Part shown: positions 1 through 64,000 of the stretch, piece after piece
Layout of the letters: the number at the start of each line of letters is the position of its first letter
How positions within the stretch are numbered: the stretch's first letter is position 1
Origin: an uncultured Eubacteriales bacterium
Lineage (GTDB): Bacteria > Bacillota_I > Bacilli_A > RFN20 > CAG-288
Assembly (NCBI GenBank): GCA_900316035.1
Contig: ONBI01000007.1
Location: forward strand, 988 to 64,987
Direction of reading: 5' to 3'
DNA: 64,000 nucleotides
The notes under the pieces: generated by a model
Databases searched by the model: none
What the model saw: only the letters and a program-made list of their open reading frames with translations
Told to the model about the DNA's origin: nothing
Translations under genes and position numbers: made by a program

Positions 1-428
1 TTGGCAAGTTGGATAGAGCTGATGGAGGTGACATCGAAGATGTGGACTCCATCGATTACAGAAACCGAAATCAGCCATTCGAAGAACATGTTGAATAACG
101 GATAGGCGATAGCAAAGATCAGCGATTTCAGAGAATACTTCAGGCCGATGGTAAACAAGCCTAAAGCGAAGAAAGCCCAGGAGAAGATAAGAACATAGGT
201 GTTGACACTGAGCTGCGGCGTGAACCAATGCAGAATAATCGAAAGAGAGGAAACACCGCCATAGACGATGTTCATCGGGATGATGAAGAACGAATCGGCG
301 ATCGAATAAAGCAGGGCGCCAAGTAAGATATAAAGAGCGTTCACCACGATTTTCTTCGGCTTTTCATGAGCGAATTCGTGGCGGATCATCTCTTTCTCCT
401 TGTTCACCCAAAGAGAAAATTTCGACAT
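1..428 (-). CDS. YitT/DUF161-family integral membrane protein (N-terminal part; gene continues beyond window start)
   Basis: Minus-strand ATG at 426-428, preceded by GGAG 11 bp downstream of the prfB stop. Translation (MSKFSLWVNKEKEMIRHEFAHEKPKKIVVNALYILLGALLYSIADSFFIIPMNIVYGG...) is hydrophobic and polytopic like YitT family proteins. Absent from the ORF track because it is truncated by the window edge. Confidence 0.45.
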   Translation of the reverse strand, partial: MSKFSLWVNKEKEMIRHEFAHEKPKKIVVNALYILLGALLYSIADSFFIIPMNIVYGGVSSLSIILHWFTPQLSVNTYVLIFSWAFFALGLFTIGLKYSLKSLIFAIAYPLFNMFFEWLISVSVIDGVHIFDVTSISSIQLA

Positions 429-439
429 AGTTTTTCTCC

Positions 440-1571
440 TTAAGCAGTCTTTTTCGCGCTGTGCGTCCGCTTAAAATCCCACTTGAGATAGTTATCGATG
501 AATCCTTGGATATTGCCGTCCATCACCGACTGGACATTGACTTCGCTGTAATCGTCGCGATGGTCTTTGACCAAGGTATACGGGCAGAAGACATAGGAAC
601 GGATTTGGCTGGAGAAGGAGATATCCTTCTTCACACCGCCGAGTTTATCCATCTCGGCCTGTCTCTTCTTCTCTTCGAGCTGGAAGAGTTTCGACTTCAG
701 CATCGCCATACAGAATTCCTTATTGGCTAGTTGATCACGTTCGATCTGACAGGAGACAACAATCCCGGTCGGGAGATGCGTGATACGGACGGCAGATTCG
801 GTCTTGTTGACGTTCTGTCCACCGGCACCGGAAGAATGATAGGTATCGATTCTTAAATCGGTCGGATTGATCTTGATATCGATTCCTTCTTTGATCTCTG
901 GAACAACGGAGACGGAAGCAAAGGAAGTATGTCTAGAACCACCAGCATCAAACGGAGAGATACGGACAAGACGATGAACGCCGTTTTCTCCGCGTAAGTT
1001 TCCATAGGCATTCTTACCTGTCACTAAGAGAGTGGCAGAGGAGATACCGGCTTCTTCCCCTTCGATAAAATCCATGACGCGATAGTGGAAACCATAGGCT
1101 TCGCAATATCTTTCGTACATACGGAGAAGCATTCCCGCCCAATCGTGAGCTTCGGTTCCACCCGCTCCCGGATGGAATTCGAGAATAGCGTCTTCGCTAT
1201 CGTATTTGCCGGAGTAGAAAAGGTTTTTCTGGAAAGCATCGAAGTCTTTGCTCAGAGCGATAAGCTGCTGATCGGCATCAACAAAAATATCCTGATCCAT
1301 CTCTTCGTGAAGGAAGTCCAGGGATTCTTTGATACCGGCTAACTTCTTCTGATAATCGGCGATTGCGTTGATCTTACCGTTGCAGTCGGCAAGTTCGCGG
1401 TTGATGTCTTTGGCTAAAGCAGGGTTCTTCCAGAAAGCGGGATCCTCCGTTTTCTTGGATAGTTCCTCGGCGCGGGCTTGAAGTGCAGGGATGTCAAAGA
1501 CAGCCTTGCAAATCGAGCAGCTGCGCGTTTAACGAATCATAGGTGTTCTGTAAATCGGACAGTTCTTTCAT
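440..1571 (-). CDS. prfB: peptide chain release factor 2, with programmed +1 ribosomal frameshift
   Basis: Track ORF 440..1300 contains the RF2 hallmarks (SPF, GGQ motif in HSSGAGGQNVNKTESAVRITHLPTGIVV). The upstream frame-0 segment starts at ATG 1569-1571 and reads MKELSDLQNTYDSLNAQLLDLQGCL, then CTT TGA C (TGA at 1494-1496). This is the classic prfB autoregulatory shift site. Confidence 0.9.
1493..1499 (-). promoter_or_regulatory. prfB +1 frameshift site CTTTGAC (in-frame UGA)
   Basis: Reverse complement of 1493-1499 is CTTTGAC. Frame 0 terminates at the TGA; the +1 frame continues DIPALQARAEEL... into the main RF2 ORF. Confidence 0.85.
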
Positions 1572-1655
1572 TGTTCGGCACTCCTTTCTATTTATATATT
1601 ACGTATCGAAGAAGCCTACCCCTCAGGGAATACTTAGAGAGGTAGGCTTGATTCA

Positions 1656-4178
1656 TCAGTTGATCTTCGCCTGCGGATTCGAACGGTCGATGCCGTCATC
1701 ATCCGGGGTGATGTTCGAAACGGCGCTCGGATTGAACTTGACTTTCTCCGGAGTCAATCCAGGGGCTTTCTGGTTGACCGGAGCCTTCTGGATGTTCTCG
1801 TGAACCGCGCTCGGGTTCTGACGGAAGACAACATGGAGAAGCGTGCGGACGATATCGATAGCGATGGCGTTATTCATATCGTCGAACATCTTGAAGCCTT
1901 CGTTGGTGTAAGCCTGAAGCGGGTCGGTCTGCGCATAAGAACGAAGCCAGATGGCATCACGGAGCTTCGACATCTGGTCGATGTGCTTCGTCCAACGTCT
2001 ATCGATAGAATCCAAGGTGACGGTCTTCTCGGCGAAATTACGCATATCGTCGGTCCAATCTTTGCTGTGTTCGTTATAAGCTTTTTCTAAACGGGCCGCT
2101 AAGATTTCAATCGCATCCTGAAGGTTAGCTCCATCGAAAGGTTCGGCCGGGCAGATATCCGGAGAAACCGAGAGAGTCTTGACGCAGGCTTCCTGAAGTT
2201 TCTTACCATCGATAACCTGTTCCTGATCCTTGGTGTAGACCGCTTCGGAGCAGATCTTCTTCGCTGTGGTCTTGAAGTAATCCGGAAGCGTATCGGAGAC
2301 AGAAGCAGAATAGAGGATGTGATCACGTCTTTCGTAGATGAATTTTCTCTGACGGGAGAGAACGTCATCGTAGTTGAGAAGCTGTTTACGGGTATCGAAG
2401 TTCTGCCCTTCCACACGCTTCTGCGCCTGGGTAATAGAAGAAGACATCATCTTCGACTGGAAGGCTTCATCTCCGAGCTTCTCGTATAACTCCTTGCTCG
2501 ACTTACGGCCGAAGCGGATAAAGATATCATCTTCAAGGGAGACATAGAAGCGGGAATAACCCGGATCACCCTGACGGCCGGAACGGCCTTTGAGCTGGTT
2601 ATCGATACGACGGGATTCGTTTCTTTCGGTAGCAAGAACCGCAAGACCGCCTAATTCCTTGACCCCAGGGCCAAGCTTAATATCGGTACCACGGCCTGCC
2701 ATGTTGGTTGCGATCGTAACCGCACCACGCTGACCCGCCTGCGCGATAATCGCCGCTTCACGGGCGTGGTTCTTCGCGTTGAGAACCTCGTGCGGAATTC
2801 CTAAAGCATTGAGCTTCATATCGACGATTTCAGACTTTTCGACCGAAGGCGTACCGATAAGGACCGGCTGACCAAGGTCGTGTCTGCGTTTGACTTCCGC
2901 AACAAGAGCGTTGTATTTTGCTTCCGCATTTCCGAAGAGAAGATCCTTATCATCGATACGGATGACAGGCTTATTGGTCGGGATGCAGATAACACGCATG
3001 TTGTAGACCTTACGGAACTCCTCTTCCTCGGTCTTCGCCGTACCGGTCATACCGGAGAGCTTATCGTAAAGACGGAAGAAGTTCTGATAAGTGATAGTCG
3101 CAAGAGTGACCGTCTCCGGTTTGATTTCGACGTGTTCCTTCGCCTGGATAGCCTGCTGTAAACCATCGGAGTATTCACGGCCTTTCATAACACGGCCGGT
3201 GAAACCATCGATTAAGAGAATCTCGTTATCCTGAACCATGTATTCAGTATCACGCTTCATGATGTAGTTGGCTTTTAAAGCCTGCGTGATACGGTGGGTT
3301 AAATCCGCCCACTGAGCATCGTAGAGGTTATCGATCGAATACATCTTCTCGACTAAGGCAACACCCTTATCGGTCAAGGAAGCAACCTTCTTTTCGACAT
3401 CGATTGTGTAATCTCTATCCTTACGCATCATCTTGACGACACGGTCCGCAGTGACATAGGAAGAAGCGGTGATGCCGCTACCACCGGAAATGATAAGCGG
3501 GGTACGGGATTCATCGATAAGAATGGAATCGGCTTCATCGACGATAGCGAAGTGAAGACCGCGTAAGACACGGTTCTGGACCGATTTCGCCATGTTATCA
3601 CGAAGATAATCGAAGCCTAATTCGGAGTTGGTCGTATAGGTGATATCGCACTTATAGGCTTCCTGCTTTTCCTGCGTCGACTTCTCACGGAGGTTGACAC
3701 CGACGGTGAGACCTAAGAAACGATAAATGTTACCCATCCACTCGGCATCACGGGAAGCGAGGTATTCGTTGACGGTGACGACGTGGACACCTTTACCGGC
3801 AAGGGCGTTGAGATAAACGGCCATAGTGGCGGTAAGAGTCTTACCTTCACCGGTCTTCATTTCGGCGACATCGCCTTCGTTTAAAACGGTGGAACCGAAG
3901 ACCTGAACCGGGTAAGGATACTGGCCTAAAACACGGCGGCCGGCTTCACGGGCAGTCGCAAACGCTTCCGGAAGAATCTCATCGAGAGCATCCTCAAGCT
4001 TCATGCCACCGGCCTGTAAGTCGGCAAGTTTTTTCTTGAGGTAGGGAGTCATCGCTTTCAGCTGATCATCAGTGAATTTGGCATAATCATCGCCTAAGGC
4101 TAAAACCGGAGCAGCTTTCTTTTCAATCTTCTTAAAAGCACGCTGGTCAATTCGGAATACCTTGTCTAAAAAGCTCAT
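1656..4178 (-). CDS. secA: preprotein translocase ATPase SecA
   Basis: The ~840-aa translation has the SecA DEAD motor, pre-protein cross-linking domain and helical scaffold (VLALGDDYAKFTDDQLKAMTP..., MKTGEGKTL, LIGTPSVEKSE). The likely true start is ATG 4176-4178, downstream of a GAGGAG SD. The track start 4211 adds 11 aa. Confidence 0.93.
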   Translation of the reverse strand: MSFLDKVFRIDQRAFKKIEKKAAPVLALGDDYAKFTDDQLKAMTPYLKKKLADLQAGGMKLEDALDEILPEAFATAREAGRRVLGQYPYPVQVFGSTVLNEGDVAEMKTGEGKTLTATMAVYLNALAGKGVHVVTVNEYLASRDAEWMGNIYRFLGLTVGVNLREKSTQEKQEAYKCDITYTTNSELGFDYLRDNMAKSVQNRVLRGLHFAIVDEADSILIDESRTPLIISGGSGITASSYVTADRVVKMMRKDRDYTIDVEKKVASLTDKGVALVEKMYSIDNLYDAQWADLTHRITQALKANYIMKRDTEYMVQDNEILLIDGFTGRVMKGREYSDGLQQAIQAKEHVEIKPETVTLATITYQNFFRLYDKLSGMTGTAKTEEEEFRKVYNMRVICIPTNKPVIRIDDKDLLFGNAEAKYNALVAEVKRRHDLGQPVLIGTPSVEKSEIVDMKLNALGIPHEVLNAKNHAREAAIIAQAGQRGAVTIATNMAGRGTDIKLGPGVKELGGLAVLATERNESRRIDNQLKGRSGRQGDPGYSRFYVSLEDDIFIRFGRKSSKELYEKLGDEAFQSKMMSSSITQAQKRVEGQNFDTRKQLLNYDDVLSRQRKFIYERRDHILYSASVSDTLPDYFKTTAKKICSEAVYTKDQEQVIDGKKLQEACVKTLSVSPDICPAEPFDGANLQDAIEILAARLEKAYNEHSKDWTDDMRNFAEKTVTLDSIDRRWTKHIDQMSKLRDAIWLRSYAQTDPLQAYTNEGFKMFDDMNNAIAIDIVRTLLHVVFRQNPSAVHENIQKAPVNQKAPGLTPEKVKFNPSAVSNITPDDDGIDRSNPQAKIN

Positions 4179-4618
4179 GTTAGCAGTCTCCTCGTGTTCG
4201 TGGAATAGCACTCACAGCCCTCAAAGCTCATAAAGAAAAGGACGCCTTGAGGAATGCGCCTCTAAAACTATATCATCTTTTAGAGAAGAAAAAAATATTA
4301 TTATTCTTATACAGAGGTTAATTACGCAGCCGAGAACCGGCAATGGAAAAGAACCCTCCACTCGTAAGTCCGCTTCAAGGTTTTCGATAGTTTCAACATT
4401 TGGTTGATATCCAACAGAAGTTGACAATTCTACGTAAAAGCCAAAGAATCTTTTTCGGTTTTTGCAACAAATATACCTTTTTTGTTCCATTATTCTAAAA
4501 AAGTAGACTTTCGCGATATTCTTCTTTGCAAACAAAGTTTCTTTTCACTAGAATAAGCCCGACAGGAAAAGATACTTCCGTACTTTTCCCTGTATCATGA
4601 ATGGGGGAATAAAAAATC

Positions 4619-5095
4619 ATGAGAAAGTCGTTACGTGCTTTTGCTGCTTTAGGTGTCTTAGCTCTTTCGTTAACTGGTTGCGCTAAGGAAGTCAGCTATG
4701 CGGATTTCAACACTGCCGCCAAGGCTGTTGAATCTCATACCTACAAATCCTGCACCGTCAAGGGTTCCTACAAGGCCAAATCCGGTAATACCACTACCGA
4801 TAAGAGCGATATCAACTACGATTTAGCTCTCACTCTCGGTGTCTGGGCTCCGGCCAAGACTGCGGATTTAACCGATGCCACCGCTATTGCTGTTGCTGCT
4901 TTCGCTAACTATTCTGCCAAGTCTGTTTCCGAAATCGATGGTGCGAAATACTATATCAACGGATTCAAGGTCGTCGATGGCGATGATACCGAAGAATTCG
5001 ATAAGTATGGTTACATCACCAGCTATACTTCCAAGACCACGAAGGATAATGGCGACTATGTCAACGCCAAGCTTACCTTCTCCTGGAAAGACTAA
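4619..5095 (+). CDS. lipoprotein, function unknown
   Basis: Signal peptide with lipobox (MRKSLRAFAALGVLALSLTGC), good SD context, and a rho-independent terminator downstream. Confidence 0.6.
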   Translation: MRKSLRAFAALGVLALSLTGCAKEVSYADFNTAAKAVESHTYKSCTVKGSYKAKSGNTTTDKSDINYDLALTLGVWAPAKTADLTDATAIAVAAFANYSAKSVSEIDGAKYYINGFKVVDGDDTEEFDKYGYITSYTSKTTKDNGDYVNAKLTFSWKD

Positions 5096-5118
5096 TCTTC
5101 GTTAAGTAATGGCAAACG

Positions 5119-5150
5119 GCTTCCCCGAGCAAAATCGAGGAAGTTTTTCT
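5119..5150 (+). terminator. intrinsic terminator after lipoprotein gene
   Basis: Stem CTTCCCCGAG / CTCGAGGAAG followed by a T-run. Confidence 0.5.
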
Positions 5151-5184
5151 TTTGTCTTTTTTTCGTCTAGCTTAAACTAATGGT

Positions 5185-6840
5185 ATGAACAGCAAAGAAT
5201 TCTTAAAAGAACATGCCGTCTATCAGATTTATCCGATTTCATTCTGTGATTCTAATGGAGACGGAAAAGGAGATCTGAGAGGTATTATCTCTAAATTAGA
5301 TTACCTAAAAGATTTAGGTATCCGGATCCTTTGGTTATCCCCAATCTATAAATCCCCGATGTTTGATATGGGCTATGACATCGCCGATTATCGGAACATC
5401 AATCCAATCTTTGGAACGATGGAAGATTTTGACGAGCTCTTAGCCGAAGTCAATAAACGAGGCATGAAACTCGTGATGGATTTGGTGGTGAATCATACTT
5501 CGGACCAACATCCTTGGTTTCAGGAAGCTCTGAAAAATCCGCAGTCGAAATACCGAGATTACTATGTCTTCCGCAAAGGAAGGAAAGACAAGAAAGGAAA
5601 CTACACCTATCCGAACAACTGGACCAGCAACTTCACCGGTCCCGCCTGGGAAAAAGTTCCCGGAGAAGAAGGTATGTATTACCTCCATATCTTCTCAAAG
5701 CAACAGCCGGATCTGAACTGGCATAACCCTGCTGTTCTCAAAGAAGTCGAAGATATCATGGCATTCTGGATGGATAAAGGTGTCTATGGTTTCCGCTGTG
5801 ATGTCATTTCCGAAATATATAAAGAAAGTTACGAAGATGGTAAGAAGGCATCTCCTTTTGCACCGGTAGGAGTGGAACACTATGTAGCCACCCAAGGTAA
5901 CCACGAAATCCTTCAGAAAATTCAAAAGGATGTAGTCGAACCGAGAGGTGGTGTTCTGATTGGGGAATGCGGTGGTCCGATAACTACCGAAGACGGAAAG
6001 AAGTACGAAGAGAACGGAGAACTCGATACTTTCTTTGAGTTCGATATCGCAAATCTCAACCCATCTCTGCTCTCGATGAAAATCCCGCCGAAAAAATTAA
6101 AAGAAGCCATCATCCGTTGGCAAACGGAAGTCGATTGGAACGGTAACTACCTTGAAAATCATGATCAGCATCGTGTTTTCAACCGCTATGTGTATGGGAA
6201 AGACGAACTCATGGGAGCAAAGATGCTCCTCACTCTACAATATACTTTGCGGGGAACTCCTTTTATCTATCAAGGTCAGGAGTTTGCCTCTCATGATTAT
6301 CCAAAGCCGTTAAGAATCGAAGAATGTACGGACTGTGTGACGAAAGCTACGTATCAGATTGCCCGCGGCTATCATCTTCCGAAGAAACTGAGTCTAAGGT
6401 TAGCGCATCGCTATGGAAGAGAAGATGAAAGAGCACCGATGGCTTTCGATAACGAAAGTCCGGATTTCGGTTTCTCCAGCAATCCGAAGGCAAAGCCTTG
6501 GCAACCCTATAATCCGCTGAGTCAGAAATACAACGCAAAAGATGCCTTAAAAAATTCACAAAGTGTTCTATCTTTCTTCAAGAAAATCAATGCCTTGAGA
6601 GAAGAAAAGCAAGTCTTCACTTATGGTTCGATTTCGTTCTTAGAATCTCCGGAAGATGTTCTTGTCTATACAAGAGAAACGAAGGAGGCGAAAGCTCTTG
6701 TCGTATTGAATCTAAGCAATAAAAAGAGGAAGATTCCAGAATCATTATCTTACTATAAAGATAAAAAGTTGTTATTAGAAAACTACTCTGAAGAATCAAA
6801 AATATTACGTCCTTATGAAGCCTTAGTTTTCCTTCTTTGA
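5185..6840 (+). CDS. GH13 alpha-glucosidase / oligo-1,6-glucosidase
   Basis: 551 aa, with GH13 conserved regions (YQIYPISFCDSNGDGKGDLRGI, DLVVNHTSDQHPWF, GFRCDVI, ENHDQHR). Confidence 0.85.
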   Translation: MNSKEFLKEHAVYQIYPISFCDSNGDGKGDLRGIISKLDYLKDLGIRILWLSPIYKSPMFDMGYDIADYRNINPIFGTMEDFDELLAEVNKRGMKLVMDLVVNHTSDQHPWFQEALKNPQSKYRDYYVFRKGRKDKKGNYTYPNNWTSNFTGPAWEKVPGEEGMYYLHIFSKQQPDLNWHNPAVLKEVEDIMAFWMDKGVYGFRCDVISEIYKESYEDGKKASPFAPVGVEHYVATQGNHEILQKIQKDVVEPRGGVLIGECGGPITTEDGKKYEENGELDTFFEFDIANLNPSLLSMKIPPKKLKEAIIRWQTEVDWNGNYLENHDQHRVFNRYVYGKDELMGAKMLLTLQYTLRGTPFIYQGQEFASHDYPKPLRIEECTDCVTKATYQIARGYHLPKKLSLRLAHRYGREDERAPMAFDNESPDFGFSSNPKAKPWQPYNPLSQKYNAKDALKNSQSVLSFFKKINALREEKQVFTYGSISFLESPEDVLVYTRETKEAKALVVLNLSNKKRKIPESLSYYKDKKLLLENYSEESKILRPYEALVFLL

Positions 6841-7335
6841 TTTGATGTGGAAAACAAGATAAAGAACAAGGCTGCCTAAGAAGAAAACCGAAGTCAGAAT
6901 CCCATTAAGATAGGATCCGTATTCCGGATAGATGTTCATTTCTCTACAGGAGAAAAGAGTTCCTAAGGCTAAGAAAGCAGCTGCTATTTTCAGTACATAT
7001 ACAATCGCTAACACAAGCGCAAAACGCTTTTCCTTTTTCTCTTCTTTGTTTCCTAAAGCAAGCAGAGAAAAGACAAGTAAGAACAAAGTCAGGCAATAAC
7101 AAACTAAGTATGCGGAAGTAGAGAGATAAAGGGAACCCGCTTCTCTATCCTGAAGATAAAAAAAGGAAGAAAAGCCACTGACAAAAGTGTAGCTATCTTT
7201 ACTGGGCGTTCCTAGTACAGCAAAGAATGGTAAGAAGAAAGCAAAGGCAGAAAAGAAGAGAGATACCCAGGCGTAGCTCTTCTCTTTCGTCCAATTCTCT
7301 TTAATGGGATTACTCTTAAAATGCATTTCGTTCAT
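6823..7335 (-). CDS. small polytopic membrane protein, unknown function
   Basis: Hydrophobic 170-aa ORF with several predicted TM helices and coding-like composition. Confidence 0.4.
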   Translation of the reverse strand: MNEMHFKSNPIKENWTKEKSYAWVSLFFSAFAFFLPFFAVLGTPSKDSYTFVSGFSSFFYLQDREAGSLYLSTSAYLVCYCLTLFLLVFSLLALGNKEEKKEKRFALVLAIVYVLKIAAAFLALGTLFSCREMNIYPEYGSYLNGILTSVFFLGSLVLYLVFHIKSKKEN

Positions 7336-7435
7336 ACTTTGAAATACTAACTGCGAGAAAAGAAAAAGGCAATAAAAATTGGCTTCTCTCTACTCCGAGA
7401 AAGAAGCCGACAGGGATTCATTACTTAAAGAAGAA

Positions 7436-7903
7436 TTACTTCTTGATGACAGTATCGCAGAGCGGAACAAGTCCGACAAGAGCGGCTAAGATAAGAAGGA
7501 TGCCGTTGAAGATAGCAGCAACACCTAAATCTCCACCACCATTGAAAGCACTGGTGCAGAAATAAAGGATACCGGCAACTAAAGCAAGAACAGAGCCGAT
7601 AGCCGAAGTACCGACATTGCAAAGATCTTCTTTGACAAGATACTTCAGAGCAATCGCACCGCCGAAGCAGAGGAAGGCAAGAAGCATCAGGATCCAAGCA
7701 ACTAAGTCACCGGCTAAGAGACCATCTCCGAAAGTGAGGGAATAAAGAGAGACCGAAACCGTCATTCCGAATCCCGAAGCCGAAAGACCGGCACCGAATG
7801 GAATAAAGAAGCAGATGAAGGTGAGAAGAGCAGCACAACCATAGAAACAGACATTCAGCTTACGTAACTTCTCCATAAAAGAGAACCTCCTATTTTTTCG
7901 CAA
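7436..7903 (-). CDS. small polytopic membrane protein, unknown function
   Basis: 155-aa hydrophobic ORF with 4-5 TM segments. Confidence 0.45.
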   Translation of the reverse strand: MRKNRRFSFMEKLRKLNVCFYGCAALLTFICFFIPFGAGLSASGFGMTVSVSLYSLTFGDGLLAGDLVAWILMLLAFLCFGGAIALKYLVKEDLCNVGTSAIGSVLALVAGILYFCTSAFNGGGDLGVAAIFNGILLILAALVGLVPLCDTVIKK

Positions 7904-8041
7904 TCATTATAGCCTCTACTTCTTCTTTTTTCTCCTTTCTGAAGCGCTTTTCTGAACTATTTTTCCAAGAAGCTCTGAAGGCGTCTCTTTGCTAGGAAAA
8001 AGAAAGAGAAAAAAGAGAGGTAGAAGGGTATAATAAAAGCC

Positions 8042-9028
8042 ATGAACGAACAAGACCATACAGAAAAAATCACCTTTGGAAACATCTGCTTACGACTCCT
8101 TCAGGGCCTGCTTTTAGGTTTCACCTGCGGAGTTCCTCTTTTCAATACGAACGCCTTAAAAGAAACCCTAGGTTTCCGTAAAGAAAGAGAATTAGCGGAA
8201 AGCAAGACAATCCAGGATCGTCTTCTTTTCTTGTTGACGCATCGTCTAAGCTATCTTATAGGAGCTTTGGTTGGATTTTTCCTTTTCTTCTATGTTCCGG
8301 TTTCGATGCTCAAAGAGAATTATGCAACCGCCGTCTATGCCGCTATCGGTTCCATGAGTTTAGGTTTCTGTGTTCTGGAAGGATACCGTTTCTTCCGCGC
8401 AAGAAAGAACACTACCAGTTATATTCGTTCTGCGATTCTCTTCTTTGTCGTCTTCATCGGATTCCTTCTCTGCACCATGTTTATCAAAGAACCTACCGAA
8501 CTGACCGGCGGAAAAGTAGCTCTGGCTTTCTTCTTATTCCTCGTTGCCAGTTTCCTTCTCTGTTTTACCGGATTCAGCATCGGAACAATCTTCTATTTCT
8601 TCAATAACTATGTTCTCTATTCTTCCGCTTTGAATACGTTCCTTTATAAACACACAAACGTCTCCTTATTTGTCGTCACTTTCTTAGGAATTGCTCTCGG
8701 TTATGTCGGGTATCAATTCTTCGACCATTTCTTTGTTCAACATAAAAAGCGGGTTTTAGGAAGATACTCGTTAGCTGCCGAAAAACACGCCCTTGGTTTT
8801 GCTTTCACATTGACCAGTGTCTTCGTTTCTTTCCTCTTTAAAATGCATGCTCCTTATTATTCCAATGTCACCACGCAGTACGTTCAGCTCATCACCATCC
8901 TCACCTGTGCTTTTGCAGGTCTCTTTGTCTCTATCGGTCTTACGATCCACGGTTATCGTAGACTCAATAGAGAGGATTACCGTGAAATGAATTCTCTTCC
9001 TCTTCCGAAAGGTAGCAACAAGCGATGA
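8042..9028 (+). CDS. polytopic membrane protein (DUF368-like?), unknown function
   Basis: 328-aa multi-TM protein whose stop overlaps the start of the downstream pseudouridine synthase gene. Confidence 0.45.
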   Translation: MNEQDHTEKITFGNICLRLLQGLLLGFTCGVPLFNTNALKETLGFRKERELAESKTIQDRLLFLLTHRLSYLIGALVGFFLFFYVPVSMLKENYATAVYAAIGSMSLGFCVLEGYRFFRARKNTTSYIRSAILFFVVFIGFLLCTMFIKEPTELTGGKVALAFFLFLVASFLLCFTGFSIGTIFYFFNNYVLYSSALNTFLYKHTNVSLFVVTFLGIALGYVGYQFFDHFFVQHKKRVLGRYSLAAEKHALGFAFTLTSVFVSFLFKMHAPYYSNVTTQYVQLITILTCAFAGLFVSIGLTIHGYRRLNREDYREMNSLPLPKGSNKR

Positions 9029-9744
9029 GAATCGATCGTTTTCTTTCTATTCACGGCTACGGGTCGAGAAGAGCCTCTAAGAAAGTCCTCCGCCGCTTCG
9101 AAGTCAAAGTGAACGGCAAAGTCATCTCCGATTATTCGCTTCAGATCAAAGGAAGCGACCGCATCGAAGTAGACGGCAAAGAGATTCCGAATGTCCCTTA
9201 TACGATTCTGATGCTCAATAAACCAGCCGGCTATATGTGCTCGATGAAGGATGAAAACTATCCTTCGGTAATGAATCTCATTCCGGAAGAATACCGTTCC
9301 CGATTACGGATGGTCGGAAGACTTGACCAGGATACCACCGGTCTTCTCTTACTGACCGATAACGGGGTTCTTAATGCGAGGCTTGCTCATCCCCATACCG
9401 AAGTCACGAAGACTTATGCGGTGACCGTAAACCATATTCTCAGACCGACCTTAGTAGACCTGATGAATCAACCTCTCGATATCGGAAGAGGAGAAACAGC
9501 GGCACCTTCCAAGCTTACGATCTTAGATGAATATCACGCTACGTTGACCGTAACCGAAGGAAAATATCATGAAGTCAAGCGCATCTTCGGTCATTTCTCC
9601 TATGATGTAGTTGCCCTGAAAAGAATCGCCTTAGGTCCGATCACCTTAGGAGATCTTGAAGAAGGTAAAACCAGAATCTTAAGTGAAGAAGAAGGTGATA
9701 GCCTATTAGCGATCTGCCATCTTCAGAAAGGAGATCAGTTATGA
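9025..9744 (+). CDS. rsuA: rRNA pseudouridine synthase, RsuA/RluB family (S4 domain + PseudoU_synth_2)
   Basis: S4 RNA-binding N-terminus (RIDRFLSIHGYGSRRASKKVL) and catalytic Asp motif (RLDQDTTGLLLLTDNG). The 239-aa size fits RsuA. Confidence 0.75.
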   Translation: MRIDRFLSIHGYGSRRASKKVLRRFEVKVNGKVISDYSLQIKGSDRIEVDGKEIPNVPYTILMLNKPAGYMCSMKDENYPSVMNLIPEEYRSRLRMVGRLDQDTTGLLLLTDNGVLNARLAHPHTEVTKTYAVTVNHILRPTLVDLMNQPLDIGRGETAAPSKLTILDEYHATLTVTEGKYHEVKRIFGHFSYDVVALKRIALGPITLGDLEEGKTRILSEEEGDSLLAICHLQKGDQL

Positions 9745-10262
9745 GTGTCATTTGTCCTCATTGCGGAAAAGAGAACACAGTTCCCTTCTCCGACAGCGTC
9801 TATCATACCCACGGGTATGAATGCGAAGACTGCAAGAAAGATTTCGGTGTCGACGATGGAAAGAAACTGAAAGAGAAAGAAGATAACTTAGTTTCTTTCT
9901 CTTATGAGAAAAAACATAAGGACGGAGAAGAAAACCGTGTCCTTATCGAAGAAAAAGACGGAAAGATCCTTTTAGAGCCTTCCGTCCTCCACGCAAACCA
10001 TATGCTCGAACCGATTGAGCCGCAGGATATCACAGATATATGGCAGAAGCTCAAGGTTCTATTCTTTGAGCAACTCTTCATCCTCGATTGGGATAAGACT
10101 TTGACCGGTTTCATCACTCCTCAGAGTGAATCCTACCGCTTGGTTCTCACTTTCAAAGATAAAGAAGAGATCACCTATACCGGAGAAAACCGTTTTCCAC
10201 CGTATCTTCCTGCTCTCGATCATCTCTTTGAATATTTCTTCGAAACCGGAGATTCGAAATGA
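9741..10262 (+). CDS. hypothetical protein with N-terminal zinc-ribbon (CPHCG...CEDC)
   Basis: ATGA start/stop overlap with rsuA indicates translational coupling. 173 aa with a Cys4 ribbon and no recognisable catalytic domain. Confidence 0.45.
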   Translation: MSVICPHCGKENTVPFSDSVYHTHGYECEDCKKDFGVDDGKKLKEKEDNLVSFSYEKKHKDGEENRVLIEEKDGKILLEPSVLHANHMLEPIEPQDITDIWQKLKVLFFEQLFILDWDKTLTGFITPQSESYRLVLTFKDKEEITYTGENRFPPYLPALDHLFEYFFETGDSK

Positions 10263-10642
10263 AAGGCATCCGTTCGCTTTCGTTCTGGAAACGGAACCCT
10301 AACTCGGTCGAATCCGTCTATCGCCTGACACTGAAGCCTAGCCAAGATGGCTACACGATGGTGACCAGCGATGAAAACGGAGAGAAGACAAGAAACTTAT
10401 CCACGAACGAAGTCAATTCGCTTCTGAATCTTCTTTTCGTCTCCTATGATCTCGACCATACCGAAGAACAGTACAAAGCCTATAAATACGAAAACAATCC
10501 GAACGATTTCAATCTGAAGTTCTTCTTAGAGATCGACTTCAAGGATTACACCTATCTCTGTATCAAAGGATTGCATCCTTTCAAGCAACCGCACTTCAAA
10601 GAAATCATGGATACCTTCTCCCCGCTGATCGAAGGGAAGTGA
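10259..10642 (+). CDS. hypothetical protein
   Basis: 127-aa ORF coupled by ATGA overlap to the upstream ORF. Confidence 0.4.
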   Translation: MKGIRSLSFWKRNPNSVESVYRLTLKPSQDGYTMVTSDENGEKTRNLSTNEVNSLLNLLFVSYDLDHTEEQYKAYKYENNPNDFNLKFFLEIDFKDYTYLCIKGLHPFKQPHFKEIMDTFSPLIEGK

Positions 10643-18257: not shown

Positions 18258-19796
18258 ATGGGAAAAGAAGCAGCAGCTGTCGAAGCGCCGAAAGTTCATC
18301 CTAACGGCATGATCTTAGAAGTTGACGAGTCGCCGAAGAAAGCAGGTCAGTGGGTCATTCTCGCTATCCAGCACGTCTTAGCGATGTTTGTCGCCTGCAT
18401 CACCGTTCCTCTCATCGTCTTCAGTCAATACAATGTCACCATCAACGGCGTTACGCAGTCCTTAGCCGCCGTCATGATTGCTCCGACCCTCTTCTCGGCA
18501 GGTATCGGTACTCTGTTCTATCTCTTTGTCACGAAGTTCAAGTCGCCGATGTTCTTAGCTTCCTCCTTCGCTTATATGGGTGCGATGAGCGAAGCTATTG
18601 CTATCGATGTCAACAACGGAAGCGTTCCGAATCTCTGGATTCTTCCGGTCGGTATGGCGATGGTCGGTGCGGTCTATTGCATCGTTGCTCTCTTCATCCG
18701 TATCTTCGGTGTTGAATGGCTCAACAAGTTATTACCTCCGATTGTCATCGGTCCGGTCATCATGGTCATCGGTCTGTCCTTAGCAGGATCGGCTATCTCC
18801 AACTTAACCACCAACGCCAACACCGGAAGTTATAACTTAGTTGCGATTCTCTGCGGTCTTATCGCTATGGCGGTCACCGCTATCTGCGCTCACTATGGAA
18901 AGAAGACTATCGCACTGATTCCGTTCGTCTTAGGTATGGGTGCCGGTTATGTTGCGGCTGTCATCTTCACCCTCATCGGTTACTATGGCTGCCACAGCGA
19001 TTATTGGCATATTGTCAACTTCGATTCGTTAACCAACTTATTCGTTCGTGACGGTGTTGCTCATATTACGGTTCAGTCCTTCTTAGACTATCCGAAGTTC
19101 CTCTTCTTAGTAGCTGCAGAAGGCGGCTCCGTCGGACTTACCGGTACTGCGGTCGGTCAGGCTGCCTTGATCTTCATCCCGGTTTCCTTAGTCACCATCT
19201 GCGAACATATCGGCGATCATAAGAATATGTCGAACATCCTCCAGAGAGATCTCTTAGAGAATCCGGGTCTCACCCGCACTCTTATCGGTGATGGTGTTGC
19301 TACTGCAATCTCCGGTATCTTCTGCGGTGCTGCCAATACGACTTATGGTGAAAACGTCGCGGTTGTCGGTGTTACGAAGATCGCTTCTACCAAGGTTATC
19401 GCCTTAGCCTGCGTCTTCTCGATTCTCTTAGGTTTCTTCAGCCCTGTCATGGGTCTTGTCCAGACGATTCCGGGCTGTGTCACCGGCGGTGTCTCCCTCC
19501 TCTTATACGGCTTCATCGCTGCTTCCGGTGTCAAGATGCTTATCAGCGAGCATATTGATATGGGTAAGACGAAGAACATCTTCGTCGCTTCCGTCATCCT
19601 CGTTGCCGGTATCGGTGGCTTAGCTCTCACCTTCGGAACCGGCGAAGTCAAGTTCACTATCACTTCCACTGCTTTCTCGATGATCTTAGGTATCCTGATG
19701 AACCTCCTTCTCAAGGAGAAGAATCCGGATCCGAACGAATATCAGAAAGAAGATATGGCGAATCTCTCTTCGAAGAACGAAGAAGATAAGAAGTAA
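18258..19796 (+). CDS. NCS2-family nucleobase permease (uracil/xanthine permease type)
   Basis: 512-aa polytopic protein with NCS2 signature regions (QHVLAMF, ICEHIGD..., TYGENVAVVGVTK). Confidence 0.8.
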   Translation: MGKEAAAVEAPKVHPNGMILEVDESPKKAGQWVILAIQHVLAMFVACITVPLIVFSQYNVTINGVTQSLAAVMIAPTLFSAGIGTLFYLFVTKFKSPMFLASSFAYMGAMSEAIAIDVNNGSVPNLWILPVGMAMVGAVYCIVALFIRIFGVEWLNKLLPPIVIGPVIMVIGLSLAGSAISNLTTNANTGSYNLVAILCGLIAMAVTAICAHYGKKTIALIPFVLGMGAGYVAAVIFTLIGYYGCHSDYWHIVNFDSLTNLFVRDGVAHITVQSFLDYPKFLFLVAAEGGSVGLTGTAVGQAALIFIPVSLVTICEHIGDHKNMSNILQRDLLENPGLTRTLIGDGVATAISGIFCGAANTTYGENVAVVGVTKIASTKVIALACVFSILLGFFSPVMGLVQTIPGCVTGGVSLLLYGFIAASGVKMLISEHIDMGKTKNIFVASVILVAGIGGLALTFGTGEVKFTITSTAFSMILGILMNLLLKEKNPDPNEYQKEDMANLSSKNEEDKK

Positions 19797-19936
19797 TAAG
19801 GAATAAGAGTACAGAGAGGTTCTTTCTCCTATGAAAAAGGGAGAAGGAACCTCTTTTCGTTTTCCTCTCTCTCGTTTCTTTCTTTTCAGCTATCGCTTAT
19901 AATTTAGAACTAGAAAACAACTGCGAGGAACAAGGA

Positions 19937-21799
19937 ATGGATAACAACAGCAACAAGCAGGTTCTCTTTCGACCGAGTGAGCTATATGAAAATCAGCTTC
20001 GACAACAATATCACGATTGTGCCGAGCAGTATTTTGATAAATTGGGGAAAGATGCCAACATCAATGTCGCCGCCAATAAGCTTCAGAACGATAAGATCCG
20101 CAAGATTCAGGCGGATTTGGAAGCAGAGCAGAAAAAAGGAAAGAAGACAAAATCAGCTGGCTCCTTTCAGGTTTTCCTCGGCGTTATTCTTCTCATTTTT
20201 TCTGTGTTTCTCTTTTTACTATCGCTCATTCTCAACAAAGAAGACACGACCGCTTTCGCTCTTATCCTAACTCTAGCCATCGTCTTTTTAGCAGGCGGAA
20301 TTGCCTTACTCATTTATCGTGGTACAGCTAACAAGAAGAAAGCAAAAGCTTTAGAGGAAAGCGAAGCCGATGCTCAGAAGAGATGGAATGAGGAAGTAAG
20401 AATCGCACAGAATCAATTAGCTTCTCTCAATGCCTCCTTCGACTGGAATATGCCGGCCAGAGTCATGGAGAAGACGACTCCTATCATCGACCTGGATCCT
20501 TATTTCTCGATGGAGAGACTCACTTATCTCGCGGAGAAATTCGGTGTCGGAGAAGTCACCGATGAAAACTATTCGGTGCTCAATGTTCTTTCCGGTAATA
20601 TCCAAGGGAATCCTTTCCTAGTGGAAAAGCTTCTCAGCCACCGCTTTGCCCCTAAGACCTATGTCGGACATCGCATCATCACCTGGACAACCACTTACAC
20701 GGATTCGAAAGGTCATATGCATGTCAACCATCATTCTCAGACGTTGACTGCTTATTCTACCCACAATGCTCCTTTCTATTCCGATAAGACTCTTCTCATC
20801 TATGGAAACGAAGCTGCTCCGCATCTTTCTTTCACGCATGAAATCAGCGATGCCAATAAGCTGAAAGACGAAAAAGAGATTGAAAAATACGTTGAAAAGA
20901 AGAGTAAAGAGATCCAGAAGATGGCCGATGATGCTCTCCAGGAAGGAAGAAGCTTCACCCCGATGGGAAACGAGAAGTTCGACTGCTTCTTCGGCGCCTT
21001 TGATCGTGACAACGAAGTCGAGTTCCGTCTTCTGTTCACCCCGCTTGCCCAGAACAACATGCTTGATCTGATGTTCTCGAAACCTTTCGGAGACGATTTT
21101 GTTTTCCGCAAAGATAAGATGGTCAACATCATCTATTCCGAACACTCACAGAAATTCGATTACGATGCCGATCCTACCCGCTTCGAATGTTATGACTTCG
21201 AAGAAGGAAGAAAACGTTTTGTCGATTATTGTGACGCCTTTATCGCTAACCTCTTCTTCGATCTTGCTCCTCTTCTTTCGATTCCTCTTTATCAGATGTA
21301 TAAACCGCACGAAGAAATCTATAAGGAATCCTTACCTCATAATTACACTTCCTTCGAAGCCGAAAGTATGGCAAATAGACTTCCCCGTTCATGCTTCTTA
21401 CCGCAAGGGGCCGATAGTTCCTTACCGGTCATGGAGAAATTCCGTTCGGCAAAGACCTGTGCTAAGACCGATAAAGATGAAATCTTCTCTTATTCTTATG
21501 CGACGATTCAGAGAGTCGATCACATAAGTGTAAGAGGCGGAGATGGCTATTATCACGATGTACCAGTCCCGTGGATTGAATATATCCGTAGGGAAAGAAT
21601 CACTCCGATGGAGCTCAAGGATATCGGCTCGAACCGTGAGAAAGTCAATGAGGCGATGGCTCATAGCGAACGTTTCAACACGATTGCCAGAGGCAAAGTC
21701 GCCGGATATGCGAAAGGCCTTCTCGCTTTAGTCGGCGGAGATCTTCCTTTTGAAGAAAAAGACGATAAGACCTTAGACGATATCTTCTCTTCCCTCTGA
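19937..21799 (+). CDS. membrane-anchored protein of unknown function (2 TM helices + ~430-aa cytoplasmic domain)
   Basis: 620-aa ORF with an N-terminal coiled/charged region, two TM segments (FQVFLGVILLIFSVFLFLLSLIL; FALILTLAIVFLAGGIALLIY) and a large soluble domain with no motif I recognise. Confidence 0.5.
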   Translation: MDNNSNKQVLFRPSELYENQLRQQYHDCAEQYFDKLGKDANINVAANKLQNDKIRKIQADLEAEQKKGKKTKSAGSFQVFLGVILLIFSVFLFLLSLILNKEDTTAFALILTLAIVFLAGGIALLIYRGTANKKKAKALEESEADAQKRWNEEVRIAQNQLASLNASFDWNMPARVMEKTTPIIDLDPYFSMERLTYLAEKFGVGEVTDENYSVLNVLSGNIQGNPFLVEKLLSHRFAPKTYVGHRIITWTTTYTDSKGHMHVNHHSQTLTAYSTHNAPFYSDKTLLIYGNEAAPHLSFTHEISDANKLKDEKEIEKYVEKKSKEIQKMADDALQEGRSFTPMGNEKFDCFFGAFDRDNEVEFRLLFTPLAQNNMLDLMFSKPFGDDFVFRKDKMVNIIYSEHSQKFDYDADPTRFECYDFEEGRKRFVDYCDAFIANLFFDLAPLLSIPLYQMYKPHEEIYKESLPHNYTSFEAESMANRLPRSCFLPQGADSSLPVMEKFRSAKTCAKTDKDEIFSYSYATIQRVDHISVRGGDGYYHDVPVPWIEYIRRERITPMELKDIGSNREKVNEAMAHSERFNTIARGKVAGYAKGLLALVGGDLPFEEKDDKTLDDIFSSL

Positions 21800-21838
21800 T
21801 TCTTTCCTTCCAATCTCCGTTTCCTATGGTATAATTTA

Positions 21839-21926
21839 GCCACCATCGCGACAGTTCTCGTCGAACCTGGTCAGGACCGGAAGGTAGCAGCCATAAGATT
21901 GAGTTTCTGTGTGCGGTGGCTTTTTT
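21839..21926 (+). ncRNA. ffs: signal recognition particle RNA, small (4.5S-type) form
   Basis: Extended -10 TGgTATAAT at 21827-21835. Terminal helix GCCACC…GGTGGC. Conserved domain-IV motif GGTCAGGACCGGAAGGTAGCAGCC. Ends in a T6 run. Confidence 0.85.
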
Positions 21927-21937
21927 AATCATTAGAT

Positions 21938-22390
21938 ATGACCAAAGAAGAACTGAACCATATACTTACAAGGATGCTTCAAGAAGGAGACAAAGCCAAA
22001 GAAGAAGGCGAAGTCCCGGTTTCCGTTGCTTTAGTATTACCGCATCAAAAAGTCATCTATACCCGCAATCGAGTAGAAGAAAACAACGATCCTTTTGCCC
22101 ATGCCGAAATTCAGGCATTGCAGAAAGGATTCCAAGTTACCGGTTCCCGTTATCTCAAAGGCGGTATTCTGATTGTCTCCTTAGAACCTTGTCTTATGTG
22201 CATGGGAGCCATATTAAAAGCCGGTATCAAAACCCTTATTTATGTTCTTCCGGATCCTAAACTTGGTTCGCTGAGTTATTACCATGTTTTCGTAGGTAAT
22301 AAATGCGAAGTAGTGGAAATAGAAGATTCCCGTTTCCAGTCCCAACTGGATTCTTTCTTCCTCTCGCTTCGTACCAAAGAGGAGAAATAA
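21938..22390 (+). CDS. tadA: tRNA-specific adenosine deaminase
   Basis: CDA-fold zinc motifs HAE and PCxxC (FAHAEIQAL…SLEPCLMCMGAI). 150 aa. Confidence 0.75.
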   Translation: MTKEELNHILTRMLQEGDKAKEEGEVPVSVALVLPHQKVIYTRNRVEENNDPFAHAEIQALQKGFQVTGSRYLKGGILIVSLEPCLMCMGAILKAGIKTLIYVLPDPKLGSLSYYHVFVGNKCEVVEIEDSRFQSQLDSFFLSLRTKEEK

Positions 22391-22523
22391 AAGTTCTCCT
22401 GTGCTACAATACCTAGGCAAAATTATGAAAAACCAAAGAGGTTTCCGTTTTCTCTAGCAGACGTAAGTTGGTGTGAAGACGTTTTTTGGATGAAAGAAAA
22501 AGAATAAAGGAGAAAACGAAATA

Positions 22524-23639
22524 ATGGCAGTTGATTACATGAGAGAACGCCTCAAGGCGATGAAGCAGAGATTAAGCGATATCGATAAGATCCTGAGTGA
22601 AGGGAATAGCGATGTTGCGACAATGACAAAGCTCTCAAAGGAAAGAGCTACTTTGGAAGAACCGGTTGAAATGTTCAACCAGCTCTTACAGGCTGAATCC
22701 AATTCCGCCGAAGCTCTCGAAATGATGAAGGATAGTGATCCCGATATGCAGGCTTTAGCAAAGGAAGAGTATAACGAAGCCACCAAGACCATTGAAAAGC
22801 TCAACGAAGATCTTAAAGTTGCTTTGCTCCCTAAGGACCCCAACGATGATAAAAACATCATCATGGAAATCCGCGGTGCAGCCGGTGGTGATGAAGCGAA
22901 CATCTTCGCTGGTGACTTATTCCGTATGTATTCCCATTACGCGGATAAGAACAATTGGAAGATTCAGATTCTCGATTCGCAGCCTACTCCGTTAGGCGGT
23001 TATTCGTTGATTTCTTTCCGTATCAAAGGAAAGCGTGTCTATTCGAAACTGAAGTTCGAATCCGGCGCGCACCGTGTTCAGAGAGTCCCGGTCACCGAAG
23101 CAAACGGACGTATTCAAACTTCGACCGCTACCGTTCTGGTTATGCCGGAACTGGAGCACGTCGATGTTCAGATCAATCCGGCCGATTTACAGATCGATAC
23201 TTATCATTCTTCCGGTGCTGGTGGACAGAACGTCAACAAGACAGAGTCTGCAGTCCGTATCACCCATATTCCGACGGGAATTGTCGTCTCCTGTCAGATT
23301 GAGCGTGATCAGCTCGCAAACAAGGAAACCTGTATGTTGATGCTGAAAGCCAAACTTCAGGCAAAACACGATGCTGAAATCGAAGAGAAGGTCGGCGGTG
23401 AAAGAAGACTGAAGATCGGTACGGGTGAAAGAAGCGAGCGCATCCGCACTTATAACTATCCGCAGAACCGCGTCACCGATCATCGTATCGGTTGGACAAG
23501 CCTCAATCTTCCTCGCATCATGGATGGTGACTTAGATGAATTGGTCACCGCTTTAAACGAAGCTAACCAGAAAGATCTGCTCGAAGAAGAGACGAAACAG
23601 CTTCAGGCGCAGTTTGCCTCCGAAGCCGATAAGAAGTAA
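22524..23639 (+). CDS. prfA: peptide chain release factor 1
   Basis: RF1 with PxT-type decoding region and the GGQ motif (HSSGAGGQNVNKTESAVRITHIPTGIVV). Confidence 0.9.
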   Translation: MAVDYMRERLKAMKQRLSDIDKILSEGNSDVATMTKLSKERATLEEPVEMFNQLLQAESNSAEALEMMKDSDPDMQALAKEEYNEATKTIEKLNEDLKVALLPKDPNDDKNIIMEIRGAAGGDEANIFAGDLFRMYSHYADKNNWKIQILDSQPTPLGGYSLISFRIKGKRVYSKLKFESGAHRVQRVPVTEANGRIQTSTATVLVMPELEHVDVQINPADLQIDTYHSSGAGGQNVNKTESAVRITHIPTGIVVSCQIERDQLANKETCMLMLKAKLQAKHDAEIEEKVGGERRLKIGTGERSERIRTYNYPQNRVTDHRIGWTSLNLPRIMDGDLDELVTALNEANQKDLLEEETKQLQAQFASEADKK

Positions 23640-24431
23640 ATGAAAGTCAAAGACGTCTATCATCAGTTGCTTTCTTTTCTGCCGTTAGCCGATGTCCGAA
23701 CCGTTTTCGATGGCTATTTTGGTGTGCCTTTCGATTCCTGGATTCTCCAGGATAATGAAGAAATCGAGGATAAAAAGGTAGCTTTTGCCATGGAAAAACT
23801 CAAAGCTGGATATCCTGCCAATTACTTAGCGGGATACATCGATATCGCGGGACTTCATCTCTTTCTGAACGAAGATACTCTGATACCAAGAACCGAAACC
23901 GAGGATTTCCTTCTGAATCTTTTACCTTCTCTCTATAATCCTTCCCATAAGAAGGTTTTGGATTTATGCACCGGTTCCGGATTCATCGCTTTGACCGTAA
24001 AGAAGATGTTTCCGACCGCTGAGGTAATAGGTTCCGATATCTCAAAATCGGCTTTGAAAAAAGCGGAAGAATCCGCTTCCTTCAATCACCTGGATGTCAC
24101 TTTTCTACAATCCGATTATTTAGAAAATATACAAGATACCTTCGATCTGATTCTATCCAATCCACCTTATATTGAAGAAGGAAGCAAAGAGGTGGATGCT
24201 CCTTTTGAGCCTCCGCTTGCCCTTTATAGTGGAAGGGATGGATTAGATAGTTACCGTAAGATTTTTGCTTCCTTAAAGAGCCATCTAAAAGAAGGTGGAG
24301 TCAGTTATTTTGAACTGGAATCCACAAACAGCTTAAAGACAAAAGAATTAGCCGAAAAGATGCTTCCGGATAAGGAATGCCGTATTCTGAAAGACTTATA
24401 CGGAAGAGATCGTTATCTCGGAATAAAGTAA
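23640..24431 (+). CDS. prmC: release factor glutamine N5-methyltransferase
   Basis: Immediately follows prfA. SAM-MTase with NPPY (ILSNPPYI). Confidence 0.85.
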   Translation: MKVKDVYHQLLSFLPLADVRTVFDGYFGVPFDSWILQDNEEIEDKKVAFAMEKLKAGYPANYLAGYIDIAGLHLFLNEDTLIPRTETEDFLLNLLPSLYNPSHKKVLDLCTGSGFIALTVKKMFPTAEVIGSDISKSALKKAEESASFNHLDVTFLQSDYLENIQDTFDLILSNPPYIEEGSKEVDAPFEPPLALYSGRDGLDSYRKIFASLKSHLKEGGVSYFELESTNSLKTKELAEKMLPDKECRILKDLYGRDRYLGIK

Positions 24432-24433
24432 CT

Positions 24434-25447
24434 TCAATTCGGCTTTGCACCGGTCCAGGTTCTTCCTTCGACAATCAAAGTGAGAATCAAAGAGAGGAAA
24501 ACCGCAATCAGAGAAAGCAGGAAAGGCAGGATCGTAAACGAAGCATTTCCGCAGCTGATCAAGGCGAAGAGAGAATAGAGAAGTCCGTGGTAGTAATACA
24601 TATATTTGAAGTCTCTTGGATAGAAGATGGAACAGAGCCCTGTGATAAGAATAACAAAGAGACCATCAAAAGAAATGATGGATAACTGATTGTTGAAGAA
24701 GGTTCCGTTAGCCATTGTAATAATTACGCAAATCAGAAAGCAGATGACAGAGATACCCATAGAAGCAATTCTTACGATACGGGAGAATTTGATATTCTTC
24801 CAATCTTCAGGTACTTTACCACCTGTCTCTTCTTCCATCTTGTCGATATCCTTCTTGATTTCGCTGTTGCTCTCTACACCGCCAAGAAAATCATAGACGC
24901 TATCGTTATGGGTGTTTTCCTGTTGGAAAGCACGGGTTTTTCTTTTATAGCGGAAGAAGAAAAAGAGGTTAGCGGCAAACCCTAGAATGCAGTAAATAGA
25001 TTCGCTGATGATGACACCGTTTACCGAAAGAGGCATCGGAGTAGAACCGGGAACAAAGTGACTATTCGCAGAGAGAATGACAAACAGACATTCCAAGAAG
25101 AAAAACCAAGTGGTTCTTAAAGGACGATAAAGAGTGAATACACCAGCCCCTAAAACGACCGCCAAGACAAAGACACAGGGCATCGTAGTATCAAAAGCAT
25201 TGTTACCATCGTTCACATAAAAGAGGACATAGGAAGGAAGCAACAGGAAAAGCGCCATAGCCAAGAAGACGAAGATACGATTGAAGACATCGATGCGGGA
25301 GAAAAAGGTGATCAGGGACTGTGGTTTTTTCATACCAAGATTATACGTTACTTGTTCCAAAGATAAAGTGCGAAGAAGGAAAACCTCATCACCATGTAGG
25401 AGCTCCTTCTTGGTATAATAGGGAGTAGAAAAAGAAAGAGAAAACAA
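24434..25447 (-). CDS. polytopic membrane protein, unknown function
   Basis: 337-aa hydrophobic ORF with coding-like composition. Confidence 0.45.
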   Translation of the reverse strand: MFSLSFSTPYYTKKELLHGDEVFLLRTLSLEQVTYNLGMKKPQSLITFFSRIDVFNRIFVFLAMALFLLLPSYVLFYVNDGNNAFDTTMPCVFVLAVVLGAGVFTLYRPLRTTWFFFLECLFVILSANSHFVPGSTPMPLSVNGVIISESIYCILGFAANLFFFFRYKRKTRAFQQENTHNDSVYDFLGGVESNSEIKKDIDKMEEETGGKVPEDWKNIKFSRIVRIASMGISVICFLICVIITMANGTFFNNQLSIISFDGLFVILITGLCSIFYPRDFKYMYYYHGLLYSLFALISCGNASFTILPFLLSLIAVFLSLILTLIVEGRTWTGAKPN

Positions 25448-25451
25448 ACCG

Positions 25452-27122
25452 ATGGCATACCAGGCTTTTTACAACAAATACCGCCCTCAGACCTTCGATG
25501 AAGTCGTCGGTCAGAAGGCGATTGTCACAACCTTGAAAAACGCGATAGCGGAGGACAAAATCGCTCACGCTTATCTTTTCTGCGGTCCGAGAGGGACCGG
25601 TAAAACCACGATGGCCCGTCTTTTTGCGAAAGCTCTCAACTGCAAAGAAGGCTTAGGCCATCAGTGCAACAAGTGCGATTCCTGTATCGGTATCATGAAA
25701 GGCGAACAGCCGGATGTCTTTGAAATCGATGCAGCTTCTAACTCCACCGTCGACTCGGTCCGTCAGCTGATTGATAACGTTTCCTATCAGCCGGTCATGT
25801 CCCGTTATAAAGTCTATATCATCGACGAGGTCCACAATATGTCTAACTCCGCTTTCAACGCTCTCTTAAAGACGTTAGAGGAACCACCGTCCTTTGTTGT
25901 CTTCATCTTAGCTACTACCGAACCCCAGAAGATTCTTCCTACGATTCTTTCCCGTGTACAGCGCTTTGATTTCTCTAAAGTCTCTCAGGACGATCTTGTC
26001 ACCAACATGGAAAGAGTTCTGGATAACGAACATATCACCTACGAAAAAGAAGCTTTAAGAATCATCGCGGAATTAGCCGATGGCGGTGTCCGTGATTCGC
26101 TTTCTTTACTCGATAAACTCGTCTCCTACTCTGGTGAGAACCTCACCGTAGAAGATGTCAACCATATGCTCGGCCTTCTCTCCCGCAAAGAAGAGATTTC
26201 CTTAGTCAATGCCATTGCGAGTAAAGATGCCGACAAGGTTCTTCTCGCGGTCCGTGACCAATATAACAAAGGCGCTGATATCCTTCGTCTTCACGATGAT
26301 TTGATCGGTATCTATAAAGATTTCATTCTTTATGCTACTACGAAAGATGCTTCTTTACTCGAAAAGCTCAGTGAAGACCAAGTAAGAGAAATCAATCTTT
26401 CTCTCAACGAAGCCAGAGGTGCTATCGATACTCTGATCCGTGCTAGAAGAGAATACCGTTTCAGCGATGATCTGCTTTCCCATTTCGAGCTCACTCTTAT
26501 CTCTTTGATGTCTCCTTCCATTACAACTGCCGCTCCGGCAGAAAGTTCCATTGTCAAACTGAGTCAAGATAGCAAAGATAATCGTAAGCAGAACGTTCTT
26601 CTTACGAAACCTACCATCGTCAAGGGAAAAGATCAGGAAGGATTTGTATCCTCAGCTTCTACCGAAAAGAAAGATGCGGATGAGACCATTCAATACAGCA
26701 AAGAGGAACTCATCAACATTCTTCTCTACGGAAAGAAAGCGGAGAGACAGGATATTCAGAAAAAGTGGTCTAACCTTGAAAAGTATAACTTCACCGAAGG
26801 AAAATCTTTTGAAGCTAAGGCGATGGAATCCTGTAAGGTGGTAGCCGTTACGGATTCCTGTATCATTCTCACTTCTCCTTATCCGACCGAGATCAATAAG
26901 CTCAATAAGAAAGCAGTGCAGCCGAAGCTGATGTCGATGATGGAAGAATGTTTCGGTAAAGCCTACCATGTCTTACCGATTCTCGATAGCGAATTTGCGG
27001 AAGCTGCTTCTGTTTTCCGCAGCGGTACGTTGCCGGAAAAGAGAGAAATCAAGATTGATTTCGGTGAGGATAATAAAGCCAATGCTTCGACCGATTTCTT
27101 CAATGATCTGATGCAGAAATAA
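25452..27122 (+). CDS. dnaX: DNA polymerase III subunit gamma/tau
   Basis: N-terminus YQAFYNKYRPQTFDEVVGQ, P-loop GPRGTGKTT, zinc module C..C..C and SRVQRF. Confidence 0.9.
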   Translation: MAYQAFYNKYRPQTFDEVVGQKAIVTTLKNAIAEDKIAHAYLFCGPRGTGKTTMARLFAKALNCKEGLGHQCNKCDSCIGIMKGEQPDVFEIDAASNSTVDSVRQLIDNVSYQPVMSRYKVYIIDEVHNMSNSAFNALLKTLEEPPSFVVFILATTEPQKILPTILSRVQRFDFSKVSQDDLVTNMERVLDNEHITYEKEALRIIAELADGGVRDSLSLLDKLVSYSGENLTVEDVNHMLGLLSRKEEISLVNAIASKDADKVLLAVRDQYNKGADILRLHDDLIGIYKDFILYATTKDASLLEKLSEDQVREINLSLNEARGAIDTLIRARREYRFSDDLLSHFELTLISLMSPSITTAAPAESSIVKLSQDSKDNRKQNVLLTKPTIVKGKDQEGFVSSASTEKKDADETIQYSKEELINILLYGKKAERQDIQKKWSNLEKYNFTEGKSFEAKAMESCKVVAVTDSCIILTSPYPTEINKLNKKAVQPKLMSMMEECFGKAYHVLPILDSEFAEAASVFRSGTLPEKREIKIDFGEDNKANASTDFFNDLMQK

Positions 27123-27140
27123 CCAAGGAGGAAACCCCAT

Positions 27141-27488
27141 ATGGATGAAAACGAAAAGAAAGCCGAACAGGAGACGAATCTCTTCCTGTTACAGCAGAAA
27201 GCCAGAGACTATCAGGATAAATTAGTCCAGCTTCAGAACAAGGAATACCAAGGGAAATACCAGGGCGTCTCCATCAAAGAGAAAGGCGATGGTACCGTCT
27301 TAGAAGTCCATATCGATCAGGGCTTCTATGAGACAGCCAGCAAAGGTCAGATTGAAATCGCCATCTTCAAACTGGCGAACAATCTTCATAACGCCATTGT
27401 CAACGACCAGAAGTCGTTGCAGGATGAGCTTCAGATCGATTTGAGCGCCTTCCAGAAAGAGCACCCCTTCGACAATGGAAACAATTAA
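27141..27488 (+). CDS. ybaB: YbaB/EbfC-family nucleoid-associated protein
   Basis: 115-aa protein in the conserved dnaX-ybaB-recR position with a YbaB-like core. Confidence 0.6.
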   Translation: MDENEKKAEQETNLFLLQQKARDYQDKLVQLQNKEYQGKYQGVSIKEKGDGTVLEVHIDQGFYETASKGQIEIAIFKLANNLHNAIVNDQKSLQDELQIDLSAFQKEHPFDNGNN

Positions 27489-28104
27489 GACGATTCAGGA
27501 TCTCATCGATTCCTATAAGAAACTTCCCGGTATCGGTTATCGCACTGCCGAAAGACTTGCTTATGCAACTCTCGCATTATCTCATGAGGATAAAGTTGCT
27601 TTTGAAAAGGCTTTTGAAGATGCTGATACGAAAGTGAAACGTTGCCCAAACTGTGGAACCTATTTTGATGATGTCTGCCCTATCTGCTCTGACCCGACAA
27701 GAGATAAGACGACTCTCTTGGTGGTTGCCGATAGCAAAGATATTCTTTCGATTGAAAAGACAAACGGATACCACGGCTCCTACTTCACTCTGAAAGGTAC
27801 TCTTTCTCCATTGAAGAACAGAACTCCCGATAGCATCGGTATCCCTGCTCTGAAAGAAAGAGTAGCTAAGGATGGAGTCAAAGAAATCATCGTCGCTCTT
27901 CCGACCGATTTAGACGGAGAGACGACGGCGATGTATCTTGCGAATCTTTATCAGAATACTTCGGTCCATGTCTCGAAGCTTGCTAACGGCATCCCGATGG
28001 GAACGAACTTAGAGTATCTCGATAATATGACGATTACTTCTTCCTTACGAGGAAGAGTGGAACTTACTTCTTCTTCAGCGGAGAAGAAAGAGGAAGAGAA
28101 ATAA
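27475..28104 (+). CDS. recR: recombination protein RecR
   Basis: HhH (LPGIGYRTAERLAY), C4 zinc finger (CPNCGTYFDDVCPIC) and Toprim. Confidence 0.9.
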   Translation: METIKTIQDLIDSYKKLPGIGYRTAERLAYATLALSHEDKVAFEKAFEDADTKVKRCPNCGTYFDDVCPICSDPTRDKTTLLVVADSKDILSIEKTNGYHGSYFTLKGTLSPLKNRTPDSIGIPALKERVAKDGVKEIIVALPTDLDGETTAMYLANLYQNTSVHVSKLANGIPMGTNLEYLDNMTITSSLRGRVELTSSSAEKKEEEK

Positions 28105-28106
28105 TT

Positions 28107-28748
28107 ATGAATGGATTTTTTGTCACTTTCGAAGGCGGGGAAGGATGCGGAAAAACAACGCTGATCCAGTCTCTCCAAAAAGAGCTTGTAAAAAAAGGTA
28201 TTGAACCTTTAGTCACAAGAGAGCCAGGAGGTTCTGTTATCGCAGAAGAGATACGCTCGGTCATCCTCGATAAAGCCAATACCAAGATGGATGCCAGAAC
28301 CGAGGCTCTGCTTTATGCCGCTAGCCGTAGACAGCATCTGGTTGAAGTAGTTATTCCCGCTTTAAAAGAAGGAAGACTTGTTTTATCGGACCGTTATATC
28401 GATTCCTCGCTTGCCTATCAAGGTTATGCCCGTGGTATCGGTATTGATGAAATCTATTCGATCAATTCTTTTGCGGTGGATTCGACAATGCCGGATCTTA
28501 CTTTCTTCCTCGATCTCAAGCCGGAAGAAGGACTTAAAAGAATCGCACTTCACCGTCAGAACGAAGTCAATCGTCTTGATTTAGAGAAGCTTTCTTTCCA
28601 TCAGAAAGTCTATGAAGGATATCAGATTCTTCTGAAACGTTTCCCGGAGCGTATGGTCCGTATCGATGCTTCTCAGACAATCGAAGAAGAGACCAAAGAA
28701 GTCTTAGCCATCCTCGAAAAGAAATGGCAAGCCAAGAACCATGGATAA
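28107..28748 (+). CDS. tmk: thymidylate kinase
   Basis: FVTFEGGEGCGKTT P-loop, DRY motif. Confidence 0.88.
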   Translation: MNGFFVTFEGGEGCGKTTLIQSLQKELVKKGIEPLVTREPGGSVIAEEIRSVILDKANTKMDARTEALLYAASRRQHLVEVVIPALKEGRLVLSDRYIDSSLAYQGYARGIGIDEIYSINSFAVDSTMPDLTFFLDLKPEEGLKRIALHRQNEVNRLDLEKLSFHQKVYEGYQILLKRFPERMVRIDASQTIEEETKEVLAILEKKWQAKNHG

Positions 28749-29742
28749 AGAGACGTTCAAAAAAGAAGAACCGGTCTGTGCCAAGCTTTTCTATCAGTCC
28801 AGGAAAAGCGACCGCCTTGCAGGAGCTTATCTTCTTTATGGACCGAAGAACGCCCCTTTAAAAGAGGTCGCTCTCTATTTAGCGCAGTCTCTCAACTGCG
28901 AAAAAGATCTTCTCGCCTGTAACGAATGCCCTTCCTGCAAACGTTTTTTAGCCGGAGTCAGACCCGACTTTCTTTTCCTCGATGGCGAAAAAGAGAGAAT
29001 CAAGAAAGACAGCATCAAAGACTTGGAAAAGCGTTTTTCCTATTCTGCCTTAGAGAAAGGTCATCGCCTTGTCTATGTGATCCACCATGTGGAAAACATC
29101 ACCGACGAAGCGGCAAACGCTTTATTGAAATTCTTAGAGGAACCGAAAGCCGGTCAGGTTGCATTCTTAACCACCGATAATCCGACCCAGGTTCTTAAAA
29201 CGATTCTTTCCCGTTCTATCTCCGTTCCTTTGGTCCCTTATGGAACAAAAGAATTTGAAAAAGCACTTCTTGAAAAAGAATTCACTTCTCCGGAAGGAGA
29301 GATACCGATTCATCTTTCGGCTGGGGAAGCTTATTACTTAAGTCGGAATATGGCTTCCATGGAAGATGTCGAGAACTTATTGCAAACCGATTCTTCCTTC
29401 CGGGAAGGCTTTTCCATAGCGGAAAACTTTGCTAATACCTATGTCACTTCCTATCGGGATGCTGCCTTTGGCCTTCTTTCACAAGTCGCCCAAAGCAAAG
29501 AGCCTAGGTGTTATAATTGGATAGTCGAAATTCTGCATTTCCTCTTTTCCTCCGCCCTTATCGGAAATCAAGAAGAGAATCCTTTCTCCGACTTACTTAG
29601 TTCCTTGCAGAAAAAGAAAGACGCTCTCCAGAGAGGAGAGGAAGTTTGTAAAGACGCCATTACAGGGGCAAGCCTCAACTATAATCCTACCCTTATGCTC
29701 AGCCGCCTTTTAGTCGCCTTAGAAGAGAGGAGTAAACGATGA
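28741..29742 (+). CDS. holB: DNA polymerase III subunit delta'
   Basis: AAA+ clamp-loader fold lacking an intact P-loop (LLYGPKNAPLKEVAL), Zn motif C..C…C..C. Positioned after tmk as in Bacilli. Confidence 0.7.
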   Translation: MDKETFKKEEPVCAKLFYQSRKSDRLAGAYLLYGPKNAPLKEVALYLAQSLNCEKDLLACNECPSCKRFLAGVRPDFLFLDGEKERIKKDSIKDLEKRFSYSALEKGHRLVYVIHHVENITDEAANALLKFLEEPKAGQVAFLTTDNPTQVLKTILSRSISVPLVPYGTKEFEKALLEKEFTSPEGEIPIHLSAGEAYYLSRNMASMEDVENLLQTDSSFREGFSIAENFANTYVTSYRDAAFGLLSQVAQSKEPRCYNWIVEILHFLFSSALIGNQEENPFSDLLSSLQKKKDALQRGEEVCKDAITGASLNYNPTLMLSRLLVALEERSKR

Positions 29743-31010
29743 TCACTCTATTAGGTATCCCCTTTGATTTTTCGGGGATGACATATTATCAGACGAACAA
29801 AGATATCGCTTTAGGAACTCCGGTGGTCTGCACAACCGACCACGGTACCTTCATCGGTAAAGTCTCTAAGATCCGCAAACCGACCGAGGAAGAAGCGAAG
29901 AAACCAGATTTCAACCGCATCTTCCCGCCGATTGACCGTATCGCCACTTTCTCCGATCTTTCTTTCTTAAGAGATGCCAAAGAAAGAGCGCAGGAAATCA
30001 CGAAAGAGACCCAGGCCCAAGCCACAAATCTCAAACTCAGCATGAAAGTGCTGAAAACCTATCTCGATGTCGATGACGATAAAGCTCTGATCACTTTTAC
30101 CAGTGATGGCAGAGTCGATTTCCGTGAGCTTGTCCGCATCCTTTCCGGAGAGTTCCATCTCCATATCGAGCTCCGTCAGATCGGTCCGAGAGACCAAGCC
30201 AAATTAGTCGGTGGCATCGGTCCTTGCGGACTTCCGCTTTGCTGCACGACTTTCCTTTCTTCTTTCGATGGTATCTCCATTGCAATGGCAAAGAATCAGC
30301 TTTTAGCAATCAACATCCCGAAGCTTTCCGGACAGTGCGGAAAACTGATGTGCTGTCTCAAGTTTGAAGACGAAGCCTATGCGAAGATCCGTCCTCTCTA
30401 TCCGAAGATCGGAGAGAAGTTCACTTATAACAACAAGACCTATCAGGTCACGGGCCTCAATCTTTTGACAGATACTATCACCACCTATAACGGAGATAGT
30501 TACGAATCCTTCACCAAGGAAGAATATGAGCGTGTCAAGAAAGGCTTAGCTAAGGTCGATGAAACTACGCTAGAGACCATAAAGGATGTCAATGCAGGCG
30601 TCGATCTTTCCGGCCATGGTATCAAGGATACCAATAACCGTATCGCTCAGATCAAGAAGAGCGAAGCCAAACACATGGAAGATCTGAAGAACAAGACCGC
30701 TCCGCATTCTTCCCAGCCTTCCCGTAACAACAACTTCAATCGTCATGGAAACGTTGCTTCTTCTCAGCAGCCTCGTAATAACGGAAGACCGAATCCGAAT
30801 AACAACAGTAACCGTTCCTTCCATGGTTCTAAGAACCACAGCTACGGCGGAAATACACACACCAACCGAAACAACAATTTCCATGGAAGCAAAGGTAACT
30901 TCCATAACAGCACTCCGGTCAAAAAAGAATCCGGTTTTATTCCGGTCAGCCAGATTGCCGATAAATCCGTTCTCGATGTCAAACCTGTGAAGAAAGATGA
31001 TCAGAAATAA
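29739..31010 (+). CDS. PSP1-domain protein (YaaT/RicT-like) with Asn-rich low-complexity C-terminal tail
   Basis: PSP1 C-terminal domain (ELVRILSGEFHLHIELRQIG, CCLKFE). Position between holB and rsmI matches B. subtilis yaaT. The last ~130 aa are N/S/H-rich. Confidence 0.75.
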   Translation: MITLLGIPFDFSGMTYYQTNKDIALGTPVVCTTDHGTFIGKVSKIRKPTEEEAKKPDFNRIFPPIDRIATFSDLSFLRDAKERAQEITKETQAQATNLKLSMKVLKTYLDVDDDKALITFTSDGRVDFRELVRILSGEFHLHIELRQIGPRDQAKLVGGIGPCGLPLCCTTFLSSFDGISIAMAKNQLLAINIPKLSGQCGKLMCCLKFEDEAYAKIRPLYPKIGEKFTYNNKTYQVTGLNLLTDTITTYNGDSYESFTKEEYERVKKGLAKVDETTLETIKDVNAGVDLSGHGIKDTNNRIAQIKKSEAKHMEDLKNKTAPHSSQPSRNNNFNRHGNVASSQQPRNNGRPNPNNNSNRSFHGSKNHSYGGNTHTNRNNNFHGSKGNFHNSTPVKKESGFIPVSQIADKSVLDVKPVKKDDQK

Positions 31011-31857
31011 TCCGAATCAGAATAAGGAAAACGGCTTGATCGGTCTGGTGACGACGCCGATCGGAAACATCGACGACATCACTTTAAGAGCGCTCCGTTT
31101 TCTCAAAGAAGCCGATATCATCGCCTGTGAGGATACCCGTAATACGGGTCTCCTTCTTTCTAGACTCAATATTAAGCCGAAAAAGCTTGTTTCTCTCTAC
31201 GCTCAGACCGAGAAGAAGCAATCGAAAGAACTGGTCGAAGAAGTAAAGAAAGGGAAGCTGACTCTCGCCTATTGTTCCGATGCCGGAATGCCCGGAATCT
31301 CCGATCCCGGAGCTTTACTGGTTCAGCAAGCTTATGAACAGGGAGTCGCCGTTACGATTCTTCCTGGACCCACCGCTTCTTTATCCGCTTTGGTTCTTTC
31401 CGGAATCGATAGCGCGGATTTCTCTTTCTATGGTTTCTTACCTACGAAAGATTCGCAGGAAAAGACTTTCCTCTCCCGTCTTAAGGATAGAGAAGAGACT
31501 CTTATCTTTTATGAATCTCCCAAGAGAATCAAAAAGACGTTATCTCTGATGGAAGGCATCTTCGGAGAGTATAGAGAAGTTTCTTTGATTCGGGAACTCA
31601 CGAAGATCCATGAAGAAGTAATCCATGGAACCTTAAAAGAAATCAACTCCACTTCTATTGAAGAAAAAGGCGAATGCGTCATCGTCGTCAAAGGCGAGAC
31701 CAAGAAAGAGTCTCTCAGCGAAGAAGAAGTAAAGAAGCTTCTCAAGAGCGGATTAAAAGAAGGTAAGACCTTATCTGCCTTAGCCAAAGAGATTGCTTCC
31801 TCCTATCCGATCAGCAAGAACGAAGTCTATCGGATCGGGTTAGAGATGAAGAAATAA
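30997..31857 (+). CDS. rsmI: 16S rRNA (cytidine1402-2'-O)-methyltransferase
   Basis: Tetrapyrrole-methylase-fold N-terminus (LIGLVTTPIGNIDDITLRALRFLKEADIIACEDTR). Confidence 0.85.
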   Translation: MIRNNPNQNKENGLIGLVTTPIGNIDDITLRALRFLKEADIIACEDTRNTGLLLSRLNIKPKKLVSLYAQTEKKQSKELVEEVKKGKLTLAYCSDAGMPGISDPGALLVQQAYEQGVAVTILPGPTASLSALVLSGIDSADFSFYGFLPTKDSQEKTFLSRLKDREETLIFYESPKRIKKTLSLMEGIFGEYREVSLIRELTKIHEEVIHGTLKEINSTSIEEKGECVIVVKGETKKESLSEEEVKKLLKSGLKEGKTLSALAKEIASSYPISKNEVYRIGLEMKK

Positions 31858-31904
31858 AGACATGTAAAAGTCAAAGCCAATAATTCTTTCTTGTGATTGC
31901 TAGA

Positions 31905-33224
31905 TTATTTACTTTGATTTGAGTCTTGGGGAACATTCAAGAGTACCCAAACTCCATTCTTCTTACTACCTTTCCTTTGAAGAATTCCCTGTTCCTTCAA
32001 GGAACGAAGGATACTACTGATATAACTCCTGGAAAAGTCCGTAATATCTTCCAAATCAGAAACCTTCGCGGTTGGATTATCCCGTAGTGCAACGGCCACC
32101 TTCTTTTCCGCCGGTTTTAAAAGGGATTCCTTTGCATCCGCTGTTTCTTGATTATCTTCTTTTGTGAAAGGAATCGTGACGTTTATGTAGTTGTCCATGA
32201 TATCGAAGGCTTGTTTCCCATAGTTGCTAATAATCAAAGGAATACCATGACCTGTCTGTTCCACATAGCCTAACTGAGCAAAGATTTTCTGCAACTTAAA
32301 GTTGATAGGACGACTGATACCTTTATAGAATTCATCCTTGGTTAAATCAGAAGGTAAGCCACCTGTAGAAATAATTTCGATGCGATCTGAGAAAATATAG
32401 ACTGCCGGAGGGTTTCCTTTGTCCCAGCGGGTATGGATGCAGGCATTCTGCCAAGCCTCTTTAAAACTTGCCATATCAAATAGCTTTTCTTCAATCCTTT
32501 GATTGTTGGTCATCGTAACCCGAGTGGTATTAATCGATGCCACATAGTTAGTTACCATTTCCATGGACTGAATCAAGCAGGTTCCACCATATTCGTTGCG
32601 ACTAACAAGAGAGGTCTTATCTTTACCGGCAAACGTGACTACTTTTATCGAGACATCATTGACATCCGCCAAAAGGTAAGCCATCAAGTTGTATTTTCCC
32701 GTCTCGTTTTTCAAACCCATATTCGTCTCAAATGTAAAAGGATTTACCGTCAAACCAGCATTAGTAAAGTACATCTTCAACTTATTGAAAGTGAGCCCCT
32801 GAACTGGGGAATCAAGATGAGTCAGAACATCAGAAGAAACCGATCGACTAAGCAATTCCTTCAAAGCGGATGGCGATAACTCACGATCTTCATCCGCAGA
32901 CCGCATATAGTAACGACCAAATGCAGAATATGGGAAATCATTTCCTCTGACTTCGATTCGAATAACATTTTTATCATCTAATAACTTCAACTCAATGGTA
33001 GGAATGACTTGTGGCTTAATATTATTGGCAATAGCTTGAGAAATTTCTCTTAGCGTCCTATCACCAATCTGTTGACCGATGACATCACCATCATTTTTAA
33101 TGCCAAAATAGAGAACACCATAAGCATTTTTATTCAGCATAGAAGATAAAGAAACCAATCCTTCTTTTAGTTCGCTGGTAGATTTCTTGAATTCAATCTG
33201 TTCTGTCTCTGTTCCTAAGTTCAT
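31905..33224 (-). CDS. Schlafen-like AlbA_2 / HATPase_c_4 / C-terminal wHTH protein (COG2865-type putative regulator or defence protein)
   Basis: The N-terminal divergent AAA/AlbA_2 domain (EQIEFKKSTSELKEGLVSLSSMLNKNAYGVLYFGIKNDGDVIG) is followed by a RecG-C-like ATPase-like domain and a terminal HTH (SYISSILRSLKEQGIL). AT-rich codon usage compared with its neighbours. Confidence 0.65.
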   Translation of the reverse strand: MNLGTETEQIEFKKSTSELKEGLVSLSSMLNKNAYGVLYFGIKNDGDVIGQQIGDRTLREISQAIANNIKPQVIPTIELKLLDDKNVIRIEVRGNDFPYSAFGRYYMRSADEDRELSPSALKELLSRSVSSDVLTHLDSPVQGLTFNKLKMYFTNAGLTVNPFTFETNMGLKNETGKYNLMAYLLADVNDVSIKVVTFAGKDKTSLVSRNEYGGTCLIQSMEMVTNYVASINTTRVTMTNNQRIEEKLFDMASFKEAWQNACIHTRWDKGNPPAVYIFSDRIEIISTGGLPSDLTKDEFYKGISRPINFKLQKIFAQLGYVEQTGHGIPLIISNYGKQAFDIMDNYINVTIPFTKEDNQETADAKESLLKPAEKKVAVALRDNPTAKVSDLEDITDFSRSYISSILRSLKEQGILQRKGSKKNGVWVLLNVPQDSNQSK

Positions 33225-33279
33225 TTTACCGTCTCCTCTCTTCTAAGCCCTATAAAGAGTTTAGCACAAATTCTTTTTA

Positions 33280-33418
33280 AGTCCACTTTATAGTACACTT
33301 TTTAGTACTATTAGTCCACTTTATAGTACACTATAGGCCAAAAATAAAGAAAACGAAAAGCAAAAAATCCCATAATTACGTGGCTTTTTCATTTTTTGCC
33401 GTCTACTTTATAGTACAC
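33280..33418. repeat. three direct copies of 18-bp motif GTCCACTTTATAGTACAC (33280-33297, 33314-33331, 33401-33418; third copy 1 mismatch)
   Basis: Read directly in the sequence. Located in the 297-bp spacer between the ATPase gene stop and the AlbA_2 gene start. The copy nearest the start overlaps a TATAAA -10-like element on the minus strand. Confidence 0.8.
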
Positions 33419-33521
33419 TAGTTCGGATACGAACAGTGGATAATAAAGACTTTAAGAGGATGACGTCAGTGTCATATTTTTAACCCAAATCGTTTTGAGC
33501 CAAACGCTTTTGCGTAACCAA

Positions 33522-34916
33522 TTACTTCCCTTCGCACGCATAAAAATCTTCTAACGAGTAGCCGAGTTTATTTTTCTGTTGAAAGCTCTCCGTAAACCCT
33601 GTCTTAGAAATATACCCAAGCCGATAGAAAGGAAGCAGAGAAGAACCGGTTTGACTCTCTTCTTCTTTGGCTACCTCTTCACCAATAGGTTCTTTTCTAT
33701 ATTTGCATTCGTAAGAAGTAAAACCTGTTTTATCTTTCGTTACAACATCGAATGGAAGGTTTACACGATTCGTTTTGTCATTATAGGAATAGGTTCCGAT
33801 TTGATAAAAAGGAGGTTTGATCTTTCCTTCCCTGTTCTTTCGAATGAGGAATTCTTTGGAGACCTCTTCAAAAAGTAGAGGAAGATATTGCGTCTCTAAA
33901 TCCTCTTTAATCACTTCCCTGAAATAGTTTTCCGGTCCCATCAGATCTCGCGAAGCAAAAGAAGAAAGAATATAGCGGTAATAGAAATGCAGCAGATTAT
34001 CTTGGAACGAATAGAAAGTCAGCTTTCGATTATCCGGTTCATTGATTGGGGTAACTTTCGTTAAGATACCAAGCCCAACCCCTTTCTCTAACGCATACTC
34101 GGGTCGAGCATCTTTTCCTAAGACAGAAAGAATGTCGCTGAACTTTCTTTTGCCTCTGCCGATTAAAGCAAGTACCGAGTTAAGTCCCTCGACTTTGCTG
34201 ACTTCCGCATTTACGGTCTCTTTGACAAAAAGATCAAGAATGCTGTCCGGTCTGCAATACAAGCGGATAATATTCTCTTCGACACTCTTCTTCGGATCAC
34301 AAAGAGAAAGAGCATAGGGTAGACCAGAGAAGCAAGCATAGGCTTTGAATTTCTCTTCCGCGGAATAATCTGGGAAGAACAAGGAAGCATCGTAATAATC
34401 AAATTCTTTTATCTTCAGCGCCTGATCGAATCTTCCGTGTAAGGGACGATTTTTCTCAATCATCTTCTCTAACATATCGACATAACTGCCGGAGACAATC
34501 AGTTTCAGATGGCATTGGGTATTTCGATATTTATCGATGACTTTCGCTAGGCTTGCATCCGCTCCGTCTTCTCCTCCTAAAGGAAGATAAGAGAACTCAT
34601 CTAAGACCAAGACGATCTTCTGTTTCATCGCCTGGGAAAAGACCGCTTCAAAAGCTTCCTCTAAGTTTGAGAAATGAACATAGCTCGGAAGAGAAAGCTT
34701 CTCCTTGATAAGGTTTTCTAGCGCTCTTATATTCAAAGGCAAAACAACTTCCTTTGCTTCAAAAGGAAGAAGAAGCCCATCAATTTTCTTAGTTGCTTCC
34801 TTGATCAACTCACTTTTTCCGACTCGTCTTCTTCCATAGATGAGACAGGCTTTGAAGTCATCTCCTTCCAATAGTTCCGAAAGGATTCCCAGTTCTTCTT
34901 TTCTTCCGACAAACAT
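33522..34916 (-). CDS. AAA+ ATPase of the Arch_ATPase/DUF234 family (COG1672-type)
   Basis: Walker A YGRRRVGKSEL, Walker B LVLDEF, with a DUF234-like C-terminal half. AT-rich. Confidence 0.65.
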   Translation of the reverse strand: MFVGRKEELGILSELLEGDDFKACLIYGRRRVGKSELIKEATKKIDGLLLPFEAKEVVLPLNIRALENLIKEKLSLPSYVHFSNLEEAFEAVFSQAMKQKIVLVLDEFSYLPLGGEDGADASLAKVIDKYRNTQCHLKLIVSGSYVDMLEKMIEKNRPLHGRFDQALKIKEFDYYDASLFFPDYSAEEKFKAYACFSGLPYALSLCDPKKSVEENIIRLYCRPDSILDLFVKETVNAEVSKVEGLNSVLALIGRGKRKFSDILSVLGKDARPEYALEKGVGLGILTKVTPINEPDNRKLTFYSFQDNLLHFYYRYILSSFASRDLMGPENYFREVIKEDLETQYLPLLFEEVSKEFLIRKNREGKIKPPFYQIGTYSYNDKTNRVNLPFDVVTKDKTGFTSYECKYRKEPIGEEVAKEEESQTGSSLLPFYRLGYISKTGFTESFQQKNKLGYSLEDFYACEGK

Positions 34917-35085
34917 AGATACGTCTCCTTGTATCTACTATACACAAATATTTTTGGGTCAAATACTTTTGTGTAAAAATATTGCCTGATTTATCGCCAT
35001 TCTGAAGGGTCAGAGAACATTCTTTCCACCGAAAAAGCCTTGCTCTCTGGCTGATTAAAGCCAAAGAAACAAGGCTATCTTTTTA

Positions 35086-35931
35086 TTACTTATCCTTATC
35101 CACCTGTGCGTAATGAAGCTTATAGAGTTTATCTAACGGAGCAATCTTATCGATCAGAAGCTTTGCGATTCTATCGATCTCAGAGTTCTCACTATAATCC
35201 GCTTCACAATAGAAATCGACACGATGATCGTCGAAGAGTTTCTTTGCCGAAGTCGTCTTATGCGGAGCATAGACCGCAATGGAAGTTCCACCATTGCCAC
35301 GGACCAGTTTCATACAAGGGACATCGGTAAGACCATCGGCGATATAAATCATATTCGTCCACGGAATCGGTTTATCTTCATCCGGCATCGAAGCATTCAC
35401 CTTATCGTTCTCAGCAGGATCCAATACGCCTTTGTTGATACGATAGAGGAACTGGGTTTTCGTCGTATAGTTGATAACGGATTTCGGCCAGACCGCTGAA
35501 CCGTTCTCATCGTAGAGATATTCGCAGGCATAGACCTTCTTGAAGAAAGGATAGATATCACTGCCTTCGATGATCTCTTCGTTTCCGGAAGAGATGACGT
35601 AGTGCTGTACTTCTACGCCTTTCGTCTTTCCGTATTCATCCAATCTTCTGAACCAGTCTTTGACGCCAGGAAAGAACTGGATATCTTTTCCTAGCTGAAC
35701 AAAGGCTTCTCTATTGATAGGAAGATTTCTCTTTTTGGACTCCTGAATCATCAGGTACATATAGGCAAGAAGTGGATCCATATGTTTTTTCTTCGAGAGC
35801 TCGTTAGCACTCTTCCAGAACTCACTGGGATTCAGATGCAAAGAAGGAATAAAAGAATAGTTCTGCATATCGGTTGTGCAGAGCGTGTGATCGAAATCGT
35901 AGATAAAGGCAACGATTGTTTTCTTCGTCAT
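35086..35931 (-). CDS. HAD-superfamily hydrolase (nucleotidase-like)
   Basis: HAD motif I DFDHTL near the N-terminus. The likely start is ATG 35929-35931 after AAGAGGA. The track's longer N-terminus (MRRFLFLFF…) is probably spurious. Confidence 0.6.
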   Translation of the reverse strand: MTKKTIVAFIYDFDHTLCTTDMQNYSFIPSLHLNPSEFWKSANELSKKKHMDPLLAYMYLMIQESKKRNLPINREAFVQLGKDIQFFPGVKDWFRRLDEYGKTKGVEVQHYVISSGNEEIIEGSDIYPFFKKVYACEYLYDENGSAVWPKSVINYTTKTQFLYRINKGVLDPAENDKVNASMPDEDKPIPWTNMIYIADGLTDVPCMKLVRGNGGTSIAVYAPHKTTSAKKLFDDHRVDFYCEADYSENSEIDRIAKLLIDKIAPLDKLYKLHYAQVDKDK

Positions 35932-36202
35932 AGTCTTATCCTCTTTGGGGATAGTATAAAACAGCTTTTCCGATAAAACAATTTCTGCTTCTTTTTCGAA
36001 AGTACGATGGGAAAAGAGTAAGAAAAAGAGGAAAAGAAATCTCCTCAAGAGAAGAAATATGCCACATATTGTTTAGAAAACAAGAAGGCTCTGAAACACG
36101 ATTCCTATCGGCTTTTAGAAGTATTTTCTAGCGATGAACTTTAAAACAGGATTCTAGGAAGCAACGCCAAGAAGGTTCTATAATAGAAGTAGGAGGGATT
36201 CT

Positions 36203-36499
36203 ATGCTGAAAACCTGTCCTTATTGCGGAGAGAAATACGAAGAAGGGAACTTCACTTGTCCTCATTGCAAAAAGAGATTACCTTCCGTTGCTTCCGAAAA
36301 TATCACCGGCCATGCAAGTTCCGGAGATATGGATGCCTACTTGAAGAAAGCAGAACAGACCTTGAGCAAGAAGAGCACCATCTCCGAAGAAGATAGAGAA
36401 ATGATCCGCGATAATAATCACGCCACTTCCGGTGACGATGATATCGATTGTGCGCAGCCTTATTCCTTTGTCGAACACGATAACGGAGATAGAAATTAA
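36203..36499 (+). CDS. small zinc-ribbon protein
   Basis: 98 aa. CPYCG…CPHC ribbon followed by an acidic tail. GGAGGG SD and a TATAAT at 36180. Confidence 0.45.
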   Translation: MLKTCPYCGEKYEEGNFTCPHCKKRLPSVASENITGHASSGDMDAYLKKAEQTLSKKSTISEEDREMIRDNNHATSGDDDIDCAQPYSFVEHDNGDRN

Positions 36500-36550
36500 T
36501 CTATTATAGTGTCAATAATTAACACTTTAAAATTGAGATAATAGAAAAGC

Positions 36551-36592
36551 GACGGAACCGATGAAGCTCTGTCGCTTTTTGCTGTTTTACTT
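36551..36592. terminator. bidirectional intrinsic terminator
   Basis: AGCGACGGAAC…CTGTCGCT stem flanked by an A-run and a T-run. Lies between convergent genes. Confidence 0.5.
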
Positions 36593-37564
36593 TAATCCAA
36601 GGTAGGCAAGTGTTTCATTGCTTGCTTCCACCGCTTCTTTCTCACTATTGCCGTTAACATGATGAAGAATCATCAGAGTAGTAAGAACAATCAGAGGAAT
36701 CAGGGCGATGATAGTGTTACGCGCCATCCGGAACTTCTCTTTACGCCAGCTTTTCACGGTCATCTCTTTCACCTTCGGAACCGAAAGAATATTCAGAACG
36801 ACAACCGAAGTGAAATAAATGAAATAGAAATTGAGGAAGAAGAGATAGAAAGCCTGACCTAACATGACCCATTGGCTATTGGCTAAGGAATAACCGACAA
36901 CACAGAGAGGAGGCATGATGGCGGTTGCGATAGCAACGCCAGGGATGACGTTATTGTATTCGCCTTTTCTCGTCTGTCCGATGATGCCGGCAATACCGCC
37001 GAAGATAGCAATCAATACATCGTACCAACTCGGGTTCGTACGGGCGATAATCTGTGCCGTAGGGGCTTTGATTGGGCTGCAGAGGAAGTAGATACAGGAG
37101 AAAGTGATTGAAATCACAACCTGAACAACGAAGCCGGCGGTACCTCTACGGAAAATATTGATATCCGCACTAGCGGTACCATAAGCCATCATGAGAATTC
37201 GGTTCATCAAAGGAGAGATGAGCATCGCACCGATGATAGCGGCGATGGAATCGGTATTAAGGCCGACCGAAGCGATGATGATGGCACAGACCATGATGAC
37301 CATGTTCGTGCCAGTGAACTTCGCACCAGAAAGAATTCTCTCTTTGATTTCGGCATGAGTCGCCGTATCGTCCACAATGGAAAAAAGATGACGGAAGAAA
37401 TAACGCACATGGTCATACCAATGGGTGGATTTCTTCTCGTGTTCCAAGATAAAAGCATCGGCGACATCGATACTGGTATCGTCGGTAGGTTCTTTCTCCG
37501 TATCGTCTTTGACGACTAAGGATGACTTTTCTTCGTTCTGTTCTTTGTTTTCCTGAGGCTCCAT
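36587..37564 (-). CDS. DUF389/TIGR00341-family integral membrane protein
   Basis: 325 aa with an acidic N-terminus followed by a polytopic hydrophobic core. Confidence 0.5.
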   Translation of the reverse strand: MEPQENKEQNEEKSSLVVKDDTEKEPTDDTSIDVADAFILEHEKKSTHWYDHVRYFFRHLFSIVDDTATHAEIKERILSGAKFTGTNMVIMVCAIIIASVGLNTDSIAAIIGAMLISPLMNRILMMAYGTASADINIFRRGTAGFVVQVVISITFSCIYFLCSPIKAPTAQIIARTNPSWYDVLIAIFGGIAGIIGQTRKGEYNNVIPGVAIATAIMPPLCVVGYSLANSQWVMLGQAFYLFFLNFYFIYFTSVVVLNILSVPKVKEMTVKSWRKEKFRMARNTIIALIPLIVLTTLMILHHVNGNSEKEAVEASNETLAYLGLK

Positions 37565-37635
37565 TTTTCTGCCCTCGCTCTGAACAGAAAAATTATAACT
37601 TCATAGAGAGAAGAGAAAAGTAAAAAATTCGCTTT

Positions 37636-38688
37636 CTACTCTTTTTCTTTCTTGGCAAGATACTCCGCAAGAGCATCCGGAAGATAGCGGGGGCCTCTTA
37701 CCGCCGTAACACCATACTTCTTCATCACTTTTCGGAAAGTGCAGAAATAAGGATCATAGCGATCCGTGATATGCATCGCCACTTCTTTTCTTCCCTCGTT
37801 GAAATCTAAGTTTGTTTCCGTGATGACAGCACGATACAAAATCGCGTGGAAAGGAAAACTGACATAGACATAGACCGCATCCCCGACTTCCATGTTTTTG
37901 CTCTGCCACCAATAAACATCATCCGTATATTGCCATTCACGGTAAATATCGTAAGTATCCAAATTGGCAGGAACTAACCAATTCTTCTTTCCGGTTGGAG
38001 AATTTTTGGCTTTTCTTAATACTAATTCCTTGGATTTTTCGACCAAAGCAAGTATCTCTTCATCCGCTACTTCATCATCCAGAATCACCGAAATCCAGTT
38101 CTTATGGCTCATATGATAAGCCGTTCGGATTCCTTTTTTCTGAATCAGAGTCGGAATTTCACTTTCTTCTGCTTTAAGATTCAGAACTTCGATGTCGTTC
38201 TCTTTTCCCTCCGGCCGAATCTTTTTCTCCGGTACACGGAGAATCAACGCAAACCATTTCTCCCTCTTCGGAAGACGGAAACAGGCATCGTCTTTATCGT
38301 CGGAAAAAGGATAATCCCAAGGAGTCTGATATTTTTCTTTCAACAGAAGAGCAATGCGATTTGTCTGTGGAAGCAGAAAAGGAAGAGAAGTAAAGCAGTG
38401 ATCGGCAATATCCTGAAGCAGGGCACGGAGCTCTTCTTTCACTTCATAGATGAATTCACCTCTGGCTGCTTCTAATCGGATCGGAAGATATTCTTCTCCT
38501 GTCAGAGGATCCAGTACCTGTGCTAAAACCTCGTTTGTCTTTTTATAGGCTCTAATCTTCACCTGAAAAGAGCCATGCTTTAGGGTTGTTTCAAAAAGAT
38601 AATCTTTCTCTTCTTCCTGAAAGCCATAAGCAAGCAGTTTCTTCACATCCGGTATCTTCTTCTGAAAAATAGTATCCTCTGGTTCCAT
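37636..38688 (-). CDS. MmcQ/YjbR-family DNA-binding domain fused to C-terminal PUA-like (EVE/ASCH-type) domain
   Basis: The central region has a YjbR-like motif (WDYPFSDDKDDACFRLPKREKWFALIL). The C-terminal ~120 aa have a PUA-like beta-barrel signature (NWLVPANLDTYDIY…VGDAVYVYVSFPFHAILYRAVI). Confidence 0.45.
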   Translation of the reverse strand: MEPEDTIFQKKIPDVKKLLAYGFQEEEKDYLFETTLKHGSFQVKIRAYKKTNEVLAQVLDPLTGEEYLPIRLEAARGEFIYEVKEELRALLQDIADHCFTSLPFLLPQTNRIALLLKEKYQTPWDYPFSDDKDDACFRLPKREKWFALILRVPEKKIRPEGKENDIEVLNLKAEESEIPTLIQKKGIRTAYHMSHKNWISVILDDEVADEEILALVEKSKELVLRKAKNSPTGKKNWLVPANLDTYDIYREWQYTDDVYWWQSKNMEVGDAVYVYVSFPFHAILYRAVITETNLDFNEGRKEVAMHITDRYDPYFCTFRKVMKKYGVTAVRGPRYLPDALAEYLAKKEKE

Positions 38689-38783
38689 GATAAATTCAGC
38701 TTATAGAGTTAGCCTATTTCCGTCAAGAAAAAAACTGCCAGAAGGAAACATCCTCCCAGCAGTTAAAAAATCTGTTAATCGGA

Positions 38784-39179
38784 TCAGAGCTTAGGAACAT
38801 GAAGAGTTCCGTCTTTATCCGGATGAGACTTCATGTACTCGATGATTGGATCGTAGTTCTTAGCTTTATTGCCAGGCTTACAATCCGAGAGATGCTCCTG
38901 CTTACCAGCGACGATGGCTTCCGCCATATCATGGCAACCTGCGTGACCGCAGGCACCGCAGTTGAAGTTCGGTAAGAGCTTCTCAACTTCGGCGATACGC
39001 TTATCCTCTTCGACATAGAAAGCTTTCTCGGCGACAAGGATAAGAATTGCCATCAAAAGACCGATTACCATCAGAATACCGGTTGCAACCAGCATGACTA
39101 ACCAAAGATTGCTGTACCAAGGGGTCGCTTCGGCTGCTGCTTCGGTCTCCTCCGCTAACAGATAAGAGAATGCGTTCAT
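38784..39179 (-). CDS. rnfB: Rnf complex subunit B, minimal form (N-terminal TM + single Cys cluster, no ferredoxin domains)
   Basis: TM helix plus a CGACGHAGC…C…PG motif matching the RnfB N-terminal [4Fe-4S] domain. No CxxCxxCxxxCP ferredoxin repeats. 131 aa. Confidence 0.6.
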   Translation of the reverse strand: MNAFSYLLAEETEAAAEATPWYSNLWLVMLVATGILMVIGLLMAILILVAEKAFYVEEDKRIAEVEKLLPNFNCGACGHAGCHDMAEAIVAGKQEHLSDCKPGNKAKNYDPIIEYMKSHPDKDGTLHVPKL

Positions 39180-39460
39180 TCTTTCTTTTCCTCCTCGGAA
39201 GAAGATTTCTTACTTTCTTCCGCTTCTTTCTTCTCCTTCTCGTATTCCATCTTCGCCTGTTCTTCCGGGGTGTTGTAATACATATTGAAGTGACATCCTA
39301 GAATCCCACAGCCGTGGCATTTCGCCTCGCTCGGTTTTTCTAAATCTTCACAGCCTTTCGGTACCGGTGTCTTACGGTAGAGAATATATGAAACAAGGAA
39401 GATGATTAAGAAGAGAACAATGACACCGATCGCAAGTAGCCATCGTGCCCAAGTCGGCAT
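39176..39460 (-). CDS. RnfB-N-like mini-protein (TM + CX12CHGCGILGC motif)
   Basis: 94 aa with a TM helix, then C…CHGCGxxGC as in the RnfB N-terminal domain, and an acidic/lysine-rich tail. Sits between rnfA and rnfB with a start/stop overlap. Confidence 0.5.
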   Translation of the reverse strand: MPTWARWLLAIGVIVLFLIIFLVSYILYRKTPVPKGCEDLEKPSEAKCHGCGILGCHFNMYYNTPEEQAKMEYEKEKKEAEESKKSSSEEEKKE

Positions 39461-39469
39461 TTCCGTTCC

Positions 39470-40084
39470 TTACTTGACCGAGACCATGCCGGAGAAGCCG
39501 ACAAAGGCCATCGACATGATAGCAGCGATAATCAGAGCAAGAGCAACACCCTTGAAGGCTTTCGGGCTTTTATATTCGCTGACGCGGATACGGATGAACG
39601 AGAAGATGACGATGACAATGAGATAACCTAAGGAAGTACCGATAGCGTTAGCCATAGAGGCACCGAAGCTAAGACCGGAATCGGTGTTACCCTGGACAAC
39701 ACCTAAGACGGCGCAGTTGGTAGTGATCAGAGGAAGATAGATACCGAAGCCACGATACAGAGCCGGACTATACTTCTTGATGAAGAGACCGACAATCTGA
39801 ACTAACGAAGCAATGACGAGAATATAGGTAAGAGTATCCATGAAAGGAATCTGAAGAGGTTTCAGAATATAGGTGTAAATCGGCCAGCAGACAAGAGCAG
39901 CCATGATGATGACGAAGCTGACCGCGACACCCATTGAGAAAGCACTCTTCGGCTTATCACCGACACCGATGAAGGAGCAGATGCCGTAGAAACGGGAGAG
40001 GATGACGTTATCGATGAGCATCGAAGAGACAATAGCAAGAAGGAAAGCAACAATATAAGGTAAAGTTGTATCTGCGATTTCCAT
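39470..40084 (-). CDS. rnfA: Rnf complex subunit A
   Basis: NqrE/RnfA-family 6-TM protein (DNVILSRFYGICSFIGV). Confidence 0.8.
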   Translation of the reverse strand: MEIADTTLPYIVAFLLAIVSSMLIDNVILSRFYGICSFIGVGDKPKSAFSMGVAVSFVIIMAALVCWPIYTYILKPLQIPFMDTLTYILVIASLVQIVGLFIKKYSPALYRGFGIYLPLITTNCAVLGVVQGNTDSGLSFGASMANAIGTSLGYLIVIVIFSFIRIRVSEYKSPKAFKGVALALIIAAIMSMAFVGFSGMVSVK

Positions 40085-40086
40085 AA

Positions 40087-40962
40087 TTACTTAGTCTCCT
40101 TGTTTTCCTGACTCTGCTGAGCAGGGGATTTAGGCGGATTGATCTGCTGCGTAGTCGTATCGACTTTCTTCTCGGCCGGAGAACCGGTCGAAGCAGAAGC
40201 GGTAGCAACTGCCGGTTTAGCGGCAGCCGCTTCCTTCGCCGCTAAAGCTTTCTGCATTTCGATACGGGCTAAGGCTTTCTTCTTGGCGTTGTTGTGGTTT
40301 TCGACTGCCATGATGACGGCTAAGCATAAGCCCATCACGACGAAGCCACCGGCCGGCTGAGAGAAGAAGGACATAGCGAAGTTCCACTTACCATTCGGAT
40401 CGGCTAAGATCGGTAAGTGCGTAAGCGGGATGAAAGTGAAGACCGAACCGAAAGTGATATAACCGACACCTAAGATTTCACGGATGATACCGATGAGGGA
40501 GATAGCTAAGGTATAACCGATACCGTTTCCGCAGGCATCCAGTAAAGAATCTAAGACCGTGTTCTTACTGGCAAAGGCTTCCGCTCTTCCTAAGACGATG
40601 CAGTTGACAACGAGTAAGGAAAGGAAGACGCCTAAGCCGGTATAAAGTTCCGGAAGGAAGGCTTCGGTAAGCATCTTCGTAATCGTGACGAAAGCCGCGA
40701 TAACGACGATATAGCAAGGAGTCTTGATAACTTCAGGAACCAGCTTACGGATAGCGGAGATGATGACGTTCGAGCAGATAAGAACGAAGGTGAAGAGAAG
40801 ACCCATACCGAAGGACTGCTCGAAGCTGATGGTGACGGCAAGAGCCGGGCAGGTTCCTAAGACTGCGACGAAGAGAGGATTGTTCTTAATGATACCGGCA
40901 ACAAAGCTCTCATAATGCTTCGACGGAGCTTTGGTTTCCGCTGTTTTGACATTTTCTGCCAT
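40087..40962 (-). CDS. rnfE: Rnf complex subunit E (with ~70-aa Ala/Lys/Pro-rich C-terminal extension)
   Basis: NqrD/RnfE signature (NNPLFVAVLGTCPALAVT). Confidence 0.8.
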   Translation of the reverse strand: MAENVKTAETKAPSKHYESFVAGIIKNNPLFVAVLGTCPALAVTISFEQSFGMGLLFTFVLICSNVIISAIRKLVPEVIKTPCYIVVIAAFVTITKMLTEAFLPELYTGLGVFLSLLVVNCIVLGRAEAFASKNTVLDSLLDACGNGIGYTLAISLIGIIREILGVGYITFGSVFTFIPLTHLPILADPNGKWNFAMSFFSQPAGGFVVMGLCLAVIMAVENHNNAKKKALARIEMQKALAAKEAAAAKPAVATASASTGSPAEKKVDTTTQQINPPKSPAQQSQENKETK

Positions 40963-40968
40963 TTTCGT

Positions 40969-42051
40969 TTATCTCCTTTCCGAAGCAAAAGAGTAGGTGA
41001 AAGAAGGATTCTTCGCTTCTGCTACCGAGGTAAATCCGGTCGTGACTACGGAAGAAGCAGTGACCTTTTTGTTCTTGACTGCATCAATAGCCTGCTTAAT
41101 CAAAGCCTTTATTGCGTAACAAGAATGAGAGTTTGTCTCACCCACTTTGACAAAGTTACTCTCGTCGGCGTAGGCCGCATCCTTATCGGAGCTAGCATTG
41201 ATAGCCTTGATATAAGGATTGAGATCCAATCCATCATAGGTGTTGCCATCATAGGCAAGATAAACACCGGCAAGTTTACCATCCGAAGTGACTGCAATAT
41301 AGAGAGTCTCGAAAAAGGCTTCCTCCGAATCATCGGTATAGGTGCTATAGAAGATAAAGCCCTTAGAACATTTCCAAAGATGCTCAATTACGGCATTGCT
41401 CGTATTCAGATCCGCAGGTACTTCCATCTCAGTATATTCCTGATCCGTTCCGAAGAGCTTTCCTTCGTCCGCCATGACAAAGGCAGTGCTCTGACCTTTC
41501 GCAACTTTACCCGCTTCGGTGACGGCATCACGGATCAAAGAAGCGGCAAAAGTAGCACCGCATTTGACATTCTGAAGAGCGGCTTCCTTATCCGCGCCAT
41601 CGGCGGCTGCGTTATAAGGATCGACATAACCAGGTTCGAGCTTTCCTTTATAGGACATCGTATCGGAGATCATGACAAGCTTGGTTAAAGAATAATCCTT
41701 GCCTTTGAAACCGATGAGGAAATCGACATCGCCGTATCCGTTTTTACCATAGCAACGGCAGATGGTTCCGACAAAGTCCTTCTTATCCTCATCCGAATAG
41801 ACATCCCAGACTTTGGTGACGTATTTGATGTCTTTCTTTGTATCGTCATCTAAGGTACGTTCGGCATAGGTATTCTTGACCTCGGTATCGCCGAAGACTT
41901 CCGCTAAGGATTTATTCTGTTTACGAACATTGTTCTCTGCGATAACCGGAGCGGTGACGGCATTGACAGCACCGACAAGAAGAGTCGAACCACCGGCGAT
42001 GATCAATAAGGTCAAAGCCGTCTTGATGAAGTTTTTCGTGAAATCTTTCAT
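40969..42051 (-). CDS. rnfG: Rnf complex subunit G (FMN-binding), long form
   Basis: N-terminal TM and FMN_bind region (…KCGATFAASLI…). ATG at 42049-42051 lies behind GGAGG. The track start 42087 would overlap rnfD. Confidence 0.7.
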   Translation of the reverse strand: MKDFTKNFIKTALTLLIIAGGSTLLVGAVNAVTAPVIAENNVRKQNKSLAEVFGDTEVKNTYAERTLDDDTKKDIKYVTKVWDVYSDEDKKDFVGTICRCYGKNGYGDVDFLIGFKGKDYSLTKLVMISDTMSYKGKLEPGYVDPYNAAADGADKEAALQNVKCGATFAASLIRDAVTEAGKVAKGQSTAFVMADEGKLFGTDQEYTEMEVPADLNTSNAVIEHLWKCSKGFIFYSTYTDDSEEAFFETLYIAVTSDGKLAGVYLAYDGNTYDGLDLNPYIKAINASSDKDAAYADESNFVKVGETNSHSCYAIKALIKQAIDAVKNKKVTASSVVTTGFTSVAEAKNPSFTYSFASERR

Positions 42052-42052
42052 G

Positions 42053-43207
42053 TCAGAAAACCTCCACACATAAAGCCCAGAGTTCAATCAGAGCGAAGAC
42101 AACAAAGACAGCAATGGGCCAAACGATATTCTTCCAATTCCACTTATTCGTAGACCACTTCGGATAATCGATAATGGAAGTAAGCATATTGCCAATAAGA
42201 ATAGAATAGACGCAGCCTTCCGGAATCGCCGCGAAGAGACGGATGAACGTAGTGCAGATAGCAAGGATGATACCGAACATGACTCTACCCGGATGCGTGA
42301 TCGGGGAAGTGACCGGATCGGTCGCCATATAGACCGCATTGAACATAACACCGCCGGAGAGAAGCTCATAAAGAGCAAAAGTCCAAGGATCATCAATCTT
42401 ATAACCGAACCAGAGAACGAAACCGGCAATCAGCATCATGACGAAGAAGGCTCCTAAATAGGCAAGCGGAATTCTCCAGTCGATGGTATGACGGACGATG
42501 AGATAGATAAGGCCGACTAAGATGAGAAGTTTGCAGGCTTCACCGATTCCTCCAGGAACATTGCCTAAGAAGAGATCGAGAAGGCTATAAGTTCCTAACT
42601 GGATGGAGGTTCCACCGTTACCGGCGATAGCGATATGTTCCGAGCCAAGCGGAGTAGCACCGGCATCGACGATGGTCGCACCATTCGGATTGAAGGCATC
42701 GAAGTATTGGAAGTGAGAACCATAGCAGGTCTTAGCAAAGACGAATCCGACGGCAGCAGGGTTGAAAATGTTGGTTCCGGTTCCGCCGAAGACGAGCTTA
42801 CCGATGATGATACCGAATAACGCCGAAGTGATTAAGGAAACATAGAGAAGAGCTTCGTTATCCATGTTGGTCGGCATCAATAAAGCGAGAATGATAGCCG
42901 AGACAAGCGGGACTAAGGCGTTAGAAAGGTGATACGCTTTGCATCCGTTGAGGAACTGTTCCTTGAACGTATGCTTCGTACCATCCACTGGGAGACGGTT
43001 GGTGACAAGAACGAAGACGAACTCGGATAATTCCATGACCGCGGCGATAATGAAAAGGTTACGAGCCATCGCGACCGGGAAAACAACAAAACCATAAATA
43101 ACTAACGGCAAAAGAGCAATGATGACATCGAGCATCATGCCGACAAGATTGTCCTTGCGACGGATGTGCGGTGCGGACTCTTTGATAATCGTAGTTTTCA
43201 GTTCCAT
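42053..43207 (-). CDS. rnfD: Rnf complex subunit D
   Basis: NqrB/RnfD-family polytopic protein. Confidence 0.8.
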   Translation of the reverse strand: MELKTTIIKESAPHIRRKDNLVGMMLDVIIALLPLVIYGFVVFPVAMARNLFIIAAVMELSEFVFVLVTNRLPVDGTKHTFKEQFLNGCKAYHLSNALVPLVSAIILALLMPTNMDNEALLYVSLITSALFGIIIGKLVFGGTGTNIFNPAAVGFVFAKTCYGSHFQYFDAFNPNGATIVDAGATPLGSEHIAIAGNGGTSIQLGTYSLLDLFLGNVPGGIGEACKLLILVGLIYLIVRHTIDWRIPLAYLGAFFVMMLIAGFVLWFGYKIDDPWTFALYELLSGGVMFNAVYMATDPVTSPITHPGRVMFGIILAICTTFIRLFAAIPEGCVYSILIGNMLTSIIDYPKWSTNKWNWKNIVWPIAVFVVFALIELWALCVEVF

Positions 43208-43208
43208 A

Positions 43209-44477
43209 TTATTTCAGCCTCGCAATGACTTTCGCTCTGCGGACATAATCCGTGACGTTGATGTTCGAAGTGCAGGAGTAGGCGCAAAGTCCGCATTCGA
43301 TGCACTTGAGCGGATTGAGCATCTTGACCTTCGCCTTATCAACCGGCATATGCTTCATCGCGTTCATGATATCGACCGGAAGAAGTCCGTCTAAGTAGTT
43401 ACGCTTGTTGATGACAATGACCGAGGTGACGGTCTTAGTGAGAATGCAGTCATCCGAAGGAAGCGAAGCTCCCATCATCGGACCGCCGAGGATGAAGGTC
43501 TTCGGCTTATCCGGATCCTTGTAGCCACCGCATTTCTCGATGAGATACTTAACCGGAGTACCGACACGGACAAAGAAATCAGAAGGTTTGACGATACCAT
43601 CGCCGGTGACGGTGACTCTTCTCTGATAGACCGGCATATTCTCTCGCAAGGCTAAACGAATACCTAAAAGAGTCGAGGCGTTGATAACCATGACCCCGTA
43701 GTCGGCCGGACGTTTGCCGGGTTCGACATGGATCTTCGTTGCCTGTTCGACAAGTCTATTTTCCCAACCCATCGGATAAACATTCGGAACTTCAAAATAG
43801 GAAATACCATCATGAGGTTCCTTGGCGAAAAGCTTCTCGTAAGTCGCTTCGATATCCTTATACTTCTTCTTGAAGCAGAGGCGGACATCGTTGACACCGA
43901 AGATGTGTTTGACCAGTTTCATACCATCTAAGATATGATCCGGTTCTTCCATCAGGGCTCGGTGATCCGCGTTGATGTACGGTTCACATTCAACGCCATC
44001 GATCAAGACCGTGTTGATCTTGGTCTTCGTCTGGAACTTGACGTAAGTCGGGAAGGAGGATCCTCCTAAACCGACCGAAGCGCAGTTCTTGAGAATCTCG
44101 ACGACCTGATCTCGGGTCAAGGCATCGATTTCCTCCTGACTTCTCGGCTTGATTCCTTCATAAAGAGCATCCTTGAAATCGTTGTGGATCTTCATGAAAG
44201 AGACGACCTTTCCGGAACGATGATAATGCTTTTCATAACCTTCAAACGTTCCCGAACAGGTCGCATGGATTGGCTGATCGAAGAATCCGCCATGACGGAC
44301 ACCGATCGGCTGACCGAGCTTCACATAGTCGCCTTCGTGGATAAAGACCTCCGCCTTCGGGCAGCGGGCATTATCCGTCGTGATGAGGAGATACTCCGGA
44401 ACAGGCACAATGAGTTCTTCACGCTCAATGTGGGAAAGCTTCAGGGCATCCTCAAGCGCTCTCGTTTTTTTGATCAT
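43209..44477 (-). CDS. rnfC: Rnf complex subunit C (NADH-binding, 2x[4Fe-4S])
   Basis: RnfC N-terminal domain and a C-terminal ferredoxin motif (CIECGLCAYSC). Confidence 0.85.
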   Translation of the reverse strand: MIKKTRALEDALKLSHIEREELIVPVPEYLLITTDNARCPKAEVFIHEGDYVKLGQPIGVRHGGFFDQPIHATCSGTFEGYEKHYHRSGKVVSFMKIHNDFKDALYEGIKPRSQEEIDALTRDQVVEILKNCASVGLGGSSFPTYVKFQTKTKINTVLIDGVECEPYINADHRALMEEPDHILDGMKLVKHIFGVNDVRLCFKKKYKDIEATYEKLFAKEPHDGISYFEVPNVYPMGWENRLVEQATKIHVEPGKRPADYGVMVINASTLLGIRLALRENMPVYQRRVTVTGDGIVKPSDFFVRVGTPVKYLIEKCGGYKDPDKPKTFILGGPMMGASLPSDDCILTKTVTSVIVINKRNYLDGLLPVDIMNAMKHMPVDKAKVKMLNPLKCIECGLCAYSCTSNINVTDYVRRAKVIARLK

Positions 44478-44738
44478 TGGTAATACCTCAACAGGTTTGT
44501 ATTATAGCAAGGTAAAGTGGAATAAGAAAGAAAACATATATACCTATTAATAATATAGGTAAAGCTAGAATTGCGCATTTTGCGCTAATTAAATAAAAGA
44601 AGGAAAGACTATTGGGCACTCAACCGCTCATATTCGTTCTGATTGCACAAGAAAGAAAGGAGCCAAACGGGCAAATGACAAATTCGAAGAGAATGTGTGA
44701 TTTTTCTCTTTTTTTGAAAGAGGAGCCTTTCTTCGTCT

Positions 44739-46223
44739 TTAGGCTTTCGGTTTAAAAGCTCTGGTCGCTTTGACCGCCTCTAACCATCCGGCATAAAGAC
44801 GTTCCATCTCCGCTTTTTCCATCTGCGGGACGAAACGTTTCGCAATCGCGTGGTTCTTTTCAACATCCTCTTTGCTCGTCCAGAAACCACAACCTAAACC
44901 GGCGAGATAACCAGCTCCCATCGCGGTTGTCTCAACGCATTCCGGAATCACGACTTCGCACTGAAGAATATCCGCCTGGAACTGCATCAGAAGATTATTG
45001 GCGCTGGCTCCGCCATCGACCTTCAAGGTCTTCAGTTCAAAGTGTCCTTCTCTCTTCATCGCTTCAATGACATCCTTGGATTGATAAGCGATAGAGAAGA
45101 GAGTGGCACGGACAAAGTTATGGCGGTCGGCACCACGGGTAAGACCGAAGACGGCACCTCTTGCTTCATCATCCCAGTACGGTGTTCCTAAACCGACGAA
45201 AGCAGGAACGACATAAACACCGGCCGTATCGGAAACACGGTTTGCATACTCTTCGCTCTGGGCGCTTGTCTTGATCAGAGCCATCTGATCTCTTAACCAC
45301 TGGATGATGGCACCGCCCATAAAGACAGAGCCTTCTAAGGCATAGGTCGTTTGTCCGTTTTCACGCCAGGCAACCGTAGTTAACAATCCTTGCTTTGAAA
45401 TAAAAGGTTTATTTCCGACATTCATCAGCATGAAGCAACCGGTGCCATAGGTGTTCTTTGAGTCACCAGGCTTGAAGCAACACTGACCGAAAAGAGCGGC
45501 CTGCTGATCACCGGCAACACCATGAATATGGACGTTTTCCGGGAAAAAGGAAGCTACACCGAAGTCGGCCGAATTGTCTTTGACTTCCGGAAGCATGGAA
45601 GCTGGGATATTCCAGATTTTCAGTAACTCCGGATCCCAATCCATCTTGAAGATGTTGTAAAGCATCGTTCTGGATGCATTCGAAACATCGGTCGCATGGA
45701 CTTTGCCATAGGTCATCTTGTAGATGAGCCATGAGTCAATCGTTCCGAAAAGGAGTTCCCCTCTTTCGGCTCTTGCCTGTCCATCCGGAATATGATCGAG
45801 GATGAAACGGATCTTCGAAGCCGAGAAGTAAGGATTCATTCTTAAACCGGTCTTCTGTTGAATCAGATCCGTATAACCTTTTCTTTCTTCGCAGAGATCC
45901 AGCGTCTGTTTCGATTGCCAGACGATAGCGTTATAGACCGCCTGTCCGGTGTTCTTATCCCAGACGACGGTGGTCTCTCTTTGGTTGGTGATACCGATAG
46001 CAGCGATCTCATCGAAATTGGACGAAGAGACAACCATCAGTTCGTTGATGACATCGATAACCGAAATCCAGACCTGATTCGGAACAACTTCCACCCAACC
46101 CGGATGAGGGAAAAGACAGTTGACTTCTCTCTGTGCTTTATAGACTTCCTGACCTTCATGATTGATGAGGATGGCTCTGGTTGAAGTCGTTCCCTGATCA
46201 ATGGCGAGAATGTATTTCTTCAT
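44739..46223 (-). CDS. glpK: glycerol kinase
   Basis: MKKYILAIDQGTTSTRAIL, FGGY kinase family, 494 aa. Confidence 0.92.
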   Translation of the reverse strand: MKKYILAIDQGTTSTRAILINHEGQEVYKAQREVNCLFPHPGWVEVVPNQVWISVIDVINELMVVSSSNFDEIAAIGITNQRETTVVWDKNTGQAVYNAIVWQSKQTLDLCEERKGYTDLIQQKTGLRMNPYFSASKIRFILDHIPDGQARAERGELLFGTIDSWLIYKMTYGKVHATDVSNASRTMLYNIFKMDWDPELLKIWNIPASMLPEVKDNSADFGVASFFPENVHIHGVAGDQQAALFGQCCFKPGDSKNTYGTGCFMLMNVGNKPFISKQGLLTTVAWRENGQTTYALEGSVFMGGAIIQWLRDQMALIKTSAQSEEYANRVSDTAGVYVVPAFVGLGTPYWDDEARGAVFGLTRGADRHNFVRATLFSIAYQSKDVIEAMKREGHFELKTLKVDGGASANNLLMQFQADILQCEVVIPECVETTAMGAGYLAGLGCGFWTSKEDVEKNHAIAKRFVPQMEKAEMERLYAGWLEAVKATRAFKPKA

Positions 46224-46480
46224 AATGGCTCCTTGTGCTGATAACTTCCATTATAGTTTTGTGAAAGCCCTTTTACTATGGAAAAATAAGAATTTTCCAT
46301 TCAAATAAGAAAGAATAGAAGCAAGAAAAAGGACCTCTTTAATAAACAAATTACCATAGAAAAAAGAAGAATCCGTTCGTTTCCTCTATTCTCAAAGAAA
46401 CGTTGCTTTCGTCTTCAGGAAAATACCCAGAGTTTCCAACTAGGCTTCGGTTTTCTATAATATCGAAAAGCATTAAAACC

Positions 46481-48085
46481 ATGGAAAGAACAAAGAAAGT
46501 CATCATTATCGGAGCAGGTCCTGCCGGTCTTACCGCCGCCTATGAGTTTCTCAAGGGTGAGAACGACATCAAACCGATCCTTTTAGAAGAGAGCGAGTAC
46601 ATCGGAGGTATCTCCCGCACGGCCACCTATAAAGGTAACCGCATGGATATCGGAGGCCATCGTTTTTTCTCGAAAGATGAACGCGTCAATCAGATCTGGG
46701 AGGAGCTTTTACCTCTTCAGGGAGCTCCCAGCAAAGACGATAAGGAATTAGAAATTGAAAAGCCTCTTTCTCCGAATGGTCCGGATCCGGAAAAAACGGA
46801 TACGGTCATGCTTTATCGAAACCGTGTTTCCAGAATTTATTTTCTTCATAAATTCTTCGATTATCCGATTTCTCTCAAGTGGTCCACGATCCACAACATG
46901 GGTTTTGGAAGAACCATGAAAGCAGGATTCGGATATATAGGAGCAAAGATTCACCGTCGCAAAGAAACGAATCTGGAAAACTTCTATATCAACCGCTTCG
47001 GAAAACCTCTCTATCAGATGTTCTTTGAAGATTACACGGAAAAGCTTTGGGGTGTTCATCCTTCGAAGATCAGTGCCGATTGGGGAGCTCAACGTGTCAA
47101 AGGTCTTTCGATTTCAAAAGCCATCGGTCAAGCCTTAAAGAAGGCTCTCCATATTCATTCCAAGAAAACCGAGACCTCTTTGATTGAGCAATTCAAATAC
47201 CCGAAGAAGGGACCTGGAGAACTCTATGAGACTATGGCAGAGAAGATTCTCGCTATGGGTGGAGAAATCCATAAGAATCAAAAGGTGGTCGGTTTTGAAT
47301 TTGCAGAAGATGGTAACATAAAGTCGGTAAAAGCGTCCGATAATCAAGGAAACATCACGACGTATGAATGTGAAGACGTTATCTCTTCGATGCCGATCAA
47401 AGACTTGCTTCAGGCAATCGGAGAAGAAAGAGTCGGAAAAGAAGTCTATGAGATCGGAACGAATCTTCCTTACCGCGATTTCCTCACCGTCGGTTTATTA
47501 ATTGATCATCTGAAAGTCAAGAACAAAACCAAAACGAAGACTTTCAACAACCTGATTCCGGATAACTGGATCTATGTGCAGGATAGAGAAGTAAGACTCG
47601 GAAGAATTCAGATTTTCAATAACTGGTCTCCGTATATGGTAGAAGACTATAAAAACAAAGTCTGGATGGGATTGGAGTACTTCTGCAGCGAAGGCGATAA
47701 GATGTGGACCATGCCCGATAAAGACTTTATCGAGAAAGCAAAACAGGACTTAATCACTATCGGTATGATCGAGAGTGAGAAGGACGTTCTTGATGTGACA
47801 ATGATCCATGTGAAGAAAGCTTATCCTGCCTATTTCGGAACGTATAAAGATTTTCCGAAAGTGAGAGCCTATCTCGATAGTATTCCGAATCTCTACTGTG
47901 TCGGTAGAAACGGTCAGCACCGCTATAACAATATGGATCATTCCATGGTGACAGCGATGGAAGCTGTGAAAGTCATCCTTTTCGGTTCGAAAGATAAAAG
48001 TCCTATCTGGTCCGTCAATACCGAAAAGGAATATCATGAAGAAGAGACGAAAGACGAAGAAAAAGAGAAAACGATAAAAGCATGA
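46481..48085 (+). CDS. FAD-dependent oxidoreductase (amine-oxidase/phytoene-desaturase-like fold), acidic C-terminal tail
   Basis: Rossmann GxGxxG ([16 protein letters not shown]) and GGISRT…DIGGHRF. The likely start is ATG 46481, with a TATAAT at 46455. Confidence 0.6.
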
Positions 48086-48819
48086 AAAAGAATCTTCTTT
48101 CTATTTTATTATTGAGCTTCGTAGCTCTTGCTTCCTGTTCCTCCAAAAAAGGTGACCCGCTTCCTCCGGTCAACGATAGCACCATTGAGGTAAAGAAAGA
48201 TACTGCCTATAAGATCGATAATTCCTTCTTAAAAGCAAACGAGAACACTCTCACCGGAAACAAAGAAGACGATGTCAAAGCCTATTTTGTTTCCTATGCG
48301 ACGAAACTCACTTACACGGCAACGGGAACCGAATCCAACGATAGTTATATCTTCTCGCAGAAGCAGACATTGAAGAACCGTGAGTTTGCCATGCGGCTCA
48401 CTTATCTTTATGCCGATGAGACGAAAAAGGATACCCCCTTCCGTTTAGTCAGTGAATGGCATCTGGATTCCGAAGATTCTCTTCCGAATGCCTATTACTA
48501 CTATTCCGTCGATTTTGCTTTTGAAGATTTCAAGACGATTTCTCTTTCTAGCAGCTATTGCTACGATTACAAAGACAGCAAAAAGAAAGAGACCGAATAT
48601 CTCACTTGTCCTATCACTTACGATAATGTCTCTTATGGAACCGCTCCGGAATTCAAGGAAGCTACTTTCCATATCGGATCCTTGGACGATTTCCCTTCTT
48701 CCGCGAAAAAGCAGAGCGATAGTGAAATGGGAGCTTCCGCTTTTGAATGTATCCGTGTCGCTACCGCTTTTGCCGAAAGCATATTACAGGCTGTCAGCAA
48801 GGATTATCATCTTTGGTAA
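48082..48819 (+). CDS. lipoprotein, unknown function
   Basis: Lipobox [14 protein letters not shown] overlap with the upstream gene. Confidence 0.55.
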
Positions 48820-48824
48820 AGAAG

Positions 48825-49841
48825 ATGAAAATCGCAATTCTCGGTCCTGGAGCATGGGGTACCGCTTTAGGAAACGTACTGGCTAAACAAGGAAATCAAG
48901 TCGTTCTGATCGGTAAGAAAGATATCTATCAATCCATCAATACGCTCCATGAAAATACCATTAAGTTTCCCGGTGTAAGACTATCCGATAATCTTTCCTA
49001 TTCCATTAACGAGGAAGAAAGTCTAAAAGATATCTTTTATCTTGTCTTTGCTGTTCCTTCCAAAGCCTATCGGGAAGAAGCCAGGAAAGTGAATGAGTTC
49101 TTTAAAAAGAATCCTCCGAAAGAAAAAATCACTCCGATCAGCCTTGCCAAAGGTTTTGATCCGACCAGTCACGAACGATTATCTTCGGTATTAAGAGAAG
49201 AAATTAACGAAGAATATCGGAATTCGATTGTCACTTTAGTCGGCCCATCTTTTGCCGAAGAAGTCATCGTTGACAGAGTGACTTGTCTCGATGCCGTATC
49301 TCTCGAAGAAAAAGAAGCTAAGAAAGTCCAATCTCTTTTCAAAGGAAGCAATCTGAGGCTCTATACAATTCAGGATGAAGTCGGAGCGGAATTCTTCGCC
49401 GCTCTCAAGAACGTCTTAGCTATCGCCGGTGGAATCCTCAAAGGAATGGACCAAGGCGAAAATGCAAAAGCTGCTCTGATTACCCGTGGCTCCCATGAGA
49501 TTCTCCGTCTTGTTTTAGCTTACGGAGGAAAAGAAGAGACCGTTCTTGCTCTCTGTGGAATCGGAGATCTGATTCTCACTTGTTCCAGTGAGAAGTCCAG
49601 AAACTATTCTCTTGGTCTGAAGATAGGAAAAGCAGACTCGGCCAAGGAAGTCCTTGCCGAAAACAAAGAGACCGTCGAAGGTGTCTACTCTTCCAAATAT
49701 GCTCTCTCCTTAGCGAAAGCTAAGAACATCGATGTACCTTTAACGGAAGCCGTCTATAAGATTCTCTTCGAAGGTGGACGGCCTTCTGTCGTTCTTTCAT
49801 CTTTGATGGATCGTCCCTTCAAAGCGGAAGAGGATGTTTAA
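48825..49841 (+). CDS. gpsA: NAD(P)H-dependent glycerol-3-phosphate dehydrogenase
   Basis: MKIAILGPGAWGTALGNVLA Rossmann N-terminus and GpsA C-terminal domain. The track ORF's start 48747 is upstream of the real start. Confidence 0.85.
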   Translation: MKIAILGPGAWGTALGNVLAKQGNQVVLIGKKDIYQSINTLHENTIKFPGVRLSDNLSYSINEEESLKDIFYLVFAVPSKAYREEARKVNEFFKKNPPKEKITPISLAKGFDPTSHERLSSVLREEINEEYRNSIVTLVGPSFAEEVIVDRVTCLDAVSLEEKEAKKVQSLFKGSNLRLYTIQDEVGAEFFAALKNVLAIAGGILKGMDQGENAKAALITRGSHEILRLVLAYGGKEETVLALCGIGDLILTCSSEKSRNYSLGLKIGKADSAKEVLAENKETVEGVYSSKYALSLAKAKNIDVPLTEAVYKILFEGGRPSVVLSSLMDRPFKAEEDV

Positions 49842-49880
49842 AACAACTCGTTTAGATTAAAAAAGTTTGCTAACAGAAAA

Positions 49881-49918
49881 CATCTCCCTGCTTTCGTGCA
49901 AGGAGATGCTTTTTATTT
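49881..49918. terminator. bidirectional intrinsic terminator between gpsA and pepF
   Basis: CATCTCC…GGAGATG stem with A-run/T-run flanks. Confidence 0.6.
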
Positions 49919-49926
49919 CCGTAATC

Positions 49927-51702
49927 TTATTCGTTCAGAAGCTTTTCAAGCTCGTTGACTAAGCTTTCCATACGATCGGTGACCGCTAAGAAAGCTTCCT
50001 TCTTCGTTAAGTCAACGCCACCGAGTTTTACTTCATCCACAGGGTAATCCGAGCCGCCGGATTTGAGCATCTTGATATAGTTATCAAAAGCGTGTGGAAC
50101 ACCCTTCTTGACGTTCTGATAAATCAGCATCGAAGCGGTGAAGGAAGTCGAATACTGATAGACATAGAAAGGCGTATAGAAGAGATGCGGAATATAAGCC
50201 CAGACGAGCGGTTTTACCTTCTCTTCTTCAATATCGATGCCATAGTACTGCTTATAGAGTCTTGTCATCGTATCGGAAAGAACCTGATAGTTGATCGGTT
50301 CGCCTTTTTCGGCTAAGCAGGCAATCTCGTATTCATAGTGAGCGAAGAGAGTCTGACGGTAGAAGGTCGAAACGATCTCATCGATGGATTTCTGTAAGAG
50401 AGCAATCTTATCGTTGTGGGATAAGGTTCCCGATTCCATCAGATAATCAAGAAGGTTATGTTCGTTGAAAGTCGAAGCGATTTCGGCGACGAAGATGGAG
50501 TATTCCTGTTTGACTAAAGGCTGTGCTTCTTCGGAGTAGAGCGTATGAACGGAGTGACCGGATTCATGAGCAAGAGTGAAGACGTCTTCAAGCTCTCCGT
50601 TGAAGTTGAGAAGGATGAAAGGATGAATGTTGGCTCCACCGGTCGAATAGGCACCGGTTCTCTTTCCCGGATGATGATAGACATCGACATATCCTTCCGA
50701 AGAGACTTCGTGGGCTTTGGCCTGGAAGTCAGCCGGGAACTTTTCGATCGAATGGAAGAAGAGTTCTCTTGCTTCTTCGAAGGTGTATCTCTTATCGGAT
50801 TTGGCTAACGGGATGAAACGATCATAAGAACGATGTTTCTCTAATCCTAAAGCCTTACGGCGGACTTCATAGTATTTCTTCAGAGGTTCCGCATGGGTGC
50901 TAGCGACTTCGATGAGGTTATGGAAAACCTCTTCCGGAATCTTGTTGCCATAAAGGTGAGACTGAAGGATAGAGTCATATCCTCTTGCCTTCATATCGGC
51001 CAGTTCGGCTTGAACGACGGTGTTATAGATTTCTCCATAGACATTCTTATGTTCGTCATACCAGGTGTAAAGAGATTCGAAGATGGCTTTCCGGTCTTCT
51101 TCGCATTCCGCAGTGGCAACCAAAGTCGTCCAGTTGGCCATATTGACTTCGACTTCTTTTCCACTCTTAAGAGTGACTTTCTTCGGAACATAGTCACTGA
51201 CAGAAAGCTGAGAATAGAGAGTCGAACCCGCACCGGAGAGAGGTGTGTAATAGGATAAGAGCTTCTCTCTATCGCCAGGTAAAACATGAGCCGCATTGCG
51301 GAAAAGAACATCGGTCGAATGATCGAAATCTTTATCTTCCGGATGGCAGCTGAAATAGGAATCGAGTTTTTCTTTTCCTAATCCCAATAATTCCGGAGAG
51401 ACGAAAGAAGTCGCGGTCTGATAATCGTTGAAGAGGAATTCGACCTTGGATAAATCAGAAGAATTGGCGACATTTCTCTTATCGAGGTCGCTTCTCATCG
51501 AAACAAACATTCCTAAACGATAGGTCTTCTCTTCCATTTTCCGCTCTAAGGCAAAGTATTCATGAAGCTTATCGTCTTCGTCTAATTTGCCCTGTAAAGC
51601 AGCGTACTGCGGAATGATTTCCTTCTTTACGGCATCCAGTTCCTTAAGGAAATCTTCTTCACTAGCAAATATTCTCGTCAGATCCCAGCTATCTTTGGCC
51701 AT
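49927..51702 (-). CDS. pepF: oligoendopeptidase F (M3B family)
   Basis: Zinc motif HESGHSVH, 591 aa. Confidence 0.88.
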   Translation of the reverse strand: MAKDSWDLTRIFASEEDFLKELDAVKKEIIPQYAALQGKLDEDDKLHEYFALERKMEEKTYRLGMFVSMRSDLDKRNVANSSDLSKVEFLFNDYQTATSFVSPELLGLGKEKLDSYFSCHPEDKDFDHSTDVLFRNAAHVLPGDREKLLSYYTPLSGAGSTLYSQLSVSDYVPKKVTLKSGKEVEVNMANWTTLVATAECEEDRKAIFESLYTWYDEHKNVYGEIYNTVVQAELADMKARGYDSILQSHLYGNKIPEEVFHNLIEVASTHAEPLKKYYEVRRKALGLEKHRSYDRFIPLAKSDKRYTFEEARELFFHSIEKFPADFQAKAHEVSSEGYVDVYHHPGKRTGAYSTGGANIHPFILLNFNGELEDVFTLAHESGHSVHTLYSEEAQPLVKQEYSIFVAEIASTFNEHNLLDYLMESGTLSHNDKIALLQKSIDEIVSTFYRQTLFAHYEYEIACLAEKGEPINYQVLSDTMTRLYKQYYGIDIEEEKVKPLVWAYIPHLFYTPFYVYQYSTSFTASMLIYQNVKKGVPHAFDNYIKMLKSGGSDYPVDEVKLGGVDLTKKEAFLAVTDRMESLVNELEKLLNE

Positions 51703-51898
51703 GGTATCCTGTCTCCTTTTTTCTGTTCCTATTATATCGAAACGTCTTTCTAAGAGACGAAAAAGAAAAACTTATAAGACAAAACAAGGGGAGTGATTGA
51801 AAATTGAGAGAGGAAAAGGAAGGCTTTCTATTTTTTGGTTGCTTTTGCTCTGCGCTTTGTTTATAACTATCTCACAAGAAGAGGACCAGGTATCGGTT

Positions 51899-52123
51899 AT
51901 GAAGAAATCCTATGCGATATTAGTTGTCTACGACTCCCTGAGGAACAAGAAAAGTTTCCAGGTGAAAGACATGGAAAAAGAGTTGGGTTGCTCCCGAAGA
52001 ACCTGCCTCCGTTACACGAAGGACATCAAAGATTATCTTTCTATCTACCACCCGGAGCTGACTCTCTTCTATGACCGGAAGAAACAATCCTTCCTTTTGA
52101 AGCAGAAGACGAAACAGGACTAG
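51899..52123 (+). CDS. small HTH-domain protein
   Basis: MKKSYAIL… with helix-turn-helix (MEKELGCSRRTCLRYTKDIKDYL). The longer track ORF from 51797 includes an implausible hydrophobic leader. Confidence 0.35.
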   Translation: MKKSYAILVVYDSLRNKKSFQVKDMEKELGCSRRTCLRYTKDIKDYLSIYHPELTLFYDRKKQSFLLKQKTKQD

Positions 52124-53001
52124 TCAAGCTCAAGCCAATACGTAACGGTTTCGGCACTCTGCGGCGAAAGGAAGTTGATTCCCGCTTTTTGTGTTATCTC
52201 TTTCTTCAGAGGTAACGTATCCGGAATACCGTACCAAGGCTCAATCGCTACATAATCTCCGTACTTCTTGTCCGACCAGAGGGCAAGGAACGGAGCTTTT
52301 TCTTTATGCATGGTCAAAGTCGAGCCATCGAGCTTATGAAGCGTGACCTGATCAAAGTCCTCGGCCACTAAGATGACCGTGTTGATCTTATGGAATAAGG
52401 CTTTGTCGAGATTGATTCTTTGGGTCGTTCCAAAACCGGAGATACCGGTATTGAAAGAGAAGGTCTCTTCCTGTTCCACACGGTAAAGTTTCTCCACTTT
52501 GGGGAAAGTGAGATACGTTCCTTCAAAATCAAAACCATCGGCCGTCTCTTCTCCCGGAACCTTGAAAGCCGGATGTCCGCCGACCATATAGGGCATCTGT
52601 TCTTCTCCCGTGTTTTCCATCGTATAGAAAACATGGACCTGATTCTTTTCTAAGTGATAACGGGCGGTAGCTTTATAGGAAAAAGGATAACGTTTCAAAG
52701 ATTCTTCATCGGAAGCAAAAGAGATTTCGATATCGCCATCCTTATTGATGCAACCTTTTCCTTTGCTATAACGAAGAAGACCATGGTTCTTCAGTGCGTA
52801 TTCTTTTCCTTTATAGGTGTAGGTACCATCGACTAAACGGGCGACAAAGGGGAAGATGAAGATATCCTGTCCCTGCCAAGAATTTTCTTTCGGCTGATAG
52901 AGCATCTCGGTGTTTCTTTTCTTATCGAATACCGAGGTCATGCTTCCGCCTTCTTCCTTGACGGAGAGACGGATATATTCGTTTTCAATGGTCAGTGTCA
53001 T
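52120..53001 (-). CDS. aldose 1-epimerase-family protein (mutarotase-like)
   Basis: 293 aa with a galactose-mutarotase-like fold (GGHPAFKVP). Confidence 0.65.
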   Translation of the reverse strand: MTLTIENEYIRLSVKEEGGSMTSVFDKKRNTEMLYQPKENSWQGQDIFIFPFVARLVDGTYTYKGKEYALKNHGLLRYSKGKGCINKDGDIEISFASDEESLKRYPFSYKATARYHLEKNQVHVFYTMENTGEEQMPYMVGGHPAFKVPGEETADGFDFEGTYLTFPKVEKLYRVEQEETFSFNTGISGFGTTQRINLDKALFHKINTVILVAEDFDQVTLHKLDGSTLTMHKEKAPFLALWSDKKYGDYVAIEPWYGIPDTLPLKKEITQKAGINFLSPQSAETVTYWLELD

Positions 53002-53948
53002 TTCTTTTTCATTCCTTTTCCATGAGAGAGGAACTCTTCATACGTTATATATTTAGCATAAGCAGGAGCTACTCTTACTTTTTCTTCTTTCTTCGAAGTG
53101 ACAATCACAGAAGCGTTTTCCGGATGTCGAAGCAGGATTCCTCCTCTTCTTTCAATATCTTTCCGGATCTGAGGCATCTCATCGATTTTCTTCTGAAGAA
53201 GCGGATAAGTGAAGAAGAACCGTTTATAGCGGAAGAAAGGATCGATCAGATTGATATCCGTTTTCTGGGAAGGCAGAGCGAAGAGAGCATTCACTTTTTC
53301 CTGATAGAGTCTCTTCTGCTCTTTCAGTTTCTTCCGTTCTTCGTTCCTCTTTAATAGGGTGGCAGTATCCGAAGAAGCAGAAGGATATTTCTTCTTTGCT
53401 TCTTCCATGGTGAGATGCTCTTGTTCGAGTAGTCTTTTGAAGACTTCCATCGTCATCAGAGCATCGTCATCCGAACGATGGTAAGTGAAAGAAGCTAAGG
53501 AATAAGTAGAGATCAAGGTATCCAGTCCGGAACAATCTTTCCGATGATTGACTTTCTTTTCAAATTCCTGAATATCGAAATAAGGAAAATAAAGAACAGG
53601 TAACGAATAACGTTTACATGTATAGGAAAGATAAGAGATGTCCTGATGAACAGCAAAACCAAAACAATAAGTATCTCCTCCGAGAAGGAGTTTCTTAATT
53701 TCATCGTAATAGTGTGGGAAGGAATAAGAATGCTGGAAACGGAAAAGAGGATAAGCGAGTTTGATACCTTCTCCGGTTTTCACATTGCCGAGAAGAAAAG
53801 GAGCGTTCGGATTGATGAGAATATCCTTTTTCTTCAGCACCTGAAACCTTTCATCGGTTTTGACATAACCGAAGGAACAGATTTTGCCTTCTCCGTTGAG
53901 GCAATTGGCGCATTCCACATCAAAAAAGACGTAGTTCATCTCTACCAT
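52998..53948 (-). CDS. DEDD-family 3'-5' exonuclease with C-terminal BRCT-like region
   Basis: Exo I motif YVFFDVECAN. Alternative ATGs at 53939 and 53948. The track start 53975 is less likely. Confidence 0.55.
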   Translation of the reverse strand: MVEMNYVFFDVECANCLNGEGKICSFGYVKTDERFQVLKKKDILINPNAPFLLGNVKTGEGIKLAYPLFRFQHSYSFPHYYDEIKKLLLGGDTYCFGFAVHQDISYLSYTCKRYSLPVLYFPYFDIQEFEKKVNHRKDCSGLDTLISTYSLASFTYHRSDDDALMTMEVFKRLLEQEHLTMEEAKKKYPSASSDTATLLKRNEERKKLKEQKRLYQEKVNALFALPSQKTDINLIDPFFRYKRFFFTYPLLQKKIDEMPQIRKDIERRGGILLRHPENASVIVTSKKEEKVRVAPAYAKYITYEEFLSHGKGMKKK

Positions 53949-54116
53949 TTTGGCTTTCAGAGGGAAAGAAAGCAAGAGACGGGAAAAAGAAGAGAGAAAA
54001 TCGCATAGTTTCCTAGAGAAGCTAGACCGTTTGCCATCCGAATTTCTGAAAAAATTAGCTTTTCGGTTGATATTATTTTATAATTCAATAGCCAATAGGG
54101 GCGGATAAAAATAAGT

Positions 54117-55196
54117 ATGGAAACATTCATTGAGTACATTAAGGCGATTCTCTTCGGTATTATCGAAGGTATTACCGAATGGCTGCCGATTTCTTCAACC
54201 GGCCATATGATTATCCTGGAGCAGTTCTTCGGCTTCCAGAATACACAGGGAAAAGATTTCACCAACTTCTTCTTAGTCATCGTTCAGCTCGGTGCGATCT
54301 GCGCGGTCATCGTCAACTATTTCAAGAATCTCTGGCCGTTCGGAAAAAATAAATCCCCACAGAAAAAGAGAGAAATCTGGCAGATCTGGCTTAAGATTCT
54401 TATCGCTTCCGTTCCTGCCGGTATCGTCGGTATTCTTTTTAACTCCTATATCGATCAATATTTATATAACTATGTCACTGTCGCCATCACGTTGATTGTC
54501 TACGGTGTCTTCTTCCTACTCATCGAAGCTCTCTTACGGAAACGCGCCGATGACATTCAGAAACGTTATCACCTCAACATGACCGAAGAGACCGCCAGTG
54601 AGAACGAAAGAGAAGATGCTCTAGCCCGTTATCCTCTCTTCCACACCCACCACGTCAGAGAAATCACCGTCCAGCAGGCGATGATTCTCGGTTTAGCCCA
54701 GATGCTTGCTCTTATCCCCGGTACTTCCCGTTCCGGTGTCACGATCTGTGCCGCTTTACTTCTTTCCATCGACCGTACTACTTCTGCCCGCTTCTCCTTC
54801 TATATGGCAATTCCGGCGATGTTCGGCGGTTCTCTGGTAGAAGCCATCCGTTATGGCGTCCATGTCAGCCATGGTGAAGCTTCTGCGATCACCGGTAACC
54901 AAGTCGGTCTCATCGTTGTTGCCATGCTTGTCGCTTTCGGTGTCTCCCTCTTAGTTGTCAATTACTTCATGAAGTTCTTAAAGACCCATACCTTCCTCGG
55001 TTTCGGTGTCTATCGTATCGTCTTAGGTATCATCCTTATCATCGTCTTCTTCACGGTCAACGGTGGAAATCTCTCTACTGGTGTCAACACCGATACCTCT
55101 TCTGCCGCCGCCTTGCTCACGGAAATCAATTCTTCGAATATTCTCTCTTTCTCTCCCCGTTTCTCTCGTTGCGTCCCTTCGTTCTTAACCTTATAA
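54117..55196 (+). CDS. uppP: undecaprenyl-diphosphate phosphatase (long form)
   Basis: BacA/UppP N-terminus (EGITEWLPISSTGHMII) and PGTSRSG motif, with an internal insertion and a C-terminal extension. Confidence 0.8.
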   Translation: METFIEYIKAILFGIIEGITEWLPISSTGHMIILEQFFGFQNTQGKDFTNFFLVIVQLGAICAVIVNYFKNLWPFGKNKSPQKKREIWQIWLKILIASVPAGIVGILFNSYIDQYLYNYVTVAITLIVYGVFFLLIEALLRKRADDIQKRYHLNMTEETASENEREDALARYPLFHTHHVREITVQQAMILGLAQMLALIPGTSRSGVTICAALLLSIDRTTSARFSFYMAIPAMFGGSLVEAIRYGVHVSHGEASAITGNQVGLIVVAMLVAFGVSLLVVNYFMKFLKTHTFLGFGVYRIVLGIILIIVFFTVNGGNLSTGVNTDTSSAAALLTEINSSNILSFSPRFSRCVPSFLTL

Positions 55197-55243
55197 TAAA
55201 GGCATTGTCGAATCCGAAATAATGGATAATAGGACTCTAAAAA

Positions 55244-56095
55244 ATGGAAGAACAGAAAACAACAGGTGAAATCATCGAAGTAGCTCCGCAGGATGAAGAA
55301 AAGAGCGGTGTTACCTTCGGTCAGATCTGGCACATGATCATCAAGCACTGGGTTGCTTGGGTCGTGTTTATGTTTGTCGGTTTAGCCGGTGGCTTCGGCT
55401 TTGCCCAGTACGTCAAAAAGCCGAATTACTCTTCGACCGCTGTCATGATGATCTCCGGTAGCAACATCAGCAACTCTGCCGATATCACCACCAATCTCAA
55501 CACCGCCTATAGCCAAGCCAATATCGCGGTCGCGATGATGAACACGCAGATTGTCTATCAGAAGGTCACCGAGACTTTAGCAACTACCTATACGGATCTG
55601 AAGACGAGTGATGGTTACGATTATAAGACCATCAACAAAGCCTATTCGGCAACCTTAGCTACTTCCGGAAGCACCAATAACTCTATCTTCATCAATATCA
55701 CCGCTCAGACCAGCGATAAGCAGTTCTCTCAGGATATCGCAAACACTGTCGCTTCGACCGCTATCTCCATTGCCAATACCAATGCGGATTATTCTTATCT
55801 GAAAGATTCTCTCATCATCACTTCTCCTGCCAGTGAAGCTACCGATACCTCGATGTCGAAGGCTGCGGTCACTCTCATCGGTCTTTTGATCGGTGTCGTG
55901 GTCGGTGCTCTTTATGGCATCATCTACGAATTAGCCGATAACAAGGTCACTTCGAAGGTGGAGTTGGAAAATCTCACCCATGTCAAAGTCATCGGTATGA
56001 TTCCGGATTTCCGCAGAGATCAGGGCTCCAATTCCGCTAACAATACCAAGAAGCCGGAAGAAAAGAAGGAGAACGAGAACCATGCCAGCAAATAA
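55244..56095 (+). CDS. Wzz/CpsC-type polysaccharide co-polymerase (tyrosine kinase modulator)
   Basis: Two-TM Wzz topology. Immediately precedes the BY-kinase gene, which overlaps it. Confidence 0.7.
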   Translation: MEEQKTTGEIIEVAPQDEEKSGVTFGQIWHMIIKHWVAWVVFMFVGLAGGFGFAQYVKKPNYSSTAVMMISGSNISNSADITTNLNTAYSQANIAVAMMNTQIVYQKVTETLATTYTDLKTSDGYDYKTINKAYSATLATSGSTNNSIFINITAQTSDKQFSQDIANTVASTAISIANTNADYSYLKDSLIITSPASEATDTSMSKAAVTLIGLLIGVVVGALYGIIYELADNKVTSKVELENLTHVKVIGMIPDFRRDQGSNSANNTKKPEEKKENENHASK

Positions 56096-56867
56096 CAGAA
56101 CGAATATCCGCAATCAGGCCCGTGTCATCGATGCCGGTCTGATCAAAGACCTCGATTCTCCGGAAGCCGATGCTATCGTCCGTATTCAGTCCAACATCGA
56201 ATTCTCTTCTCCGGATAAACCGATCAAGACGATTGCTGTCACCTCCTCTCAGGAAGCCGAAGGAAAAACAACCTTAGCCTGCAACCTCGCTTTGGTTTAT
56301 GCCGAAAAAGGTGTCCGCACCGTTCTTGTCGATGTCGACTTACGTAAACCGGAAGATCATAAGCTCTTTGGACTTCCGAACAAAGTCGGCGTCGTCGAAT
56401 TCGTCAAAGGCGATACCGATGAACTCGATGATATCGTCCATCATACCGATTCCGGTCTTGATATCATCACCGCCGGTTCTCCGACTCCGTTCTCCGGAAG
56501 AATCCTCGCTTCGAAGAGAATGACTCTGCTTCTCGATAAGCTCAAAGCCGAATACGACTATGTCATTCTCGATACCCCGCCGGTCTTAGTTGTCTCCGAT
56601 GCCTATTTCTTAGGACATGAAGTCGACGGTTATCTCTTCGTCTGTGCTCAGCACATCTCGAAGAAAAAAGATGTCCAGGCCGCTATCGAAACCTTACAGG
56701 AAAAGAACCTCAATATCATCGGTATCGTCATCACCATGATCACTTCCGATGAAGAGAAGGTCCATGGCGGTTATGGATACGGATACGGCTATGGTTACGG
56801 AAAAGGTCACTATGGCTATGGCAGTTACGGAAAGGATCATGATGCCGATAATTCCGGCGAAGACTGA
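56082..56867 (+). CDS. BY-kinase (CpsD/YwqD-type protein-tyrosine kinase) with GYGYGYGYGYG… C-terminal tyrosine cluster
   Basis: Walker A (SSQEAEGKTT), Walker A' and B motifs. C-terminal Tyr-rich autophosphorylation tail. Confidence 0.8.
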   Translation: MPANNRTNIRNQARVIDAGLIKDLDSPEADAIVRIQSNIEFSSPDKPIKTIAVTSSQEAEGKTTLACNLALVYAEKGVRTVLVDVDLRKPEDHKLFGLPNKVGVVEFVKGDTDELDDIVHHTDSGLDIITAGSPTPFSGRILASKRMTLLLDKLKAEYDYVILDTPPVLVVSDAYFLGHEVDGYLFVCAQHISKKKDVQAAIETLQEKNLNIIGIVITMITSDEEKVHGGYGYGYGYGYGKGHYGYGSYGKDHDADNSGED

Positions 56868-56896
56868 TTCTTTTCCTATTATCCATAAGAAATAGA

Positions 56897-56925
56897 GAGG
56901 CATCTTCGGGTGCCTCTTTTACGTT
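56897..56925 (+). terminator. intrinsic terminator after BY-kinase gene
   Basis: AGAGGCA-TCTTCGG-TGCCTCT hairpin followed by a T-rich run. Confidence 0.55.
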
Positions 56926-56972
56926 CAAGAAAAAACTCTTCCTCGATTAGGAAGAAGAGCGACATATCAACG

Positions 56973-57437
56973 TTAGAACTTACCGGTAAGAATCTCTTTT
57001 TCGAAGAAGGCGGTGACACCTTTTTCGATATCGTTATAAGCCGTCTCGAAGTCGCCGGTGAAATAAGGATCGGCGATATCTTTCTTCACGCCCGTGTAAT
57101 CGTAAAGGCGATGACACTTCGAGACATCCGGATGAGAGAGAAGTCGGCTTAAGAGAATGCGGTTATATTGCTCCATATAGAGAACAATATCGGCCTGGAA
57201 ATAGATCTTCGGAACAAGATAGCGGGAGACATGACCTTCACAGGGGATATGGTGAGCTTCCAATACTGCTTTGGCTCTCGGCTCTAAACCTTTTCCTTCG
57301 GAAGGGCGATCTACGCCTGCCGAAGTGACTTCATACTTATCGCTGAGTCCGTGTTTTGCTAAAAGATCCCGAAGTAAGAACATCGCTGTCGGGGAACGAC
57401 AGATATTCCCTTCACAAAGAAAAAGTATCTTTTTCAT
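56973..57437 (-). CDS. low-molecular-weight protein-tyrosine phosphatase
   Basis: MKKILFLCEGNICRSP P-loop (CX5R). The track's long N-terminus is low-complexity and probably spurious. Confidence 0.8.
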   Translation of the reverse strand: MKKILFLCEGNICRSPTAMFLLRDLLAKHGLSDKYEVTSAGVDRPSEGKGLEPRAKAVLEAHHIPCEGHVSRYLVPKIYFQADIVLYMEQYNRILLSRLLSHPDVSKCHRLYDYTGVKKDIADPYFTGDFETAYNDIEKGVTAFFEKEILTGKF

Positions 57438-57643
57438 TATGGATATGATTTTAAAAAGATAACGTATAAGAATCAAGAATAAGGAAGAGAAAATAGGATT
57501 ATTATTATTGTTCGTATGTATATTATTTTCTGCCGCTTTTTCTTTCTTAAAAAAGAAAAAGAAAGCACAGAAGATAATTTTTTGGTCAAAAAGACCGATA
57601 AAAAGGTCTTTTTGAAGAATCCTCCAAAAGAAAGAAAACTTAT

Positions 57644-57670
57644 TTAGCACTTTCCCCTTGAAATTGCTAA
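57644..57670 (+). promoter_or_regulatory. CIRCE-like inverted repeat (TTAGCACTT-N9-AATTGCTAA) overlapping groES promoter
   Basis: 7/9 match per half to the HrcA operator consensus TTAGCACTC-N9-GAGTGCTAA. TATAAT -10 at 57676-57681. Confidence 0.55.
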
Positions 57671-57730
57671 AACCGGTATTATAATTACTATGGTTTCAGC
57701 CTTAGGGCTGACAAAGAGAGGTCAAACAAA

Positions 57731-58012
57731 ATGATTAAACCTTTGCGTGATTATGTCGTCTTAGAGAAAGTTCCGGAAGAGAAGAAGGTCGGTTCCATCA
57801 TCATCGCTTCGAGCCATGAGAACGAATCTGCCTTAGCGAATGTCATCGCAGTCGGTCCGGGTTACACGGATCCCGATGGACACAAGATCTCCGTCGAAGT
57901 CAAAGTCGGCGATAAGGTCATTTATAAGAAATATTCGACCACCGATTTCGAAGAAGGCGGAAGAAAGCTGATGCTGATCAAGGATCAGGACATCATCGCA
58001 GTTGTTGACTAA
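57731..58012 (+). CDS. groES: co-chaperonin GroES
   Basis: MIKPLRDYVVLEKVPEEKKVGSIII…. Confidence 0.93.
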   Translation: MIKPLRDYVVLEKVPEEKKVGSIIIASSHENESALANVIAVGPGYTDPDGHKISVEVKVGDKVIYKKYSTTDFEEGGRKLMLIKDQDIIAVVD

Positions 58013-58028
58013 TCGTCCCTAGCAATAA

Positions 58029-59672
<1,644 letters not shown>

Positions 59673-59703
59673 ACTTCCGTTCCTGAAGTCAACGAAACAA
59701 AGA

Positions 59704-59742
59704 CTGCTCGATAACTCAAAAAAGGTTGTCGAGCAGTTTTTT
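59704..59742 (+). terminator. intrinsic terminator after groEL
   Basis: CTGCTCGA…TCGAGCAG stem followed by T6. Confidence 0.7.
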
Positions 59743-59883
59743 GTTGTTTACTATAGATAACATGAAAAGCAACTTCTTTCCTTTCATGGAAAAGGCGCAA
59801 TTCTGAAAATGAAATCTGCCTTTCTTAGAAGAAAATAAAAGGGTGATGTGATACATTCTCTATGAGGAAAAAGGAGTCGACCT

Positions 59884-64000: not shown

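What the first reader, a model, noticed from the sequence alone, without database searches (positions are those of the whole stretch)
31880..34950. AT-rich two-gene insertion: Schlafen-like AlbA_2/HATPase_c_4/wHTH protein + Arch_ATPase/DUF234 AAA+ ATPase, candidate uncharacterised defence/regulatory module
The conserved Bacilli-type housekeeping block ends at rsmI. Two co-oriented minus-strand genes with much lower GC than their neighbours are inserted before the next core gene, a HAD hydrolase. One encodes a COG2865-type protein (AlbA_2 + RecG-C-like ATPase-like + HTH), an architecture shared with eukaryotic Schlafen antiviral proteins. The other encodes a COG1672-type AAA+ ATPase. Neither family has an established function, and as far as I know the tandem pairing with an intervening repeat array is not a named defence system. 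Compositional atypicality plus an ATPase and a nucleic-acid-binding partner is the usual signature of a phage-defence or abortive-infection cassette.
Basis: partly seen in the sequence, partly recalled or inferred. Interest (0 to 1): 0.72.

Follow-up and report, generated by a model that had tools for sequence, protein, structure and literature searches.

The report
Two separate single-gene defence candidates
What looked like a new two-gene anti-phage module is two unrelated, horizontally spread single-gene immune candidates (a bacterial Schlafen-type nuclease and a PDC-S27 ATPase-nuclease) lying side by side in a variable spot of a gut bacterium's genome. The repeat array between them is a conserved promoter element of the Schlafen gene alone.

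Summary
Both genes and their domain architectures are real: AlbA_2/Schlafen + GHKL-like + wHTH at 31905-33224, and ATPase_2 + DUF234 at 33522-34916, both on the minus strand.

They are not a module. None of 80 loci encoding relatives of the first gene has a relative of the second within 10 kb, and none of 80 the other way round. Neither family has any conserved neighbour.

Each gene is already catalogued on its own. The first has the commonest prokaryotic Schlafen architecture ("HisKinase-HTH" pSlfn, or "Schlatpase"-HTH) and an intact Ex4ExK nuclease motif. The second matches PADLOC's unvalidated single-gene candidate PDC-S27, an AAA+ ATPase fused to a PD-(D/E)xK nuclease.

GC is only mildly low (z about -1.0 to -1.4). 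Transfer is better shown by 50-69% identical homologues in unrelated phyla, and by different cargo downstream of rsmI in sister species.

The intergenic repeats belong to the Schlafen gene. 50 of 76 homologues carry 12-bp-period direct repeats upstream, against 7 of 295 control spacers. The last unit sits at the -35 position, and the unit sequence tracks the fast-evolving wHTH. This suggests iteron-type autoregulation, which I did not find described.

Verdict: new members of known kinds, plus a modestly novel cis-element.

The parts
31905..33224 (-). Gene 1: prokaryotic Schlafen of the 'HisKinase-HTH' / 'Schlatpase-HTH' class, 439 aa
   Evidence: ORF. Pfam SLFN_AlbA_2, HATPase_c_4 and MarR_2. 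1325 homologues. The best structural match is the uncharacterised full-length homologue 3LMM.
32877..33209 (-). Schlafen/AlbA_2 nuclease domain (aa 6-116), with the Ex4ExK motif E6-x4-E11-x-K13
   Evidence: Pfam 61.7 bits against a cut-off of 25.3. E6, E11 and K13 are invariant in 79 of 79 homologues. The motif is defined in PMC13056530.
32211..32417 (-). GHKL-type (PF13749 HATPase_c_4) ATP-binding domain core (aa 270-338)
   Evidence: Pfam 50.1 bits against a cut-off of 26. The blocks E256/N260, S286-G288-G289 and T324-G325-H326-G327 are invariant. GHKL kinases appear among the fold hits.
31935..32123 (-). C-terminal winged helix-turn-helix (aa ~368-430), the fastest-evolving part of the protein
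   Evidence: MarR_2, HTH_5 and TrmB hits. MarR, ArsR and AspA wHTH fold hits. It is 52% identical to P0002, against 82-86% for the rest of the protein.
33276..33332 (-). Promoter-proximal array of about 5 direct repeats with a 12-bp period (GTGTACTATAAA / GTGGACTAATA / GTACTAAAAA / GTGTACTATAAA / GTGGACTTAAAA). Proposed iteron-type operator of gene 1.
   Evidence: TRF gives period 12 and 5.1 copies; sequence. The homologous arrays occur in 50 of 76 other loci, against 7 of 295 control spacers. One strain (L016) lacks 33 bp of the array.
33401..33420 (-). Distal copy of the repeat (TAGTGTACTATAAAGTAGAC), about 70 bp upstream of the main array
   Evidence: It is the third exact 14-mer.
33258..33286 (-). 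Predicted sigma-A promoter of gene 1: -35-position hexamer GTGGAC (33286-33281, the start of the last repeat unit), a 17-nt spacer, then an extended -10, TGC TAAACT (33266-33258)
   Evidence: Read. The simple consensus scan did not list it. The same layout holds in homologues: 27 of 37 strictly detected arrays are followed by a -10 hexamer at a spacer of 17-19 nt, and 20 of those at 18. Inference only; there are no transcript data.
33522..34916 (-). Gene 2: PADLOC PDC-S27-type AAA+ ATPase fused to a DUF234 PD-(D/E)xK nuclease domain, 464 aa
   Evidence: ORF. Pfam ATPase_2 and DUF234. PADLOC PDLC04984 at E 6.4e-29, covering model positions 4-416 of 474. The AF2 model has pLDDT 91, with best folds 2QEN, 2FNA, ORC/Cdc6 and NLR NB-ARC.
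33702..33749 (-). PD-(D/E)xK motif of the DUF234 domain (D390 ... E403-C-K405)
   Evidence: FDVVT...SYECK is conserved across 26 family members. DUF234 is classed as PD-(D/E)XK in PMC3424549.
34944..34983 (-). Repeats with a 15-bp period, which also form an inverted repeat (TACACAAA...TTTGTGTA), directly upstream of gene 2. Candidate operator overlapping a promoter-like site.
   Evidence: TRF gives period 15 and 2.6 copies. Inverted repeat I18. Promoter-like site TTTACA-16-AAAAAT at 34977-34950. 17 of 78 family loci have an 8-mer repeated at offset 15, against 5 of 295 controls.

Best explanation
The region holds two autonomous single-gene units. They are neighbours only because the site downstream of rsmI is a variable spot where such genes accumulate.

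UNIT 1 (31905-33332) is a prokaryotic Schlafen of the Schlafen-GHKL-HTH class.
- Shown: it has an intact Ex4ExK Schlafen nuclease motif, conserved GHKL ATP-binding motifs and a C-terminal wHTH.
- Shown: upstream lies an array of 12-bp direct repeats whose last unit occupies the -35 position of a promoter. This layout is conserved in homologues across phyla.
- Inferred: the protein's own wHTH binds these iterons cooperatively and represses its own promoter. That would hold a potentially toxic RNase at a low level.
- Inferred by analogy with characterised Schlafens: on an infection cue, ATP binding to the GHKL domain drives oligomerisation. That assembles the active nuclease, which cuts tRNA and arrests translation.

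UNIT 2 (33522-34983) is a PDC-S27-type protein.
- Shown: it is an ORC/Cdc6- or STAND-like AAA+ ATPase with intact Walker A and B motifs, fused to a PD-(D/E)xK nuclease domain. It has its own upstream repeats of 15-bp period.
- Inferred: it senses nucleic acid in an ATP-dependent way and cleaves DNA, acting alone.
For: INDEPENDENCE OF THE TWO GENES
- 0 of 80 genome loci with 50-69% identical gene-1 homologues encode an ATPase_2/DUF234 relative within 10 kb, by tblastn (E<=1e-5) and by profile HMM (E<=1e-3).
- 0 of 80 metagenome loci with gene-2 homologues (29-57% identical) encode a gene-1 relative.
- No Pfam family occurs in more than 5 of 142 immediate neighbours of gene 1, or 5 of 130 of gene 2.
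- The closest relative of gene 1 (P0002, 78%) lies between two AAA_14/DUF4143 genes. A close relative of gene 2 (P0123, 63%) lies among sugar and glycosyltransferase genes.

VARIABLE SITE
- In a sister species the genes after rsmI are a DUF4143 fragment and a Schlafen-GHKL-HTH paralogue only 30% identical to gene 1. In another they are unrelated genes plus a DUF4143 fragment.

IDENTITY
- Pfam and PADLOC PDC-S27 at E 6.4e-29.
- Ex4ExK in 79 of 79 homologues; Walker A, Walker B and D...ExK conserved.
- Folds.
- Literature classes: PMC13056530; bioRxiv 10.64898/2026.05.29.728809; PMC12988326; PMC3424549.

ITERON AND PROMOTER ARCHITECTURE
- An 8-mer is repeated at offset 12 in 50 of 76 upstream regions (37 at offset 24, 19 at 36), against 7 of 295 control spacers from the same loci.
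- Units are listed.
- 27 of 37 strictly detected arrays are followed by a -10 hexamer at a spacer of 17-19 nt.
- The 30%-identical paralogue also carries 3 x 12-bp repeats.
- Among 2.9 million viral contigs, the tandem dominant unit occurs once. It lies directly upstream of one of the only two gene-1 homologues found there.

wHTH-REPEAT CO-VARIATION
- Window protein against P0002: 82-86% identity in the core and 52% in the wHTH, with different units (GTGTACTATAAA against GTAGCCTTAAGA).
- At matched core identity, pairs sharing a unit class have higher wHTH identity: 0.42 against 0.28, 0.58 against 0.43, and 0.78 against 0.70.

DEFENCE LINK FOR THE WIDER FAMILY
- Distant plasmid homologues sit inside type I R-M and BREX operons.
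Against: - No function was tested here.
- In PMC13056530 seven pSlfn systems were tested in E. coli. Only a DUF262 fusion and an Ig-like fusion protected, so no HisKinase fusion has yet been shown to defend.
- PDC-S27 is an unvalidated candidate.
- This locus is flanked by housekeeping genes, not defence genes. The ATPase family's neighbours are also mostly housekeeping.
- The AF2 model of the Schlafen domain was poor (pLDDT 35-60), so structural similarity to SLFN nucleases could not be checked.
- The wHTH-repeat co-variation is confounded by shared ancestry, and my assignment of repeat classes was crude.
- The window's own array is more degenerate than most, and its promoter is predicted by eye; the consensus scan did not pick it up.
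- The co-occurrence samples are the 80 best hits per family, and many loci are truncated on one side.
Confidence: 0.65

Rival explanations
1. One reading: the two genes form one lineage-specific two-gene defence or abortive-infection system. The ATPase-nuclease and the Schlafen-HTH protein would work together, with the repeat array as a shared regulatory element.
For: - The genes are adjacent and co-oriented, and both are present in every conspecific contig.
- Schlafen-GHKL-HTH genes are sometimes next to other AAA+/PD-(D/E)xK singletons of the PDC-S01 (AAA_14/DUF4143) type. Examples are the P0002 locus, sister species L195 and 4 of 142 neighbours.
Against: - Co-occurrence is 0 of 80 and 0 of 80.
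- A 297-bp spacer holds a separate promoter and operator belonging to gene 1 alone.
- Gene 2 has its own family-specific upstream repeats.
- PDC-S01 neighbours are equally frequent next to gene-2 homologues. PDC-S01 is the most abundant single defence-candidate locus in rumen genomes (PMC13356809). Shared hot spots therefore explain the adjacency.
Confidence: 0.08
2. Neither gene is an immune gene in this organism. Gene 1 would be an ordinary autoregulated DNA-binding regulator or nucleoid-associated factor. Gene 2 would be a selfish or housekeeping ATPase-nuclease, for example for repair or for maintenance of a mobile element.
For: - The locus lies among housekeeping genes.
- Neighbours of gene-2 homologues are mostly metabolic genes.
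- PMC13056530 reports that 30% of pSlfn genes have no defence neighbour, and the tested HisKinase fusions gave no protection.
- PDC-S27 is unvalidated (PMC12988326).
- Sources annotate gene-1 homologues as 'predicted HTH transcriptional regulator'.
Against: - The nuclease motifs are invariant, which a pure regulator would not need.
- The same protein occurs at 50-69% identity in Bacillota, Pseudomonadota, Spirochaetota, Bacteroidota and an archaeon.
- Part of gene 1's neighbours are defence genes: TOTE primase, PbeA, type IV restriction, ThsB, a reverse transcriptase.
- Distant homologues are embedded in R-M and BREX operons.
Confidence: 0.2
3. The 12-bp arrays are not operators for the protein's wHTH. 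They could be promoter UP-like or -35-like elements multiplied by replication slippage. They could also be sites used for the mobility or recombination of the gene cassette.
For: - The units are AT-rich and contain -35-like hexamers such as TTGAAT and GTGACA.
- Copy number varies between loci (2-6) and within the species (a 33-bp deletion in L016), as slippage would produce.
- The array always travels with the gene.
Against: - The 4-5 variable bases of the unit differ between lineages while the period and position stay fixed.
- Those bases track the wHTH sequence.
- One clade uses the same motif as an inverted repeat (CACTTTATTCAACA / TGTTGAATAAAGTG), which is typical of a protein-binding site.
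- No integrase, transposase or target duplication flanks the genes.
Confidence: 0.07

Closest known systems
Prokaryotic Schlafen proteins: the 'HisKinase-HTH' pSlfn class (Perez Taboada et al. 2026, PMC13056530), also called the 'Schlatpase' supra-domain with a C-terminal HTH (Kuzmenko et al. 2026, bioRxiv 10.64898/2026.05.29.728809)
   Same: - The same three-part architecture: PF04326 + PF13749 + HTH.
- The same Ex4(E/D)xK catalytic motif.
- A single-gene unit with horizontal spread.
- This is the commonest architecture: 19.2% of 5,930 pSlfns. 58.6% of SLFN-containing prokaryotic proteins carry the GHKL domain, and more than 90% of those have an HTH.
   Different: - No member of this particular class has a demonstrated phenotype.
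- Neither paper mentions the promoter-proximal 12-bp repeat arrays or proposes a DNA target for the HTH. The word 'repeats' does not occur in the main text of PMC13056530.
- This copy is not in a defence island.
RorSlfn5 and EcoSlfn7 (validated bacterial Schlafens), and SLFN-pAgo RzAgo
   Same: - The Schlafen nuclease effector.
- In RzAgo the same GHKL domain binds ATP and drives the tetramerisation that forms the active nuclease.
   Different: - The sensors differ: an Ig-like domain, DUF262 or an Argonaute core, against a wHTH here.
- tRNA cleavage and any trigger are untested for this protein.
PADLOC PDC-S27 (phage defence candidate, single gene), and its sibling PDC-S01 (AAA_14 + DUF4143)
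   Same: - Gene 2 matches the PDC-S27 model nearly end to end (E 6.4e-29).
- It is an ATPase fused to a PD-(D/E)xK domain and a solitary gene.
- The family is abundant in rumen and gut genomes and in archaea (PMC12988326, PMC13356809).
   Different: - PDC-S27 is a prediction by genomic embedding; no activity, trigger or structure has been published.
- The period-15 upstream repeats seen in 17 of 78 loci are not part of its description.
DIP2311 of Corynebacterium diphtheriae (PDB 3LMM)
   Same: It is the best structural match over the full length of gene 1's model (Foldseek E 1.4e-15), and a weak sequence match in the GHKL region.
   Different: It is a structural-genomics entry with no function assigned, only 13-16% identical, and longer (583 aa).
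Iteron-type autoregulation, e.g. ParR binding the 11-bp direct repeats of parC at the parMR promoter of plasmid R1, or plasmid Rep proteins binding iterons (from my own knowledge, not tested here)
   Same: Several short, phased direct repeats overlap a promoter, next to the gene for a DNA-binding protein. Repeat sequence and protein diverge together between lineages.
   Different: Here the repeats have a 12-bp period, the binder would be a wHTH fused to a nuclease and a GHKL domain, and no partition or replication function is involved. This is a resemblance in layout only.
PABY2304 (2QEN) and SSO1545 (2FNA) archaeal Walker-type ATPases; ORC/Cdc6 and NLR NB-ARC modules
   Same: The AAA+ and winged-helix part of gene 2 superposes on them (Foldseek E 1e-12 to 1e-8).
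   Different: They lack the C-terminal PD-(D/E)xK domain, and the two archaeal proteins have no assigned function.

Membership tests
Prokaryotic Schlafen, HisKinase-HTH / Schlatpase-HTH class | Schlafen (PF04326 SLFN_AlbA_2) domain | tested here: met
   61.7 bits against a gathering cut-off of 25.3, covering model positions 1-117 of 118.
Prokaryotic Schlafen, HisKinase-HTH / Schlatpase-HTH class | Catalytic Ex4(E/D)xK motif | tested here: met
   E6-TEQI-E11-F-K13 in the window protein. E6, E11 and K13 are present in 79 of 79 aligned homologues. The motif is as defined in PMC13056530.
Prokaryotic Schlafen, HisKinase-HTH / Schlatpase-HTH class | GHKL-type ATPase domain PF13749 following the Schlafen domain | tested here: met
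   50.1 bits against a cut-off of 26. The ATP-lid-like blocks are invariant.
Prokaryotic Schlafen, HisKinase-HTH / Schlatpase-HTH class | C-terminal helix-turn-helix | tested here: met
   MarR_2 scores 26.4 bits, just under its cut-off of 27. HTH_5 and TrmB also hit. The profile matches Lrs14 and MarR chains, and the modelled wHTH matches MarR, ArsR and AspA folds.
Prokaryotic Schlafen, HisKinase-HTH / Schlatpase-HTH class | Trigger-dependent tRNA cleavage and phage protection | not testable with these tools
   This needs biochemistry and plaque assays. No HisKinase-type pSlfn has yet been shown to protect (PMC13056530).
Prokaryotic Schlafen, HisKinase-HTH / Schlatpase-HTH class | Association with defence genes (69.6% of pSlfn lie within 10 kb of one, PMC13056530) | tested here: inconclusive
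   This locus is flanked by housekeeping genes. The only catalogued defence-type gene nearby is the adjacent PDC-S27 candidate. A minority of homologues' immediate neighbours are defence genes.
PADLOC PDC-S27 | Match to the PDC-S27 profile over most of its length | tested here: met
   PDLC04984 at E 6.4e-29 and 99.1 bits, with protein residues 2-410 on model positions 4-416 of 474. The tool gives no curated cut-off.
PADLOC PDC-S27 | AAA+ ATPase (ATPase_2) fused to a PD-(D/E)xK domain (DUF234), with catalytic motifs intact | tested here: met
   Pfam. Walker A GRRRVGKS, Walker B VLDEF and D390...E403-C-K405 are conserved. DUF234 is classed as PD-(D/E)XK in PMC3424549.
PADLOC PDC-S27 | Single-gene system with no obligatory partner | tested here: met
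   No family occurs in more than 5 of 130 immediate neighbours across 80 loci.
PADLOC PDC-S27 | Anti-phage activity | not testable with these tools
   Reported as still unvalidated in PMC12988326.
   0 of 80 and 0 of 80 loci within 10 kb, by tblastn and profile HMM.
   A 297-bp spacer holds a gene-1-specific promoter and repeat array that is conserved where gene 2 is absent. Gene 2 has separate upstream repeats. Read-through transcription was not excluded, and no terminator was predicted in the spacer.
Horizontally acquired island | Atypical base composition | tested here: not met
   GC z-scores are -1.4 and -1.0, ranks 4 and 9 of 57 genes.
Horizontally acquired island | Patchy distribution across distant taxa, and variable content at the same site in relatives | tested here: met
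   Homologues at 50-69% identity occur in Lachnospiraceae, Succinivibrio, Ruminobacter, Sphaerochaeta, Treponemataceae, Bacteroidaceae and Methanobacteriaceae. Sister species carry different genes after rsmI.
Horizontally acquired island | Mobility genes, a tRNA target or flanking repeats | tested here: not met
   The window has no tRNA, no convincing flanking repeats and no integrase or transposase next to the genes.

The most novel reading that the evidence does not exclude
The 12-bp iteron array may be more than an autorepression site. It could be a DNA scaffold on which the Schlafen-GHKL-HTH protein polymerises head to tail into an inactive filament, as guide RNA locks SLFN-pAgo into inactive filaments. 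Loss of that DNA-bound state during infection would release and activate the tRNase. Causes could include chromosome degradation, changes in supercoiling, or displacement by a phage protein. The cell's own DNA would then act as the 'guard' for the most abundant and still uncharacterised class of prokaryotic Schlafens.
Probability: 0.1. Interest if true: 0.7.

Novelty: new member of a known kind. Interest (0 to 1): 0.33.

Why it matters
The headline claim, a new two-gene defence system, does not hold, so the locus adds no new system.

Two things remain useful. First, it is a clear example of how two abundant single-gene immune candidates end up adjacent by landing in the same variable site. Neighbourhood-based discovery pipelines can mistake such pairs for modules.

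Second, Schlafen-GHKL-HTH is the commonest prokaryotic Schlafen architecture, and neither its function nor the role of its HTH is known. A conserved, lineage-specific iteron array exactly at the promoter gives a concrete and cheaply testable hypothesis for what the HTH binds and how expression is held down. It may also bear on the design of expression tests, because constructs must carry the whole array. The published tests cloned only 100-150 bp of upstream DNA. In this window the array with its distal copy reaches about 200 bp upstream, and in some homologues arrays reach about 200 bp.

Tried and rejected
- **Sequence search of PDB.** Gene 1 gave no hit as a single sequence. As a profile it gave only wHTH hits and a weak 3LMM hit. 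This did not help with the Schlafen link.
- **AF2 model of gene 1.** The Schlafen domain came out at pLDDT 35-60 from a shallow 25-sequence alignment. Structural comparison with SLFN nucleases was therefore not possible, and the fold search returned only 3LMM, GHKL kinases and wHTH proteins.
- **Rfam on 31700-35300.** Nothing below E 0.8. The spacer is not a known RNA.
- **tRNA scan of the window.** None found.
- **Flanking direct or inverted repeats as insertion scars.** Only chance-level matches.
- **GC as evidence of transfer.** Rejected as weak.
- **Presence/absence polymorphism within the species.** Not found; all contigs carry both genes. The apparent split of gene 1 in L013/L190 is a scaffold gap (a run of N) joined to a divergent paralogue, which is an assembly artefact.
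- **Phage carriage.** Only 2 viral contigs encode gene-1 relatives, and gene 2 has only distant viral relatives (31% identity or less). The window's iteron is absent from viral contigs, so there is no sign that phages carry the site as a target or decoy.
- **Specific association of gene 1 with AAA+/PD-(D/E)xK singletons.** PDC-S01 neighbours are about as frequent beside gene-2 homologues. I treat this as shared hot spots rather than partnership.
- **Background rate of PADLOC hits.** Not measured, so enrichment of defence genes near homologues is described only qualitatively.

Full report
**What is in the sequence.**

The region holds two co-oriented minus-strand ORFs, 31905-33224 (439 aa) and 33522-34916 (464 aa).

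- It also confirms the second: ATPase_2 (E 1.6e-14) and DUF234 (E 5.9e-9).
- Upstream lies dnaX-ybaB-recR-tmk-holB-PSP1-rsmI. Downstream lie a HAD hydrolase, a zinc-ribbon gene, DUF389, YjbR and the Rnf genes.
- The 297-bp spacer contains 5.1 copies of a 12-bp unit at 33276-33332, plus a distal copy at 33401-33420.
- The 14-mer GTGTACTATAAAGT occurs three times in the window, all in the spacer, against 0.19 expected.

The compositional claim is overstated.

- The genes are 39.5% and 40.8% GC, against 44.5 +/- 3.6% for 57 window genes (z -1.4 and -1.0; ranks 4 and 9).
- The organism is an uncultured rumen/gut bacterium that NCBI labels 'Eubacteriales bacterium' (MAGs GCA_002481535.1 and GCA_029007535.1).

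**Are the two genes a module? No.**

- I fetched the 80 best genome loci encoding relatives of gene 1 (50-69% identity, up to 10 kb of flank).
- I also fetched the 80 best metagenome loci encoding relatives of gene 2 (29-57% identity).
- No gene-1 locus contains an ATPase_2/DUF234 relative, by tblastn at E<=1e-5 or by profile HMM at E<=1e-3.
- No gene-2 locus contains a gene-1 relative.
- I scanned 142 immediate neighbours of gene-1 homologues and 130 of gene-2 homologues against Pfam and PADLOC. No family occurs in more than 5 of them.
- Gene-2 neighbours are mostly metabolic: oligopeptidase F, prephenate dehydratase, phosphofructokinase.
- Gene-1 neighbours include a minority of defence genes: TOTE primase, PbeA, type IV restriction, methyltransferases, ThsB, a reverse transcriptase and PDC-S01.
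- The closest relative of gene 1 (P0002, 78%) lies between two AAA_14/DUF4143 genes. A close relative of gene 2 (P0123, 63%) lies among sugar and glycosyltransferase genes.

**Why are they adjacent?**

- Every contig carrying the identical RsmI, gene 1 or gene 2 shows the same arrangement, so the pair is fixed in this species.
- In a sister species (RsmI 74% identical), the genes after rsmI are a DUF4143 fragment and a Schlafen-GHKL-HTH paralogue only 30% identical to gene 1, followed by an acid phosphatase.
- In another sister species (RsmI 70%), they are unrelated genes and a DUF4143 fragment.
- The site downstream of rsmI is therefore a variable spot that repeatedly collects singletons of these kinds.
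- Gene-1 homologues at 50-69% identity occur in Lachnospiraceae, Succinivibrio, Ruminobacter, Sphaerochaeta, Treponemataceae, Bacteroidaceae and a Methanobacteriaceae MAG. This is much stronger evidence of horizontal spread than the GC values.
- No tRNA, integrase or flanking repeat marks the insertion.

**What gene 1 is.**

The literature now covers this architecture.

- Perez Taboada et al. (PMC13056530) catalogued 5,930 prokaryotic Schlafens. 'HisKinase-HTH' fusions make up 19.2% and 'HisKinase' fusions 34.0%. The catalytic motif is Ex4(E/D)xK.
- In the same study, two of seven tested systems protected E. coli: a DUF262 fusion and an Ig-like fusion that acts as a tRNase. No HisKinase fusion protected.
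- Kuzmenko et al. (bioRxiv 10.64898/2026.05.29.728809) name the PF04326+PF13749 pair 'Schlatpase' and report that more than 90% of such proteins end in an HTH. [quoted passage not shown]

The window protein fits this class.

- It has E6-x4-E11-x-K13, invariant in 79 of 79 homologues.
- Its GHKL blocks are conserved.
- Its model matches the uncharacterised full-length homologue 3LMM best. The Schlafen domain itself modelled poorly.
- Distant plasmid-borne homologues (25-32% identity) lie inside type I R-M operons and a BREX operon. This supports a defence link for the wider family.

**What the repeat array is.**

It belongs to gene 1, not to the pair.

- In 50 of 76 upstream regions of gene-1 homologues, an 8-mer recurs at an offset of exactly 12 bp. 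It recurs at 24 bp in 37 and at 36 bp in 19.
- The same is true of only 7 of 295 other intergenic regions of the same loci.
- The dominant unit is GTAGCAAATAAA, in 2-6 copies. Other lineages use GTGTTGAATAAA, GTGTATAATAAA, GTAGCGGATAAA or GTAGCGCAAACA. P0002 uses GTAGCCTTAAGA and the window uses GTGTACTATAAA.
- One clade arranges the same motif as an inverted repeat.
- The 30%-identical paralogue in the sister species also has three 12-bp repeats.

The array is phased with a promoter.

- In 27 of 37 strictly detected arrays, a -10 hexamer, usually a perfect TATAAT, follows the first hexamer of the last unit at a spacer of 17-19 nt (18 nt in 20 of them).
- The window fits this layout: GTGGAC, 17 nt, then TGC-TAAACT. 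The simple consensus scan did not list this site.

The wHTH is the fastest-evolving part of the protein and tracks the unit.

- Window protein against P0002: 82-86% identity in the core and 52% in the wHTH, with different units.
- At matched core identity, pairs sharing a unit class have higher wHTH identity.
- Among 2.9 million viral contigs, the tandem dominant unit occurs once. It lies directly upstream of one of the only two gene-1 homologues found there.
- One strain lacks 33 bp of the window's array, so copy number is polymorphic.

I infer an iteron-type operator through which the protein represses its own promoter. I found no description of this in the papers read or in a literature search.

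**What gene 2 is.**

- It matches PADLOC's PDC-S27 model nearly end to end (E 6.4e-29).
- PDC-S27 and PDC-S01 are described as unvalidated single-gene candidates that fuse an ATPase to a PD-(D/E)xK domain. Both are abundant in archaea and rumen genomes (PMC12988326, PMC13356809).
- DUF234 is classed as PD-(D/E)XK (PMC3424549).
- Walker A (GRRRVGKS), Walker B (VLDEF) and D390...E403-C-K405 are conserved.
- The high-confidence model (pLDDT 91) resembles the archaeal ATPases 2QEN and 2FNA, ORC/Cdc6 and NLR NB-ARC modules.
- Directly upstream is a repeat of 15-bp period, which is also an inverted repeat, overlapping a promoter-like site.
- 17 of 78 family loci show an 8-mer at offset 15, against 5 of 295 controls. 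The units are often palindromic. This suggests a separate operator.

**Mechanism, and what is shown versus inferred.**

- Shown: the architectures, the intact catalytic motifs, the lack of co-occurrence, the conserved repeat and promoter layout, the divergence of the wHTH, and the variable site.
- Inferred: wHTH-iteron binding and autorepression; ATP-driven oligomerisation and tRNA cleavage by gene 1; ATP-dependent DNA cleavage by gene 2; and a defence role for either gene in this organism.
- Main caveats: no HisKinase-type Schlafen and no PDC-S27 has a demonstrated phenotype. This locus lies among housekeeping genes. The co-variation analysis is confounded by phylogeny.

**Verdict.**

The genes, domains and repeats are real, the GC argument is weak, and the two-gene-module interpretation is refuted. 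Both genes are new members of known, already catalogued kinds. The one element that appears undescribed is the conserved 12-bp iteron array at the promoters of stand-alone Schlafen-GHKL-HTH genes. It gives a testable handle on the commonest and still uncharacterised class of prokaryotic Schlafens. Interest is modest.

Noticed in passing
window 16394-17859 (- strand): A complete AbiE system. AbiEii toxin at 16394-17323 (Pfam E 2e-40, PADLOC E 3e-88) and AbiEi at 17278-17859 (PADLOC E 4e-80). At 36% GC, AbiEii is among the most AT-rich genes in the window, so this is the real compositional outlier with a defence function.
   Followed up: partly
L185:9306-9892 (same species; corresponds to about window 34296-34302 inside gene 2): In one long-read metagenome contig, the ATPase gene is interrupted by a 587-nt ORF-less group II intron in the sense orientation (Rfam group-II-D1D4-3 at 91 bits, D1D4-1 at 46 bits). 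Seven bases are shared at the junctions. The gene callers split it into two ORFs, but it may still be expressed after splicing.
   Followed up: partly
L016:2247-2266 versus window 33299-33331: One strain lacks exactly 33 bp of the 12-bp repeat array, equal to the distance between the two exact GTGTACTATAAAGTGGAC copies. Iteron copy number is therefore polymorphic within the species.
   Followed up: yes
window 34944-34983; L128, L153, L154, L159, L167 and others: The ATPase_2/DUF234 (PDC-S27) family has its own upstream repeats of 15-bp period, often two tandem palindromic units such as TCGGTTGCAACCGAG x2. 17 of 78 loci show them, against 5 of 295 controls. This may be a second autoregulatory operator.
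   Followed up: partly
window 33474-33504 versus 34933-34978: An AT-rich 31-nt stretch just downstream of the ATPase stop codon resembles the period-15 units upstream of the gene at 68-71% identity (family D2). It could be a second binding site, a remnant of the cassette's ends, or chance.
   Followed up: no
L195:8067-10281; L197:11729-12526; L179:484-4615: AAA_14/DUF4143 (PDC-S01-type) genes or fragments recur next to Schlafen-GHKL-HTH genes and in the site downstream of rsmI in sister species. This looks like shared insertion hot spots for ATPase-nuclease singletons.
   Followed up: partly
L257, L258, L259, L262 (plasmids of Francisella, Pseudanabaena, Mycoplasmopsis, Azotobacter): Distant homologues of gene 1 (25-32% identity) are embedded between hsdM and hsdS, or upstream of hsdR, in type I R-M operons. 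One lies between brxC and pglX of a BREX system. They have no separate spacer, and are a different, operon-embedded mode of the same architecture.
   Followed up: partly
L082, L084, L085 (Lachnospiraceae / Dorea), gene at 11323-14268: In one clade, the gene immediately downstream of the gene-1 homologue is a roughly 980-aa TOTE-conflict-system archaeo-eukaryotic primase (Pfam AEP-TOTE, E 2.7e-76; 4 of 142 neighbours). This may be a lineage-specific partnership.
   Followed up: no
L013 / L190, gene 1 region: The apparent frameshifted copy of gene 1 in one rumen assembly is a scaffold gap (NNNNNNNNNN) joined to sequence from a divergent paralogue. It is an assembly artefact, not a pseudogene.
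   Followed up: yes
window 33350-33395 (- strand): Between the distal and proximal repeat copies lies an AT-rich inverted repeat, GCAAAAAAT...ATTTTTTGC, with a loop of about 22 nt. Several homologues (L077, L096, L098) also have two arrays about 100 bp apart, which could suggest DNA looping.
   Followed up: no

What the first reader, a model, noticed from the sequence alone, without database searches (positions are those of the whole stretch)
38784..44477. Rnf operon with minimal RnfB lacking ferredoxin domains plus an extra RnfB-N-like mini-protein; extended RnfG and RnfE
The rnfCDGEA genes are canonical, but the last gene encodes only the ~130-aa N-terminal TM/[4Fe-4S] (CGACGHAGC) module of RnfB. 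It has none of the polyferredoxin CxxCxxCxxxCP domains thought to accept electrons from ferredoxin. A second 94-aa protein with the same TM + CHGCGxxGC motif is inserted between rnfA and rnfB. RnfG is about twice the usual length, and RnfE carries a long A/K/P-rich tail. This raises the question of what the cytoplasmic electron donor/acceptor interface of this complex is.
Basis: partly seen in the sequence, partly recalled or inferred. Interest (0 to 1): 0.55.

Follow-up and report, generated by a model that had tools for sequence, protein, structure and literature searches.

The report
Stripped-down Rnf complex with extra cysteine mini-protein
This rumen bacterium, like a whole branch of mycoplasma-like Bacilli, encodes an Rnf redox pump whose ferredoxin-accepting subunit RnfB is cut down to a single iron-sulfur module and is paired with a small, unnamed four-cysteine membrane protein, a layout outside the RnfB range described in a 2025 review and in the Mollicute genome papers I could search.

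Summary
A tight seven-gene minus-strand operon (44477-38784) encodes RnfC, D, G, E, A, a 94-aa protein and a 131-aa RnfB, with its own promoter-like site and a strong terminator.

- **RnfB:** it has only a membrane helix plus the PF04060 single-[4Fe-4S] domain and no ferredoxin motifs. It is not a frameshift. 49 related loci (Acholeplasmatales, Izemoplasma-like, Anaeroplasma, Erysipelotrichaceae, uncultured gut and rumen Bacilli) have a 76-135-aa RnfB, and these form one clade.
- **Mini-protein:** 46 of those 49 loci also carry the mini-protein (membrane helix plus four invariant Cys) between rnfA and rnfB. None of 32 canonical loci does. It is probably a truncated RnfB-N paralogue. Its resemblance to NqrM is architectural only.
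- **RnfG:** its extra length is a tandem copy of its flavin-binding domain, and copy number varies between close relatives.
- **RnfE:** its tail is a basic low-complexity extension.
- **RnfC:** this is not canonical in the window. A 45-nt in-frame deletion removes the first [4Fe-4S] motif. The deletion is absent from the three otherwise 100%-identical public assemblies that cover the site.

Most likely this is a clade-typical, streamlined ferredoxin/flavodoxin:NAD+ Rnf in which the donor docks directly on the single-cluster RnfB. That mechanism is inferred, not shown. I rate it a new variant of a known kind, of moderate interest.

The parts
44501..44509 (-). Promoter-like extended -10 (TGcTATAAT) upstream of rnfC. 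A GAGG ribosome-binding site lies at 44489-44486.
   Evidence: Read directly from the sequence. No riboswitch or other Rfam family lies in the leader.
43209..44477 (-). rnfC (422 aa): RnfC_N, Complex1_51K (FMN/NADH) and SLBB domains, but only ONE CxxCxxCxxxC motif.
   Evidence: Pfam and NCBIfam hits. Aligns to A. woodii, A. vinelandii and C. tetanomorphum RnfC at E 1e-45 to 1e-50. Motif count is 1, against 2 in all 60+ full-length relatives.
43389..43390 (-). Junction of a 45-nt in-frame deletion in rnfC. It removes E-E-P-C-I-R-C-G-S-C-V-A-S-C-P-V, the whole first [4Fe-4S] motif.
   Evidence: The window is 100.000% identical to L089, L091 and L092 on both sides of this point, and those carry 45 extra nt and a 437-aa RnfC. 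The sister species L085 also has the motif. The 422-aa product is not on record anywhere.
42053..43207 (-). rnfD (384 aa), with the flavinylation-type motif D-A-G-A-T-P-L.
   Evidence: PF03116, E 1e-69. Aligned to 7zc6_D, where 'ATPL' is conserved.
40969..42051 (-). rnfG (360 aa from ATG; 372 aa from the upstream TTG at 42087). It has a membrane anchor, FMN-binding-type domain 1 (aa 39-187, motif V-K-C-G-A-T), a duplicated domain 2 (aa 209-329, degenerate motif V-G-E-T) and a ~30-aa tail.
   Evidence: TIGR01947 rnfG, E 8.9e-10, N-terminal part only. No Pfam or PDB sequence hit. A clade-specific HMM finds two domains, i-E 1.8e-30 and 3e-5. The CGAT motif is conserved across the clade.
40087..40962 (-). 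rnfE (291 aa). The core (aa 18-220) carries both cluster-ligating Cys (LGTCPALAV, VVNCIVLGR). A ~70-aa A/K/P-rich tail (aa 222-291, nt 40299-40090) has net charge +6.
   Evidence: PF02508, E 5e-58. Alignment to 9eri_E. The tail is conserved in the sister species L085. Charge computed. RnfE lengths in the clade vary from 212 to 306 aa.
39470..40084 (-). rnfA (204 aa) with both cluster-ligating Cys (RFYGICSFIG, ITTNCAVLG).
   Evidence: PF02508, E 6.6e-50. Alignment to 9eri_A.
39176..39460 (-). Mini-protein (94 aa): membrane helix (aa 3-30), conserved P34-x-G36-C37-E38 ... C48-x-x-C51-x4-C56 (nt 39361-39293), and a charged helical tail. Its stop codon overlaps the rnfB start (ATGA).
   Evidence: No Pfam or NCBIfam family. 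P34, C37, C48, C51 and C56 are invariant in 35- and 52-sequence alignments. It is present in the same position in 46 of 49 short-RnfB loci (41 by phmmer, 5 by eye) and in 0 of 32 canonical loci. There are 401 cluster representatives, and the best 150 listed are all 51-98 aa. AF2 predicts the membrane helix confidently and the Cys region at low confidence.
38784..39179 (-). Minimal rnfB (131 aa): acidic N-terminal peptide, membrane helix (aa 25-53), PF04060 [4Fe-4S] domain (aa 69-102, nt 38975-38874; Cys 74, 77, 82, 100), basic loop C-K-P-G-N-K-A-K-N, and a conserved helix/tail P-I-I-E-Y-M-x-x-H-P-D-x-D-G.
   Evidence: PF04060, E 4.8e-12. Aligns only to residues 1-78 of RnfB chains 9eri_B, 7zc6_B and 8ahx_B. 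All 51 homologues are 96-133 aa and carry PF04060 only. The family alignment has 4 invariant Cys. AF2 mean pLDDT is 73.6, and the top (weak) fold match is the CFeSP [4Fe-4S] domain.
38733..38764 (-). Intrinsic terminator (14-bp stem plus T-run) ending the operon.

Best explanation
The locus encodes the streamlined Rnf complex typical of one clade of Bacilli: the Erysipelotrichaceae, Acholeplasma, Anaeroplasma and Izemoplasma-like lineages plus uncultured gut and rumen relatives.

**Shown**
- The membrane core (RnfD, RnfG, RnfE, RnfA) keeps every cofactor ligand: two Cys each in RnfA and RnfE for the intramembrane [2Fe-2S], and the flavinylation threonines in RnfD and in RnfG domain 1.
- RnfC keeps its NADH/FMN module.
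- RnfB has lost the whole C-terminal ferredoxin-like domain. It retains only the membrane helix and the small, flexibly tethered PF04060 [4Fe-4S] domain, which in solved Rnf structures delivers electrons to RnfA/E.
- A small membrane-anchored protein with four invariant cysteines is encoded immediately upstream of rnfB. Its stop codon overlaps the rnfB start.

**Inferred**
- The complex still works as a reversible low-potential donor (ferredoxin or flavodoxin):NAD+ oxidoreductase and ion pump.
- The soluble donor docks directly on the exposed single-cluster RnfB domain. A clade-specific lysine-rich loop next to the fourth Cys ligand may help, and so may the basic RnfE tail.
- The mini-protein is a truncated tandem paralogue of the RnfB N-module. 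It binds a metal or Fe-S centre at the cytoplasmic membrane face and acts as an accessory subunit, either a second relay or docking cluster or a stabiliser.

**Other features**
- The longer RnfG is a tandem duplication of its extracytoplasmic flavin-binding domain. In this window the copy has a degenerate flavinylation motif.
- The rnfC deletion is private to this sequence. If it is real it should disable electron transfer to NAD+ in this strain. It is not part of the clade design.
For: - **Operon anatomy and domain calls:**
- **RnfB matches only the N-terminal ~78 residues of solved RnfBs:**
- **All 51 close homologues are 96-133 aa and carry PF04060 only:**
- **Clade-wide layout:** 49 short-RnfB loci with 0 ferredoxin motifs, against 32 canonical loci with 20-28 Cys. 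The mini-protein co-occurs in 46 of 49 and in 0 of 32.
- **Single origin:** the short RnfBs are monophyletic.
- **Core cofactor ligands conserved:**
- **Mini-protein:** invariant P34 and four Cys. hhalign against the RnfB N-module gives probability 89.9% and E 1.7e-6, with CxxCxxxxC in register, and 1 of 100 column-permuted controls reaches that score. One family member hits TIGR01944 rnfB at E 0.0044.
- **Basic loop after the fourth Cys:** mean net charge +2.0 (n=49) against -0.6 in canonical RnfB (n=32).
- **Fold:** PF04060 is the fold of the CFeSP [4Fe-4S] domain. From my own knowledge, that domain takes electrons from soluble low-potential donors.
- **Ferredoxin-linked metabolism in the clade:** PFOR and [FeFe] hydrogenases are reported for Peloplasma (PMC11122141) and for RF39/RFN20 (bioRxiv 10.1101/2020.01.21.914887), and [FeFe]-hydrogenase genes for Izemoplasma (PMC8397711). 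Two short-RnfB loci carry a 55-60-aa 2x[4Fe-4S] ferredoxin within 7 kb.
- **Role of the small domain:** the 2025 review (PMC12174285) describes it as the shuttle to RnfA/E.
Against: - No activity, cofactor or expression data exist for any member.
- Donor identity and direct docking are inference.
- The co-occurrence of short RnfB, mini-protein and basic loop reflects one evolutionary event. It is therefore not independent evidence of functional coupling.
- Three short-RnfB loci lack the mini-protein (L036, L043, L049), so it is not strictly required.
- The mini-protein does not hit PF04060, and its fourth Cys lies upstream of the CxxC motif rather than downstream. Paralogy with RnfB is only moderately supported.
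- AF2 gives no confident fold for its Cys region.
- I could not search whole genomes for a separately encoded polyferredoxin or for ApbE. None is in the 64-kb window.
- In this particular window RnfC lacks a cluster motif, so this copy may be non-functional.
Confidence: 0.5

Rival explanations
1. The mini-protein is not a redox subunit. It is an NqrM-like maturation factor that delivers iron or Fe-S to build the intramembrane [2Fe-2S] cluster between RnfA and RnfE, as NqrM is proposed to do for NqrD/E in Na+-NQR.
For: - The architecture matches NqrM: one N-terminal membrane helix, a short basic linker, G-(S)-C, then about 10 residues and a three-Cys knot. NqrM is C33-x11-C45-x-C47-x3-C51. The mini-protein is C37-x(7-10)-C48-x2-C51-x(2-7)-C56.
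- hhalign gives probability 72.7% and E 3.2e-5, with three of the four Cys in register.
- In relatives the gene lies within two genes of apbE, the other maturation factor. In Vibrio, nqrM follows apbE (PMC6209661, PMC12174285).
- 14 of 35 family members give weak hits to PF12669, 'FeoB-associated Cys-rich membrane protein'.
Against: - PF04400 (NqrM) is not among the 25 families listed for the 35 members.
- 7 of 100 column-permuted controls reach the observed hhalign score, so most of the score comes from the membrane helix and composition.
- The match to the RnfB N-module is stronger.
- Canonical Rnf operons manage without such a factor (0 of 32 loci).
- The stop/start overlap with rnfB suggests stoichiometric co-production.
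Confidence: 0.2
2. The missing ferredoxin-accepting domain is supplied in trans. A separately encoded polyferredoxin or partner enzyme (for example PFOR or a hydrogenase subunit) elsewhere in the genome docks on RnfB-min and the mini-protein, making a split RnfB.
For: - The small RnfB domain normally receives electrons from the C-terminal polyferredoxin domain (PMC12174285).
- Only about 20 kb per locus could be inspected, and whole genomes were not searchable.
- Two short-RnfB loci have a small ferredoxin about 6.5 kb away.
Against: - No ORF with a CxxCxxCxxxC[P/T/S/A/G] motif is conserved within +/-10 kb of any of the 49 short-RnfB operons.
- The conserved neighbours are apbE, NusG_II and Hpre_diP_synt_I, which are not redox carriers.
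- There is no such gene in the 64-kb window.
Confidence: 0.15
3. In this clade Rnf has been repurposed away from ferredoxin. It mainly moves electrons between NADH (via RnfC) and extracytoplasmic acceptors through the expanded flavin domains of RnfG, and the RnfB branch is reduced because it matters less.
For: - Extracytoplasmic FMN-binding-type domains are repeatedly amplified in the clade: 2-4 domains in RnfG, or a second RnfG-like gene in Acholeplasmataceae and Izemoplasma-like loci.
- Multi-flavinylated RnfGs were proposed to feed alternative extracytosolic acceptors (PMC8238504).
- Many members are wall-less or monoderm.
Against: - The four Cys of RnfB-min and the RnfA/E cluster ligands are invariant, so that branch is under selection.
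- Most clade members have a single-domain RnfG.
- The extra domain in the window has a degenerate flavinylation motif (VGET).
- No extracellular reductase or cytochrome is linked to the operon.
Confidence: 0.12
4. The short RnfB and the mini-protein are artefacts: a frameshifted or truncated rnfB, or a decaying pseudo-operon.
For: The rnfC copy in this window does carry a disabling-looking 45-nt deletion.
Against: - The seven-gene layout, with intact ORFs, is found in dozens of independent assemblies and 49 species-level loci.
- The functional residues are invariant.
- A terminator lies directly after rnfB.
- Fusing the mini-protein and RnfB would give a protein with two membrane helices, not a normal RnfB.
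- The rnfC deletion is absent from the three otherwise identical assemblies that cover the site.
Confidence: 0.02

Closest known systems
Canonical RnfB of solved Rnf complexes (A. woodii 9eri_B, 333 aa; C. tetanomorphum 7zc6_B, 274 aa; A. vinelandii 8ahx_B, 174 aa)
   Same: N-terminal membrane helix followed by the small PF04060 domain with C-G-x-C-G-x-x-G-C ... C. It is encoded in an rnfCDGEAB-type operon.
   Different: The protein ends about 30 residues after the fourth Cys, so the C-terminal domain is missing. According to the 2025 review (PMC12174285), that domain carries 2-7 [4Fe-4S] clusters and accepts ferredoxin. The short form also has a clade-specific basic loop (CKPGKKDKN) and a PIIEYM..HPD.DG tail.
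NqrM (PF04400), maturation factor of Na+-NQR
   Same: A stand-alone protein of about 70 aa with one membrane helix and four conserved Cys in a similar spacing. It is encoded in the operon of an RNF/NQR-type pump, near apbE.
   Different: There is no HMM-level match. The hhalign score is barely above the permuted controls (7 of 100). The middle motif is CxxC rather than CxC, and the association is with rnf rather than nqr.
N-terminal [4Fe-4S] domain of the corrinoid iron-sulfur protein (CFeSP, 2ycl_A), also PF04060
   Same: Same Pfam family. It is the top, though weak, structural match of the RnfB-min model. It is a single-cluster domain on a flexible tether that receives electrons from soluble low-potential donors (my own knowledge).
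   Different: It is soluble and part of a corrinoid protein, and it has nothing to do with ion pumping. The Foldseek E-value is only 0.66.
Multi-flavinylated RnfG proteins (Meheust et al. 2021, eLife, PMC8238504)
   Same: RnfG with tandem extracytoplasmic FMN-binding-type domains. The sister species has GGAT and TGAT motifs in its extra domains.
   Different: In the window the extra domain has VGET in place of the [S/T]GA[T/S] site. Pfam FMN_bind does not reach threshold on any domain. Copy number differs between near-identical strains and species: 2, 3 or 4 domains.
RnfH, the cofactor-less accessory subunit of A. vinelandii Rnf1 (PMC12174285)
   Same: It is a precedent for a lineage-specific small extra subunit in an Rnf complex.
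   Different: RnfH has no cofactor and is unrelated in sequence and architecture.

Membership tests
Rnf complex (RnfCDGEAB ion-translocating ferredoxin:NAD+ oxidoreductase) | Homologues of all six subunits in one operon | tested here: met
   Pfam and NCBIfam hits for C, D, E, A and B. G hits only TIGR01947, at E 8.9e-10, below its cutoff. The gene order C-D-G-E-A-(mini)-B is as in Firmicutes.
Rnf complex (RnfCDGEAB ion-translocating ferredoxin:NAD+ oxidoreductase) | Two Cys each in RnfA and RnfE for the intramembrane [2Fe-2S] | tested here: met
   GICSF and TTNCAVLG in RnfA; LGTCPAL and VVNCIVLG in RnfE. These align to 9eri_A and 9eri_E.
Rnf complex (RnfCDGEAB ion-translocating ferredoxin:NAD+ oxidoreductase) | Flavinylation threonines in RnfD and RnfG ([S/T]GAT-type motif) | tested here: met
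   RnfD has DAGATPL. RnfG domain 1 has VKCGAT, with Cys in place of Ser/Thr at -3, and this is conserved across the clade. Actual flavinylation was not tested. There is no apbE in the window, but apbE is adjacent in relatives.
Rnf complex (RnfCDGEAB ion-translocating ferredoxin:NAD+ oxidoreductase) | RnfC with an NADH/FMN domain plus two [4Fe-4S] motifs | tested here: not met
   The NADH/FMN domain is present, but the window has only one CxxCxxCxxxC motif because of the 45-nt deletion. The feature is met in the identical public assemblies L089, L091 and L092, where RnfC is 437 aa.
Rnf complex (RnfCDGEAB ion-translocating ferredoxin:NAD+ oxidoreductase) | RnfB with a membrane helix, a small [4Fe-4S] domain AND a C-terminal ferredoxin-like domain with at least 2 clusters | tested here: not met
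   The membrane helix and PF04060 domain are present. There is no C-terminal domain, there are 4 Cys in total and no ferredoxin motifs.
Rnf complex (RnfCDGEAB ion-translocating ferredoxin:NAD+ oxidoreductase) | Ferredoxin:NAD+ oxidoreductase activity coupled to Na+/H+ transport | not testable with these tools
   Needs biochemistry.
NqrM (PF04400) | Match to the family HMM | tested here: not met
   PF04400 is not among the families listed for the window protein or among the 25 (of 51) families listed for the 35 members at E up to 10.
NqrM (PF04400) | Single membrane helix plus four conserved Cys; profile-profile similarity | tested here: inconclusive
   The architecture matches. hhalign probability is 72.7%, but 7 of 100 permuted controls reach the score.
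NqrM (PF04400) | Required for maturation of the pump | not testable with these tools
   Needs genetics and biochemistry.
RnfB N-terminal module (paralogy of the mini-protein) | Membrane helix plus CxxCxxxxC aligned with RnfB CGxCGxxGC; PF04060 hit | tested here: inconclusive
   hhalign probability 89.9% and E 1.7e-6, and 1 of 100 permuted controls reaches the score. One of 35 members hits TIGR01944 at E 0.0044. There is no PF04060 hit, and the fourth Cys sits on the opposite side of the motif.
Multi-flavinylated RnfG | At least 2 FMN-binding-type domains, each with a flavinylation motif | tested here: inconclusive
   Two domains are found, but the second has VGET in the window. The sister species L085 has GGAT and TGAT in its domains 3 and 4.

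The most novel reading that the evidence does not exclude
The clade uses a new two-piece input module for Rnf. It consists of two separately membrane-tethered single-centre proteins (RnfB-min and its truncated paralogue, the mini-protein) that together replace the polyferredoxin domain. If so, the small PF04060 shuttle domain is the only part of RnfB essential for coupling. A soluble donor, which may not be a classical ferredoxin, would reduce it directly at the membrane surface. The same small protein could also be an evolutionary link to NqrM-type factors of Na+-NQR.
Probability: 0.3. Interest if true: 0.7.

Novelty: new variant of a known kind. Interest (0 to 1): 0.5.

Why it matters
- **Physiology.** Rnf is a central energy-conserving pump of anaerobes. 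Current structural models assign ferredoxin binding to the C-terminal polyferredoxin domain of RnfB, described as holding 2-7 clusters. A large natural group of Rnf complexes lacks that domain entirely yet keeps every other cofactor site. That makes it directly testable whether the domain is needed at all, and what the small shuttle domain can do alone.
- **Structure.** These complexes are also the smallest Rnf versions seen here. With less flexible mass they may suit structural work.
- **Unannotated protein.** The unnamed four-Cys mini-protein has 401 cluster representatives. It is a candidate new Rnf subunit or the first Rnf-specific maturation factor.
- **Annotation and metabolic models.** Genome papers on Acholeplasma, Izemoplasma and Peloplasma describe these operons as ordinary Rnf/rnfCDGEAB. 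NCBI's pipeline names this RnfB '(Fe-S)-binding protein' and names RnfG and the mini-protein 'hypothetical'. Metabolic models of gut and rumen RF39-like and Erysipelotrichaceae bacteria therefore rest on an untested enzyme.

Tried and rejected
- **Frameshift or truncation of rnfB: rejected.** There is a terminator directly after the stop codon, the layout is conserved, and identical sequence appears in independent assemblies.
- **Split RnfB with an adjacent polyferredoxin: not found.** No such ORF lies within +/-10 kb of the 49 short-RnfB loci.
- **NqrM homology: demoted to analogy.** I retrieved real NqrM sequences and compared profiles. The score is only weakly above permuted controls.
- **Known families for the mini-protein: none.** Pfam and NCBIfam scans of 35 members gave only weak hits to PF12669 FeoB_associated. 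An exhaustive profile search returned only short stand-alone proteins and no fusion that would hint at function.
- **AF2 of the mini-protein:** it gives a confident membrane helix only. I did not run a fold search on it for that reason.
- **AF2 plus Foldseek of RnfB-min:** only a weak match, to the CFeSP cluster domain.
- **PDB sequence search with RnfG:** no hit.
- **Riboswitch or other RNA regulator upstream of rnfC:** none. The only Rfam hit in the window is SRP RNA.
- **Search for the rnfC deletion allele and the wild-type allele in JGI metagenome contigs:** neither was found, so this is uninformative.
- **Literature:** I found no paper describing a short RnfB or the mini-protein. Kostyrko et al. 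2016 on NqrM is not held.
- **ApbE, ferredoxin, flavodoxin or PFOR in the 64-kb window:** none. The context is housekeeping genes.

Full report
**1. What is in the sequence**

Window 44477-38784 (minus strand) holds seven tightly packed ORFs:
- rnfC, 422 aa
- rnfD, 384 aa
- rnfG, 372 aa from a TTG, or 360 aa from the ATG at 42051 that public gene calls use
- rnfE, 291 aa
- rnfA, 204 aa
- a 94-aa ORF, called the 'mini-protein' here
- rnfB, 131 aa

Gaps between genes are 1-9 nt. rnfD overlaps rnfG by one nt, and the mini-protein stop codon overlaps the rnfB start (ATGA). An extended -10 (TGcTATAAT, 44509-44501) and a GAGG ribosome-binding site precede rnfC. A 14-bp-stem intrinsic terminator (38764-38733) follows rnfB. 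There is no Rfam element in the leader.

Pfam and NCBIfam assign C, D, E, A and B to the Rnf families. RnfG reaches only TIGR01947 at E 8.9e-10, over its N-terminal part. The 94-aa protein matches nothing.

**2. The minimal RnfB is real**

RnfB hits only PF04060 (residues 69-102). It aligns with residues 1-78 of the solved RnfB chains of A. woodii, C. tetanomorphum and A. vinelandii and then simply ends. It has four Cys (74, 77, 82, 100) and no CxxCxxCxxxC motif. The downstream gene is a YjbR-family protein, separated from rnfB by the terminator, so no frameshift can rebuild a normal RnfB.

The window is 100.000% identical over tens of kb to independent public assemblies, for example ERZ931786 contig k127_29232. 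PRJEB21624, named in that record, is to my recollection a cow-rumen metagenome project. NCBI holds the same proteins from a MAG labelled 'Eubacteriales bacterium'. There, RnfB is named '(Fe-S)-binding protein', and both the mini-protein and RnfG are 'hypothetical'.

**3. It is a clade trait**

- All 51 close homologues of this RnfB are 96-133 aa and carry PF04060 only. The four Cys and a C-terminal tail (KN.DPIIEYM..HPD.DG) are conserved.
- A scan of one genome per GTDB species returned 80 loci. Together with four loci fetched earlier, 81 have a recognisable RnfB. Of these, 49 have an RnfB of 76-135 aa with no ferredoxin motif, and 32 have a canonical 260-463-aa RnfB with 20-28 Cys.
- The short form occurs in Acholeplasma and Acholeplasmataceae, 'Tenericutes bacterium MO-XQ', Anaeroplasmataceae, Ca. 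Onthovivens, Erysipelotrichaceae (Solobacterium, Bulleidia, Traorella) and many uncultured Bacilli.
- In a neighbour-joining tree of the shared N-terminal module, the 47 distinct short RnfBs form one clade that excludes all 32 canonical ones. There is no bootstrap, the alignment is short, and sampling is biased towards the query. A single ancestral loss is the simplest reading.
- A 2025 review states that the C-terminal RnfB domain carries 2-7 [4Fe-4S] clusters and is the ferredoxin acceptor, and that the small domain is a flexible shuttle to RnfA/E (PMC12174285).
- Genome papers on Acholeplasma, Izemoplasma and Peloplasma call these operons ordinary Rnf/rnfCDGEAB. In the Peloplasma paper the listed accession numbers skip exactly two genes inside the cluster. 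That fits an unrecognised mini-protein and a second RnfG-like gene.
- I found no paper that mentions the short RnfB.

**4. The mini-protein**

The same small ORF sits between rnfA and rnfB in 46 of the 49 short-RnfB loci (41 found by phmmer, 5 by eye). It is in none of the 32 canonical loci.

The family is 51-98 aa. It has one N-terminal membrane helix, then (K/R)-T-P-x-P-x-G-C-E, and 4-10 residues later C-x-x-C-x(2-7)-C. P34, C37, C48, C51 and C56 are invariant in 35- and 52-sequence alignments. An exhaustive profile search finds 401 cluster representatives, and the best 150 listed are all short stand-alone proteins. No Pfam or NCBIfam model covers it. 14 of 35 members weakly hit PF12669, 'FeoB-associated Cys-rich membrane protein'.

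*Comparison with the RnfB N-module.* Profile-profile comparison gives probability 89.9% and E 1.7e-6, with CxxCxxxxC in register.

*Comparison with NqrM.* I retrieved genuine NqrM proteins (alignment: membrane helix, then G-S-C33-G-G, x11, C45-x-C47-x3-C51). The comparison gives probability 72.7% with three of four Cys in register. NqrM against RnfB-min gives 6.8%.

*Control.* I permuted the post-helix columns of the target alignment 100 times. The RnfB match (37.5) stands well above the control (28.6 +/- 1.5; 1 of 100 reach it). The NqrM match (30.1) barely does (25.3 +/- 3.0; 7 of 100).

The NqrM resemblance is architectural. AF2 predicts the membrane helix confidently and leaves the Cys region unstructured, which is uninformative.

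**5. RnfG and RnfE**

A clade-specific HMM built from single-domain RnfGs finds two domains in the window protein: aa 39-187 (i-E 1.8e-30) and aa 209-329 (i-E 3e-5). It finds three in L086 and four in L085, the sister species.

Domain 1 carries D/N-x-x-C-G-A-T, the clade's version of the [S/T]GAT flavinylation site. The extra domain in the window has V-G-E-T, whereas L085 has GGAT and TGAT in its third and fourth domains. Other members reach about 480-510 aa. Acholeplasmataceae and Izemoplasma-like loci instead carry a second RnfG-like gene between rnfG and rnfE. This matches the 'multi-flavinylated RnfG' class already described (PMC8238504).

The RnfE tail (aa 222-291; A/K/P-rich; net charge +6) is conserved in the sister species. 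Across the clade it varies in length and is low in complexity. From the known topology of RnfE (my own knowledge) it should be cytoplasmic.

**6. The core is intact, except rnfC in this copy**

RnfA and RnfE keep the four Cys of the intramembrane [2Fe-2S], and RnfD keeps ...GATPL.

RnfC, however, has only one CxxCxxCxxxC motif. All 60+ full-length relatives have two. Comparison with L089, L091 and L092, which are 100% identical on both flanks, shows an exact 45-nt in-frame deletion at 43389|43390. It removes EEPCIRCGSCVASCPV. The sister species also has the motif, and the 422-aa product is not on record anywhere.

The deletion is therefore private to this sequence. It is either a rare variant or an artefact. 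If real it should break the RnfD-to-FMN electron path in RnfC (role of the clusters as given in PMC12174285). It is not part of the clade design. Searches for either allele in JGI metagenome contigs found nothing.

**7. How it most likely works**

*Shown:* the anatomy, its conservation, and the retained ligands.

*Inferred:* the complex remains a reversible low-potential-donor:NAD+ oxidoreductase. The tethered single-cluster RnfB domain is reduced directly by a soluble carrier instead of by its own polyferredoxin domain.

Supporting hints:
- The nine residues after the fourth Cys are basic in the short family (C-K-P-G-K-K-D-K-N; mean net charge +2.0, n=49) and neutral to acidic in canonical RnfB (-0.6, n=32). 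That would suit acidic ferredoxins or flavodoxins.
- PF04060 is also the electron-entry domain of CFeSP (weak fold match, plus my own knowledge).
- PFOR and/or [FeFe]-hydrogenase genes are reported in members of the clade.
- Two short-RnfB loci have a clostridial-type ferredoxin nearby.

All of these traits go back to one evolutionary event, so they are not independent. The mini-protein is most simply an accessory, metal-binding, membrane-tethered subunit derived from RnfB.

Rival readings remain open: an NqrM-like maturation factor, a polyferredoxin acting in trans, or a shift towards extracytoplasmic electron transfer through the amplified RnfG domains.

**8. Verdict**

This is a new variant of a known kind. 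The sequences are public, but I found no description of the variant. Interest is moderate (0.5). It offers a natural test of whether the RnfB polyferredoxin domain is needed, and it adds a candidate new Rnf component. No function has been demonstrated.

Noticed in passing
window 43389|43390 (within rnfC, minus strand): An exact 45-nt in-frame deletion removes the whole first CxxCxxCxxxCP motif of RnfC. Three public assemblies that cover the site and are otherwise 100% identical (L089, L091, L092) carry the 45 nt and a 437-aa RnfC. No microhomology is visible at the junction. It is either a rare variant or an artefact of this sequence.
   Followed up: yes
window 40969-42051; L085:6362-8209; L086:2359-3816: The number of FMN-binding-type domains in RnfG differs between very close relatives: 2 in the window, 3 in L086 and 4 in L085. 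Strain variants of 359, 360 and 364 aa also exist. RnfG and RnfB are much more diverged between the window and L085 than the 3' end of rnfC, which is nearly identical. This suggests fast evolution or recombination of the surface-exposed part.
   Followed up: partly
L013-L016, L018, L019, L035 (between rnfG and rnfE, about 7450-8540 in locus coordinates): Acholeplasmataceae and Izemoplasma-like operons carry a second RnfG-like gene (320-570 aa). It has its own membrane anchor and 2-4 FMN-binding-type domains, some with AGAT or SGAS motifs.
   Followed up: partly
window 44739-46223 (minus strand); L085:2148-3632; L003:3112-4599: Glycerol kinase (FGGY) lies directly upstream of rnfC on the same strand in the window, in the sister species and in a more distant relative. 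In the window, G3P dehydrogenase and an amine-oxidase-like flavoprotein follow further upstream. This may link glycerol redox balance to Rnf.
   Followed up: no
L036:16528-16695 and L049:16825-17007: Two of the three short-RnfB loci that lack the mini-protein (L036 and L049) each have a 55-60-aa 2x[4Fe-4S] clostridial-type ferredoxin about 6.5 kb downstream on the opposite strand. The numbers are too small to interpret.
   Followed up: no
window 31905-34916: Two genes lie here: SLFN_AlbA_2/HATPase_c_4 (439 aa) and ATPase_2/DUF234 (464 aa). They sit between the HAD gene and the TP_methylase gene in the window but are absent at that place in sister species L085. GC content drops to 0.385 at 32-34 kb. 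This looks like a small inserted island.
   Followed up: no
window 16394-17859 (minus strand): A gene for an AbiEii-type nucleotidyltransferase toxin-like protein (Pfam PF08843) lies next to a 193-aa partner ORF, likely a toxin-antitoxin or abortive-infection pair.
   Followed up: no
window 21835-21932 (+): Bacterial small SRP RNA (RF00169, 59.3 bits). It is the only Rfam family in the window.
   Followed up: no
window 61721-64000 and beyond (L095:13678-20388): Two adjacent ORFs of about 1,090 aa with no Pfam hit lie at the right edge of the window. The first runs off the end of the window.
   Followed up: no
window 43209-43300 (RnfC C-terminus) and relatives: The retained second cluster motif of RnfC ends in C-T-S rather than the usual C-P, in the window and in its nearer relatives (CIECGLCxYSCTS).
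   Followed up: no
L001/L003 10331-12355; window 37636-38688: In most relatives rnfB is followed by apbE, a NusG_II-domain gene and a Hpre_diP_synt_I-family gene. In the window and its sister species these are replaced by a YjbR-family gene and a DUF389 gene. No apbE lies anywhere in the 64-kb window.
   Followed up: partly
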